A DNA stretch of 58,949 bases, the filler included, from Dugesia japonica (Eukaryota), in the NCBI GenBank assembly GCA_001938525.1. It is 5 parts of 5 records of this genome, joined end to end, with 100 filler letters (N's around TTAATTAATTAA, not from the genome) between each part and the next. Parts side by side here need not be neighbours in the genome. Positions count along the whole stretch, not along the records: positions 39,926 to 58,949 come from MQRL01319692.1; 4 more parts are not named here. The stretch is one strand, 5' to 3'. The notes beneath the pieces are model-generated. The model saw nothing but the letters and a program-made list of their open reading frames with translations, ran no database searches and was not told the DNA's origin. Positions 1 to 58,949 of the stretch are shown piece after piece. The position numbers and the translations under genes were made by a program. Within the stretch, counting starts at the first letter, position 1; every line of letters begins with the position of its first letter.

Positions 1-226
1 ATATATATATATATTTACTTTGATACTGTGATTTATGCAACATATTCAAAAATCATACGAAACTTCAAGTTTACCTGATAGAATGATATATTAATATAAT
101 ACATAATTTAAGATCTAGAATAAATGAATTTCCTTGGTAATAAATTTCTATGGCTTAATGATTTAAATAGTCATTTTATGGGAAATGTAACTGGGTTTTA
201 TTTTAAATAAGAAAAACAAAACTTAC

Positions 227-3200
227 ATATTTTTCTTTCCTGATAAATCAGGCATATCCAATGTTTCACTGAAGTCGCTTGAATCTTCAGATTTGTAACT
301 AAATCGATCTAAAGGAAAATTAATGTAAATTTAAAGAAAATAATATGTAAAAGTAAAAAAAAGTTATTATAAACTAAATTCTTTATGCAAGATTTAATTG
401 TTAAAATTGAAATTAAAATTTCTCTAATTTTTGTTTTGTTTTCAAAGTTCTTAAATTTTGTAAAATAAAAAATCTCAAAAATTATCAATTTAATAATCGT
501 ATTTGAAAGTAATTGATTATAAGGCATAATGTATCATAGTTCATTATTCAGATAATTACTTATTTCAACAGAAAAATACTAAATTTGTAGTAAATGTAAT
601 GCATTTTTATTCTTTAATGATCACTATTTTTCATTGATAAAATATAAGAGTTTATCTCAATGAGAAAATAATCATAATTATAAAATGATGTGCTTAGTTT
701 AAACGACAAAAATATGACGAACTATGGCTAAGATTAAATAAATAAAGCAACGTGTATCATGAAGTAGTCGAGCAAATTGTAATTATGGATAAATTAAACT
801 ATTTCTTAAATTACAAGAAAATGGCAATTTACTTTAAAATTATTTTCAAAAATCAGATTTATTTTCCTTTTGCTATTTTGATTTTATATTAAGAACCATA
901 GTTTGAACAACCTCTGTCAATTTTATTCATACAATTTTTTATTGTTTTTCTTAAATTATTGAGTGTATTTTACTTCTCGATCTCCATTGCACACCGCCTG
1001 ACTCAGTAAAATCCAGAAATCTTCGATAAACCTTGTCGTTGGAATGTTTGGAGGATTTCCATTTTTAAGGACGAAATCGATATTTTTACATTCAATCAAT
1101 TCAAAGTCTAGTATTTATTATATGACTTTTAGTAAACAAACTATTTTGATTGATCAACTATCTTAACTATTTAAAACACACCATAAAATATACATGTATA
1201 TATGAACACGGGCTTTTTCATCATAATGTAATAGTTTATTGACAAAACCAACAGAAATTTTATACTTCGCAGCAAGAATTCTCTGATTTTTTATTTGTTC
1301 ATTTTTAAACTTAACTGATATTTCCTGTTTTTGTTGGAATGATAAATTCGTCCTCACTTTTAATTTTAAATTGTTCATTATATGGAGTTAAATTTATTAT
1401 AAAGTTAAAACAAATTATTTCATGCTGGATGAAATTATTAAAAATTGTGTTCATTGTTCACTATGTACGAATATAATGAACATAGATAAATTTTCCAAAA
1501 TTTTTTTATATTTTGTTCATTATATGGAATGTTCACTTTATGCAGTGTTCATTATACACAGGTTTGACTGTAATGAAATGCTCTATGCGTCACATAGGTT
1601 GGGAACCACTGTTTTAAGCAGTTACAGTTATTTAAAGAAAACAGGAGATAAATTCCGTGACTGAAAAATAAAGAATTTAAGTACTCTAAATTTTAATCAC
1701 ATATGTTCGATGATTTTTGGTTATTGATTAGTTTACTACACATNNNNNNNNNNNNNNNNNNNNNNNNNNNNNNNNNNNNNNNNNNNNNNNNNNNNNNNNN
1801 NNAATGGCTATTTTTTTCAATATCATTCTAATTAAGGTTACATGTGTATATAAAATATCAGAAAATCTATACAAAAAATACCTGTGGGATTTGATCTAAT
1901 AATTTCTATTCAAACATTTAGATTCATTAATATCGATTTGAGTAGAGATAATAAAATTTTTGATTGATTATGACTTAAAAACATTTGTTTCTTTTATGTA
2001 TAATTTTATATATTTTTTATTTTTCTCTTTACAATTAGTTGACTAGATTCGATTTTTTTTAATAATCTGAACGGAAAAATGTTAAAATCCAACTCAAAAT
2101 TTGACCATCAAATCAAATCGAATGTATTAATAACTGGGGAGATATCAATTTTTTAAATAACCATGAAAGAACTCTTGAATATTTCAATCATGTATAAACT
2201 TCTAACTTTAGATTTATTTCATTTTCAAACATTTAATTATCAGTTTGAATCCAAGCAGATTCACAAGAAGAATAGAAAAAACTACAAATATAAATTTCTA
2301 ATAGTTTAATTTATGAACAGCTAAATTTCTTTTATATTTTATCAATAGAACACCTATTTCATATTTCCAAAAAAATCATTAAAAATTTTAACCAAGTTAT
2401 TTATCTTTATATTTATTACAAAAAATTATTAAAATATAAAATGAAAATTTCATATTTTATTGCAAAATTTAGTAAAATTATTTAATTAATTTATAAATAA
2501 ATTGTTGTACTACTTACAAGTCAGTACTAATAATAGGAATGTAAAAAATAAATAGTGTAAATTTGCAAGATGTTATCTGGGATTAAATTACATAATTTAT
2601 AAAATAGTGTGTTGAAATAATTAGTTTTTTTTTGAATTTTTGTTATTTTTTTAACATTTACAAAATAAAAATTTGCTGTGAATGTCAAACATTAGAAAGC
2701 CAATATTTTTTATCCTTCGTTAAAATCAATAAATTTGTGAAAATTACCAAATGGAATCATTAACTTAGCTTCTTAGAAAATTAGATAAATTAAATTTGTG
2801 AAAAAATATCGCATAGATTAACCAAACAAGAATTCATNNNNNNNNNNNNNNNNNNNNNNNNNNNNNNNNNNNNNNNNNNNNNNNNNNNNNNNNNNNNNNN
2901 NNNNNNNNNNNNNNNNNNNNNNNNNNNNNNNNNNNNNNNNNNNNNNNNNNNNNNTAACCGCTATATATTAAGAAGTTTATTGATGAATAAACCGCTCTAC
3001 AAATATTAGCATTCGTTAAACAAATAAAATGTAACAGCAATTATTTAGTCTGGTCAAACAAAAATCATTGGAATATGAGATCTTCCATATTAACAAAACT
3101 AAGAAATGAATTTGTAAAAAAAGCTTATATTAAAAAGACTATACTAAGTAACCAACTAACCAATCCAAGGCAAAAATGAAAGAAATTTAAAACAAACTAA

Positions 3201-3722
3201 ATATTCCAAAATTGTAAATACACAAAATAAATATATAAGTATAAATAATTAAACAGTAAATATTAATTAATTAATAATATTAAAATAAATTCAGAAATTA
3301 ACTAGCCTTTATCTTTTTTATCTTGCACACTTGGAAGAATTCTTTTATTTTTTGTTGCACCATTTGACAATGACCCTCTTATTATTTCCTTATCCGACAG
3401 ATCCTAGACAAAAAATATAAATATGAACTGCCTCATTGGAATGCATTATTGGCAAAACATGAATTTATTTAAGGATTATTTAAGAATTTTGTAATTTATG
3501 GAAAGGTTTTGTGTTGATTATTGTTTTTATTATTATTTTTTTAGTTACAGTTTTATTTATTATTATTTATTTATTATTACAGTCGAACCTTTCTATAACG
3601 TCACCCATATGGACCGGAACTGAGTGACGTTATAAGGAGGTTTGACGTTATAGAGAGGTAAATTTTAAGTGGAAAATTCATTTTGAGTTTTAATAAGTGA
3701 CGTTATAGAGAGGTTTGACTAT

Positions 3723-3753
<31 letters not shown>

Positions 3754-6700
3754 TTATTTGAGGTATACATACCTCGGAGTCATCTTAACCTTCATTAAGC
3801 ATGTTTAAAGAAATGATTATTAATCCAAAAATTATTATCAAACTATACAAGTAAAAATTTCCAGAGAAAATAAATAATACACTAAAAAAGGTACAACTTA
3901 CCAATTACCTAATTTACAAATACGATATAAATAAATTACAAACAAGTCAGATTGTAACGAAAGTTCTGTCCGCTTATTTCAAGGGCAATTATTATATATA
4001 ATAACTATTATCTATTTTAATAAGTTTATAATAAAGTACTAATAAAGCACATATGGCATGTTATACAGTATAATTTTCTGCAGGAGAAAACCGCAAGTTT
4101 AGCAGCAAAATCACTCAAAAACACTTATAGAAATAATATGGTAAATGAAAAGGCTTGCAGAAGATGGTTATCCAGTTTCAAAAATGATGATTTCAGTCTA
4201 AAGGATTAATCTAGAGAAGGACGCCCAAAAAGAATCAATTCTAAGGAATTGCAGACTGCTGCTGATGAAAATATAAACATTACAACTAGGGAATTGAGCA
4301 AGGAGTTTAATGTGAACCATATGACCGTCTATCGTGAAATGAAAAAGTTTGGTAGCCTTCAAGGCTGGAAGATGAGTTCCGCATGATCTGTCAGAAAACA
4401 ATCGTAAACAACGTGTAAACTGTTGTGTCGCATTGCATTATCCTCAACTTCAAGAACCTTTTTTTAAAAATAATTATTACTGGAGATGATTATTGGATCC
4501 TCTATAACAGAGGTGAACAATACACTGTTCACGGGCAAAAAAATACACGCGTGAACATTTTAAAATACCCTTTAACAAACTTTGAAATAACGTTTAAATA
4601 TAGGGTTATGCTTTTCATTTGCTCTCAACTTCAAAAATAAAACCAGACATTGATAAATTACTCTCATAAACCCAAGTTCATGAGTCACAAATTGAACCTT
4701 TTGCCCGATGAGTTTTTCTAAATTATTTTGCCCCCACGTTAAAAAGTCTGACCGTCCTTTATCTATGATCATGCTAAGCGCAAAAGACAGTAGTTAAGTC
4801 GTGATTCAAAGCCGATACAACAGCCTCGAGGTGGTCTGCATCCTAAAATAATTTTTCAAGAAAAACGGCCTTCGCTGATAGGCAGAAAATGGGTGATTCT
4901 GCATCGTGACAACCTCAAACCCCACACTGCAAGAGTGACTAAGAAGCTCATAGAAGAATATGTCTGGTAAAAATTCTTTCTCCCATCATATTCATCCGAC
5001 CTTATACCAACAGAGTACCATCTGTTCAGAAGCTTACAGAAATATTTTTCTGAACTTAAGTTTACTTCAAGAGAAAAAGTTGAAATTAAGCTAGAATCTT
5101 TTTTCAAGGAAAAGCCAAATGAATTTTATAAAAGGCATCGAAAAGCTGATGGGAACATGTAATTGGTGACTATTTTGATGATTAAATAAATATATTTTTG
5201 GCTAAGTTTTTACTTTTATATCACAGATTTCAATTCTACGTAGTAGATTTCGTTCTTTAGGAAGTGGGGTATCCATATATCGAGCTTTGAAACAAAATCT
5301 AGCAGTTTCACGTGATCATAAACGGTTGAATTCGATAAATTAAATCTCAACAATATCTCGTATCGTGATTTGGGAGTTTGCTTCAATCAATGCCTTTTTT
5401 TTCTATTCATTAGCTTAAATAAGTCTTCCTGAACGTGGTGCGTTTTCAACATCGAAATTTCGGGAATGAAATTTTTTGACACAGTTTTGGTATTGGCGTT
5501 TTGTCAGGACATCTTTTCCAAAGAAGCCGCACAATTTCTTTTTCGATTGAATTGCATCTCATTAAAAATGTCAATTGTTAAAATGGATATTGAAATAATA
5601 TTTTCAAACGATATTTAATGACTTGAAATAGGAAGAAAATAAACACTCGAAAAAAATAAAATAACTTTGCGAACCACCCAATAGTTAGTTAGGTTTATTT
5701 TTTTTTATTTTAAGAACAATTTTGTATAAAAATCACTAATATTATGTCACATTTCCTTTGGTTTTTAGAACTTTTTATTCGGTTTAGCATCGAATCAGCA
5801 AGCTTTTCTAATAAGTAGTCCAATTTGTGATTCCAAACATTAATCACGACAACATTCGGNTCATTCTTTGTCTTTTATCAACTTTCTTTTTAAAAATGCT
5901 ACACAAATTCTCGATCAGATTAAAATCAGGACTATTCCCAAACCACTAAAGCACCGCAATATTATTTGAGTTTGACCACTCCAAAGAGTTTTTATGGCAC
6001 GATACGCTGGCTTGGTAACTTATGTCAGATTCAACTTCAGTTATATAGGGCATTAATCTTTTCTACAAAAAACAATGATGTATTTAGCACTATTTATGAT
6101 TTCTTCACAGATGTAGAGTCTCAATTTTTTGTCGTACTGAAGCATCCCTAGAACATCAATTTGATAGAAATGGATTTTACCATGAAAATCTTCGAACAAA
6201 TTGTTTACTATTGCCAATTCTGACCTCAATCATGAACTCATCATAAAATATAAACTTTCTCCAAAATTCCTTTGGGATTTTGTCATATTTTCTGCACCAT
6301 TTTTTTGACAAAAAAAATTTCAAACCTTTTCGGGCAAAAGGTTTCCTGACAAAAGCTTCAGTTCATTTTTTATATCCAAATGATTCATTAAAATTGGCTG
6401 CGATTTCTCTTGATGTTATAAAAGAACTTCCATGTATATGTTCACCAAAGACCTTTCATCACGATCACTTAGTTTTTTTAGGCTTCGAAAACATTTATTT
6501 GCTATTGTAATTGCTAGATTCTTTAAAGTCAGCAATAATTTTGGAGACACAGGACTTTGATATCGAAAAATATTCTTGGTATTAAGAATTTTAATATTTT
6601 AGCTACAATTTAGTAATAATACATGCAACTTTTCTGCACGAAAGCTTTTCCTTATGCTTTATCAATATCATTCCTGTCTGGTGTGGTGTTAATTCTTTCA

Positions 6701-7278
6701 GGAAAAAATAATAATTTATCAAACTTTTATGCAAACTTTTTCACAATGAAAAATCACAATATTGATTAAATATTAACAATTAATATCTATTAATAAGTGT
6801 ATTTAAATCAATAAACTCTAATATATTTAAGATTTTTAGGCAATAATAATTTTCATATTTTTAAAATTAATAGGAATATGCGCAACTAAGTAAATATTTA
6901 ATTTAAAAATCAAAAATTTTATCAGTGTCTACAAACTATTTCACAGGAGATTTTAAAGCAAAAGAGATTTTAAAAATGGGGAAAATTTTAGAATTTATTC
7001 AAAAAAAATTATATTGATACAATTAAGAACGTAAACGTTAAGTAACCCATTTTCTGTACATAAATTAATTAATTAAAAATTAATTTGATTATTTATAAAT
7101 ATTTCATAATATCGAAAGTTAAAAAATTAAGAACTTTTACTAAACGACTTACACAGTTTTTGCTAGAAACGTTTTTCAAAAAGCTGTACAATAATGGTGA
7201 TTTACCATTTTCATCTTCACAAATAATGTTCTTGTAATTTTGAATGATTGAATCTCGATTATCTAAATCCAATTCTTC
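227..7278 (-). CDS. Candidate small exons of an unidentified host gene (7206-7278, ~3308-3403, 227-308)
   Basis: GC-richer islands with polypyrimidine-AG acceptors. GT donors are present for 7206-7278 (EELDLDNRDSIIQNYKNIICEDEN) and 227-308 (GTAAGT; frame ambiguous). The exon starting at 3403 reads DLSDKEIIRGSLSNGATKNKRILPSVQDKKDK but lacks a clean GT donor. No family recognised. Confidence 0.3.
900..1130 (-). mobile_element. Tc1/mariner-superfamily transposase C-terminal remnant
   Basis: Minus-strand translation DFVLKNGNPPNIPTTRFIEDFWILLSQAV matches the NPPNxPxxRPIExFW motif around the third catalytic residue of Tc1/maT-like transposases. Confidence 0.7.
1163..1572 (-). mobile_element. pogo/Tigger-type DNA transposon 5' end (TIR plus CENP-B/psq-type HTH remnant)
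   Basis: Terminus TA-CAGTCAAACCTGTGTATAATGAAC at 1572 leftwards with repeated TGAACA subterminal motifs. ORF 1163-1378 (RTNLSFQQKQEI...NQRILAAKYKISVGFVNKLL) resembles the N-terminal HTH of pogo transposases. Confidence 0.7.
3580..3721. mobile_element. MITE with ~25-bp TIRs and TA target duplication (pogo/Tigger-like)
   Basis: TA|CAGTCGAACCTTTCTATAACGTCAC ... GTGACGTTATAGAGAGGTTTGACTA|TA, with extra internal GTGACGTTATA copies, inserted in an (ATT)n tract. Confidence 0.85.
4030..5190 (+). mobile_element. mariner (DD34D) transposase pseudogene
   Basis: HTH (ACRRWLSSFKNDDFSLKD*SREGRP), *VPHDL (WVPHEL), IITGDDYWILYN, ILHRDNLKPH and PSYSSDLIPTEYHLFRSL (YSPDLAPSDYHLF). Many stops, and an unrelated insert at ~4510-4800. 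Confidence 0.9.
5225..5683 (-). mobile_element. mariner 5' fragment with TIR
   Basis: Terminus TA-TTGGGTGGTTCGCAAAGTTAT at 5683 leftwards. Minus-strand translation contains FHSRNFDVENAPRSGR, typical of the mariner HTH linker. Confidence 0.75.
5740..6950 (-). mobile_element. Tc1-like transposase pseudogene
   Basis: Minus strand contains an SPDFNLIENL-type motif at ~5905-5945, RKPFARKGLK and W.KVIF.DE-like segments at ~6230-6350, and an N-terminal ELTPHQTG segment. Confidence 0.7.
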
Positions 7279-8632
7279 CTAATTTTATGAAATAAATAAA
7301 TTTAGGTAGCAAATTTATCAACTTTTTTATTAAATTTTAAATTAGAATAATTCATAGTAAATTTTTCCAGGGCTCTGGAGTCAGGTTAAATAAAAACTAC
7401 TTCGACACCAACTTGAAATCTTTGAAAAAAGTCTGATAAAACTTTTCCCAAACTTTTTTTCGATTATGACACACCAAAAAATCTGAAAATTTTTGGGATG
7501 TACCAAAAATTTTTTAATAAATTATATTAATAAAACTCTTTGTTTTTAGNNNNNNNNNNNNNNNNNNNNNNNNNNNNNNNNNNNNNNNNNNNNNNNNNNN
7601 NNNNNNNNNNNNNNNNNNNNNNNNNNNNNNNNNNNNNNNNNNNNNNNNNNNNNNNNNNNNNNNNNNNNNNNNNNNNNNNNNNNNNNNNNNNNNNNNNNNN
7701 NNNNNNNNNNNNNNNNNTTCGTCAGGAATTGACTTTTTTGAAATATCGAATTGTTATCAAATATCAATAAAAAAACCAAAATTTTGATCAAAGCTTTTAT
7801 ATTAAAAAAATTTATTTACTGTGACAAAAAAGCTTATTTACTTTTGCTGTCATGTGCGACCACAGCTTAGAGCTAATTGTCAATGGTGACCATAATTATA
7901 TTTTTTACATAATATATCAAATATATTTGCAAGAGAAAATTTCAGAGTTCAAAACCTGTATTAAAGTTATTTATTAACGTTTTTCACAAATTACTCACGA
8001 CAAACTACTGTCGCGACACAACATTTGGGAAACACAATTCTAATTTATTTTTATGCTAATTTAAGCAAAGTTGAGAGGTTGATTTGAAGTTACAAATTAA
8101 GTTAGTACAAATATTACAATTTATTAAAAATTTTAAATTTCGTGTTCTCGTTTGAAATGGTAACAGTATTTATGAATTAACAACATGAATACAAGTAAAA
8201 ATAACGTAAAATTTTGGCAAAAAAGTACAACATCATCAATTTATTTGGTAAATAACAATTAAATAATGGAATAATGTCACAAATTATTAGAAGAAAAGTT
8301 GAAAATGGGAGCCGTTTACTTAGTAACGCACCGATAATTTGTTAAAAACTTTTTTCAATGTTTCTGGCGGAATGTCATATTAATTTTTGTTTTTTTGATT
8401 ATCAAATAGCATAATTCCCAATAACCAACAACGTACATTTCTGTTAGAGTGTTATTTAAGAACCGATTCTTTTGTTAACGGAAAATAGATTTATTCTTAT
8501 AATGCCTGTTTGCAATAATTTCGTGAACAGTTTCCTAATATTGTTCCAAGCAGAACTGCTATTAACAAACTGGTAGACTGAATTAATTGGAAATGTAAAG
8601 CACAATCAATTGGCGATATTCTTGATAGTATG

Positions 8633-8732
8633 NNNNNNNNNNNNNNNNNNNNNNNNNNNNNNNNNNNNNNNNNNNNTTAATTAATTAANNNNNNNNNNNN
8701 NNNNNNNNNNNNNNNNNNNNNNNNNNNNNNNN
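8633..8732. other. Artificial scaffold-joining spacer
   Basis: 44 N + TTAATTAATTAA (stops in all six frames) + 44 N, exactly 100 bp; the same construct occurs four times. Confidence 0.95.
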
Positions 8733-9559
8733 AAATTACCAATACTTAATAAAAAATTCCTATTGTAAATAAAACATTAATTTAATTAATCACAATTACA
8801 AGTGAACATTTAAAACAGGTTAAATAATTAAATACTAATTAAACAGTTTACCACTAGTGATGAGTAAAGACCTGAAAAGAGTGAGAAAATCATCGATAAC
8901 TAAAAAACAGTATACTGTAAACAGAGAACTGATAACTGAAATGTTGTGAACAGAGAGGTGAGTTCTGAAATCTGAGCACTTGTACACAGAGTTCTGATAA
9001 CTCTGGATAGGTGAAGAATAAAACTTCATCTAAATTCATCTAAAAAACTACCCAAAATTGACCTTAACGAATAAATTATCATCTTATTTTTTATTCATTG
9101 AAGACTCCCAAATGATGTGCTTTTTTCAATATAACTTTTTATTTATAAGATTTGGTGATTTTAGGTTAGTATATTTGTAATCAGTGTAGAATTCTCTACC
9201 AAATAGACTGGTTTTTTATTAAATTTGAGATACATTTTATTTTCAATTAATTATTGAGTAATAATTAACTTTTTTCAAAGTAATTTAATTTGACAAATTT
9301 CTACCGTATATATTCTTGATCAGAAAAGAATTCTCTATCTAATAGTACTTGGATCATTAAATTTGGATGAAAATTATAAAAAATAACTTAAGAAATTTTT
9401 TCAAAATTTTCGAAATTTCGGATGTTTTCCCGGATTACCATAAAAATTTGATTTAAAAATTTTAAAATCTGAAAATTTAAACAAAATGACCTAATTTCAC
9501 CAATTTTACCACAAAAGTTTAAAGTCATTTTAAAAAACTTGAAAATTTAAACAAATTCT

Positions 9560-10130
9560 ATTTTTTCAAAGAATTTCCGTGAAAATTCACCCCAAACTGA
9601 CCGATCCCGAGGAAACCAAAAGGCCCAAAAATTACCTTAAGTGACCAATCTTGAGGAAATAGTTTACTAAATCTTCCAAAATTACCCAAACTGACTAATC
9701 CCGAGGAAAATTTCAGCCAGATTCTCCTGAACCAATAAAAAAATTGACCTCTTCAAGAAAAATTGCAACCAATTTCACCTAAATCACCCAAAAATCATCA
9801 ATGCCGAGCAAAACATTTGACCAAAACGTCTAAATATTATCCAAATCAACCAATCCCGAGGAAATAATTGACCAAATTAACCTGAACCATTCAAAAATAG
9901 ACATTATTCGACCTCACCGAATAAATTCCCAACTAAATACACAGGAAAAATCCATAGCCACTTTGCCGCTTAAAAAGCCTAAAAAATTTCCCAACTAAAT
10001 ACACAGGAAAATGTATAGCCACTTAATCCTATTACATAAAATTTCACCGATGAAATTAATTTCATGACATAATTTGTGTGCAAATAATTTTTCCCATCTA
10101 AATACACATGAAAAAGTATAGCCACTTATG
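9560..10130. repeat. Degenerate tandem repeats (ATCCCGAGGAAA-containing units, then three AAATACACAGGAAAA...ATAGCCACTT units)
   Basis: Visible recurring units at ~9604, 9698 and 9853, and at ~9923, 9984 and 10090. Confidence 0.75.
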
Positions 10131-10295
10131 TAATAATTCTCGCAACAAGATTAATTACATTATGCAACGCACACAAATGTGTGCCGCCGCCTATTTACAT
10201 TAGAAAAATACAACCTCAGTTATGTAATAATCCGATTACGTCAGGGGAGGGTGTACTGAATGTGTGCTGGCTATGACCGCTACTATCTATCTACT
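10130..10295 (-). mobile_element. Candidate Polinton/Maverick terminal-inverted-repeat end
   Basis: Reads 5'-AGTAGATAGATAGTAGCGG on the minus strand. It resembles ends at 29374, 40013 and 54325 and is preceded by bZIP-like motifs (TTATGCAA, GTTATGTAAT, TTACGTCA). Confidence 0.45.
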
Positions 10296-10688
10296 TTGGC
10301 GGGAAATTCAAAAAAATATTTTTTGGCGGGAAATTCAAAAATTTATATTTTCTGATGAGAAATTAAATTTTTTTTTGGGCAGACTTTATATTTTGCATGA
10401 GATGAGGGTAGTCTCTATATTTTGCAGGAGATGGGGAGAGACTCCATATTTTACATAAGATGTAGGGAGTCTATATATTTTGCATGAAATAAGGGGAGTC
10501 TTTGTGATATTTTCATGATAAAATATATCAAAAAATTTTCAAAGAGGGGAGTCTTTGTGATATTTACATGATAAAATAAAAAAGTTCAAAGAGCCAAGTC
10601 TTTGTGATATTTACATGAAACAATATTCTTATAAAAAAATCAAAGAGGGGAGTCTTTGGGATATTTTCATTGTATGTGTTATGTTTTT

Positions 10689-12758
10689 TTTTATGTGTTA
10701 TGTTTTTAACATTGTATTAATAAATTTTATTTAATCAAAGACTTTTTTTTATTTTAAATATAGTTTTGTAATTAAATAATAATTTTTTTTAAATTACCTT
10801 CTTGAATTGATGGTAATATTTTTAATTCAGATACGNNNNNNTTTCTTTCAATATTTTCTAGCATTTCTTCTATAATTAGGTGCAAATTCATTATTAATCG
10901 ACATTTAAATTAATTTTGTTTATATTAAAATATTGTTTATTTATTAAAATATTCAAATTAAAACTTTTCTTTACAAGATGATAAAAACATAGAACATTTT
11001 TCTTAAAAAAACATTAACTACGTAATTTTGTCTAAAATAAAACATTATTACTAGTAACAATTTTCTATAAAAAAAATCTCATTACCGATAAAATTTTTAA
11101 TAAAAAATCTCATTACCGATGCAATTTTTTATATAAATACTCATGAGTGTTGCAATTTTTAATAAAAAGTGTCATTATTGTTGAAATTTTTAATAAAAAG
11201 TTTTATTAGTGTTGCAATTTTTAATAAAAGATCTCATTAGCGATGCAATTTTTAATAAAAAACATATTGGTTGAGAACATTTTTGAGAACAAAATGATAA
11301 AAACATATTACTTTTTTCATAAAAATCATAAATTCATGGAACCTTCTCATGTATAACTAATAGGTCTATATAAAAAAACTTATAAGTAAATATTTTTATA
11401 TCTGTATAGAGATTATAAGTGTATATGTTTTATGAGTGTATAGGGGTGAGGAGTGGAAAGAGTGTGAAAAGGAAGAGGGTAAAATCAAGGAAGAGGATAA
11501 AAAAAGAATAGGGTGAAAGCAAAAAGGAGGGTAAAAAAAAGAAGAGTGTAAAAGAAAGTGTTTAAGAAGGTTGAAGAAAAGAAGAAAGTTAAAGAAAGAA
11601 AGAGCGTAAAAGAAACAAAGAAAGTTAAAGAAGGATGGAAGTAAAATAAAGGAAAAGAATTAAAAAAAAGAAAAGAGTTTAAAAAAAAAGACGTGAGTGA
11701 AAGAAAAAAAGATGGTAAAAAAAGAAGAGGTTAAAAAAAAGAGGTTTAAAGAAAGGAAGAAGGTTGAAGAAAGGAAGAGGATAAAAGAAAGGAAAAGAGT
11801 ACAAAAAAAGGGTAAAAGAAAAGAAGAGGATAAAAAAAGAAGGGTATACCAAAAAGAATAGGTTAAAAAAGAAGTAAGTAAATAAAGAAGAGGTTTAAAA
11901 AAAAGAGGGTAAAAGAAAGGAAGAAGATTAAAGAAGGAAGAAAGTAAAAGAAAGGAAAAGACTTAAAAAAAGAAGTAGGTGAAAGAAAAAAAAAGGGTAA
12001 AAAAAGAAAAGGTTTAAATAAGAACAGGGTAAAAGAAAAGAAGAAAGTTAAAGAAGGAAGAAAAAAAATAAAGGAAAAGAGTAAAAAAAAGAAGAGGATA
12101 AAAGAAAGAAAGAAGGTAATGGAAAGGAAGAAGGTAAAAGAAAGGAAAAGAGTAATAAAAAGAAAAATGATGAAAATCTTGGTAAGGTGTTTTGAACTTG
12201 ATCCACCAACAGCCGCTATCGAGATTTAAAAGGAAAGTTAAGAAAAAGTTAACATTCCTAATAAATTGAACATTGATATACAATATCAGAGTCCAGAGAT
12301 AATTAATATAAACAGAACAAATGTTAAAATGCAACCTCTATCCATTGCATTTGGTAAACAAAGACAGTGTCGTGTGGATAGGAAGAAAAATAGCAGTAAT
12401 ATATTTTTATTTATGTAAACTTATTAATTATTAGTTTAGATCCAGTATGCAATATCAAACAATCACATCAAAATTTTGTTTCTTGGTTTTAAAGACGTTA
12501 TTTTGCTGTTTATTGTTGTACTTTTATGTGTTATGTTTTTAACATTGTATTAATAAATTTTATTTAATCAAAGACTTTCTTTTATTTTAAATATAGTTTT
12601 GTAATTAAATAATAATTTTTTTTAAATTACCTTCTTGAATTGATGGTAATATTTTTAATTCAGATACGAAATAGTTTCTTTCAATATTTTCTAGCATTTC
12701 TTCTATAATTAGGTGCAAATTCATTATTAATCGACATTTAAATTAATTTTGTTTATAT
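10689..12758 (+). repeat. ~237-bp direct duplication (10689-10926 and 12522-12758)
   Basis: Near-identical copies TTATGTGTTATGTTTTTAACATTG...TAATTTTGTTTATATT; the first copy contains Ns. Confidence 0.85.
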
Positions 12759-13200
12759 TTAACATGCATGCGTCATGCTTGTGTCGTGTGCAATAAATGT
12801 TTGCATTAAAAAACATAATAAATAATAAAAAAAAAACAAATGATAATAACAACCTTTATTTAAATAATTACAATAATGTACAATTTTGGTCCTAAAGAGG
12901 ACCGGTTAAACGTTCACAAATGTTTTCTTTTTTTGTAGTCATAATCTAAACAAAAACAATTAAAATAACAATTTAAAACCAAATAAATAACTACCATTGT
13001 TTAAGGTTTTGTTCTTGATCAGGCGGAATCGATTGAACTGTTTTATGGAAAAGTAGACTATATGATATAATAGTGACCATATGGGACACTGCTATTTTTT
13101 ACCTACCCATATGCGCTTATCATTTGTATTTGTTAGCGCTAATTATTTCGACTTAATTTTGCCTCAAAAAATAGATGTCTCAATTTGGAATTGTTGTGAA

Positions 13201-13515
13201 ATTGTACCAGAAGCTATAGTAAACAAAGTATTTGAGTAAATAGAGGAAATGAACTAAGTTAAAATACAATTTGGGATACATTTTGAGTTCAAAAGATTAA
13301 CAACAACTGCTGATGGAGAAGAATTTGAGTATAAAACCTGTAAAATATCAAATAGAGCCGTTGTATTAACTGATAACTTTTTTGAAGATGGGATCAACCA
13401 ATTGAATGAGAAAATAACAATACGAAGCGAACTAGGCTCCAGTTGGATGTTGAACAGAATACTTGAAATTAATTTCAAGATTACAAAGGTTGCAAATATT
13501 TCAAACATTCAAATA
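13201..13515 (+). pseudogene. Fragment resembling the N-terminal region of Polinton protein-primed DNA polymerase B
   Basis: VKIQFGIHFEFKR...NEKITIRSELGSSWMLNRILEINFKITK resembles the GSGWxLxxIxxLxIxIxKY motif upstream of the pPolB exonuclease domain; in-frame stops present. Confidence 0.55.
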
Positions 13516-16500
13516 AAAGTAAAAGAAAAGAAGAGGGTAAAAGAAATTAAGAAAGTTAAAGAAGGATGAAAGTAAAATAAAGGAAAAGAGTTTAAAAAAA
13601 GTAGTGTGTGAAAGAAAAAAAAAGAGGGTAAAAAATAAAAAGGTTTAAATAAGAAGAGGATAAAAGAAAGGAAGAAAGTAAAATAAAAGAAAAAATTAAA
13701 AAAAAGAACAGGGTGAAAGAAAAGAAGAGAGTAAAAAAGGTATACTCTAAAAAGGTATACTAAAAAAGGTATTCTTTTTTGTATACTCTTCTTTTTTTTA
13801 TCCTCTTCTCTTCTTTCACCCTTTTCTTTTTTGTATTCTTTTCCTTTCTTTTACCGTCTTCTTTTCTTCAACCTTCTTCCTTTCTTTAAACCTCTTTTTT
13901 TTAACCTCTTCTTTTTTTACCCTCTTGCTTTCTTTTACTTTATTCCTTTCTTCAACCTTCTTCAACACTTTCTTTTACTCTCTACATTTTTTAACCAAAT
14001 TTTTCTTTCACCCACTTCTTTTTTTTAAACTCTTTTCCTTTCTTTAACTCTCTTCCTTTATTTAACTTTCATCCTTCTTTGTAAAATTGTAAAATTCTCA
14101 CTAGTAAAATGTTTTTTTTAGAAAATCTACACTAGCTATATGTTTTTTTATAGAAAAATTAAGTGACTAATATTTTATTTTAGACAAAATTACGTAGATA
14201 AAGTTTTTTTATGAAAAACGTTCTATGTTTTTATCATCTTGTAAAGAAAAGTTTTAATTTGAATATTTTAATAAATATTATATTTTATCATGAAAATATC
14301 ACAAAGACTCTCCTCTTTGAACTTTTTAATTTTATTATGTAAATATTACAAAAACTCCCTTCTTTGAACTCTTCTATTAGAATATTGTATCATGTAAATA
14401 TCACACAGACTCACCTCTTTGAAGTTTTTTGATAGATATATTTTTTTAAATGAAACTAAGAAGCATTATAGCTGCAACAAATATGCACTAAAAATCACGT
14501 GCCTGGGAAGTTTTTTAATAATAAATGCAATAAGTTGCGACTCGGTTGCAACACACTTACACTGAAAATCACAAGTCGGAGTATTTTTAATAAATTTCTC
14601 ATCGAAAATCAGTTTTTAAATCTCATTATAGCCGTCATTTTGATTTTTTTTGAAAAAAATGCAATAGATATGCAACTCAGTTGCATCTCAGATGCTAAAA
14701 ATAGAGGCTCCTCATGTTAAATCTAGTGGCTCCCTATTCAAAATTTCAAAACTGCCAATAACATGCATTAATATCTTGTAATAATATCTTAAAAAATATC
14801 AAGACTGCCGATATCTTGTAATAATATCTTAAAAAATATAAAGAATCCCCTCGTCCCTGGCCAAAAAGTATGAAAATTCACCCTTTCCAGTCAAAATTAC
14901 TCAAAAAATAACCAAAACTACATCAAGTACTCAAAAATATCCTTACTTTAAATAAATTCATCAATTTAAGCAAAATACAGCATTTTTAACCAAAATAAAT
15001 ATTTCAAAAAATTATTACGTCCCACCAATACGCCAGAAGTATTTCAAATAATTACGAAAATATTTGATAATTAATTGTCTTTTCATACATATCACTCTCC
15101 CTTGCCCAAAAAAATTTTTTAACACTTTTATACTACTTAAAAATATCAACCAATCAAATTGTAGCTCTTAAAATAAAAAATCAAAGCAAATTCGACAAAC
15201 TAAATCTTCTCCATTACATTACCTCTCCAAAAGCTCATCAAACATCTAATTCCAACAACCACATACAAACCTATAGCCTCCCAAAAAATCACAAAATATT
15301 ACTCATAAAATTGTGCCCGTGCGCTACTACCCTTCTAGTGAATACCATCCATCCCACTTCATAAGTCTTTTAGACAATATATAGACCAAATTTTTGTCCA
15401 ACATCAATCAAATCTTATAAACTCCAAAAAAATTATTTCCAAGATCTCCAGCTTTCGTCTTTATTTCGTTCTTTCACACACACACATACAAACTCAACTT
15501 GACCTACTGTTTTAAAACCACCTTAGCAACCCAAACACACAAATTTTAAAATTTAAAAATACACACACACCACCAGGATCTAAAAATAAACTGATACGAT
15601 TTAAAAAATTTGATCCCAAAAATTTTAGAAAAAAACCCCACAAAAATCATAGCACAATCATAATGTGTTTCCGAGCCCCCCGGGGGGTAAGGGGGGTCCC
15701 GCGATAACTGCTTAAAAAAATGTGCTATTATTTTGGCTCATTGCCAAAGTGTGCTCATGCGCTACTAGCCCACTTCTTTTAATAAGAGATCGTAGTAGGA
15801 TTTTCTCCAATATCTGATCTCAAACTGATAAACACGCGGTATATTTTAATGAACGTCTGAACATCCACTTGATTTTAAATTGATTTTAATACTTTTTACT
15901 ATTTTGAATCCCGGTTCGCAGCTCCAAATTTGTTGGGTATTTCTACTCAACAAGTTATTTTATGTTTTGGTTATTTTATAACTATTGTTCAATTGTATTT
16001 CTATGAAGTTACGGGTGTTTGATTTTACCCTATATATATTAATTCGATATTATATAATATATATATTTAACTGAAAATTATAAATTATGTAATATGTGTA
16101 AGTACCTTATATAAATAAGTCAAAAATATACCTTTTACAATAATATATTTGGGTGTATAAAAATAATATAGTTACAAGATTAAGACCTTATTCAGCGAAA
16201 ATTTAAATTAGGTTGACGATGCCGCCCAGAGAGGTTGGATGTCAACTGACTAAAAAGTTACTGAATAACCACTGAAACAGATTGTATTTATACTCATTCT
16301 GATCAGTGGATTTTCGCATACACATAACAATAAATTATATCAATTAATAAAATAAATGTCACCTGTATTTGTTTTTTGCAATATAAATCAATAAGTATAC
16401 ATGTTATAAAACATACATACAATAAACATGTATATTAATTCCCCAAAGAAGATTAAATTCCAATATTTTTTTATACACAATATACAAAATTTCTTGACAA

Positions 16501-16979
16501 AACTTAATCAATAATCCAAAATAAATAAATTCAATTTTTTCTAACAACAAAAATCAATTAATCATTTCATTCACAAAATAAATAAAGTCAGATAAACAAT
16601 TTGAAATTAAAATCATTAAATAGTCAATTAAACAGGATAGGGATCCACTATCTTTTGATGGTTTATGAGTTTAAATCTGGATACTGATTTGATTTGATTC
16701 TTCATTTTTCTTATTGATTTCGAATATATATTTATTTAAATGCTATGAATATGTATCTATATGTGTTTATTACTTTGTGATGTATGTGTCTATTGATTTG
16801 TAATCTCAACATATATATTTAATTGTTCAACATTTATAAACCCTATGCACTCAAACATTTTCTACACGCTTAAACCCATTTTCTTCTTAAACCCTTTTTC
16901 CTCTTAACCACTTTTCATTTTTTGAACCCTCTTCCTTCCTAAACCCTATTTCTGTTTAAACCCTTTATATTATACATTT

Positions 16980-19107
16980 GCTAGGTAAATAATGCAAGGT
17001 TTCTATGCAAATAATACACTTAGTTGGAAATCTTTCAAAACAACTCTTATACCGAAACCAGGTAAAGAAGGTCAATATGAAAAAATCTCATCATGAAGAC
17101 CAATTGCACTACTCTCTGTCATTTATAAACTATTTGCTGTAATTGTAACAAGAAGACTAATTAGAAGAGAGGTTTGGAATTTTAAGGGTGTATTGAACTC
17201 TACCCAATTCTAACAGCTGACTTAGAGCACTCGAAACCTAGTAAAATTGCGATTTCATAGCTTGACATAAAGTATGCTTTTGGAAGTATTCCACACGGTT
17301 ACTTATGGGTATTGCTACAATATATTGGGGTTGAAAATGCCTTTGTTAACATCCTAGAACTCCTATACTCTCATACATCCTCATTCTATACTTGTAGTTA
17401 AATAATCACAACAAATATTCTGATTAAGAGAAGAGTCAAACAAGACTGCCCATTATCTATGATCTTATTTAATTTGGCAATCAATCCAGTTCTCCAATCA
17501 ATTTCTGCAATCGACACAAAACCTTTTATGATAGGGTCATCAAAAATTCAGACTCTTGCATATGCGGATGATTTGGCACACATTGTGACTAATACTGAAG
17601 ACTTTTATAAAATAATAAACATAGCAATATAAACTGAAAGAATCATCGGATTTAAAATTCGTCCTGATAAATGCGCTCATCTTCAACTACCTCAAACCAA
17701 CTTCACCAGCGAAATCTCTATAAATGATAGGAAAATTTAAAAATTAAGTATAAAAGAATTTTATCAATATCTAGGCGTTCCGGTTGGAGATAGAAATGAC
17801 GAAAGTCCTTATGAGACGATACAACAAGTTCTTTATGATTTAACAAAATTTGCTGATTCAGACTTACTAGGATAGTAGAAGCTAAAAGCATACAAAGTAT
17901 TCCTACATTCTAGACTCACATTTGCATTCAAACCCGCAAAATCAAACTAAGCGCTCTTAGCAATCCCCATAATAATCCAAATGTTAGAAACAACAATACT
18001 AGTAAGGTTCGTTTCTAACTTAGACGTATATTAAATCTTCCGAAACGATTTGAAATTCTATACTTCTACAATTTAACTAAAAATGGAGAAGCTACTTGTG
18101 TCAATCTGTTGGATGAATATCAAACTCAATATGTTGTGCATTATTTTAAATTACTTACCTCCAGATGCATTTACACAAAAAATCAATATAGACTCCTTGC
18201 GTCTTGCAGCTAGTTCAAGAATAAACAAACTAAATCCATTTCTAAATGAATGTCTCGAATGAAAAAACGGGAAAGAAACATTGAAAAACTCGAATGCAAA
18301 GAAAACGCACTTTCAGAGTATAAAACATCTAGTAAATGTCTTCAAAAGGATTTATGATACAGATATATCATTTCATATACTTAATAAAGAAATATTCCTT
18401 TAAATGACATACAAGACAAAAAGAATCTATGTTAATACTTATACCTCTTGTAAAGAAATTTCAAATATCATTCACAACGTTTTCTTTGATTCCTACGCTG
18501 AAAAATGAAAAATAAGTAAAGTAAGGAACTTGAATTTCACAGCTATTCAAATGAGCCCTATTATTAATAAAATGATTTTCATAAGAGACCTCAATGAGTT
18601 TCAGTGGAATTTTATTCACATTAGACGAACAAAATATCTATCAATACGTGGAAGATTTTTTATGAAATATAAAACTATTGATGCTATTTTATTGAAAATG
18701 AAATTTTATCACGTTCTTCAAAAATGCAAAATGATTCAGCTACTAGCAACTGAAAGACATAATGCTTGCATCGATATTATTGTCAGCAAACTTAAAACCT
18801 CAAATGGAATTGTTGAGATCAATAGAATAAATAAATATATTTCGGATTCTAGGGAAAGAGTGGATGTTATAGTAACTAATGTTAAGAACAAACAATATAA
18901 TTAATTGATCTCAAATGCCCAATAGACTTCGAAAAGAATTTTGAAGAGTGTAACAAAAGAAATTTAGAAAAATATGATCTACTAAAAATAAAGTTAAAAT
19001 AGCGAAGCCTGACTTTGAAGTAGAATTACATACTTGAATAATTGTATCACTTGGCTCAATTCCAACCACAAACCTCTTACTTCCTTTATGAAAAAGTTTC
19101 ACACTCA
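16980..19107 (+). mobile_element. Non-LTR retrotransposon with RT and restriction-like endonuclease (NeSL/R2/Utopia-type), decayed
   Basis: RT motifs LDIKYAFGSIPH (~17261), VKQDCPLSMILFNLAI (~17435), LAYADDL (~17555) and YQYLGV. C-terminal HVLQKC...ERHN...RERVDVIV...LIDLKCP matches the CCHC-RHN-PD..D RLE domain. Confidence 0.85.
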
Positions 19108-19207
19108 NNNNNNNNNNNNNNNNNNNNNNNNNNNNNNNNNNNNNNNNNNNNTTAATTAATTAANNNNNNNNNNNNNNNNNNNNNNNNNNNNNNNNNNNNN
19201 NNNNNNN
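19108..19207. other. Artificial scaffold-joining spacer
   Basis: 44 N + TTAATTAATTAA + 44 N. Confidence 0.95.
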
Positions 19208-19249
19208 ATTTTTAGTAACAGGGGGGGAGGGGGGGGTAGAAAAAGTGGA

Positions 19250-21990
19250 GGTTCAGTGCGGACATGTCTCACTACTTGTATCCAGTATGAATTCTCTTTT
19301 GACATCCGGAAACACTAAAATTGGTGGCTTTGTTAACGCCGTTTTCATATCTCTGAATGATTGTTCGCAGATCTCTGTCCATATTAGCTTCTTATTATTT
19401 ACACTGCAGCGTTTTTCTAGTTCTTTAGCTTTCTTTGTGTAATCCTTTATGAATCTTCTGTAATAGCAACATATCCTCAAGAAATCTCTCTATCTTTTCA
19501 CGCATTTTGGCCTTTTGTATGTTTGTATTGCAACCAATTTTGCTGGATCTGTTTGAATTTCTTTATCACTTATGATGTGTCCCAAAAATTTTATTTCTTA
19601 GCTTAGCAATTGATATTTTGACGCCTCAAACGTAGACCTGCTTGATTTATTTTACTAAATACTTCCTTCAGTGCTTTGCAATGCTTTTCCAAGTTTTCTA
19701 AATATATTAGAATATCATCTAAATACACCGTCGTTCTCTTTGTTGCCTCTAAAACCTTTCTAATGAGTTCCTGAGATTTCCCAGGCACTGCAGCTATGCC
19801 AAACAGCATTTTAATGAAGCAGTATTGACAAGACTTTGTTGAAAAGTCTGTTTTATCTGTTGACTCCTCTTCAAACTCAACTTGATAGTAAGCATTACTT
19901 AAATCTAATGAGCTGTAGAATTTGGACCCGCCTAATCTATTCAGAATCTCTTCTACATTTGGCATTGGAAATGCTTGTCTTTCCGTAACAGCGTTCAGCT
20001 ATCAAAAATCGAGACAGAGACAAATGTCTTTCTTTTCTTTTATCTAGATACATATCAACTGGGTGTTCCATGTTGAATTTCACGTTCATATAATTTTATT
20101 TTCAAAAAGATTATGTGCCCCTTCAATTATGTTATCCTCTAAGTTCATAGGTGTTCTACATTGTTTAACATTTATAGGTCATTCTTTTGTTACTATTTTA
20201 TGCTTCACCAGTTTTGTGAATCATATGTCCTATTTATCTGCCAGTACGATATTTGAATGATTTCTTATCAACTTCTTGATCGCGCCATTTTCCAATGTAT
20301 TTTTTTCACTAAATGCTTTTTGACATCTTTCTTCATCTGCAATATTCCTTCCAAAATATGGCTCGATATTGCAAACCCGATCTTGATTATCTTTTTCTGT
20401 TTTATCTATCCAATGTAAATCTAATCCAAAACTGGTCTGCAACTCAATGCCACCAATTATGCTAGGGATTATCTTTTCCATAACTATAAAACTAATTCAA
20501 CTAGTCGTATTGGCGATACTCACTTCCACCTTAAATTTCCTTTGGTATTTAATGAACTGTCATTAGCACACCGTAGTCTGTCCTTGTTTGTTAATAACGG
20601 GATATCCTTGAATTTGTTAAACACATCTATACCCATCATATTAATTCTTGCTCCGGTATCTAGAAAGCATTCAAACTCCATATTTGGATCTTTATCACAA
20701 TACTTAGTTTACCCTACATTATATCTTATCTAATTACACCTTTCCCTATTCTTCCACTGTTGTGATTGTTGGTTTCACTGATGTTTCTCACTTGATTACT
20801 GATATATTTTTCTTTAAAAAATTATAAACTCGTTTCTTGACATAATCCTCTATATTATTGATATGACTACTTTTACTACTTTTACTTATATTTTGGGGAT
20901 CGCCTATTAGATTTTGAGTTCTAGAGCTCCTACCATCACCCCTGTTGGTAGAGCCTCGTCATTTGGGTTTCTCCTTGATTCATAAACTTTTTGCGTCATA
21001 TCTGTTGTCATCATATCTAACGTCTTCATTTATGTCGTCCTCATATTCCTTGTTACTTGTTTCATTATATTCCACTGCATTCATGTTAATATGTCTACCC
21101 GGAAATGGGAGATTTTTTACCTCATACTTCTTATATTCCGAAGGATACACCTTCCATGTCTTGTACTCCATCTTTGTGAAACAATCTTTGGTTTTATGAC
21201 CGTTCATATTGCATTCTCTGCACTTTATCTTGTTGCACTGTCTTCTTATATGACCTATATTTTAACATGCTTAGCATGTAGGAGGCTTTTTGTCTAGGCA
21301 CTCCCGACCGTTGTGTTCCAATTTGTGACATTTCCAACATTCTACTTTCTCTGTTCTGATTTCCCTTCTGAAATTTGGCTTTTTGTAGGTTGATTCTTGC
21401 ATCCTTGGTACCGTTCTTTTTGGTTCCGTGTATAATGCCTCCTTGCAGCTACACATCATGGTTATTCCTTCTGTCATTTTGGTGATTCTTGAAACATCTC
21501 TGATTATTTTTTTANTTTCTTCTGGTTCAGAAACATCTTTCATAAGAATCTCTTTTTTCGCCTTCTTTTGTGCCGTTGCGTTTATCAGGAGTGCTGATAT
21601 TAACGACTCTTTCGATAGATTATGGCTAAGCAGTTTATCTGCCAGTTTTTTACATCGTGGAAGAATACCTCATTATCAGTATTACCCTGCCTGTCACGAA
21701 TGAATTCTTCTAGATCTTCAAAACTGTCTCTTGGTATTTTCACCAGTATTCTTAGCCTGGTTTCATACCCCTTTACTTTGTTCTCTGATGCTTTATATCT
21801 TTCTTCACGATTCGGGTCAATCATCCTACCGATTACAATCTCTTGTAAATCTTTGGGAATTTTGGCCGCTTTGAAGAATCAACCGACGTCTCTCAAGAAT
21901 CTGTCAAGATTGTCACCTACCATGAAAGGTCTTGGGTGTAACAAATATGTTACTAAGTTTGAGCATGACGTGGTTGCCATATTAGCAAGA
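19250..21990 (-). mobile_element. Ty3/Gypsy LTR retrotransposon, gag-PR-RT-RNase H(start), decayed
   Basis: CCHC knuckles (CWKCHKLEHNGREC; NGHKTKDC), protease FECFLDTGARINM (~20640-20680), RT (LDLSNAYYQV, MLFGI, YLDDILIY) and LTKPPILVFPD..FILDT. PBS-like TGGCAACC at ~21972-21979. Confidence 0.9.
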
Positions 21991-22169
21991 CCAACGCTAT
22001 CTTCATCCAACATTTATTTATGAAAAAGTTTCAATAAATTGAAAAACTGAATTAGAATAGTTTTAATATTCAAACGCAATAATATACGCAATAATTATTT
22101 TAATTATTTTCTTGAAATATTTTAAATTTCAAAAACTTATTAAATATTTTAATTGTGCAAATAAATTTG

Positions 22170-23170
22170 AAATCAAACAATTCAAATATAATTCTCATAG
22201 ACATAATTAAAGTGTTGCCTGAAAATATATTTGAAATTATGTATATTGATTTTTGTCGACTGTTTAAAACCGCTAGAAATAGTAAAATTTTTATATTAGT
22301 TATTATAGATCAATTTAACGTTGGGAAGAGGTTGTAAATAAAAATGGAGAATATATACTTGATTGACTTATTTTTGATATTTGTCTAAATAACATTTAAT
22401 TTTCCAAAAAAAACGAACTTTCAATTTGAAAACCCTAATACATGTGAATAACATCGGTAATTGATCAAACTGGAAAAATTATAGCCAATACATTAAAAGA
22501 TCAGTGAATTTTGAAATTTTGGGCACCTAAAATTATTATATGTGACAGAGGAATATCATTTGAATCGAATTTGATTAGAGAATTGACAGAAAACATGGAA
22601 TAGAGTTAAAATTTTCAAGTCCGTATCATCATTCTAGTAATGGACAAATCGAAAGACAATTTCGAGCTATAGGAGATTCCATTCATACAACATTACAAGA
22701 TTAAACGAATAAAGATTGGACAGATATAATCGCAGAAGTACAATTTATGATAAATTCTACTTATCAAATTATTTAACAAATTAAGCTTAGCGGAAATTGT
22801 TTTTGGAAAGAAAATTTCACAAGAATAGAATATTTATGAAAATGTAGAAGAGAAAACTTGGAAATATAATTAAAAAAATCTCATCAATCAAGATGAAATT
22901 AGTCATCCCATGTATGGAATGACAAAAAGACATTTTAAAATTGGAGACAAAGTCTTAGTAAAAAATATATCTGCCAATAAAGATAAAGATAGGTACTAAG
23001 GCCCAGCAAGAATAATTAAAAGAATACATGATAGGAGTTATCACATTAAATTTAAAAATGGTAAAATATTTATCAGAAATGTAGAGTGGTTAATAGAGGA
23101 GAATGTGAGGATATTTTATATTTATTTTAAATGATTATTTATTACTAAATGTTTATTATTTCTGCATGCA
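22170..23170 (+). mobile_element. Gypsy integrase/GPY-F remnant with PPT and start of 3' LTR
   Basis: IMYIDF..FILVIIDQF; LKFSSPYHHSSNGQIERQF; FKIGDKVLVK..Y*GPARI. Purine tract AGAGGAGAA is followed by TGTGAGG at ~23104. Confidence 0.8.
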
Positions 23171-23174
23171 TTTC

Positions 23175-23670
23175 AAACATTACTTACATGGTAAAAGATT
23201 TACTCTTAGTTCAGATCATAAAGCTCTAACTTTATGATAACGACGAAGAAACCAATTACGCCAGAATTCCAGACATTGATTTATTATCTGAATAGTATAG
23301 ACATAGAATTCAGAAAATAGAAAAGGTATTTAACATGATAATGCAAATACGTTATCTAGATCAAGATTTGAGGTATGTGTACAATGTCAAATGTCACATG
23401 AAGATGTCAAAAAAGAAAAGATTAAAACAAAAGTACTGAACACAATATAAAATGAAAAAGAGGATCAATTAAAATTTCTAAAGTAAATGATTTAATCAAG
23501 AAAATTCAAGTTCCTGATGACAAAATAAATGAAACAATAGAAGAAATACATAAATTATTATGTCATTCACGAGTTGAAAAGGTGAACGAATATATGAGAG
23601 ACAAATACGTTACGAAGAATTTGTGGAGCCAAATACCGAAGATAGTTCGAAGTTGTAAAATGTGTTGTAT
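23175..23670 (+). mobile_element. Gypsy RNase H C-terminus / integrase zinc-finger remnant
   Basis: HYLHGKRFTLSSDHKAL, NANTLSR, IHKLLCH...W..IVRSCKMC (HHCC). Confidence 0.75.
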
Positions 23671-24272
23671 ATAAGAATTTATTTTTATTAATTTGTGACA
23701 TTTGCGGGATGATTTAATGGTATATTTACATTTATCGGCCATATTTCAGGGATATATACCCGAAAAATTTTCAATGAGATCACCCACAAAAACTGGTGGG
23801 CCGAAAGGTACCGAGGAAATAAAGTAGTAAAAATCTTAATAGCTTTGATTTATTATTATTAAAAATTATTATAAAAATAATTCAGAACTCAAAACAACAT
23901 AATGATTAAACAACATAATCATTATTATTTGATTGATTATAATTGATTATATTTGTTTATTTAATAAATCATTAATTTAATATTTCTTTAACCCATGCAT
24001 GAGTTTATCTAGCAGTTGGAAAATTCTGGTTTTTAATATTAGAACAATAAAAATATTCTTAGACACGTTTTGTTTACAAATTAACAATTGAATACTTATT
24101 TGTTGTACAAAAATTGTGGTTTTTTTCACCATGTAAACAATTATTGGAAATTTATTTTCAAAAGTATTTGTTTATATTATTTATCAAAAACAAATAAATC
24201 AAATATTTTACAAAAAATTTATTTAAGAAAATAATTAATAGTAGATTCTTGATCACAGAACATAAAGGCATT

Positions 24273-24458
24273 TCAATTTTCTATATTTTCTTTAGTAAAA
24301 CTTTTTCTAAATATGTTTTCATTAATTTCTCCCTCAAATCCTTTGTTTTCAAAATTAACAAGTGTTTTATTTTTCATTGATGATTGCTGATGATTATTAT
24401 GACAATTACCAACATCTTTCACTGATATATTTGAAGCAATTGATTCGATATTTCCTTC
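24273..24458 (-). CDS. Candidate (alternative) terminal exon of the P4-ATPase
   Basis: TTTTAGTTTTATCAG acceptor, then a phase-0 open frame of 61 codons (EGNIESIASNISVKD...VNFENKGFEGEINENIFRKSFTKENIEN*), compatible with the phase-0 donor at 26945. Confidence 0.5.
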   Translation of the reverse strand, partial: EGNIESIASNISVKDVGNCHNNHQQSSMKNKTLVNFENKGFEGEINENIFRKSFTKENIEN

Positions 24459-26745
24459 CTGATAAAACTAAAAACATAAAAAACCATAAAGAAACAAATG
24501 CAGTTTGGTATTAAATTTTTGAAAATGGTCAAAATGCTTAAAACTCTTATTTAATTAATATTGGCAATATCTTATAAATAAAATATATCTTATATATAAA
24601 TAATATCTTATGAATAAATTAATTTAAATTATTTTAAAATGATCCAATAAAATTTCATTAAAATGCAATCAATTTGGAAATATTTTCTAGTATTGATTAA
24701 ATCAATCAAAAGGTTAAATCCTGAAGAAGACAAAAGTCAAAAAAATTGAAATAATAACAACTACTAAACACTTATAAAAAAATATTTAAAAAGAACAACA
24801 TTATGATCGAAGCTTTTACTTTAATGAAATATTGACAATTTCCGACAAAACAATAAGCTTTCGTGAATTAGGTTTGTTAGTTAAATAAACAATTTCAAAA
24901 TTTTCATCCGAAAATTTATTTATTTTGTTGTGTTGAATTTTACAAATGTTGAAAAAACGTGTTGATTCATTAATTTCAAACAAAATAATTTTAAATATTT
25001 TAATACTAAAATTGAAGATGAAAAAATCTAGTCTTTTAAAATATACATTTAAACCATACATGACTTTTTCTAATAACAAATGTTGAAAAACATATATTCT
25101 TCTTTCTTGATTATATATAATGTATACATTCTTATACAATTATCAATACCATGCAATTAAAACTCACTATGATTTGTAGAAAATTTGCCTATATTGATGG
25201 TTATATAATTTATTAACGATTTATTAATGGGATTTTAATAGATAGAAAAACAGGTTTTGAGTTTTATTTATTTTGTAATATGCAATATTTTATTTTTAAC
25301 ACATACATATATTACATTATTAATAAAATCAAGATTATCATATTTGATTCGAACTACAAAATTAAATTCGGTTCTTATATGAGGAAATTAAAATACTAAA
25401 GGAAGTTAAAAGCATCCCAACGATCGTCAAACCTTAAGATATAACTTGAAAATTATATTAAAACTATAGTTAAATTCGATTACAATTATAATTCTCCTTA
25501 CAATTCGAAAACCATATAAAATTTGTTTGAAAAAAACCTATTTAAATATTATTTATTTTATTTTTAATAAATAATAATAAATATATTTTTTTATAAACAC
25601 TTTAAAGATAATGTATATTGTATATATTGTATATTTTTGAAAAGATTTTGAAAGTGTATATTTTTGTTAAATTATTTTGAAGAATTATTGAAATGTATAT
25701 TATTAGAAAATATATCGTATGTGTATTTTCTTTTAAAAATCGATATTTTTAAATTAAAATTTAATATTCTTATTATGGATTATTTGTTAAAATGTATGAT
25801 TGCATTATTTTCAGCTTTATTAAAACAATTGTAATATTGAATAAAAATTATGGATAATGGCGAACTTCTTAATTTGACTAATACATGCAACTAAGATCTT
25901 TTGAATTAAACAGTGACCGTTTTAGACTCATGTAGCATTAACAATTTAATGAAATGGATATTCTAAAATATTAAAAAAATAATTAAGTATTTATTAATTA
26001 ATTAACCTAATAAAATTAAATCCCAAATAATAATATTAAATTAAAAATAATTTAATATTAAAAATAAAATTAATTATTAAAACAAATTCTTCAAATCTGA
26101 TAATGCCTAAAACAATTTGTTTTCATATTCATGTAAATCAATTTTACATTAATATTTTTTAATTAATTTCAAATCAACAATAATTGGAAAAATTATAAAT
26201 GATATTTTCTAATTATAATAATTTCATTTTTTAATAAAATTTAATATTTTATATTAATCTAATTGTAGAAAATTCACTCAGTTTTCCTTTGATATCTAAA
26301 TAATAGACAATTTGTTTTTCTTTATTAATTCTGCTAACATTTGAAGCTAAAATCTTCGTAACAGTTGAAATTCACACAATTTGTTATTAATAAATATATA
26401 TTGATAAATATTAACCAAAATTTTTAGTTATTGGAAATTATTGCTTGTTTATTGATTTGTAAAGGCCAATTTAATTAAACAAAAATTGTTATACATTAAA
26501 TTACTTTTTCACCAGTTAAATATGTAAAAATAACGATGGTAAATGTTTAATGAATAATAAATAATGCCATTTAAAATAAAATGTTATTGTTATATATTTC
26601 GATGGATTGATGGTCATCTTCAGACAAAAATAAAATAAATAAGTTTATTCAGTCTGTATTATTTAAACAAAGATTCATGTAATTATACTAAATATAATAT
26701 GGCTATAAATCGTAATTTTAATTTNNNNNNNNNNTTTTTCATTAA

Positions 26746-28221
26746 TTATTCTGTGGATTCATTGTAATGTATTCCGTACTCAAACAAGTTCTATAAACAA
26801 ATGTGTTATTAATTATAATTTTGAATGTAAATTAAAAATAATGTAGATTAGTTTCTACAAGGAATGAGAAGGTTAAATGGTTGTTATGGACAATTGTAAA
26901 TAAATGTATTATTAAATAGTGAATTCGTTAATAACAATAGATTACCTTCACACAATTCCGCTTAAATAGGTTTTCATCTTCTATCAATCGATGAATAACA
27001 TCTGGAGTGATGCTAATTAAAACAAAAATAAAGATGTATAACCAAGTGAAAGGCTGTTCAAATAGTTCAAACCATGCCCAATAAACATCGTAAGTGTCGA
27101 CTGACCAAATAAAGCCTTGGTACATTAGTAAAAGTAAAAGATTTCCAACTACAGTAACACTAAATCCAAAAAGTGTCGCCCAATTCCAATAGTAGGTCAC
27201 AAGACATAGTTTCAATGAAGTTGTAATCCAAACGATAATTAAAATAATTGTTCCGAAATAATAAAACTGAAGATTTCTTCCGTGATTAGTAACGATATCG
27301 TTTTGATAAATTATCAAAACCGGCCCAAAAATTGCTACTAATGAGTGCCATATGCCGAAGAAATTCCATTTTAAAAAAGATGACCAACTGAGATTTGCGT
27401 TTTGTTTTATTTTTTTGTATAGTTGTGGTTGTTCCATTAATACTTTCGGTGGTATATGCTTCTCCAGCAATCCGTAAATGAAAATCGGTAAAGAAGTCAA
27501 TGTAATGTTGTACAAAACTAGATATAAACTCTCGTACACAGTTTGTGCACTAAATCCAGAGAAAAATGTAAAATAAAATTGAGGACCTATAAAAGCAGTG
27601 TTCTTGTAAAAGAAATACTGGACTAAAGTTGCTATCCTGATGTAATAATAATGTCCGTGTACTAATAAAGCGTTACGCAAAAATTTAAATCTTGGTAACG
27701 CATAATCTCCAGCTCGAACAGCTTGTCGGCCTTCTTTTCCAAATAACCCTATTCCAATATGAGCTTCTAAAATCATGGACACATCGTTAGCCCCATCTCC
27801 GATTGCAGCGGTTACAGGTACAGGAACTTTTGATGATTTAATTAATGAAACCACTTCTGATTTCTGCAAAGGTGTCATTCGACAGCAAAGAACTGCCACA
27901 CACTCAAGGCATAGTAAACGTAATTTATCAATTAGGATTGGCTAAATTATAGTTAAGTAAATTTCTTAACAAATGAAATCTATGTCTCACCCGCAACGCA
28001 ATGCTAAGTGATTGTCCATCAACTATAAGTCCAAACTGTATATTCGGATCTTCTTGTTTATTAATGAGCATTCTTTCCAATTGACTTTCCAAAAAATTCA
28101 TGCAAGAAATAATTTCAGTTTGCTTTGTTACTCTTACCTCTTGTAATTTGGAATGAAAGTGCCCTGTTGAATGACTGATATTGACTGCAGTTTCTTCTTT
28201 ATCACCAGTCAAGATCCAGAC
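26746..28221 (-). CDS. ATP11: Phospholipid-transporting P4-ATPase (ATP11-like), 3' exons: 27991-28221, 26946-27941, candidate last exon 26746-26790
   Basis: VWILTGDKEETAVNI, LIVDGQSL, AVLCCRMTPLQKSEVV, AIGDGANDVSMI, GKEGRQA and YFFYKN, plus six C-terminal TM segments. A 49-nt GT-AG intron (27942-27990) restores the frame. The 5' part lies beyond the scaffold break. ATP11 subfamily is judged from motif recall. Confidence 0.92.
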
Positions 28222-28260
28222 CTAATAATATATATTTGCGATTAGCAACTTAACATTATG

Positions 28261-28360
28261 NNNNNNNNNNNNNNNNNNNNNNNNNNNNNNNNNNNNNNNN
28301 NNNNTTAATTAATTAANNNNNNNNNNNNNNNNNNNNNNNNNNNNNNNNNNNNNNNNNNNN
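28261..28360. other. Artificial scaffold-joining spacer
   Basis: 44 N + TTAATTAATTAA + 44 N. Confidence 0.95.
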
Positions 28361-28664
28361 TTTAGTTTTTATTTGCAAGACATGTTTCGGAGAAATCTAT
28401 GTCCATTATCAGTTACTGTTGTGAAATAATAAGGCAATTGTTTATATAACTGTTAAAATCTGTTATATACCAATAATACCTGTTACATTATAATAGAAAG
28501 GCAAAAATCAATGATTTTTCTGTTTTAAACAGCAGTTTTGGTAATTATTTTGAAAGAATTGAGTGCGAGGTTTTGATAATTAGGTCGCATGACTCAATTC
28601 TTAATATTCAGATTGACACATTCATTTTAAACTTTATTTTATTGGATTGATTAGAATTTCTTGA

Positions 28665-28785
28665 AATTTCAGCAGGGAAATATTGCAAACTTAGCAACAA
28701 TATCACTAAAAACACTTATGAAAATAATGTCTTAAATTAAAGGACATGCAGAAGATGGTTTTCCCGTTTCAAAAATTGTAATTTA
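28665..28785 (+). mobile_element. mariner N-terminal fragment related to the copy at 4030-5190
   Basis: TTAGCAACAATATCACTAAAAACACTTAT...TGCAGAAGATGGTT..CC.GTTTCAAAAAT is closely similar to 4099-4185. Confidence 0.7.
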
Positions 28786-28899
28786 TCGAGTTTTCTTCTC
28801 GCAGAGAAATTATGCTACTTCTCACCGAGACAAGACTTTAAAAAAATTAAACAAATTTTAAAGTCTAGTCTTATTATTCTAGTTTTTGTAATTATAGAA

Positions 28900-29300
28900 A
28901 ATGTAAATGATAAATTGAAAATTTTAAATATTGAGTGTTGTATTATTGAAGAAAGTGATATCATGATTTCGGAAAATTTAATGAATATTTTAAGGCCAGT
29001 TAAATTAGCTGAAGACCTTGGCAAGGAAGATGCAAATTTATTAACTAGTGAAGGAACTTTCCAGTTTCTATTCGAAACCATAAATGAAAATGTAAGTAGT
29101 CTGGCTAAAGTATTTCTTTCTGCATTAAAAAGTCGATTTAACGCAAGAACAAATAGTGTCATTTATATAATTTTTACGGAATCCACAAATATTAAATTCA
29201 AACATTTACTTTGAAGAGTTAAAATTGGTCTCTAAAAATGAAAATTTTTAAAACAAAAAAAGATATGGCCAAGAACTTTCAAAAGAATGTTAATTTTGAA
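28900..29300 (+). mobile_element. hAT-type transposase remnant
   Basis: ILRPVKLA..LGKEDANLLTSEG..F....LAKVFLSALKSRFNART resembles the helical insertion region of hAT transposases. Confidence 0.55.
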
Positions 29301-29373
29301 GAAGAAAAGTACAGCGAGGTAACACTAATTACAACAGGAATTAGTCAGTTCCGTTCTCAGATTATATAACACT

Positions 29374-30520
29374 AGTAGGTAGAGGTGGTGGTATCCACTG
29401 TCTTTTCCCCGACACAGAAAAAATTTTCAAAATTGGCTGCGTATACTTGATTGTCATTAGTTGAAATTTTTGTTTCTATAAGTCGCTACGTATCAACCAA
29501 TCAGAATACCGTCATNTTCAAAAGTGGTTGCGTATCAACTAATCAAAAATATGGGAAAATAAGTCATCATATTGAATTTTTGTGTGTAAGGTTTTGAATT
29601 TGACTTGTCTATAGATTTCATTAGAATATATTTTTGTTTTAATTTTTTTTGTTTTATTTTTTTTTGAATGTATTTTCTTTTTGTTTAACTGCTTTAAATT
29701 TTTATTTATTTTTTGTTTTATTTATTTTTTTGCTTTATTTTTATTTATTATATAAATATTCTTATTTATTTAACTTATTTTTACAGTTTTTTTACTTATT
29801 ATTATTTAAAAATGCTGTAAAACTATGTCAAAAACCTATAAGAGCCTTTTAAAACCCCTACAAATCATATAAAATCAAACAGTCACACATACTATCACAT
29901 TAAATCTTGTGAAACCCTATAAAAATATTATGAAACCATTTAAGAATCATTGTAACACCCATAAAACTCCCTAAACCCTATGTGACCATAGGAAAACCCT
30001 GTGATATATAAAATCCGACAAAGTAAAACGACTAAAAACCTTATAAAAAAAACTATAACAGTCATATAAAACTTTTGTTAAAACATATAGTAACCTTATA
30101 AACCCCTTATAGGACGTTATAAAACCCTAGAAAAAGACNNNNNNNNNNNNNNNNNNNNNNNNNNNNNNNNNNNNNNNNNNNNNNNNNNNNNNNNNNNNNN
30201 NNNNNNNNNNNNNNNNNNNNNNNNNNNNNNNNNNNNNNNNNNNNNNNNNNNNNNNNNNNNNNNNNNNNNNNNNNNNAACCTTATGAAACCATGTAAAACT
30301 CATAACATTCTATAAAACCACGTAAAACCCTATAACAGCATTATAAAACCATAAAAGACATCCTACAAAATATTATAAAACCTTTATAAAACACCATTAA
30401 AAACCATTATAACACCCAAAAGTCCTTCTAAAATCTTATAAAAACATAAGGCCATATAAAACACAGACTAAAATACTATAAAACCATCGAAACCCCTTAT
30501 ATCAACCAGTAAAATCCTTT
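29374..30520 (+). repeat. Candidate Polinton-like left terminus followed by CCAAT-box repeats and an ~11-bp minisatellite
   Basis: Begins AGTAGGTAGAGG. CGTATCAAC(C/T)AATCA units at ~29488 and 29531. Degenerate ATAAAACCC(T)A array at 29815-30520. Confidence 0.5.
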
Positions 30521-30534
30521 TAAAGCATCGCAAA

Positions 30535-30980
30535 TTTTGATTTCCTTTTCTTCTACGATTTTTCCTCAGTTATTAGTGTTCGATTATTCATCTCTTTATT
30601 TTCCTTTTCAATATTCATTACTTCAATCATATCATCAATTGCAAAATCATGTTTTGTCTCAAACAAATCAGCTATCTTTATTATTTAATTATCTTTAGTT
30701 TTTTCAACTAATGCATTCAAAACCTTATAACTATTTAAATAATAAGAAACCTTTGACATAATAACATGATAAAAAGTTGTTGATTGCTTGGATAGGTGTT
30801 CTCTCACAGGCATTGTTTATCATTAGTATTGCATCAGAAACATCAATACGATATTCCAAGTTTTGATCAATACATTCTTACAACTCCATAACCGAACTCT
30901 TTCGATAATTTACCTTAAAATTTTTAATTATTCCGACATCTATAGGTTGCACAATGATTGTAGTATTTGCAGGGTAAATT
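30535..30980 (-). mobile_element. pogo/Tigger DDE transposase C-terminal remnant
   Basis: PANTTIIVQPIDVGIIKNFKVNYRK matches the PPNTTSxxQPxDxGIIxxFKxxYR signature. Confidence 0.85.
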
Positions 30981-32282
30981 TTTTTATATTAGTTAGAATA
31001 TCGTTGAATATTATTAAATTTCTCAATTAACCTATAAAGAATATAAAACAATATCGCTAAATTATATGAAAATAAATAAATATATAGGCTAACATAAACC
31101 TAAATTTTAATGAAAAGAAAACTTTAAAATAAAATTTAATTGAAATATTTATGGTTAAATTTTTTGAAATTAATTATTTCTTTTATTTAAAAAATATTGC
31201 ATAACTCATTTTATTGTTTTGATATTATCAATTTAAATTCTTTTAAAATGATTAAATTAACAATTTTTTCATGTTTATTATTAGTAAAGCATATGTTTAC
31301 ATATAATATGAAAGAAGGTTAATCAAAATATTTATAATTTTATGAAAATTCTACATATAAAATTTTACTTAGGTTTCAATAGCAGATAAGTTTAGTTGTG
31401 AACATTAATTTTATTATATAAAATAAAATGAAGTCGTAATTGATAAATATTGATTCTTAGTTAAACTGGTTTCAAAATCAGGTTGGAAATCACGATTAGA
31501 TATTGTTAATTTTAAGATGTGTGGCAACATAAACACTTGTACATTGTTAAAGGGTTGCGTGTATGCATAAAATATAAACAAAATTAAATTTCTCATGAAT
31601 TATAAATACTGCAAGAAATTAGAATAGTTTTGGATTATTACAACTAACATAAGATAGATAAATCAAATAAAAATTCCTGGGAGCATTTAATTTTGTAATA
31701 TACATTTTACAATAGTTACAATGAGAATAACTAATTGATTAGGATTTATAATAAAAAGTTTGATTTTATAGGGATAATTAATAAGTATTTAAGATTTGGA
31801 ATGTAAAATGTCAAAATAAAAAAAACATTAAAAAGTATATCCATTTAATTTCTGTGCTAATGAAATATTTATTTTATAATTGTTTATAATTTTAATTTCG
31901 TGTAGCAATTATTTTGTAAATTTTAATTTGATATCTTTTGAGTTGTTTTGATGGTTATGAAGATTCATTTATTGATAATTCAATTTAATAAAAACAAGTT
32001 TTACAATGTTTGTGTGAATTATAATCAAATACAGTAAAACGGTTTTAAAAATTGTATTAAACAAATAAATATTATCAGATCGTTTTTTTCTTTTTTAATT
32101 CAATTTCTTTAATATAGTCTGTAATATATTATATTATGTAAATTAGTAATATAGTAAAATTAATTAATATATTACATTGCTGATTCGCATTACAATGTAT
32201 GTTTCTTTTTCATTTTTAATAAGAAACAAAATTAAACAATATTTCACATTTTACCGTTTTGATTAAAAAGCTATTAATTCAG

Positions 32283-32371
32283 AAAGGATTAGTTCGTAGC
32301 TCATCAATATTCAATAGCATCGATAATGAAATACAATTGGTTGATGTTTCAGGTCATATAGAAAATACAAG
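32283..32371 (+). CDS. Candidate isolated exon of unknown gene
   Basis: TTCAG acceptor, open frame KGLVRSSSIFNSIDNEIQLVDVSGHIENT and AAG|GT donor; does not resemble UBE2H. Confidence 0.25.
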
Positions 32372-35300
32372 GTAGTTGTAATAAAACTTAAAAATGAAAA
32401 TATAATGAAAAGGAAAATTACTGACACGTAAACATTAGTAATATGTAGTGTCTCTAAGTAATGAGTGAATACAATATAATTTTATATTATGTTATTTTTA
32501 TTAATTATGGAAACAGGTTAAAGCCAATCAACTTTTCGATTTTGTGTAATTGATTAAAATTTAAATAAGACAGTATATACAAGTTAAACTAAATGAAATA
32601 AAGTTAATTTATTCTCAAGATTTTGAATAGATTTTCTAAGAAAAAGCAGCAAAAAATTCCTTGAAATTAGATTTTTATTTCACTAAAAAATTTCAAGGAT
32701 GTATTATTAATAAGAAAGTAATTTCCGTTTCATTAAAATTTTAAAGATTTTTTTATATGATAATTTATATTTTTCATATTTCAAATTATGGAATCTAAGA
32801 CTTGAAATGATTTTTAATGGCCCAATAAAAATAGCAAAATAGATCTCAATCAAAAGAAACTATCATGATGTTGTACATGTTTAAATTCTATTGTAGTAAT
32901 TTGTTTGATGTGTGAAGAATCTTTGAACTGAAAACAATTAGAATTACTTGAAAATTTACCTGAAAGTTCATAAAGGTATAGAATATCTTCGTTTTAGCAA
33001 ATATTGATTTTTTGGCAAAATAAATTTTACCATCGTTTGAAAAAAGGGAAAATAGAATTGCAAATCGTTGCTTTTTGCATTGAAATATAAATATTGAGAG
33101 TTAGAACAACTGTTAAAATTTAAAATACAAAAGTAAGTAAAACAATCGTTTATATTTGGATTTAAAAATTGAAATATATTTTTAAAAATTTAAATTTGTA
33201 TTAGTTGTATAAAATAAACCATTGTTTTGTTATAATGTGTACTACACTATTTCTTTTAATTTAATTTTCATTAAACCCTAAAAACTTTTAGTGTTTTTTG
33301 CATTTAATATTTTATTTTTTTGAAAATATAATTAGCCATATTAGCGTTGGAATAAATGATTTTGCATAAAATTATTTGTTTGAATGTTCAGAAAAATATT
33401 TCAGTGAATACTAAGCAAATTTAATGTTATTGCTATTTTTATAAATTATGATAGTCAATCACAATTCTTAGAGGATACTAAAATTACCAGCGAAAATTTG
33501 AAACTAGTAAAAATTTGAATAGTTATTTCTTTAATTTATATTGATAATAAATCCATTTGTAGTTTGCTTATTGTAAAAATATACGACTGGTAATAAAAAA
33601 TATTGTATAACTCATTTTATTGTTTCGGTTTAACTGAGATAATATTTATTTTCATTTTAAAATTTGAATTAGATTTTAAATTGTCTTTAAAAGATATCTG
33701 GCTTAATGAAGGAACACATAATTATTTCACGAAATGCTGAAATGATTTTTTTATAAGAATCCTGGAGTAAATGGTTATGTTATATGGCATAGAATTTTGT
33801 GTTAATTTTAATATTTTGAAACGTATCTCGTAATTTTATACGAATATACTATAATATTCATATTTTTACTCACACTGTCGGAAAATATGGTATACATTTT
33901 AAAATGTATGCACAAGAACTTGTTATCTCATAATATACATCAACTGATAATGAACACAAAATGAAGTTTTTAAGTGTATCTTGTGTTTAAGTTGTCTTGT
34001 TAAAAGTGATCACAAAGATGATCACATTTCAAATAAAGCTTCGCCTATACGGCTGATTTACTCATTATATAAGTTCAAAATGCCTATAATGAAATAAACT
34101 GTCAAACAATTGACTTCTTGACGATTCAAGCTCGTATTTAATAAATTATGCTAATGTAGAAGGTAATTTTCATAACCTTTCACAGCAAGTAAGCCAAACT
34201 TCGTTGTGAATGACAATTATCGGCAATGCGCTCCCAAGAAGCTCTGGAAAAAATTAAGTTCCAATTTACATATTTTTTATATCATTAAATAATTATATTT
34301 ACCTATGTTTATAAATTTATACGATATTTTAAATTAGGAATCAATTTTAGAATTTTCCTGGCATTAATTATTGGTTGAACTATTATGTATTGTATTTAGT
34401 TGATAACTAAGTAATTGCGAGTTTTTTAAATAATACAAAAGACAACATTTATTAAGTAATTTATCTATGATTTGTTGTTCTTTCAAATTGCATCATAATT
34501 TCCACTTTCATAAAACTTTTTGTTTGTATTATCAAAAAACTAAACAAGTTGCGTTTTGACCTCTTCATTGTTTTTGAATTCTGATATCATTTTAAAAATT
34601 TTGTAATTAACGAAATAAATAGTGATCTGTCTGGTATATATGGTGGATTTAGCAATACATGTATGTTGCAAAGCAATGGTCTACACAAATTTTCAAATTT
34701 GTTTAATGGAAGGTTGTCTCGATACGAATTCTTGTAAATATAAGTTCAACATTTGCCTTCTGCATCCACACATTTTCTTTTTATCAGCATTACGCTTGTT
34801 CCGATTTGACTCGATATCGAAGTCAAAATTTGACTTTGATATGGACTGCAGTCAGAGATTCGACAAAGTTTGCCGAATGATTAACAATTCTAAGAACGAA
34901 ATCAAGTCTTTGTGTGTTTTTGTAAGATCTCCTTTTATCGCTATAAATAAAAGTGCCTGCATAATACATAATGAATCTTTACATTCTAAAAATTCTGTGT
35001 AGTCAACTGCTGGACTTACATAAAGGTCCGCTAAACTCAAATTCCACAATATAGAAAAGCAAGATTCATCTGCACTTACTACAAAACTCTGGACCTCCTA
35101 AAGATAGATTTTTTTGTTCTGAAAATTTATTTAAATATATGAAAACCATGATCAAACATTTAAATTAAATCAATTATGTATGAAACTTAATTATCTAAAA
35201 TGTGTAATTTCTACCTTTATGTGTTATCGAAGGGGAGGGTTAATCTAAAATTTATACAAGATTAAATATGAACAAATATATTTAAAATGTTTGCCATTTA

Positions 35301-37539
35301 TTTGTGATAAAGATATAAATATAATCAAGTATAAAATTATTTTTGTATAGCTTATTTTATTTTACAATGGTTTAATAGTAATAAAGTAGTAAATATAATA
35401 AAAAATTCAGGTTATTAAGGGTTAATTTAATGTTCAATGGAGTTAGAGAATAGGAAATGTCTGCTAATTAAAAAAATGATGAGTTGATAAAATGTATTCG
35501 TTTTTTCCCAAAAAATATTTCCTATATCTCTCAATTATATTCTGCTTAACAAAACTATTATTTGTAGAGTTAATTGAATTTATACTTTTGGCAATTTCGC
35601 CTTTGGAATAATTTTTGAAGTTTGTATGATTGGTTTCATATAATACAAATTTAATTTTCATTCTATTATTTTTCTGTTTTTTTTCGTTGATCAGATATAT
35701 TTGAATGCGTTACAAATGAAATTTCAATTATCGTATAAAAATATTTGATTAAACTTTATTAAAAAAAACGTTATTAAGCAGGAATCTTTTAAAAATGTTC
35801 TAATTGAAAAAGATATTATTGTTTGTTTTATTTTAAAAAATTATAGTTGGGTCATTATTATATTTATATATAATTTATTATAATAGTTGAGAATACGAAA
35901 CTTACTTTGAACTAAAGGTTTTGCTTAATATTTCCATTATCCAAATAATAACAATTTATAAAAAATATTAATGTATTACTGACAGAAATGCGTTATATTT
36001 ATTAACGGTCATTTATTATTTAAAATCATCAATTTAATAAAAAAACGAATTTATCTAATTTCAAATATTAATCTTCAAATTCTCAACGACTTTGAAGAAA
36101 GGAAACATCAAATAATCAAAGAGCTTTTTAGCTAATTATGACTATAACTAATAATGATATTAAAAATAATAATGAATAAAGTGTGTTGTTCACAATGAAA
36201 AAATTCTGGACTAGACAGGAGTATGTTTCAATCAAAGAAATTTCATTTAATAGATAATCCTGTACATTAATAAAATCTAACTAATCAAAGTTTTGTTTTT
36301 AATAGGACAGTTGTTATGAATGATAACTATAGTATTAAATTACAAACAAATAGAAGATTGCATTACGACTTTGTCGGGTCATAGTTGTTAACGCGTGTGA
36401 TTTATTACATGTTTTAACTGTTACGTAAGTCGCTAAGTCCAAATCCATTATTTATATACGAAAAGTTGATTTTAGACACCATCGTATAAAACAATATCCT
36501 TCGGGTATGTTTTTATACCAATTATAATGAAAAACTCATTTTTATTATTATACTAAAGCATTCATATAACTTATAAGAGCTTGATTTAATGTGTATTACA
36601 TGCGACATAATTTTATATATTAATATATGGTAGCAAAATGTTACATTTTTCAAATGGAATTTTTTAAACATGGCTTCATCGTTAGAAATAACTATTTTAT
36701 GAAAATAAAAATATATTTTTCACATAAAATAGAAATATTAAATAAGTTAGGTGAATTCATTAGGTGAATTACTAAAAATCACGTAATTAGTGAAATTCTT
36801 AGNTCTAAATTAAAAGCAATTTTTAAAATTTAAATTCAACCTTTTAATTTCGAATCTTAATACAAAATTTTCTGCAATCAAAAAACAAATTTTATCAAGA
36901 ATTGTTATTGAATTTTCCCATGTAAATCTCTGAAGAAGAGACAAATTAATTAGATTTTCAAAATTGAATAAAGTACACTTTTTGAATTAAATTCGTGTTA
37001 TCAATTAACTTTTCATATCAACTTAAAAGGGCTTTATTTTGATTTATTAGAATGTCTTAATTCAGTCTTTTAAACATAGTGTATAAAGTACATCTGAATT
37101 TCACAGTACACATTTAAATATATTAAGAAAATATGATTATTTTCGATTCTGAATATAAATGGAAAAAACGTTTTATTTATATTATATTTAAAAATTAGTT
37201 TATTAAGAATATTTCAAGATAATTTTCTATTAGCTTTCTATTTAGAAGTTTGATTATGAGCTATAATTTTTTTGATTATGTATATAATTTTTAATTGTTC
37301 GAAAACAAGCATTTGCACAGTATTATGCTTTCGGTATTATCATTACCTAATTATCTTCAGTCATTATGATTTCATTTCTTTTATTATTTCATGTTTGTTC
37401 AATTAGATAACACAAAAATAATCAAATTTCATATTACACTTATTAATCAGTGATTTATAAGAACAATTTGCGTTTAAATAACTTTTCAAATTATTTGCTA
37501 TATTATGAGTTTACTGTCTACATTTTCTTTTTGTAATAG

Positions 37540-37842
37540 ATCTTACAAATATTTTTGATCAGTTTTTACCACAACTTTTGTCATACCCTAATCCGACTGA
37601 TCCATTAAATGGTGAAGCTGCCTCTTTATTCATGTCAAAGCAAAGTGATTATATTGAAAAAGTCAAAGGTACATTTCGCTCATATTCGTGTAGCGTTAAT
37701 AATTGTTTGTATTTAAGAATATGTTAGAAGATATGCCACCGAAGAAGTTCTGAATGGTAATATGGTTGAGGATAACGATTCAGAAAATGAAAGCAGTATG
37801 TCTGAATTCAGTGAAGATGAAGCTCTAGGCATGGAGTTGTGA
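37540..37842 (+). CDS. UBE2H: Ubiquitin-conjugating enzyme E2 H (Ubc8), last two exons 37540-37668 and 37718-37842
   Basis: [28 protein letters not shown]...[10 protein letters not shown]...[17 protein letters not shown] closely matches the UBE2H C-terminus; 49-nt GT-AG intron at 37669-37717. Confidence 0.93.
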
Positions 37843-38184
37843 TTGTATATTTAATTATTGCAATCATGGTAAAACATTTAAATCAGGTCAAAATAAATTC
37901 TCTTTATCCTTAGTCGGTATTTATTACCAACAATGTCCTATTGTAATAAACAGATAACATAATTTCTTTAAATGTCTATCTTAGTACTTTTATTAGTTAA
38001 GATACAGAATTCTATCTTTTGTGACTGTTGTTATTGTACGCTGCTAATGAATGTGTTGATATCGATTTCTATAAATATCCATTTATATTGAAACACAATT
38101 TTGTGTGGTGCCTTTCAGTCTATTGTCATTATGTTCAGGAAGAAATTAATTTTTAAGATGTACTTGATGATGCTGATGATTTTA

Positions 38185-38485
38185 TTCTTATTATTATTAT
38201 TATTATTATTATTAATATTATTAATATTGATTATTAATATTGATTATTAATATCGATTACTATTATTGATAATTATTATTGATTATTATTGATTATTAGT
38301 ATTGATTATTAGTATTGATTATTATTATTGATTATTATTATTATTGATATTTTTATTATCAATATTATTATTATCTATTATTATTATTATTATTATTGAT
38401 TATTATTTTTATTATCAATATTATTATTATCTATTATTATTGATTACATTATTATTATTTATTATTATTATTTATTATTATTGAA
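38185..38485. repeat. (ATT)n-based degenerate microsatellite
   Basis: Direct inspection. Confidence 0.95.
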
Positions 38486-39825
38486 AATGTGTAATTTTAT
38501 TGATTTTATTTGGAGCTGATATTGTTATTAATGAGTATTGTGTGAAACTTCAACTATTATGCTTATTGAAGTTATTATTTATAATTATTATTATATTATT
38601 ATTATCGTCATCATCATCATCAGGGTAATAAAATTATATTTTATGATAAAAATAAAGTTCTTTGTTAATATTAAATTTTGATTTTAAGAAATATTTTTTG
38701 TGATTTATGATTTATTTTGATGTTATAAGTTTGGCGTGGAACATGTATATACGACTGGGATGTGTTTTGTGTGAATGGCATGTGGTTTATTGTCAACGTA
38801 TTTTAGCGTATATGTTATTTAACATACGCATTGTATTGGGCGTAAATACATTGTATTTTAGTCGATTTCACTAAGTGTATTGTGATGTCGTTTTAATCTT
38901 TCAGTTGATATTATTTGTTTTTTTATAAGTGAGTGATATAAGACAATAAAACTAATTCAACCGAGATGAAAAAGTATTTTATAATTATCGATTCGGGTAG
39001 ATTTATTTTTAATGTTATGAATGCAGAAAATTTTTGTCAATTAAAATAAATAGCAACCAGAAATTGGTTGCTTAAATTGTAAATAAAGTATTTGAAATTG
39101 AATCATTCATTTTAATAATAGTGACGTCATGTGGCCGATTTATAAATGCAAACAAGTTAGTTTGTAATTAAACGATTAATAAGAAATGTTAGTAATATTT
39201 TGTAGGCGTTGACTTAAAATGGCAAACTTATTGTTATGAAAATTGGTTCTTTAAGTACTACTCAATTTCTATGACAACGTAGATCTTAATACAGCCGATA
39301 GTATTGTGAAACTTATTTGCTGTCAATTGCATATCTGAATGTAATTGTTTATTTGTAGTTAAACGAAGATTATTAACAATATTGATCTAACACAAATTTG
39401 GTTAAAACTTGTTTATAAGTTATTTATAATAAATTATAAAAACCCAATATTTTTCATAATTTACAAAACCTTATAGCATATAATTTTACTAACAAAAACC
39501 TGAGACATTTAATACACTTTCGATACAAGTTTCGATCTCAAAAGCTAATAATTTTTACTAAATCTCTTAAAGTTGAATTATAAAGTGAAATACTTGGATG
39601 ATTGTTTGTAGGTTGAAAGTAGCTCATTGGAATATCTTCCCTGGTGAGAAATTTTTTTTAAAAATTTCTTATATCCACCAATAAGATAACAGGAGAAATC
39701 ATTTTACACAAGTTTTAGTATTGACTAATCAAATTGCAGGAAAATTCTCGCGGGCAATACGAATAATAAAGTTTAAATTTTCGTGAATTATTTAAAGAAT
39801 TTTTCTTTTTAAATCTTTAAAAATT

Positions 39826-39925
39826 NNNNNNNNNNNNNNNNNNNNNNNNNNNNNNNNNNNNNNNNNNNNTTAATTAATTAANNNNNNNNNNNNNNNNNNN
39901 NNNNNNNNNNNNNNNNNNNNNNNNN
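39826..39925. other. Artificial scaffold-joining spacer
   Basis: 44 N + TTAATTAATTAA + 44 N. Confidence 0.95.
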
Positions 39926-40016
39926 GACCTTGACCTACATTGGTTGCCATGGCAACGGGGGGACCCCCCGTCGACCTACTTTGTTCTGGTGTCCTCCTAC
40001 CTATCTACTCTCTACA
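39926..40016 (-). mobile_element. GC-rich element terminus (Polinton-like TIR end, or start of a 3' LTR)
   Basis: Minus strand reads TGT-AGAGAGTAGATAGGTAGG... It contains a GGGGGGACCCCCC hairpin, the perfect palindrome GTTGCCATGGCAAC (RFX X-box consensus) and AGGTCAAGGTC. Confidence 0.5.
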
Positions 40017-40199
40017 ATTATTGTTTTAATTTGATTTTCTTTATTTCGCCGAATGAATTGATCACTTGATTATTGCTTGTCATTTTTTTTGTCTTCTCTG
40101 TCTTTTCTTTTCTTTCTTTTGTTAAGTTATAACTTTTTATTTCAAGGTTTCCTTAGTCATGGTACATATTTTAGTTTCCTTACCTTGTTTTTTCTTCAC

Positions 40200-41700
40200 T
40201 CATTTTTGCACTTCTGGTACTTCTCCACTTTTGTTGACTGTGGTTATCCCTCCTGCTGTAGGTAGTTCGTACTGTTGTGCAAAGCTGTCATACGGTTCGA
40301 AATAACAATCTCCTTCGTATGCACTTTTGGTACTGACTACACAATATAATTGGCATCTACTAGGCACCAAAATCTCTTCTGTAGTGAATACTTCATGATC
40401 TTTCACATGGGTAAAACCTTCCAGTGATTGTAACCGTAATGTTGAGAAGTTCAATATGCCATTTTTCATCAGGACTGGAAAGATGTCCGTTCCCAAAATA
40501 CACTGTTCTGCCATCTCTACTATGATCATACTGTGTTTAATTTTGTTATCTTGATATTCTACTTCACAGGCTAATTCCCCAAAAATTTTAAGACTACTTC
40601 CATTTGCCACATCCACCGTAGTGTTAGTGGGTAATATGTTTTTGTATTCTGTTATTGCGATTTCTTCTATGGATAACAACGATATTGTTGCTCCTGTGTC
40701 TAATAAAGCTGTTGTGGGTCTACCATTGATTTTAACCCTAATGGTTAATACAGGTCCGCCGTCGAAGCTTGCACATACTACCTCCGAAAGATCACGATTA
40801 GGATTAATTGGTTTTTGGATTTTCCAACTTGGTTCTCGTTCTTGGAATCTTATCCAGTCATCCCTTATCATGGGGGTTGTATTGGTAATTTTCCGACGAT
40901 CTTGATTTAGGTTAGTTTGTTCACCTCTATTAGATGAGAGTTGCTGCTGCTGGTTGGGTGTTGGTTGATTCCATTGCCGTGGTCGTTTTTTTTTAGTTAT
41001 CATTCGAGTTTTCTGATACCCTACTGGTGCATATTCCTGATTGTAGTTTTCCCGTATCATCAGTTTCCTTAAATCTAATATTCCTTCCGGGCATAGGCGT
41101 GGTAAGAGGTCCAGTCCCAATAAGCAGTCGAAAGTTAATTCATTCATTATTTGTAATTTATGCCAAAAACGGATTCCGTCACTTTCTATTGCACATATTG
41201 CTTCTCCAACGGGTGAGATTTTTTCTCCCTTAGTAATTGTTATTCGGAGTAGTCGATAATCTTCTAATATTCTCTTGTGGACTAACTTCGTACTTGCTCC
41301 GTTATCGATAATGGCTATCACCCATCTTCCGTCTATTTTTATCCTTTTTTGTAAAAATTTAGCTCTCTGAGAAATCATCATACACACGGTTTGGGTTTCT
41401 AACTTATCATCTTCAGTGATTTGGTTATTCGGAGAACGCAAGTTTTGGTTGGTCACTCTTCGGTCAATAGTCGATACATTGCTCTCTGTTAATAATGCCA
41501 TATTAGGATCTTGTGGTGGGCTTATATACGGGTTGTTGTACATAGGACCTGGTGCCCATACCTACTGTGGTGGTTGGTTCATGGGTTGCCAACCCTGCTG
41601 TGGATAGGCGTTATAGTACATTTGTGTTGGTGCTGTTGTATTTTCGCTTCCTCCGAATTTTAACGCGTTTCTCAGCCGTTGCATTTTGCTGATTTTTTCG
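40200..41700 (-). pseudogene. Tandem retropepsin-type aspartic protease domains plus post-protease beta-rich region
   Basis: ORF 40200-41543: domain 1 IAIIDNGASTKLV...CLLGLDLL, domain 2 TALLDTGATISLL...CILGTDIF, then ILVPSRCQ...YFEP as seen after PR in some Gypsy pol proteins. Confidence 0.88.
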
Positions 41701-41899
41701 TATTGTTGTCTTTTGAACTCTGCATCTTATTCCATAGCGGTTTTATAACTGAGTACATGGGGTGTTTCACTGCTTTCTCCTTTATCGTCATCGCTGCTGC
41801 TACTACCTTCATCTTTGTTCTTAAATCTTTCTTTAAATGGGCTGAAATATGATATTTTCTTTTTCGCATTGCTCATTTCTTCACAAAATAACCATATTC

Positions 41900-43890
41900 C
41901 ATTATAACTTCCTTGTCTGATCCTCTTATTTGCCCGAGTTTCCTAATGAATCGCTTTACCCTGTCAATGTCTTTGGAGTGACTATTAAGTACCATGGTTT
42001 TGGCTAAGAATGGAAATATTCCGGTTACCATCTTCCAATTTACCTTCTTTTCCCTTTTTTATATGTCAAAGCAGGCAAACAACTGAGTAATCACCACTCG
42101 AGTTACCGAAATTATTAACATAACCCCCAACAATCCTGCCATTGCCTGTCCAAATATGATGAATCGTCCCCACATTTTCCAAATGACGTTTTCTGTGGCT
42201 TTTTGAAAGTAATCTGCTGATAATAATGCGTCGTAATTTACTCGTCCGTCTATGTTAGTTCCACTGGTTAATTGCACTATATTTGATAGAATTTGCATCC
42301 TTCGGACTGGAAACAGCATATATTCCCTAGCTTTCTCTCCATCCTCCCTGCTATAGATTCCTCCTTTATTTATATCAATTGGGGTGAACTGCATACCTCC
42401 ATTTAATCGTAACATTGAGAATTTTCGTGGTTCTACTCCCACTGCCATTCGTTGCGGAAACCTTATCCATGAACTGTCCGTCATTATGTATTGTGGTTCA
42501 AATACATTAGAGCAATTTATTATATTTGGCCTATACCCCAACGGTGATATTATTAGAGTAATTGGTTGCACATATCGTTTCTCGTTGTTATGGATGATTT
42601 CTATCTCATTATAGCAATACTTTGGGTTAGTCGAAAATTTCGCATCTACGGCTTTGCATTTGTATAAGTACATTACTTTTCCTACTACTCGACCAAATTG
42701 CCCCTTTTCTAGAAAGAGCAATGGGGTGACACTATCTGGATTCGTAACTGCCATTGCTAGTTTTGTCTTTGGAATTTCTTTATTCAATGTGCAGTCATTT
42801 TGAATAAGATCGTGGTACATTCGTCCAATGGTATCTTGTATTTAATGGAATAAATTGCCCATTTTTTATTGGCATATAGATGCAATTTGATTTCTTGTGA
42901 CATTACTGCAGCTTGTGCAGTTTTTATTCGATGTTCCGATACGAATATTCCTTTATAATTTGTCTTATATACTATCTGTACACATTTTGACATAGAGTTC
43001 CCTTTAATTAAACAGATGGTATTCTCCTGTTCCGAGGACATTAACACCGTAGGAGTTCTGTGCCATTGTTGATCGTATGATCTCGGACCTAATCTTATCG
43101 TTTCCTTGAGATTATCTATCCTGTCCTTTAGATTACTCTCTTTTGGGGCTTGATCGATAGGTGCTATAGCTCGTTGTCCTTGATATTCATTGAACATTAC
43201 CTCCTTTAAGTGAGCCAACTTGCAGTCCTGATGGTCTACTTTATATGTCAGCGTTGATGTGCCTGTATTGCATGACCCGTCTGCTGCTTTACTATACGAT
43301 CTTCCTTTCATAGTCAAATCTTGAGCGCCGAAAAATGCTTCGTATTCCTTGAGTTCTACTGTATAAGTTTCAATAGCCACTGCATACTGCCATACTTTCC
43401 CTCGTATAGTGTATGTACCATATTCACAGTTACCTTTATGTGAAGATATGCTTCCTGCTGCTTCTATCGGTTGATCAATTACATGCCCTTTCTTAGCGAT
43501 AACTTGAGTCCCATGTTTGATGGCAATTTTACCTGTTGTAAATCATTCATCGCATTGTTGCCCTGTTAGATGTACGGGATGTCTCAGTGTTCCTGGATCA
43601 ATTATCGAGGTATAACTGTGATAACCACAATGAAATATAAATGTCTTTACTGTTATTGTACATTAGCGTACTTGGGCCTTATAATAATCGGACTCCTGGT
43701 ACAAGTGGTAAATAGAATTATTACGGAGTGAGATGTTTTCCGGGTTTGCGTCTGGACATTCCTCTGTATCCACCAATGAAAATACTTCCTTCCCAACTTG
43801 CATCCCATCGCAGTCGTATGCTAATATGGCTTCACTTCTGCCAATCATTAGGAATAGCAAGAGTATTGTAGTGGTTAACGCTTGCAATGA
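41900..43890 (-). pseudogene. Envelope glycoprotein, chuvirus (Jingchuvirales)-like / class III fusogen-like
   Basis: Signal peptide, then ILAYDC...SLVDTEEC, CTITVKTFIFHCGYHS, GNCEYGTY, GKVMYLYKC..V...CYNEI.I...YVQPIT, GGIYS and a TM segment (FIIFGQAMAGLLGVMLII). Cysteine and motif spacing follows chuviral G as I recall it. Confidence 0.8.
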
Positions 43891-46800
43891 GTTTCGGCCA
43901 GGCCCACATGTCCATCCATTCTCAATCTCATTTAACTGATCCCGAACAATCTTGATTACTCTAGTTGCATTTTCATGAGAGGGCTGAGGCTTCGGACATA
44001 TGGCCTAAATAAACTTTTTCCATCTTTCATGCTGTTTTATCAACGGCACTATCTTGTTCTGCATGAGCTCCACTATTGATAGTTTGCTGAGGATGAAGTT
44101 TTTTGACGGCTTACTCCTAGCAATTGAGAAGTGTGTTTGGTTTATCAAATGGGCTATGGATACTACTATCCTTCCCTTCGATGGCTGATCTTGTAATAAC
44201 TCATCCATCACTCCTTTTAAATTGTCTCTTGTGCCATGACTAGTACCTTTAGTGGCGGGAAATTTCTTAATGGCTGTTTCTATTTCTTTTGCCAATGGTC
44301 TGAGACTATCGGATAGTTGAAATTTCCCAATCCATATCTTTAATTCTGGATAAAGCATTAGCAATAGTTTCCGTATTACTACTTCAGTTGACATGTCATC
44401 ATCCGATGAACTCTCGTGGTATCTTTCTTGCGATATCGTTGCTAAACGCTTAGTTTGGTGAGTTATTGATGTTGTTAATCGTTTTTGTTTCAATGCTTCC
44501 TCCTCTCCCGGATTTCCTGGGGGTTTCGTTCTTGGTCTGCCTCTGTTACGAAGTTCAGTAATAGTTTCAGCATCTCCTCGGGTGCGCACTGGTTTTGGTG
44601 GCGCCGCTTCCTCCTCTGTTTCTATTGGATTTTCCATTTCTGTGGGGTGGTTGGTATCCATTAAATCATTCATTACTGAGGATGGCAATTATTTTGCTAT
44701 TCTACTCAATATTGGTGATAATGTTTGTTCTTCTAATATATCTTCCTCGTCTAAGTCTACCTTACTAGGATAATATTTCTTGCTTTGATTGGGCTCTTTG
44801 GCTTTCATTTTCTCCTTTTTTCTAGTTGGAGGGGAGTATTTTGTGATTTGTAACTCATTCCCGTCTTCTGTTGATTCGTCTGCCGATGGTGATCCGAATA
44901 TTTCACGTTCCCAATCTTGGCTGGTTTCTGTATTTGTAGAAATGTATTTTCACCTGTTTTATGTCCATCAAATGTTATTTCTCTTCAAACTTTATGGGGA
45001 ATCTCAGATGATCGCTTGTGATTATTTAACTTTTCTGCTGGTCGGCTATATCTAATGTTTCTATAATTTCGTCCAATTCCCCAGCTGATGTATTGTTGAA
45101 ATGTGGTATATGTATGACAGCCAATTTTGGTTCCTTCCTGGGTTTTTTATTTGGTGTCAAATATTCTATCGTGACCTGAAAATCCTCACCCTTGGCACTT
45201 GTCTTCACCGTACCAATTTACGGCTTGATTACTAATTCCCATTTGGCACGTTCTTCCTTTGCTATTTCAATATACTTTGCCAGATCCATTAGTAAATTTA
45301 ATGCCTTCCAAAACGCTGCCTTAGGTATCCTTTCCTGGAAATAACAGAAATCCGAAATTATCTTCGATATCCGCTCGGTCTGAGGGGAACTGAAAGGGCT
45401 CCACAAATTCTTGTTTAAATGGTAACAATCGGGGTTGGATGATGTCCTCCACAGTTTCTTCCTCCTTCTCATCTTCATCTGCCGCTAGGTCTGTGGTTTC
45501 ATGGTTATTATCCCGAACATGTTGATTTAGGCTTTGTTTTCTCCATATGTATTTATGAGACGTTCATTCTCTATTGGTAAAATTTCTTGTATATATCGGC
45601 TCATCATATTGAATGAGAGTTGATCGGTGTCCGGCATTTTTGGTATCGGAATGTCTATGGTCATTTTCGGCGGCGTTAGCTTGACCTCCGTGATCTCTCT
45701 TGGTTTAATATCATGCAGAAAGATATGATCCTCCTTTTTTGCTAGTATGATCATGGTTGCTCCTGCTTGTATTTTATATGATTTGATTGATTTTGGCCAT
45801 AACCATTTCTTGATCGGTTTTATTATATGGCGGATAGTTAATCCCTCCAGAGTTATCATATCTACCCTTTTTATACTTCCCTCTTTACTGAGGAGGATGA
45901 CTCTTATAGAATAGTCTGATATGGTGGATGTATTTTGTACTTCCTCTTCATATAAGGTTTTCTCTTTCCACCATTGTGCTCAAACCCACAAGCTGAGTTG
46001 TCCATAGATTGCCAAATTCTGTAAGTTATTCATCATTTTCCAATATACTTTGATATTCACTACTGGTCTAGTTTCCCGTGTTACTCTTAGTAGATCGTTG
46101 ATAGCGTGAAACGTGGCGGATTCCTCCGTTATTGGTTTCGTATAGTTCATCCGAATATCACGTATTGTTGGTGTCCCTTCCTGAAATACATCTGATTTTG
46201 TGGTAATTATTGGCAAGTTATCAATATTCTGTATTTTCTGATTTTCTTTTACTTGTTCCTTTTTACCTGCCAATACTTCGGATACGTATAATTCTGTTAT
46301 CTCTTCTATTCTCTCCTCAAGATCTGGCGATTGGTCTGTCCGTGGCTCCTCTTCTAATTCACATATTTCTCCGGGCTTTGCATGGCATTGGAATATGTGT
46401 TTGTACTCGTCGTCGGTCTCAACCAATTTGCAATTTATGAACAGAGGTACCATGTTTAGTCCTTGTTCTTGCCACATATCGGTAATGGCATCCATTAAAT
46501 CCATCATGGTTATTCCTCGTGGTTTTAATCGGCTGTATTTAGTCAGTTCTTGGTCATTTTTACCTATATTCAAATATAATTTATAGTCCTGAATTTTGGT
46601 AGTCGCCAATATTTCTTCGGCAAACTTCTGTCTAATCATGAGCCATTATTCCTCAATTTCCTTCGGTATTTCTAGCCCATCATATATGTCGTAAATTCTA
46701 TTCATTATCATCCAATATGTTTCTCGGGGTAGCTTTTCTTTTTCTGTCTGTACTCGGTTGACCATTTTCTCCACTTTACGCATCGCTACTACCTCTCTTG

Positions 46801-48220
46801 CTGGCATTTGCCGCATCCTTATCATGTTGCATTTACATTCTCTTCTCTCCAAACGTTGTTTGAGAAAATCGTTTCGCGTCATCAATAAATGTTTCCTTTC
46901 TTCCTTTGTCAGTTTGTCTTTCTTCCCTAATACTGTAGAAAAAATCTTTATTTTAATAGGTTCCACCTCTTGTTTATATAGATATTCCATTTCCCCCATG
47001 ATTTCTAGTGCCGATCTTCCAGTTTTTGTTATCCATATGTCATATTCGATGCCAGGGTGTTTGTCCAATATTACAATTACAATTTCTTCTCCTGGTTTTA
47101 CCCCAAAATCGTATAGATGTCTTTTTCTGGCATTGAAATCCACTATAGCACTTGCAGTACATAGGTATTTATCGGTTATGCATGGATAGCCTACTTGATT
47201 AAGCACCGCTTCTAGATCTTCTACCATTAATCATGTGAGTGTCAATTTCATATTTCCTTCTGGGTTATATAACCATACTTGGTAGTCTCATAATCCCCTG
47301 TTGGATATTACCAAATCATAATGCACTGGTAACCATTCTGTCCAATTGCTTTCACAATCAGTGATCAGTTGTATAACTTCCAATAATTCAACCAATCGAT
47401 TGGTCAACTTTAGGTATACATCCTTCTTTATTGTATCATGGAGTTTCTGGGCGGTTACCAGTATCTCATCAATTCGGGCTAAGGATAGTCGTGATGCTTC
47501 ATTTTGTTCCAATTCCGGATAGTTTCACTTTCTGTAATCTTTTCCGTAAGTAATTTTGAGCCTGGAGAGGAACTATTTCCTTTAAGAATGTTTCTTCGAG
47601 ATTATGATATAACTCGTCCGTTTCTGTTTCTTGAATTAATGTTTGTGGTTGGAATACCAAATCCCAATTTATCAATTTAATTATTGTAGTTTCCTGAGGT
47701 TGTGCCCCGTAATAAATTAGGTTCCTATCGTCGGGAAGAATGTTGATTCCTATATTACTTATTTGCAATCTGTGCCTATTCCACTTTCCATTCCATTGTT
47801 GCTGGGCGTTAAACGGTGGTAATTCGAGAAACGGGTTTATAGTCATATCCTTGATGCCATTTACTTCACTCCATTTTATCTCGTTAATTTCCTCTTTCAA
47901 GTGCCGTATCGTCATTCCTTTTAGCGGTAGCTTTAGTCGTTTCGGAATAACCTCGAGATTGTTATGCCATACATATTGAACTTCAAATTCGTAATCTTCC
48001 AACTTAGTTTCTTTATAAAGCTCGGTGATATAATCCGATATTGTTTTCTGCCAGTTAGCTTTTACTTTTGCGGGTACCTGTGGGTGCTGGTATAATCGAA
48101 GTAACTGATTCATCACCCGCCTTCTTCCAGTGGTTGTGTGGATGTTTCTATTGTCTTATAGATGATTTCATTGGTCCACTAGAATTCTGGTGATGTAATC
48201 AGTATTCGCTTTCGAGTATC
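43891..48220 (-). pseudogene. Inter-gag/env polyprotein region with repeated ubiquitin-like modules, acidic linkers and an AT-hook-like RGRPR
   Basis: ORF pieces 47499-48116, 47288-47512, 46646-47227, 45980-46639, 45527-45859, 45218-45478, 45026-45208 and 44005-44688; most adjacent pieces share a frame across single stops. Confidence 0.6.
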
Positions 48221-49471
48221 TTACATTTTGGTAACTTCTGTTGTTTCGTCATGTTGGTTATAAATTTGTCTATGTGTTCTAACCATATTACATTGATTCT
48301 TGTGTGGTTCGTTTAACAAGTTTCTTTTTGCCAGTCTCTCTTGCTGTACTTGCAAGTCTTGGTTTTGCCACTTGAGCCAATCATTTTCTTGTTGCACTTT
48401 GTGGTACACATTGTCAAAAGTACTTTGATGCACTAAATTGACTTGTCTCTTGTTTTGATTTACTCGTTGTCTTAATCTCTCATTTTCCTGCATTAGAGTA
48501 TCCAAATTTGTATTCGGATTCCGATTATAATTTTTTTGGTTTCCGTTCTGACATTCTTTTGCCATATAGCCTCTTCTGTTACACTTGTAACAGACCGTTG
48601 GATTTTTCAAAAAACAAGTTTCTATGTTGTAGTTGGTTCTCTTGCAATAAGTACAAAATCGGTTGTTGTTATTATTACTGCCTCTACTTCTACAACCTCG
48701 CGCAATATGCCCCTTTCTTCCACGGGAATTGCATTGTATATCTCGATTATTTTGCCAGTTATTCCGAGGTACATTAAATCCTCCACAATTTCCTCGGGGA
48801 TAGTTAGGTCTATCATTCCGGTTATTCCGTTCTTGGCCTGGGGTCAGGATTTTCATCATTGATTGCGTATTGGATATGAAATCTGATATCCGTGGTGTAG
48901 TTTCCTCTGTCTGTCCGTCTAATTTGAATATTCGTTCTGATAGTCTATCTGCTAAAATTCGCAATGTGGCCAGAGCGTCCTGTAGAGTCACTGGCTTATT
49001 CAATTTTACCATTAGTTTGGCGTTCTCGTCGCGTAATCCATTTAAAAAAATGGTGAGTACTTGACTGTATTCCAGCTTGTCTCCTAAGGCTAATTTGCCA
49101 CGCCTTTTGAGTTCCATCATATACGCTTGTGGAGTTTCTCGTCTTTGTTATTTTCGATTGGTAAATTGTTCGAAATCCTGGCCAGTCAATTTTAAATTTT
49201 GAAAATTATCGGTTAGTATTTTCACTCCCTCTTCCCATTTGTCGAGAATGGCTTCCATGCCCTTAGTGTGATCCCAGAACACCGTTTTGGCTACTCCTGT
49301 TAAGTAAGCTGGTAATCGCTTCCTTTTGGCTTCCTCGTCCCAACCACAGGTTTTGGCATACATTTCGTAATTTTGAATAAATTCATCCAGCTTTTCAGGT
49401 ATTCCGCTGAAATATTCACCATCAAATTTTATTTTCCACTCCGGTCGATGGTTTTCAGTTTTGGTTGTCAT
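48221..49471 (-). pseudogene. gag: Gag (capsid-like region plus three CCHC-type knuckles)
   Basis: FSG..EKLDEFIQNYE...WDE..K...LPAYLTGVAK.., RK*QRRETPQAYMMEL and FLNGLRD. Knuckles CNSRGRKGHIARGC, CTYCKRTNYNIETC and CYKCNRRGYMAKEC. The two ORFs are in the same frame across one TAA. Confidence 0.88.
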
Positions 49472-50319
49472 GTTGTTGTCCTTTGCTGTGTTGGTTTCTA
49501 TTTTCGGGTTTTTAGTTATAACTGGGGTGGTTTTGTTTATTTGGTTATCGTTTATTAAAGTTAAAATTTCGGTGCTTCCTTGGTTACTACCTATTATCTC
49601 TGTCTCTTCTGAGATATAACTTAGTTCGCTTAATCGGTTTTTATCCGTAGGTGGATTACTATGGGTTCGCTTCTGGATTATTCTATTTTCTTTGTCACTT
49701 GGGCTACTGTTTGAACTGATGGTAGCAATTCTTCTTTATTCTTTTCCCAGTTTTTTACTCGGCAGTAGCCAAGTTTATATTTCGAATTTTTTATTTTGAC
49801 TTTTTTATGAAATTTGGCGGTTGCCAAGAAATTTACATTTAAATTTTTTCAATTCTTATTTGTAATTTTTTAATATTAATTGTCTATTATTTTTAATTGA
49901 TTTCTTATTTTCTATACTAATATTTTTAATATAGAATACACACAATTATATACATGTATGTATGTATATACACACCCTTTCCTTTTTAAAATAAAAAAAT
50001 AAAACAATTACATTATAATTGTGTTGTAATACCCGAATATATAATTGTGTAAAAAAGGTGTATCAATTTATTAAGTATAATTTTATTACGTTTAAATCAC
50101 TTATCCAGTAAAATAAATCTAGTTTGAAATATTTAATCATTTTTTAATTCATCTATTTTAGGATAATACTCAGTCATATAGTTTCTTGGTTATATTTCTT
50201 CTGTTCTTTAGTAGCAATTTGATTTATCTGAATTGAAATATTAAAGTAATATCAAAGCAATATTCAAATCTTACTGCATTATGGATTACTGCAACTATTT
50301 TCATGATACTAAGATTGTT

Positions 50320-51500
50320 TACATTAGTATAGCTCTGTCCGATGAAATTTGAATTTCATTTTTTAATACTATAAATTATTACATATATGCAGGCATTTCC
50401 AAACTTGATATCTAATCTCACATTTCTTTGTTGGGGCAATTGACTCTGATTAATATGGATATCCGGAGCAAGTGCAAAGGTAAATAATGGATATTCATTT
50501 GTAAACTCCTCAAGTGTTATTCTACATTTCATATTCTTGTTTAGATATCTCATATTTCTAACTATTGCTTGAATGTATGATGTGTTATAATTATCATTTT
50601 CAAAGTCTAGAGTATATAATTCTCGATAATCACTGTTTTTAGATAGAGTTATAGATTTGACATTGAAATAATCGAAATTTAAGCTTGATGTTTTAAAGTG
50701 ACCATTATATCTATCTCTATTTTGAAATGTTACCAACAAAAAGTTACTAGCGATCTCCAAAGATTTGCTCCTTATAAAACGTTGAACCACCTTTGCTGAT
50801 TGCATAAGCCACAATTTTCTAGGTTTGTATTGGATGACCTGTTAGTACTGATGATTCAAGTTGAACTCTTCTAACCATTAATTTTGTATCAAGCAATAAA
50901 AATTTTGTTTCTTCAGTTGACGTTTTTGAACCCATTATATTGGCTGCTAATTTCATTCGAATGTGTATATTGACACCACGAATAAGATATTTTGGTGGAT
51001 CCATGAAATCTAGCTGCAAAGAACCACATAATGACAACGACGTTGATAATTTAATCGACTTTTGTCTGTCTTCTTTATCCTCATTACCGATTGCTGCAAG
51101 ACAAATGTTCTTACTATCTCCATTATAATTCAAAACAGTTTCAATCATAGCCTTCTGAATATGAATTTTGTTGCCACCTTCAATTTTGATATTGTTGAAT
51201 GAAAGAATAACATCTTTAAACATAGTATGAAACAAAACGTTGCTTGTTACTACATCAGACTTTTCACCCAATTCTTTTCCAAATTTTTCGACAACTTTTA
51301 CTTGTAAATACAATAAAGTATCATTCAAATCTAGATAATTAGTTTGAGATGCATATATAAAAAACTCTACATCATTTCTCATTTTGGAAATTGAATTCAT
51401 TGGAAACACATTTTCAAATGATCCATATTCAATAACACCTTGTGGAGATGGACGATCAAAAATGCATAGTTCAGATTTTCCACAAATTATTTTTCAAATA
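50320..51500 (-). pseudogene. Polinton major capsid protein (double jelly-roll), internally deleted/frameshifted
   Basis: KSELCIFDRPSPQ..IEYG, VEFFI..SQTNYLDLNDTLLY.QVKV, HTMFKDV, YLIRGVNIHIRM and C-terminal ITLEEF..YPLFTFALAPD...NVRLDIKF...IIYS, typical of Polinton MCP. Confidence 0.88.
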
Positions 51501-51599
51501 TAGTTCTATAGCCCTATTTCCGTTTGATTATACATAATATGATTGATTTCTTGAGTTTAATTACAGTGCTTTCATGATTTGTATAATTTTATGGTATTA

Positions 51600-51954
51600 A
51601 TTTGGAAAATTCGCTAGAATCTATAAAATTGTTGAATTCAGACATTGCATTTGCTTTCAATTGAGGCAAAAGTTTTCATTTATTTGAAATCACACCCTGA
51701 CCTGTTTTTATATCAATAGCTCCAATACGTCTAAAAGTAGACAAAGCTAATCAACCAATTGTTTGCAACCATCCGGAGCCATACTGTTTTCCTACAAAGT
51801 ATGGTAATTGTCCCCCAGCTTCACTAGTACTATACAATGAGATATTATCAGGATTAGACATTTTTTCGAAAAAAATTGTTAAATGAGTTTTTGAGTCTTT
51901 AGTAAAATTGATTAAATTTCCGTTATCAACTATAACTTTAGTAAATTTCGCCAT
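51600..51954 (-). pseudogene. Polinton putative virion core protein
   Basis: GGQLPYFVGKQYGSGWLQTIG resembles the F.G...Q.G.G motif of small Polinton/adintovirus core proteins found between ATPase and MCP. Confidence 0.6.
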
Positions 51955-51979
51955 TTATAAATGAAATAAGAAATTAAGT

Positions 51980-52495
51980 TTATTGTTTATATACGGTAAC
52001 ACCGTTTGGATCGAAAATATCAGTTCTCACTATAGGTTCATCTGAAAATTGTTGTTTAAAGTCTATAAAAATATATCCATGAAGATTTACTGTTGCATCT
52101 TTGAATGAATCCAAAGGAAATTGCGTATTTTTTGGAAATGCTTGTCTTGCAAGAAAAGCAACAGCTGTTTGATCTCTTGACTTTTTAAATATAACCAAGT
52201 ATTGTACATTTAAATTCCGAGTTCTATGTCCACCTCCTTGATGGAATATATTCCAAGTAATAAATATTACAGTCACATTACAATGTCTTGATATCTTCGT
52301 GAATAAATTTTTTAAGTGATTTTCCTTGTTTGCTTCCTTGTATAAATCATCAACAACAATCACATTACCTTTAGTTATTCTCTTGCTCAAATTCTCATCG
52401 AAACCGTTTATAATTTTCATTATTGTATCACAGAATTCAGAATGAGTTATTCCACGTTCTTCATCAGCTTCTCAATGCATATATTATGTTAAACT
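51980..52495 (-). pseudogene. Polinton FtsK/A32-like DNA packaging ATPase (Walker A half lost)
   Basis: VIVVDDL (Walker B), NLFTKISRHCNVTVIFIT.NIFHQG...RT.NLN.QYLVIFK..RD, HGYIFID and VRTDIF. Confidence 0.92.
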
Positions 52496-52497
52496 TC

Positions 52498-52665
52498 GTT
52501 ATCGATTTGGAATATTTAATAAATTTATATGAATTAACAAGAAGAACTAAATGCATGTATGAACCTGAATTATTTCCTGCGTTACGACTTATATAATTCA
52601 ATCCATTCTGTGTAAACGTATTTTTATCTGGAAAAATAGTCTTTTATAGGAATCAAAACATTAGA
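52498..52665 (+). pseudogene. TATA-binding protein (TBP)-like core repeat fragment
   Basis: VIDLEYLINLYELTRRTKCMYEPELFPALRLI*FNPFCVNVFLSGKIV, then a frameshift into IGIK. This aligns with TBP repeat 2 (DVKFPIRLEGL...SYEPELFPGLIYRM..P..VLLIFVSGKVVLTGAK). Confidence 0.75.
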
Positions 52666-55600
52666 TTATCAACCTCAAGTCGATGTTGTGATATCTGATT
52701 TGAATAATTTCATTATGAAAACTAAATCAATGCAGAAAACAAAATCAATACTTGAACAAAGCATGCACATTGATGCATGAAGCATGCACATTGCAAAACG
52801 TAAACAAAAGAAGATGACCAATATAAGTTAAAATGATAGAAATGTCTAAAGAAATGTTCATAAATCAAATGGTTAAATATGAGTTACACTATTGAATGCA
52901 AAAATATGGATACAGGTTTTAATGATGATGATGAATTTTCAGAACATGATGAATGCAGTAAATATACAATACCTAAAGAAAATAAATATCATGTTCATGA
53001 ATTTGATAGAGTAAAAGGTTAGTTTATTTTATAACTTTAATTAATTAACTAATTTGTTTCGAGTAATTGTTAAAGATATTTTGGAAGAACAATTTTATAA
53101 TTTAAGAAATGATTTATTGGTATCATATCAAAATGTATACCAGAGTTGACATAGAAAAAAACCATTAGAAAATACTTTTATACTTCCCATATTCGTGCAC
53201 ATGTTGTCAACTAACGAAACTTAGAAGGATTGTAATCAAATTTATTAAATAAATCTTGGTTAATGAATCTTGTTTTCATTGTGTTTGTACTATTAATTGT
53301 TTTATGTACAATAATAAGACAACAGTAATAAAACACATTAGTAATAACTAAACGACATATTCAAATTAAAATATTTATTAATATAACACTTCTATTCTAT
53401 CTTTTTAATACTTTGTACTTTCCATATTGGAGCCACATTGTTTTCCAATGTCTTATATCCTAGTATTTGACTGTAATAATTGATTTACTCGAATTTTCGT
53501 AGGGGATCTCTTCCTTCAAGCTGATGAATGATATATTTAATCTTTCTATAAATTAATTAATTCAGGAAAACCACATTTGATCTCACAAGATGATGATATA
53601 TATTATCTATATATATCTTCTGTAAGAGTAATGAATTTCAATTTTAAACAATTTTAAACAAACTACATATTTATATAGTATTAAGTGTGTGTGCGTGTGT
53701 TAGACAACTGTATGTGTGTTTCAAATTAAATCAGTAAAACAAACGATTTATTAATTTAATTTTTATCAAATTTCATTTATATTAAATTTATATTTTATAG
53801 TTAATATTGTCCGGGGAACATTAATAATAATATTGCGCGGGAAAATTTAATGTAAATATTGTCGGGGAGAAAATCAGATTCGATAAATTTTGTTTAATTT
53901 AAACAAACATAAGCTTTTCAATTAATTTCCAAGAAGAAACTCAAAAATTATTAATTTCATTAAAATTAAACAACTAACCATTTATCTCGACTCATTTAAA
54001 CAAAGAATAATTAAACCACTTGATTTAAACAAAAATAAATAATTTCACCTCATTTAAACAAAAAACACATCAATTAAAAAAAAATTTCAAAAATTTTTAT
54101 GTAATCATTGCATAAAAATGACATCGTCATTACGCAATCACGACGTCGTTAATATACCGATTAAATTTCGATCAATCAAATTACAGTATTACTGCCACAA
54201 TTACGTTATCATCCAAAAAAAAGTCTGATCAATTAAATCGTTGGAAATCAAATTTCTACCGCAAAAATGATAGAGGGCAGCGGTACTGCAGCAGTATGGC
54301 AGTAGTTTGGACCTATCTATTTACTACGATAATCCGTCTTTAGAAAATGATCTTGATGTTATTTGTTCAGATGTATTATTTTTCATTTAAATAAATGACA
54401 GACTGACAACATTAAAATATAAATTTATTTTGATTTACAGAAAGACTTAGCCAAATATATCTTCCTCAGAGATCGTGATTGTTAGTGGTACGATTGGCTT
54501 TTTCTGTGTATTGGTCAACACCGAGGATTCTGGATCGGCAAGTTCAAGAACAGTGATAATTCGCGATGACGACTGTCGTTTCCACAATCTCTAAGAACTT
54601 AATTTGTTTTCATAAACAAATTGTTTCACGCCAACATATTTATAATTTTTACGATAATTATTTGATTTTGGTTTATATTGATTATTTGACGATTCCGAAT
54701 CTTCCAATATTGAAATAAATAAACTTGGCTACTGCCGAGTAAAAAACTGGGAAAAGAATAAAGAAGAATTGCTACTAAAATTTAAAATCAGAAAAGAAAG
54801 AAATATGGCAACGGCCAATTGGAGAATAGAAGTGTTAAATAAAATCAAATATTATATAATATCAAATCAGCAGAGAAATATAGTCATCGAAAATATCTAA
54901 TTGTTTTGGAATTTAGTATTATCAAATCTATCCAAAAACCATCCATTTTAAACAACTCAACCAAATCCACTAGACAGTTCTTAATCAAAAAATTAGTAAA
55001 TTTCTTTTAGTTCAATATTTTAATAAATTTGTTAAAAGTTCTGTTAACTTAATTTTTGCATTTTTATTAGAGGTACTTTAAACTTATTATATAATATTTT
55101 AATCTTTACACACAGCATACATCCCGGTTGTCCCAACATAGAGACAGGAGGCGCTTCCTGCCTCAACAAATGTCTCTACAAACAAAATTTAACCAAAAGA
55201 AGAAAGGTTTAAAGAAAACTAACTTATATTAACCTAATAACAATAAACAACACAAACTTATAACGATAGATAAAGATAATATCAAAAATTAAGATCATGA
55301 TAATATCATGATTCAATATTGCGCCTATATTTGGATTGGGTGATAGAAATAAAATAAATGTACTACTAATTAAAGCATACATCGGAAAGCCGGACGAGTT
55401 TGACGAATATTTTTAAATATTAATTTAAACTAAGCATATAATTGGACGAATAATTGATTGATAAAAAGACTACCATCATATTTGAATGTTTTTGCACTAC
55501 AAAGTTACAAGAATATAAAAAAGTCCCTTGCAATATTTGAGGATTTGAAATCAGAACTTAGAGAACTTATAATAATTTCGTCAGAAAGAATATGTATAAT

Positions 55601-56127
55601 AATATAATTAATAAAGTACATAATTAGAAAGAATATGTATACAAAAGTTTGGGAACTGAATGCAAAGAACGTAAGAATCAATGAAAATATCTCTATAAAT
55701 GGTAAAGCTGACATTTTCAATATTCTAATTCTCCTATTCATTGTATTTACAAACATTAATAATGTTTTTCCAATGCTTCCTTTTTACATCTATGAAGATT
55801 AGATTACCACAAACAAAATGTTTGATAATTTCAAGTAAATCATCAATCAACACAATAGAAATGAATGCATAATTTTCGATGATTTAATCAAAGCGGTAAA
55901 GAGCGGAACACTTCTTTTCAATTTCATGTTTTTTATATTTTAATAACACATGTATGCATACATACCAGTCCATTGTTTATAATGATATCCATTTTCCATT
56001 GATTTCTTTTTCCATTTCCACTGTCCACTCTATTTTGCAAGTTTTTTATCTTTCTTATTTACATGTCGTTTCTTATGCGATGTCTTTCTCTTTTCAATAA
56101 ACATAATTGAAAGTTGTTCTGGTTTAT

Positions 56128-56805
56128 AATTGTGACAGAGATAAGAAATGAATAAAATATAATAATCCAAAATCAGAAATTTCATGGGTAAAGCCAAGAG
56201 AACCATCAAAATCGCTCACAAATTCATATCATTTCGGAAACTGATGATGCTCGGCTTCTGATGAGATATTAAGGGAATGCTATTTTCCAAGATAATGGAA
56301 CCCAATTAAACAGTTTTTTCTAAACGCAACTAACACTATTAAATCCGATTAAGTCAATATTTAGAACTCAAACGCCCATATAGTAAAAAAGAAAATCTAC
56401 TTTATAATGTTACTTGAAAAGATGTTTGCTTGACAATTCTAAGACACATATTGCTTCAAAAACAAAGGACACCGTAATAAAACTTGGCTAGGAAAATTTA
56501 GAAGGCAAAGAATATTTAACGGACATTATTTCAACTGATTATTATTTGTTCCTAACGATACAGTACGCCTTTTGCGATACAGACTTTGAATCAATGGATA
56601 TCATCCGAAAATGGATTGACAGATTAATCAAGTCTAAATAATCAGAATTGTTTTTAGAAGGAATTCATCAGCTACCAGTAAGATCGCTTAAAGATATCAA
56701 TAACAATAACGGTGTTTTTTTCTGATTGAATAATTTGTGACAAATGCCTTTGTTATAAAATTTGAAATTAGCTGAAAAACTTGAATTATTTATTTGTAGA
56801 CCAAA
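56128..56805 (+). mobile_element. mariner transposase 3' remnant with TIR
   Basis: IVT.D.K*IKYNNP, WVKPREPS, ML.F**DIKG and YS.DY.C..D..LF-like segments; terminal TTATTTGTAGACCAAAT resembles a mariner TIR. Confidence 0.75.
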
Positions 56806-57002
56806 TTTTTAAAAGAAAGCGCTAAATAAAATATCAGATTCTAAGAATTTGAAATATTTATTAAAAATTAAATACTAAATAATTAATTACTAATTTTAAA
56901 TAATTTTTCACCAATACAAATTCAAAGATATTAAAAATATTTGAAAACATTCTTTATTAATACGAGTTAATTATGATAATATTAAATAACTAAAAATTCA
57001 AT

Positions 57003-57293
57003 ATGAATACTGATCAGGTCAAATGTAAAATTCATTTGGAAAATACAAATGAGTATCATCTCAATCCATCAATATTGAATTATAAAATGGAAAGAAAGTT
57101 TTCAATGAAACGACGCTATTCTACATTATTTGAAACTGGTAAATGTAATAATAAAGAATCAAATTTTGAAAGATTAGATTTGAGAAAGTTTCCTGTTAAA
57201 CGCAGGTATTCTAAATTATTTGAACCAGAGAAATTTATGGAAAAAATATTACCTATTTCTCAATTAGAATTAGCAATTAAAATCACAAAATAA
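57003..57293 (+). CDS. Small intact ORF (96 aa) with internal duplication, next to Polinton integrase
   Basis: ATG-to-stop ORF containing RKFSMKRRYSTLFE and RKFPVKRRYSKLFE. Confidence 0.4.
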   Translation: MNTDQVKCKIHLENTNEYHLNPSILNYKMERKFSMKRRYSTLFETGKCNNKESNFERLDLRKFPVKRRYSKLFEPEKFMEKILPISQLELAIKITK

Positions 57294-57419
57294 ATCCAAA
57301 TACTGTAAAGAAAGTGAAATATTTATACATATATAAACCTTTATCATTATTAAATTGTTGTATTTTATTATAATTTACTTAAATCTTTAATTTGTTGGTG
57401 TTCTATATTATTTATGTTA

Positions 57420-57715
57420 TCTTAAAATAAGCCAATACAGCCACAGTATAAAGCTGCATACGTAGAGAGATTAAATCGTATATCAAGAGATGCACTGGAA
57501 AAGTACTTTGTATATTTTAGTAATAAAACTTGGATAAATGTTTAACTGAAACATATTCATAGTTACAATCATTCGAGTCACAAATTTTTAAATAGAGCAA
57601 TACTATTTGATAACAATCACTTAAAATCGTGGTTATCAAGAACACATTCAAAAGCAAATAAAAAACCAAATTTTAAAGTTGGTGAATATGTGAGAATATG
57701 GAAAATATCAGCTTT
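57420..57715 (+). pseudogene. Polinton integrase, C-terminal half
   Basis: KAAYVERLNR...KYF...NKTWINV...SYNHSSH...KPNFKVGEYVRI. Confidence 0.85.
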
Positions 57716-57739
57716 ACCATTTATCAGTAGTTTTTAATT

Positions 57740-58125
57740 AGACTAGTTTTCAATATTCCATCTTCAAACATTAACTTGATTGCAGCTTCCATTTCAATTG
57801 CAGATTTTGACTTGACTGGAAGAGCTCTCGCAAATCTGCTAAACACGTCGATACATGTTAAAATGTACTTGTAACCTTTATTAATATTTGAAAAAGGTAT
57901 CATTTATATCAAATTAATTTGTCATAAATCGTCATCACCAATTTTTTTATTCAACCTTGTTGGAAATTTTTTCAGCATTTGTTTGTTTAGACTATACGCT
58001 AGTTGACCTGATAGCCCCGTTTGCGTATTGTCTTTCAAATTTTGTCTTGCTTTCCATATATTTTCGACTCCTTTGAATCCTGCTGAAATTTTTGGATCTG
58101 TCCATATCACCTTGGTTTTATTCAT
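57740..58125 (-). pseudogene. Polinton integrase, N-terminal half
   Basis: WTDPK.SAGFKG...QLAYSLNK...KFPTR...DDL*QINLI..NKGYKYILTCIDVFSRFARALPVKSK, the typical Polinton integrase N-terminus. Confidence 0.88.
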
Positions 58126-58949
58126 TACAATAATTTGGTGCAAATCTTAGATTAATTGAAGGTAATGATTCTAAATTTTCCATTGAGTATATCAAATTTG
58201 ATATATATTGTTGAAATTGATATGCAAAATTTGTCACATGATTTATAAAATTAATAATCGAAACGTCCTAATGAAGCACAGAATAATAATTGTGGAATTG
58301 ATGATGGGCTTTTATACTAACTACATTAGTTATAACTGTTTCTTCTTTGATTCTTGCTCATTTAATCCATAACATTGATGTCTAAAATGTACTTGTTTAT
58401 GAAAATGTGAGCAATTAACATTCGCACATTATTGACATTTTATTTCTATACAAGCCTAAAAATAATTTGAGTAGAAAGAAATTTTTTTATGATTTTATGT
58501 TTGTTTTAGGTTTAAATTAAATTAAATGTCGTGTGAAAACATTTCATTTATTTCATGATTCAATTTGTTCTAAATATTATTTATAAATTTTCAACAGGAA
58601 ATGAAACTCAACTAAATTAANTTAATAATTAATTTAATTCAATATTATTGGTTTAAAATTAAAATTATTTAATAATTAATTTCTATTTCAAATATTGAAA
58701 ATAATAAAATTAAAAAATCATGGCATATATAACAAATAATGAAAATAATATTCAACTAAAAATTTAATGTTGTGAAATGATGAATGCAACGCAATTGGAT
58801 ATGAATATTAAATATTAAAAAATATTAAAAGTATATAACAATGAAAAGCATAATAAATATGATTGTAAACAAAATAATTATTATTATCATAATAATTATT
58901 ATTATTATCTTTGAAATTATTTAAAAATCAAATCTAACATTCTATACAA

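Follow-up and report, generated by a model that had tools for sequence, protein, structure and literature searches.

Organization of the element

The element described here lies on record MQRL01319692.1 of Dugesia japonica, which supplies positions 39,926-58,949 of the window (the whole stretch of 58,949 nt that was analysed); the element and the repeat array that it carries both fall within this part. The window is AT-rich, with about 19-35% GC, and contains an island of 36-40% GC at about 40-50 kb. Read on the minus strand, the island encodes a gag-like region, an insert of ~3.2 kb, a linker, an env gene in three pieces and two protease-like segments, spanning ~9.3 kb from the start of gag to the end of the protease ORF. 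The copy is decayed, with 20 stops per about 3175 codons and several frame changes.

The gag-like region (48126-49471, minus strand) is a by-eye reading and comprises a capsid-like part, three degenerate zinc-knuckle-like motifs and a coiled-coil-like tail, interrupted by stops. It gave no Pfam match and 0/1685 homologs among proteins of 449-2000 aa. Beyond the insert, sequence reading places an acidic/basic linker and an unassigned stretch, with an LYPEL motif at 44352 (44005-44926, minus strand), upstream of the env signal. The env gene itself (42062-44004, minus strand) encodes a gB/chuvirus-type envelope glycoprotein in three pieces (PF24664, E 1.3e-6, 1.6e-10 and 2.1e-45), with a signal-like hydrophobic stretch from 43878 and, by hydropathy, a membrane anchor near 42169-42060. 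Its last piece is 55% identical to a relative, P0003, across 45% of the query, and this was the sole relative among 837 candidates. In P0003 the end of env, the protease and a reverse transcriptase (RT) share one ORF; the RT is presumably Ty3/gypsy-like, judged from its motifs. The protease region (40203-41561, minus strand) has two aspartyl-protease-like segments, at 41058-41396 (D-N-G) and 40479-40757 (D-T-G), recognized by Pfam gag-asp_proteas (E 3.4e-12) and by tblastn with P0003. They stand in tandem, whereas P0003 has one protease. The PF24664 pieces are thus flanked by the gag-like region on one side and the protease on the other, as in GAG-ENV-POL elements with a gB-type env, and these three features bear out the location in a retroelement polyprotein proposed in an earlier, sequence-only reading of this DNA.

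The copy stops short of an RT, and an N gap adjoins it at 39925. RT, RNase H and integrase are absent from the copy, and a search for an LTR pair, bounded by the same gap, found none. The element copy may be internally deleted and non-autonomous. At its margins we note a purine-rich tract followed by TG-starting sequence that runs into the gap (39925-40203, minus strand), one contig from sequencing run X4 that joins 40045 to 49821, and a 64-nt piece of the element 5´ region (49722-49783) that recurs inverted at 54712-54775 with 97% identity.

The array is a regular component of a high-copy family. Contigs from three sequencing runs were placed on the element at 80% likeness, which yields summed depth and not a copy count. 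In run X1 (23,511 pieces) the contigs span the whole element, with depths of 9,600-46,000 over the array, 10,000-56,000 over env and 28,000-49,000 over gag, against 22 beyond 49889. One diverged contig of 3116 nt is collinear across the array, at ~80% identity in the pieces shown. Of 1,895 differences from other copies, the 40 with the best support include 4 located at stop codons of the analysed copy; as stops make up 20 of ~3175 codons, these particular ones look copy-specific. Indels among the differences listed adjoin several of the frame changes, and together with the copy-specific stops they make it likely that working copies encode a continuous polyprotein. An RNA run, X11, sampled to about 25%, gave 107 matching reads, 105 of them under 90% alike, and was uninformative on the analysed copy.

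An array of five repeats with a predicted bundle-plus-beta architecture

The insert between gag and env is an array of five units on the minus strand, each 145-154 aa long and 12-24% identical to one another in pairwise comparison. Unit 1 (47664-48125; profile score 46 bits) consists of helices 2-3 and a beta part, M1 (47664-48005), interrupted by ~26 aa of inserted sequence; there are frame changes on either side of the unit. Its first helix was sought in the upstream frames without a significant result, the best candidates being reached in score by 438-475 of 2000 shuffles. Unit 2 (47057-47491; 32 bits) has a helical part and the beta part M2 (47057-47296), with two in-frame stops. In unit 3 (46340-46795), examined by AlphaFold2 and fold searches, a predicted three-helix bundle (residues 2-65) that holds the single in-frame stop is followed by the predicted ubiquitin-topology domain M3 (46340-46597). 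Unit 4 (45668-46123; 52 bits) combines a helical part, which contains its one in-frame stop, with the beta part M4 (45668-45925). Unit 5 (44927-45388) has three in-frame stops, a significant helical part (27 bits) and a beta part that is degenerate or incomplete. The anchor asparagines of successive units are 709, 699, 672 and 732 nt apart, and the linkers between units vary in length.

Evidence for the repeat comes from the protein level; there is no DNA-level repeat among the units. BLASTP of the frames against one another gave off-diagonal matches with E values from 4e-4 to 7e-9. In leave-one-out profile tests, whole units scored 32-52 bits; the shuffles peaked at 8-11 bits, and none of 2000 reached the score of any of the five. 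Taken alone, the helical parts beat all 2000 shuffles in 5/5 cases and the beta parts in 4/5 (M1-M4, with M2 and M3 ahead by under 1.1 bit); the beta part of unit 5 (M5) was not significant, since 129/2000 shuffles matched its score. These tests are somewhat favoured because the module limits were set after viewing the alignment. A weak tail segment past the last strand, whose score was reached by 1, 5, 72 and 0 of 2000 shuffles in units 1-4, is weakly common to units 1, 2 and 4 and doubtful for unit 3. A six-frame scan of the window found the pattern N-x18-W-x18-D[YF] five times, with one gap-free occurrence in each unit; as the pattern was derived from these units, it describes their regularity and carries no independent significance. 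A profile search for a sixth unit found none.

The sequence-only reading had described four to six ubiquitin-like modules of ~90 aa. The five motif sets that it quoted are all in place in the minus-strand translation, and its expectation of internal repeats was borne out by the self-alignment. The number, however, is five units with four complete beta parts, and the extent given missed the helical half of each ~150 aa unit, which opens with ~65 helical residues. What it took for the last strand in module 4 aligns with strands 3-4, the last strand lying ~20 residues further on.

The fold was predicted for unit 3 by AlphaFold2, from an alignment of four rows, all from one copy, in which units 4, 1 and 2 served as companions. 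The model has a pLDDT of 81.9 and a pTM of 0.75, with 4/5 models at a pLDDT of 76 or more. It places helices at residues 2-65 and then, at 72-149, elements in the strand order of ubiquitin: strands at 72-79 and 82-89, a helix at 97-111, strands at 118-120 and 123-125, a helix at 134-137 and a strand at 144-149. Foldseek against the PDB gave a best E value of 0.0066 (probability 0.98), and 37/45 of the matches listed carry ubiquitin, SUMO, UBL or Atg8-family names; in the viral library ubiquitin-named entries were abundant (best E 0.023). No match in either collection reached an E value of 0.001 or better. A wide structural search of 48,161 chains was headed by a trypanosome ubiquitin-like protein (Z 8.1, rmsd 2.2 Å, 74 residues), and among its best 50 entries 21 aligned on the helical part and 29 on the beta part; 22 of the latter bear titles from the ubiquitin family. 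Model residues 71-152 align with ubiquitin 1-72, and structure matches to the beta domain have Z 7.0-8.1 and rmsd 2.2-2.9 Å over 68-77 residues, at 6-20% sequence identity. The search tool rates a Z of 7-8 as common, and the PDB contains ubiquitin many times over; yet the middling values go with coverage of the whole domain and agreement on one fold. The bundle resembles unrelated generic bundles only (Z up to 7.9, e.g. the CNOT3/Not5 N-terminus), and no chain among the matches listed convincingly covers both bundle and beta domain.

The beta part of unit 3 thus very probably adopts the ubiquitin fold, as judged from the predicted model, and units 1, 2 and 4 are assigned the same fold through their homology to unit 3, with slightly lower confidence. 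The tandem beta-grasp domains of the sequence-only reading hold up as a prediction in this form: the fold searches favour a ubiquitin-like domain in unit 3, whereas Pfam gave no ubiquitin-clan match for any of the five modules. Other sequence searches were similarly blank. Units 2-4 gave no matches by phmmer against 1.84 billion representative proteins and nothing in a phmmer search of PDB sequences, and unit 1 gave 0/610 candidates among proteins of 383-2000 aa, which is weak evidence. The unit profile met the last-strand motif of 2daf_A, which we take to be a ubiquitin-like domain, only weakly (E 0.65 and 0.86). No array-related loci were found in viral contigs or in 229 metagenome contigs. 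Three loci returned by a motif scan were all unrelated by tblastx; API5, suggested for unit 1 by the PDB sequence search (E 0.005), was judged a chance match; and phage ring/adaptor clusters returned for M1 by the ESM Atlas (0.93 and 0.89) had low shared-feature counts. 

Relation to known elements and domains

The closest published parallel is Burro, a group of giant Ty3/gypsy elements of planarians with an ORF of 4,873-5,140 aa, in which the slot between gag and env holds MATH, BIR, ankyrin and BCL2 domains and one Ubi2/SUMO-like motif (PF11976; PMC6431247). As described there, Burro also resembles our element in having two or three CCHC knuckles, accessory domains and an in-frame env with mononegavirus fusion protein matches, followed by the protease. 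It differs in its giant ORF, against ~9.3 kb from gag to protease here, and in carrying one SUMO-like motif instead of five bundle-plus-ubiquitin-fold repeats (PMC6431247, same text). Pfam scans of the element ORFs detected no MATH, BIR, ankyrin or BCL2 domain.

The gag-env-pol order with a gB-type env has been published for nematodes, bryozoans and flatworms, and the GAG-ENV-POL errantiviruses with HSV/gB-type env of that study share gene order and env type with our element (PMC13524379, in the portion available). The analysed copy differs from them by the lack of RT, RNase H and integrase and by its doubled protease-like segment. The word ‘ubiquitin’ has no occurrence in the main text of that article as accessed, nor in PMC6338049 and PMC12440569. 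In its supplement 1, as far as available, rows 119, 126, 1452 and 1453 are gag-env-pol elements 2-3.5 kb longer than their table neighbours, and these four are candidates for a similar insert. The longer gag-env-pol entries there, Smed_5, Smed_6, Bsto_2 and Cpal_7, measure 16.9-18.0 kb, as compared with about 14.5-14.9 kb in most of the bryozoan and Schmidtea entries.

Among proteins with ubiquitin-like domains, the type II group (Ddi1/Ddi2, Rad23, Dsk2, TBCE, UBX), tandem ISG15, FAT10 and OASL share the predicted beta-grasp fold, and all appear among the structure matches. Sequence identity is 6-20%, and no family stands out; the array domains differ from them in that each is preceded by a three-helix bundle. 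In the literature searched, as far as its text was available, we met no description of a tandem array of this bundle-plus-ubiquitin kind, although one in Sacco et al. 2022 or Repbase is possible. Within these sources, elements of this type are already published, as is one ubiquitin-like motif in the slot; what appears new, with no relative or mention found, is the bundle-plus-ubiquitin unit and its fivefold array.

How gag-env-pol retrotransposons of invertebrates with an envelope assemble, bud and are handled by host defences is a largely untested field. To it the array adds a domain unit without detected relatives, in the slot that carries ubiquitin- and apoptosis-related cargo in Burro. The beta parts M1, M3 and M4 are free of stops in this copy, so isolated domains could go straight into structure determination and screens for partners.

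Possible roles of the array

Several surface features bear on function. The dipeptide GG is absent from the 218 + 875 codons of the two unit-bearing frames, and the residues past the equivalent of ubiquitin residue 72 are not LRGG-like; conjugation and cleavage by deubiquitinases therefore both fit the array poorly. This agrees with the earlier judgement that the modules are probably not conjugatable and contradicts the suggestion, made alongside it, that they mark sites of deubiquitinase processing. The column equivalent to Ile44 holds F, Q, Q and T in units 3, 4, 1 and 2, and that equivalent to Val70 holds E/K/K/I-V; both were mapped by eye in a shallow alignment, on ubiquitin numbering. Most units seem to present a polar Ile44-type face, as far as the aligned residues indicate. 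Of the invariant residues (N32, W51, D70, Y71, P141 and E143), some sit in the bundle and others at the beginning of strand 1 or directly ahead of strand 5; none is on the Ile44 face. No hydrophobic segment occurs in the array, which lies upstream of the Env signal-like stretch and would therefore be cytosolic.

From these features we infer, tentatively and at somewhat less than even odds, that the array is a non-conjugatable, multivalent accessory module for docking proteins, with diverged binding faces. In working copies it would be translated within a single Gag-Env-Pol polyprotein and would remain in the cytosol, ahead of the Env signal stretch. The protease of the element may then free the array or leave it attached to Gag. 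Its partners could be proteins of the host or the element, contacted by surfaces distinct from the ubiquitin Ile44 patch, and each unit might have a partner of its own, as with the host-modulating cargo of Burro elements in the same slot. This cargo, between gag and env, is the precedent for the slot.

Our second choice is mimicry of polyubiquitin at the Gag C-terminus, by which the array would draw in ESCRT, or another reader of ubiquitin, to bud enveloped particles, or act as a decoy. Retroviral late domains lie downstream of the zinc knuckles, and the array is likewise placed past its knuckles, in an element that encodes an env and has a YPxL motif downstream of the array. Ubiquitin lacking GG can moreover substitute for a late domain when placed on Gag, more copies being better (PMC2958808, in the text available). 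In the same text, ESCRT-dependent budding by Gag-fused ubiquitin required the L8/I44 patch, whereas the Ile44- and Val70-equivalent columns here are, on the by-eye mapping, mostly polar, and identity to ubiquitin is low. The YPxL motifs number two, LYPEL at 44352 before env and YPEL at 47521 before unit 2 (frame uncertain), which is about what chance would give in three minus frames of 9.9 kb. We consider mimicry unlikely, and recruitment of ESCRT or the proteasome by this route, as first envisaged for the modules, is weakened by the composition of the Ile44-equivalent column. About as unlikely is a structural role, in which the array would form a rigid spacer or matrix-like layer from the capsid to the Env leader and membrane, the ubiquitin fold being merely a stable block. 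The fixed, indel-free N-x18-W-x18-D spacing in 5/5 units and a location after Gag and before the Env signal in a gag-env-pol polyprotein would suit it, but the units are only 12-24% identical and their linkers differ in length; most gag-env-pol elements listed are, in addition, ~3 kb shorter than the longest, so that many may do without such an insert (PMC13524379, available part; known by length alone).

The ubiquitin fold within a polyprotein also recalls pestiviruses, where ubiquitin inserts mark polyprotein cleavage. That the modules are cut sites for host deubiquitinases is nevertheless very improbable, given the missing GG and LRGG-like residues and a protease encoded by the element itself. 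More serious, though still rather improbable, is the objection that the ubiquitin assignment reflects modelling bias from a shallow alignment, or that the array is neutral captured cargo. Such an objection can point to the blank sequence-level searches, the lack of homologs for a deeper alignment and a single-sequence model of M1 with a pLDDT of 34.6, whose fold search was uninformative. It is opposed by the confident unit 3 model with its full-domain overlap on ubiquitin, by the alignable motifs kept at 12-24% identity and by the diverged 3116-nt contig that keeps the region collinear. A broader extension of the ubiquitin-fold assignment would be that an envelope-bearing retrotransposon lineage evolved the bundle plus ubiquitin-fold repeat and amplified it fivefold within Gag-Env-Pol; the resulting genetically encoded platform, similar to poly-ubiquitin, would engage the ubiquitin/SUMO machinery of the host, or jam it, while particles bud or defences are evaded. 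We hold this to be doubtful, if a little less so than simple mimicry.

Other sequences of possible mobile origin occur in the window. ORF remnants at 50359-52471 and 57922-58146 (minus strand), one of them with a weak match to the Pox_A32 packaging ATPase (E 0.006), are possibly a decayed Polinton/Maverick-like element. In other parts of the window there is a separate reverse transcriptase fragment at 19624-20292 (minus strand; RVT_1 E 4e-16, 31% identity to P0003), and long inverted arms with tandem arrays of 17-18, 29 and 31 nt at 10378-14368 resemble foldback-type elements. At 26931-27941 (minus strand; PF16212, E 7e-67) lies part of a phospholipid-translocating P-type ATPase, as a long exon or a remnant.

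Follow-up and report, generated by a model that had tools for sequence, protein, structure and literature searches.

A broken compact TBP-like gene in a Dugesia japonica Polinton remnant, and its intact relatives as putative promoter-specificity factors

The window, a stretch of 58,949 nucleotides of Dugesia japonica DNA (filler included), carries the dead, non-functional half of a gene for a TATA-binding protein (TBP)-like protein in the remnant of a Polinton. With a probability of roughly two in three, we propose that this is a dead copy of a resident Polinton gene, the intact product of which likely binds the promoter word TATAAAC and directs host RNA polymerase II (Pol II) to the genes for packaging, capsid, and protease. 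Virus-encoded TBPs are a known kind of protein, and what is new here is their compact variant in Polintons. The pertinent features of the window are:

52486..52647, plus strand: repeat-2 fragment of the broken compact Polinton TBP-like gene, from matches to Pfam, the PDB, and the intact family protein P0003
52646..52780, plus strand: C-terminal helix region of the same TBP-like gene in another frame (23-aa match, 39% identity to P0005, E 0.002)
51980..52483, minus strand: A32-like packaging ATPase, 5'-truncated (62% identity to the ATPase of the related locus L003)
51984..51991, minus strand: the word TATAAACA, 37 nt before the ATG of the pVII-like gene and overlapping the last ATPase codons
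51601..51954, minus strand: small core-protein-like gene with stops, located between penton and major capsid protein (MCP) genes in relatives and presumably of the kind called 'pVII-like'
50359..51493, minus strand: MCP in two broken frames (41-47% identity to the L003 protein)
53800..54328, no strand assigned: subterminal repeats and probable right terminus, from contig depth and ACTAC at 54323-54327
57444..58146, no single strand: Polinton-type integrase, split into two pieces of opposite orientation and located beyond the terminus; a candidate for belonging to the same copy

The peptide singled out by the sequence-only reading is indeed present at this place on the plus strand, and its TBP identity is not due to chance: the Pfam TBP model (PF00352) recovers the fragment with E 1.2e-6 (28.7 bits; gathering cut-off 22.9), the 35 PDB sequences that it matches at E<=1 are without exception TBPs or fusions of TBP, and its closest relative, P0003 (151 aa), is 65% identical to it (E 1.7e-14). 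The peptide as quoted in that reading is, however, restricted to repeat 2, is interrupted by an in-frame stop at 52594-52596, and ends in a 'GIK' that belongs to a different frame. The frame break lies near 52640-52650, after which the C-terminal helix resumes in the other frame up to ~52780, while the first half of the gene is absent in the window, with the similarity to P0003 becoming convincing from ~residue 72, near 52489. It is because of the stop, the frame break, and the deletion of the first half that the copy is dead. The fragment contains the acidic TFIIB-binding loop of repeat 2 and a C-V-N motif typical of the family at the position of V203-L205 of cellular TBP. Raw RNA sequencing runs returned 1432 matched reads in X11 (3 of them >=99% alike and 1185 under 90%) and 102 in X14, which come mostly from other copies and both strands and are uninformative on the expression of the window copy.

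The claim that the fragment abuts a truncated packaging ATPase is borne out: the ATPase similarity on the minus strand reaches 52483, the TBP similarity starts near 52489, and the two genes thus stand head to head at ~52484-52489. The ATPase remnant has lost its first ~43 residues, including the Walker A motif, and has a stop near 52472. This arrangement marks a deletion that took away the 5' ends of both genes together with the DNA between them, and the undeleted divergent layout of ATPase and TBP-like gene is found in the related loci L013 and L051. One contig of sequencing run X1, which may derive from the source sample, covers 52392-52672 and differs there by 2 letters and 1 gap; as it spans the junction, the latter is not peculiar to this assembly. 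The possibility that a minus-strand frame across from the TBP fragment (52464-52643) encodes the missing ATPase start was rejected (E 0.23). The genes flanking the fragment are 41-62% identical to those of intact relatives, and a model of the L003 capsid protein matches double jelly-roll capsids (best E 5e-13).

A Polinton-like terminus near 54325 had likewise been proposed, and the sequencing contigs concur with it. The X1 contigs matching 50200-54700 number 11,232, with 9,251 of these under 95% alike, and their summed depth, which delimits the element edge and is not a copy number, is about 300-4,000 at 53824-54276 versus 44-100 beyond 54277. The many divergent contigs and the fall of depth to background after ~54280 therefore indicate a repeated family ending near 54325, where we take ACTAC to be the canonical Polinton end motif. 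Within the window, we found neither a left terminal repeat partnering the probable terminus near 54328 nor a match to the protease alongside the ATPase and MCP remnants, and pPolB and integrase occur as displaced pieces only. A tblastx search of 52700-54400, 49800-50400, 54400-57400, and 58100-58949 against 70 loci gave 0 matches. CRE/ATF-like words were noticed by eye in the subterminal region at 54118-54150 and could be host-factor sites for early genes.

The fragment belongs to a sizable family of compact proteins. Of 188 candidate proteins, 182 are retrieved at E<=1e-3 in a search with P0003, which itself scores 55.7 bits against PF00352 (cut-off 22.9); the family ORFs are mostly 144-165 aa long and display the TBP fold throughout. 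At E<=1e-30, a profile built from 77 family sequences recovers 61 cluster representatives (clustered at 50% identity); at 1e-10 the number rises to 759, with ordinary TBPs among them. In JGI metagenomes, a scan for the family yielded 66 loci, a redundant and non-independent set in which many have near-identical relatives, and a Polinton core gene (ATPase, pX-like, integrase, penton, pVII-like, capsid, protease, or pPolB) lies beside the TBP-like gene in 26 of these and in 15 of the 23 that are at least 3 kb long. Another 24 loci have one of two neighbor genes that are tied to core genes elsewhere, and in 14 mostly short ones the TBP-like gene stands alone; two of the 66 (L065, L066) were discarded as spurious 25-residue matches. 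The linkage to Polinton genes suggested as a check by the sequence-only reading is thus present, and matches are not confined to a single-copy host gene, the situation that it had named as fatal to its proposal.

Approached from the opposite direction, a search of genome_contigs with the ATPase alone found four loci (L067, L068, L069, L070), of which L067 also carries a gene of the compact family; no TBP-like gene was seen in L069 and L070, both incomplete. The A32 ATPase, double jelly-roll MCP, and adenain-type protease are present in the loci of the relatives, as are further conserved genes without a Pfam family. L003, L012, and L067 also have pPolB and an rve integrase, where the PolB assignment is our presumption from sequence motifs (Pfam detects only Endonuclease_7 there, and the L003 pPolB has no PDB sequence match). 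Scans of viral_contigs and tblastn of GenBank phages gave no relative and hence no close TBP-less Polinton as a control; the comparison loci L068 and L070 are distant Polintons, the latter incomplete. Several other genes were observed in these loci. L068 encodes a different, 184-aa TBP-like protein (11571-12122, minus strand; Pfam E 1e-36) that has two complete repeats and retains the F99 equivalent; P0271 and P0294 look similar to it. A conserved ~120-aa neighbor of the TBP-like gene (L003:1788-2138 and homologs) has no Pfam family, 'SSB-like' being a guess; upstream of several of these genes is a GTA donor followed by a T-rich tract and AG, so they may be spliced. By eye, L012:222-719 (minus strand) resembles a ubiquitin-conjugating enzyme gene inside or beside the Polinton.

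The family protein is predicted to fold into a saddle of two repeats, the first of which has lost both of its helices. An AlphaFold2 model of P0003 (77-row alignment, pLDDT 95.9) aligns over 148 of its 151 residues with human, yeast, and archaeal TBP (PDB 5fur, 7o4i, 1mp9) at Z 12.8-13.0, with an rmsd of 2.6-2.7 for the human and yeast structures, as against a best non-TBP Z of 6.7. When aligned to yeast-type TBPs, with numbering from the C-terminus, the family likewise lacks both repeat-1 helices. Cellular TBPs, at ~180 aa, are longer than the family proteins (~150 aa) and share 22-27% identity with them. The DNA-intercalating Phe residues, which the sequence-only reading had suggested inspecting, are kept at three positions, F116, F190, and F207, in 77/77 sequences each, and the fourth, F99, is replaced by Pro in 77/77, as judged from sequence alignment in a gapped region. 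With invariance among the 77 sequences inflated by word-based retrieval, the acidic TFIIB-binding loop retains E188 in 77/77, E186 in 74/77 (3 D), and L189 in 72/77, and P191 is kept in 69/77; N69 is kept in 74/77 and the N159 position is Ser in 75/77, so that the symmetric Asn pair of canonical TBP is not found. Polar residues replace V122 (R, 76/77), V71 (N, 74/77), and L205 (N, 77/77), and near-invariant replacements extend to A101Q, T124M, V161T, I194R, V203C, and T215L. Table 1 of PMC12529657 lists most of the replaced positions as contacts of TBP with DNA. As judged from these alignments, the family retains three of the four intercalating Phe on a DNA face more polar than that of cellular TBP, and DNA bending could be weakened in the absence of F99 and the two repeat-1 helices. 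Relatives of 150-190 aa (P0209, P0243-P0293) have R122, N205, and mostly P99, and many of them keep the repeat-1 helices, making them possible intermediates in reduction.

Phylogenetic analysis indicates that the compact family is a clade of its own outside the eukaryotic TBPs. In an 87-row quick tree, the window fragment, although filling 29% of the columns in trees where long branches meet, falls within the compact clade with 100 SH-aLRT support, and in a 49-row LG+C20 tree with 96/91. A long stem (100/99) leads to the compact clade and its ~150-190-aa relatives and separates them from the eukaryotic TBPs (100/97), which are here represented by fungal, plant, and protist-type rows, with no animal TBP or TRF2 and no named NCLDV row; the L068 protein branches next to the compact clade (98/74), without starred support. 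Across 37 non-independent pairs (dS 0.1-1.2) drawn from 54 coding sequences, dN/dS has a median of 0.20 (range 0.11-0.45), which shows that the family is under purifying selection. Linkage, trees, fold, and dN/dS support the earlier proposal of a long-resident Polinton TBP without an origin from a host pseudogene.

The intact relatives also supply a candidate target for the protein. In de-duplicated regions, TATAAAC(A), a word picked by eye from the same set in which it was later counted, is present in the 80 nt ahead of 34 of 56 structural-module genes, as against a mean of 1.2 and a maximum of 5 in 200 shuffles, and 0 on the reverse strand. It precedes most ATPase (10/12), pX-like (7/8), and MCP (6/7) genes, an unnamed gene after the protease (6/10), and protease genes (3/5), is rare before penton (1/6), pVII-like (1/5), and integrase (0/3) genes, and is found before just 1/40 TBP-like genes and 0/17 of their usual neighbor. 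The TBP-like genes are instead preceded by canonical TATAWAWR in 17 of 40 cases versus 3.8 in shuffles. Of 45 ATAAAC sites, 28 lie 32-39 nt ahead of the ATG. The held-out locus L067 has 11 sense and 0 antisense copies of TATAAAC, with an ORF start 15-110 nt downstream in 8 of the 11, while L068 and L070 have 2 sense and 2 antisense each, with no strand bias. As 37 sites are intergenic and the others fall in two reading frames (24 and 20), the constraint is on the DNA. The window retains one site of this type, before the pVII-like gene; that expected before the capsid gene is not intact.

We accordingly regard an element-encoded promoter-specificity factor, analogous to the TBPs of herpesviruses and with putative binding to TATAAAC, as the best reading. 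Host TBP/TFIID would transcribe the TBP-like gene early. Its product would then bind TATAAAC via the three Phe and the polar face, where V122 has become Arg, V71 and L205 Asn, and F99 Pro, and the intact EPELF loop would recruit host TFIIB and Pol II, with an early/late switch as the outcome. With the polarity that TBP adopts in TBP-DNA crystal structures, base 7, the point at which TATAAAC departs from the TATA consensus, would lie opposite the altered repeat 1. The more specific notion of a widespread Polinton lineage with a minimal (~150-aa), asymmetric TBP of altered specificity, which evolved together with TATAAAC as a late promoter of its own and joins host TFIIB and Pol II directly, could as readily prove wrong as right. 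The sequence-only reading's suggestion that the protein redirects transcription to virion genes is supported indirectly, by TATAAAC upstream of structural-module genes; it would apply to the relatives and not to the non-functional half-gene of the window, and the family departs from an ordinary TBP in its reduced repeat 1.

A resident Polinton gene might alternatively encode a decoy or repressor that sequesters TFIIB and other TBP partners or occupies early or host TATA boxes, leaving TATAAAC to host TBP. We take the C(-25) variant of the AdMLP TATA box to equal TATAAAC. Cellular TBP was crystallized on this variant, going by the title of PDB 1qn3, and given this, host TBP may itself read the word; that the TFIIB loop is the best-kept part of a protein devoid of F99 and both repeat-1 helices would also suit a decoy. 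Yet the replaced residues of the DNA face are near-invariant (R, N, N, P, M), suggesting new contacts rather than decay, and TATAAAC is seen in elements with the compact family and is absent as a bias in L068, which together render this alternative rather unlikely. We hold it improbable that the protein binds element DNA for some other job, such as at terminal repeats or in replication or packaging, with TATAAAC read by another element-encoded or host factor. The elements do carry additional conserved genes without a Pfam family, and replication initiators, too, have TBP-like folds (Z 6.7), but the conserved EPELF loop would be unneeded outside transcription, and the word is both TATA-like and at TATA-like spacing.

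The brokenness of the window copy, and trees that lack an animal TBP or TRF2 row, leave some room for a processed pseudogene of host TBP or TRF that inserted by chance into a decayed Polinton. This is highly improbable: the fragment does not nest within the sampled fungal, plant, and protist-type TBPs, its closest similarity and tree placement are with the Polinton-linked family, the C-V-N motif replaces the cellular V203-L205, and L013 and L051 have the same divergent layout. The linkage and residue data refute a host pseudogene, barring an animal chromosomal paralog that has this motif.

Among known systems, the Nucleocytoviricota TBPs are likewise virus-encoded and provide the best viral fold matches (E to 1.7e-8), with an Atlas cluster containing 59% viruses scoring 0.95; they differ in sharing 8-21% identity with the Polinton family. 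Nucleocytoviricota mostly encode their own RNA polymerase, and no RNA polymerase gene was seen in the family loci examined. The beta/gamma-herpesvirus vTBPs (EBV BcRF1, KSHV ORF24, HCMV UL87) are reported to have a polar DNA face and to read the late-promoter word TATTWAA with host Pol II (PMC12529657, PMC4893493). The Polinton protein would be analogous to them in its viral TBP fold, polar DNA face, and non-canonical promoter word. ORF24 is large, has several domains, and forms part of a complex of six members; it requires all four Phe (PMC12529657) and lacks the TFIIB acidic residues, whereas the Polinton protein consists of one minimal domain that keeps these residues and has three Phe. The vTBP layout of a Pol II-binding N-terminal and a DNA-binding C-terminal domain is not found in the family ORFs, the fold matches to herpesvirus proteins are weak (BcRF1 E 0.012, U58 E 0.008), and we make no claim of homology. 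The elements themselves resemble Polintons, Mavericks, and adintoviruses in their pPolB, rve integrase, A32 ATPase, double jelly-roll capsid, and adenain-type protease (PMC8502044). In that work, Starrett et al. (2021; preprint 10.1101/697771) use the label 'TBP' for a gene in the figure legend of a MELD virus map, without discussion; it is the single occurrence in the main text as available, which describes no TBP family, structure, or promoter word, and the available supplement has 0 matches to TBP, TATA, or the family motifs. The literature on Polinton/Maverick TBP and TATAAAC that our search covered, from which most subscription papers and the Repbase reports fell outside, has no description of the family or the word.

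Other elements and genes were noticed elsewhere in the window, the repeat content of which by itself suggests an AT-rich eukaryote and probably an invertebrate as the host. A Gypsy-like LTR element at 39926-49860 (minus strand) has gag-like ORFs and several unexplained ones, as well as a Monjiviricetes-type fusion glycoprotein (42062-43542, E 2e-45) with an aspartyl protease downstream of it (40200-41561), an unusual order; 64 nt from the end of the LTR element are found again in inverted orientation at 54712-54775. At ~10500-14400, inverted repeats enclose an element that contains tandem arrays rich in purines as well as an N-terminal fragment of pPolB (13249-13500, E 3.5e-10 to L003) and is possibly a non-autonomous Polinton derivative. 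A long uninterrupted coding stretch for the C-terminus of a P4-type phospholipid flippase (26928-28221, minus strand, E 7e-67) is either a host exon or a retrocopy, and 37509-37727 (plus strand, E 2e-5) is a probable exon of a host ubiquitin-conjugating enzyme.

The window copy is a fossil, and its value lies in the family to which it leads. A matched factor and promoter word render testable how the capsid genes of Polintons are activated and whether these elements have any early/late program like that of true viruses. The family protein further offers a natural test of TBP minimization, with one Phe and two helices lost, and of a change in specificity. If the proposal is true, the longer L068 TBP and the intermediate 150-190-aa forms would mark steps in the reduction of TBP, and the compact protein would constitute a single-gene switch for late transcription and the first regulatory circuit to be defined for the virion genes of Polintons.
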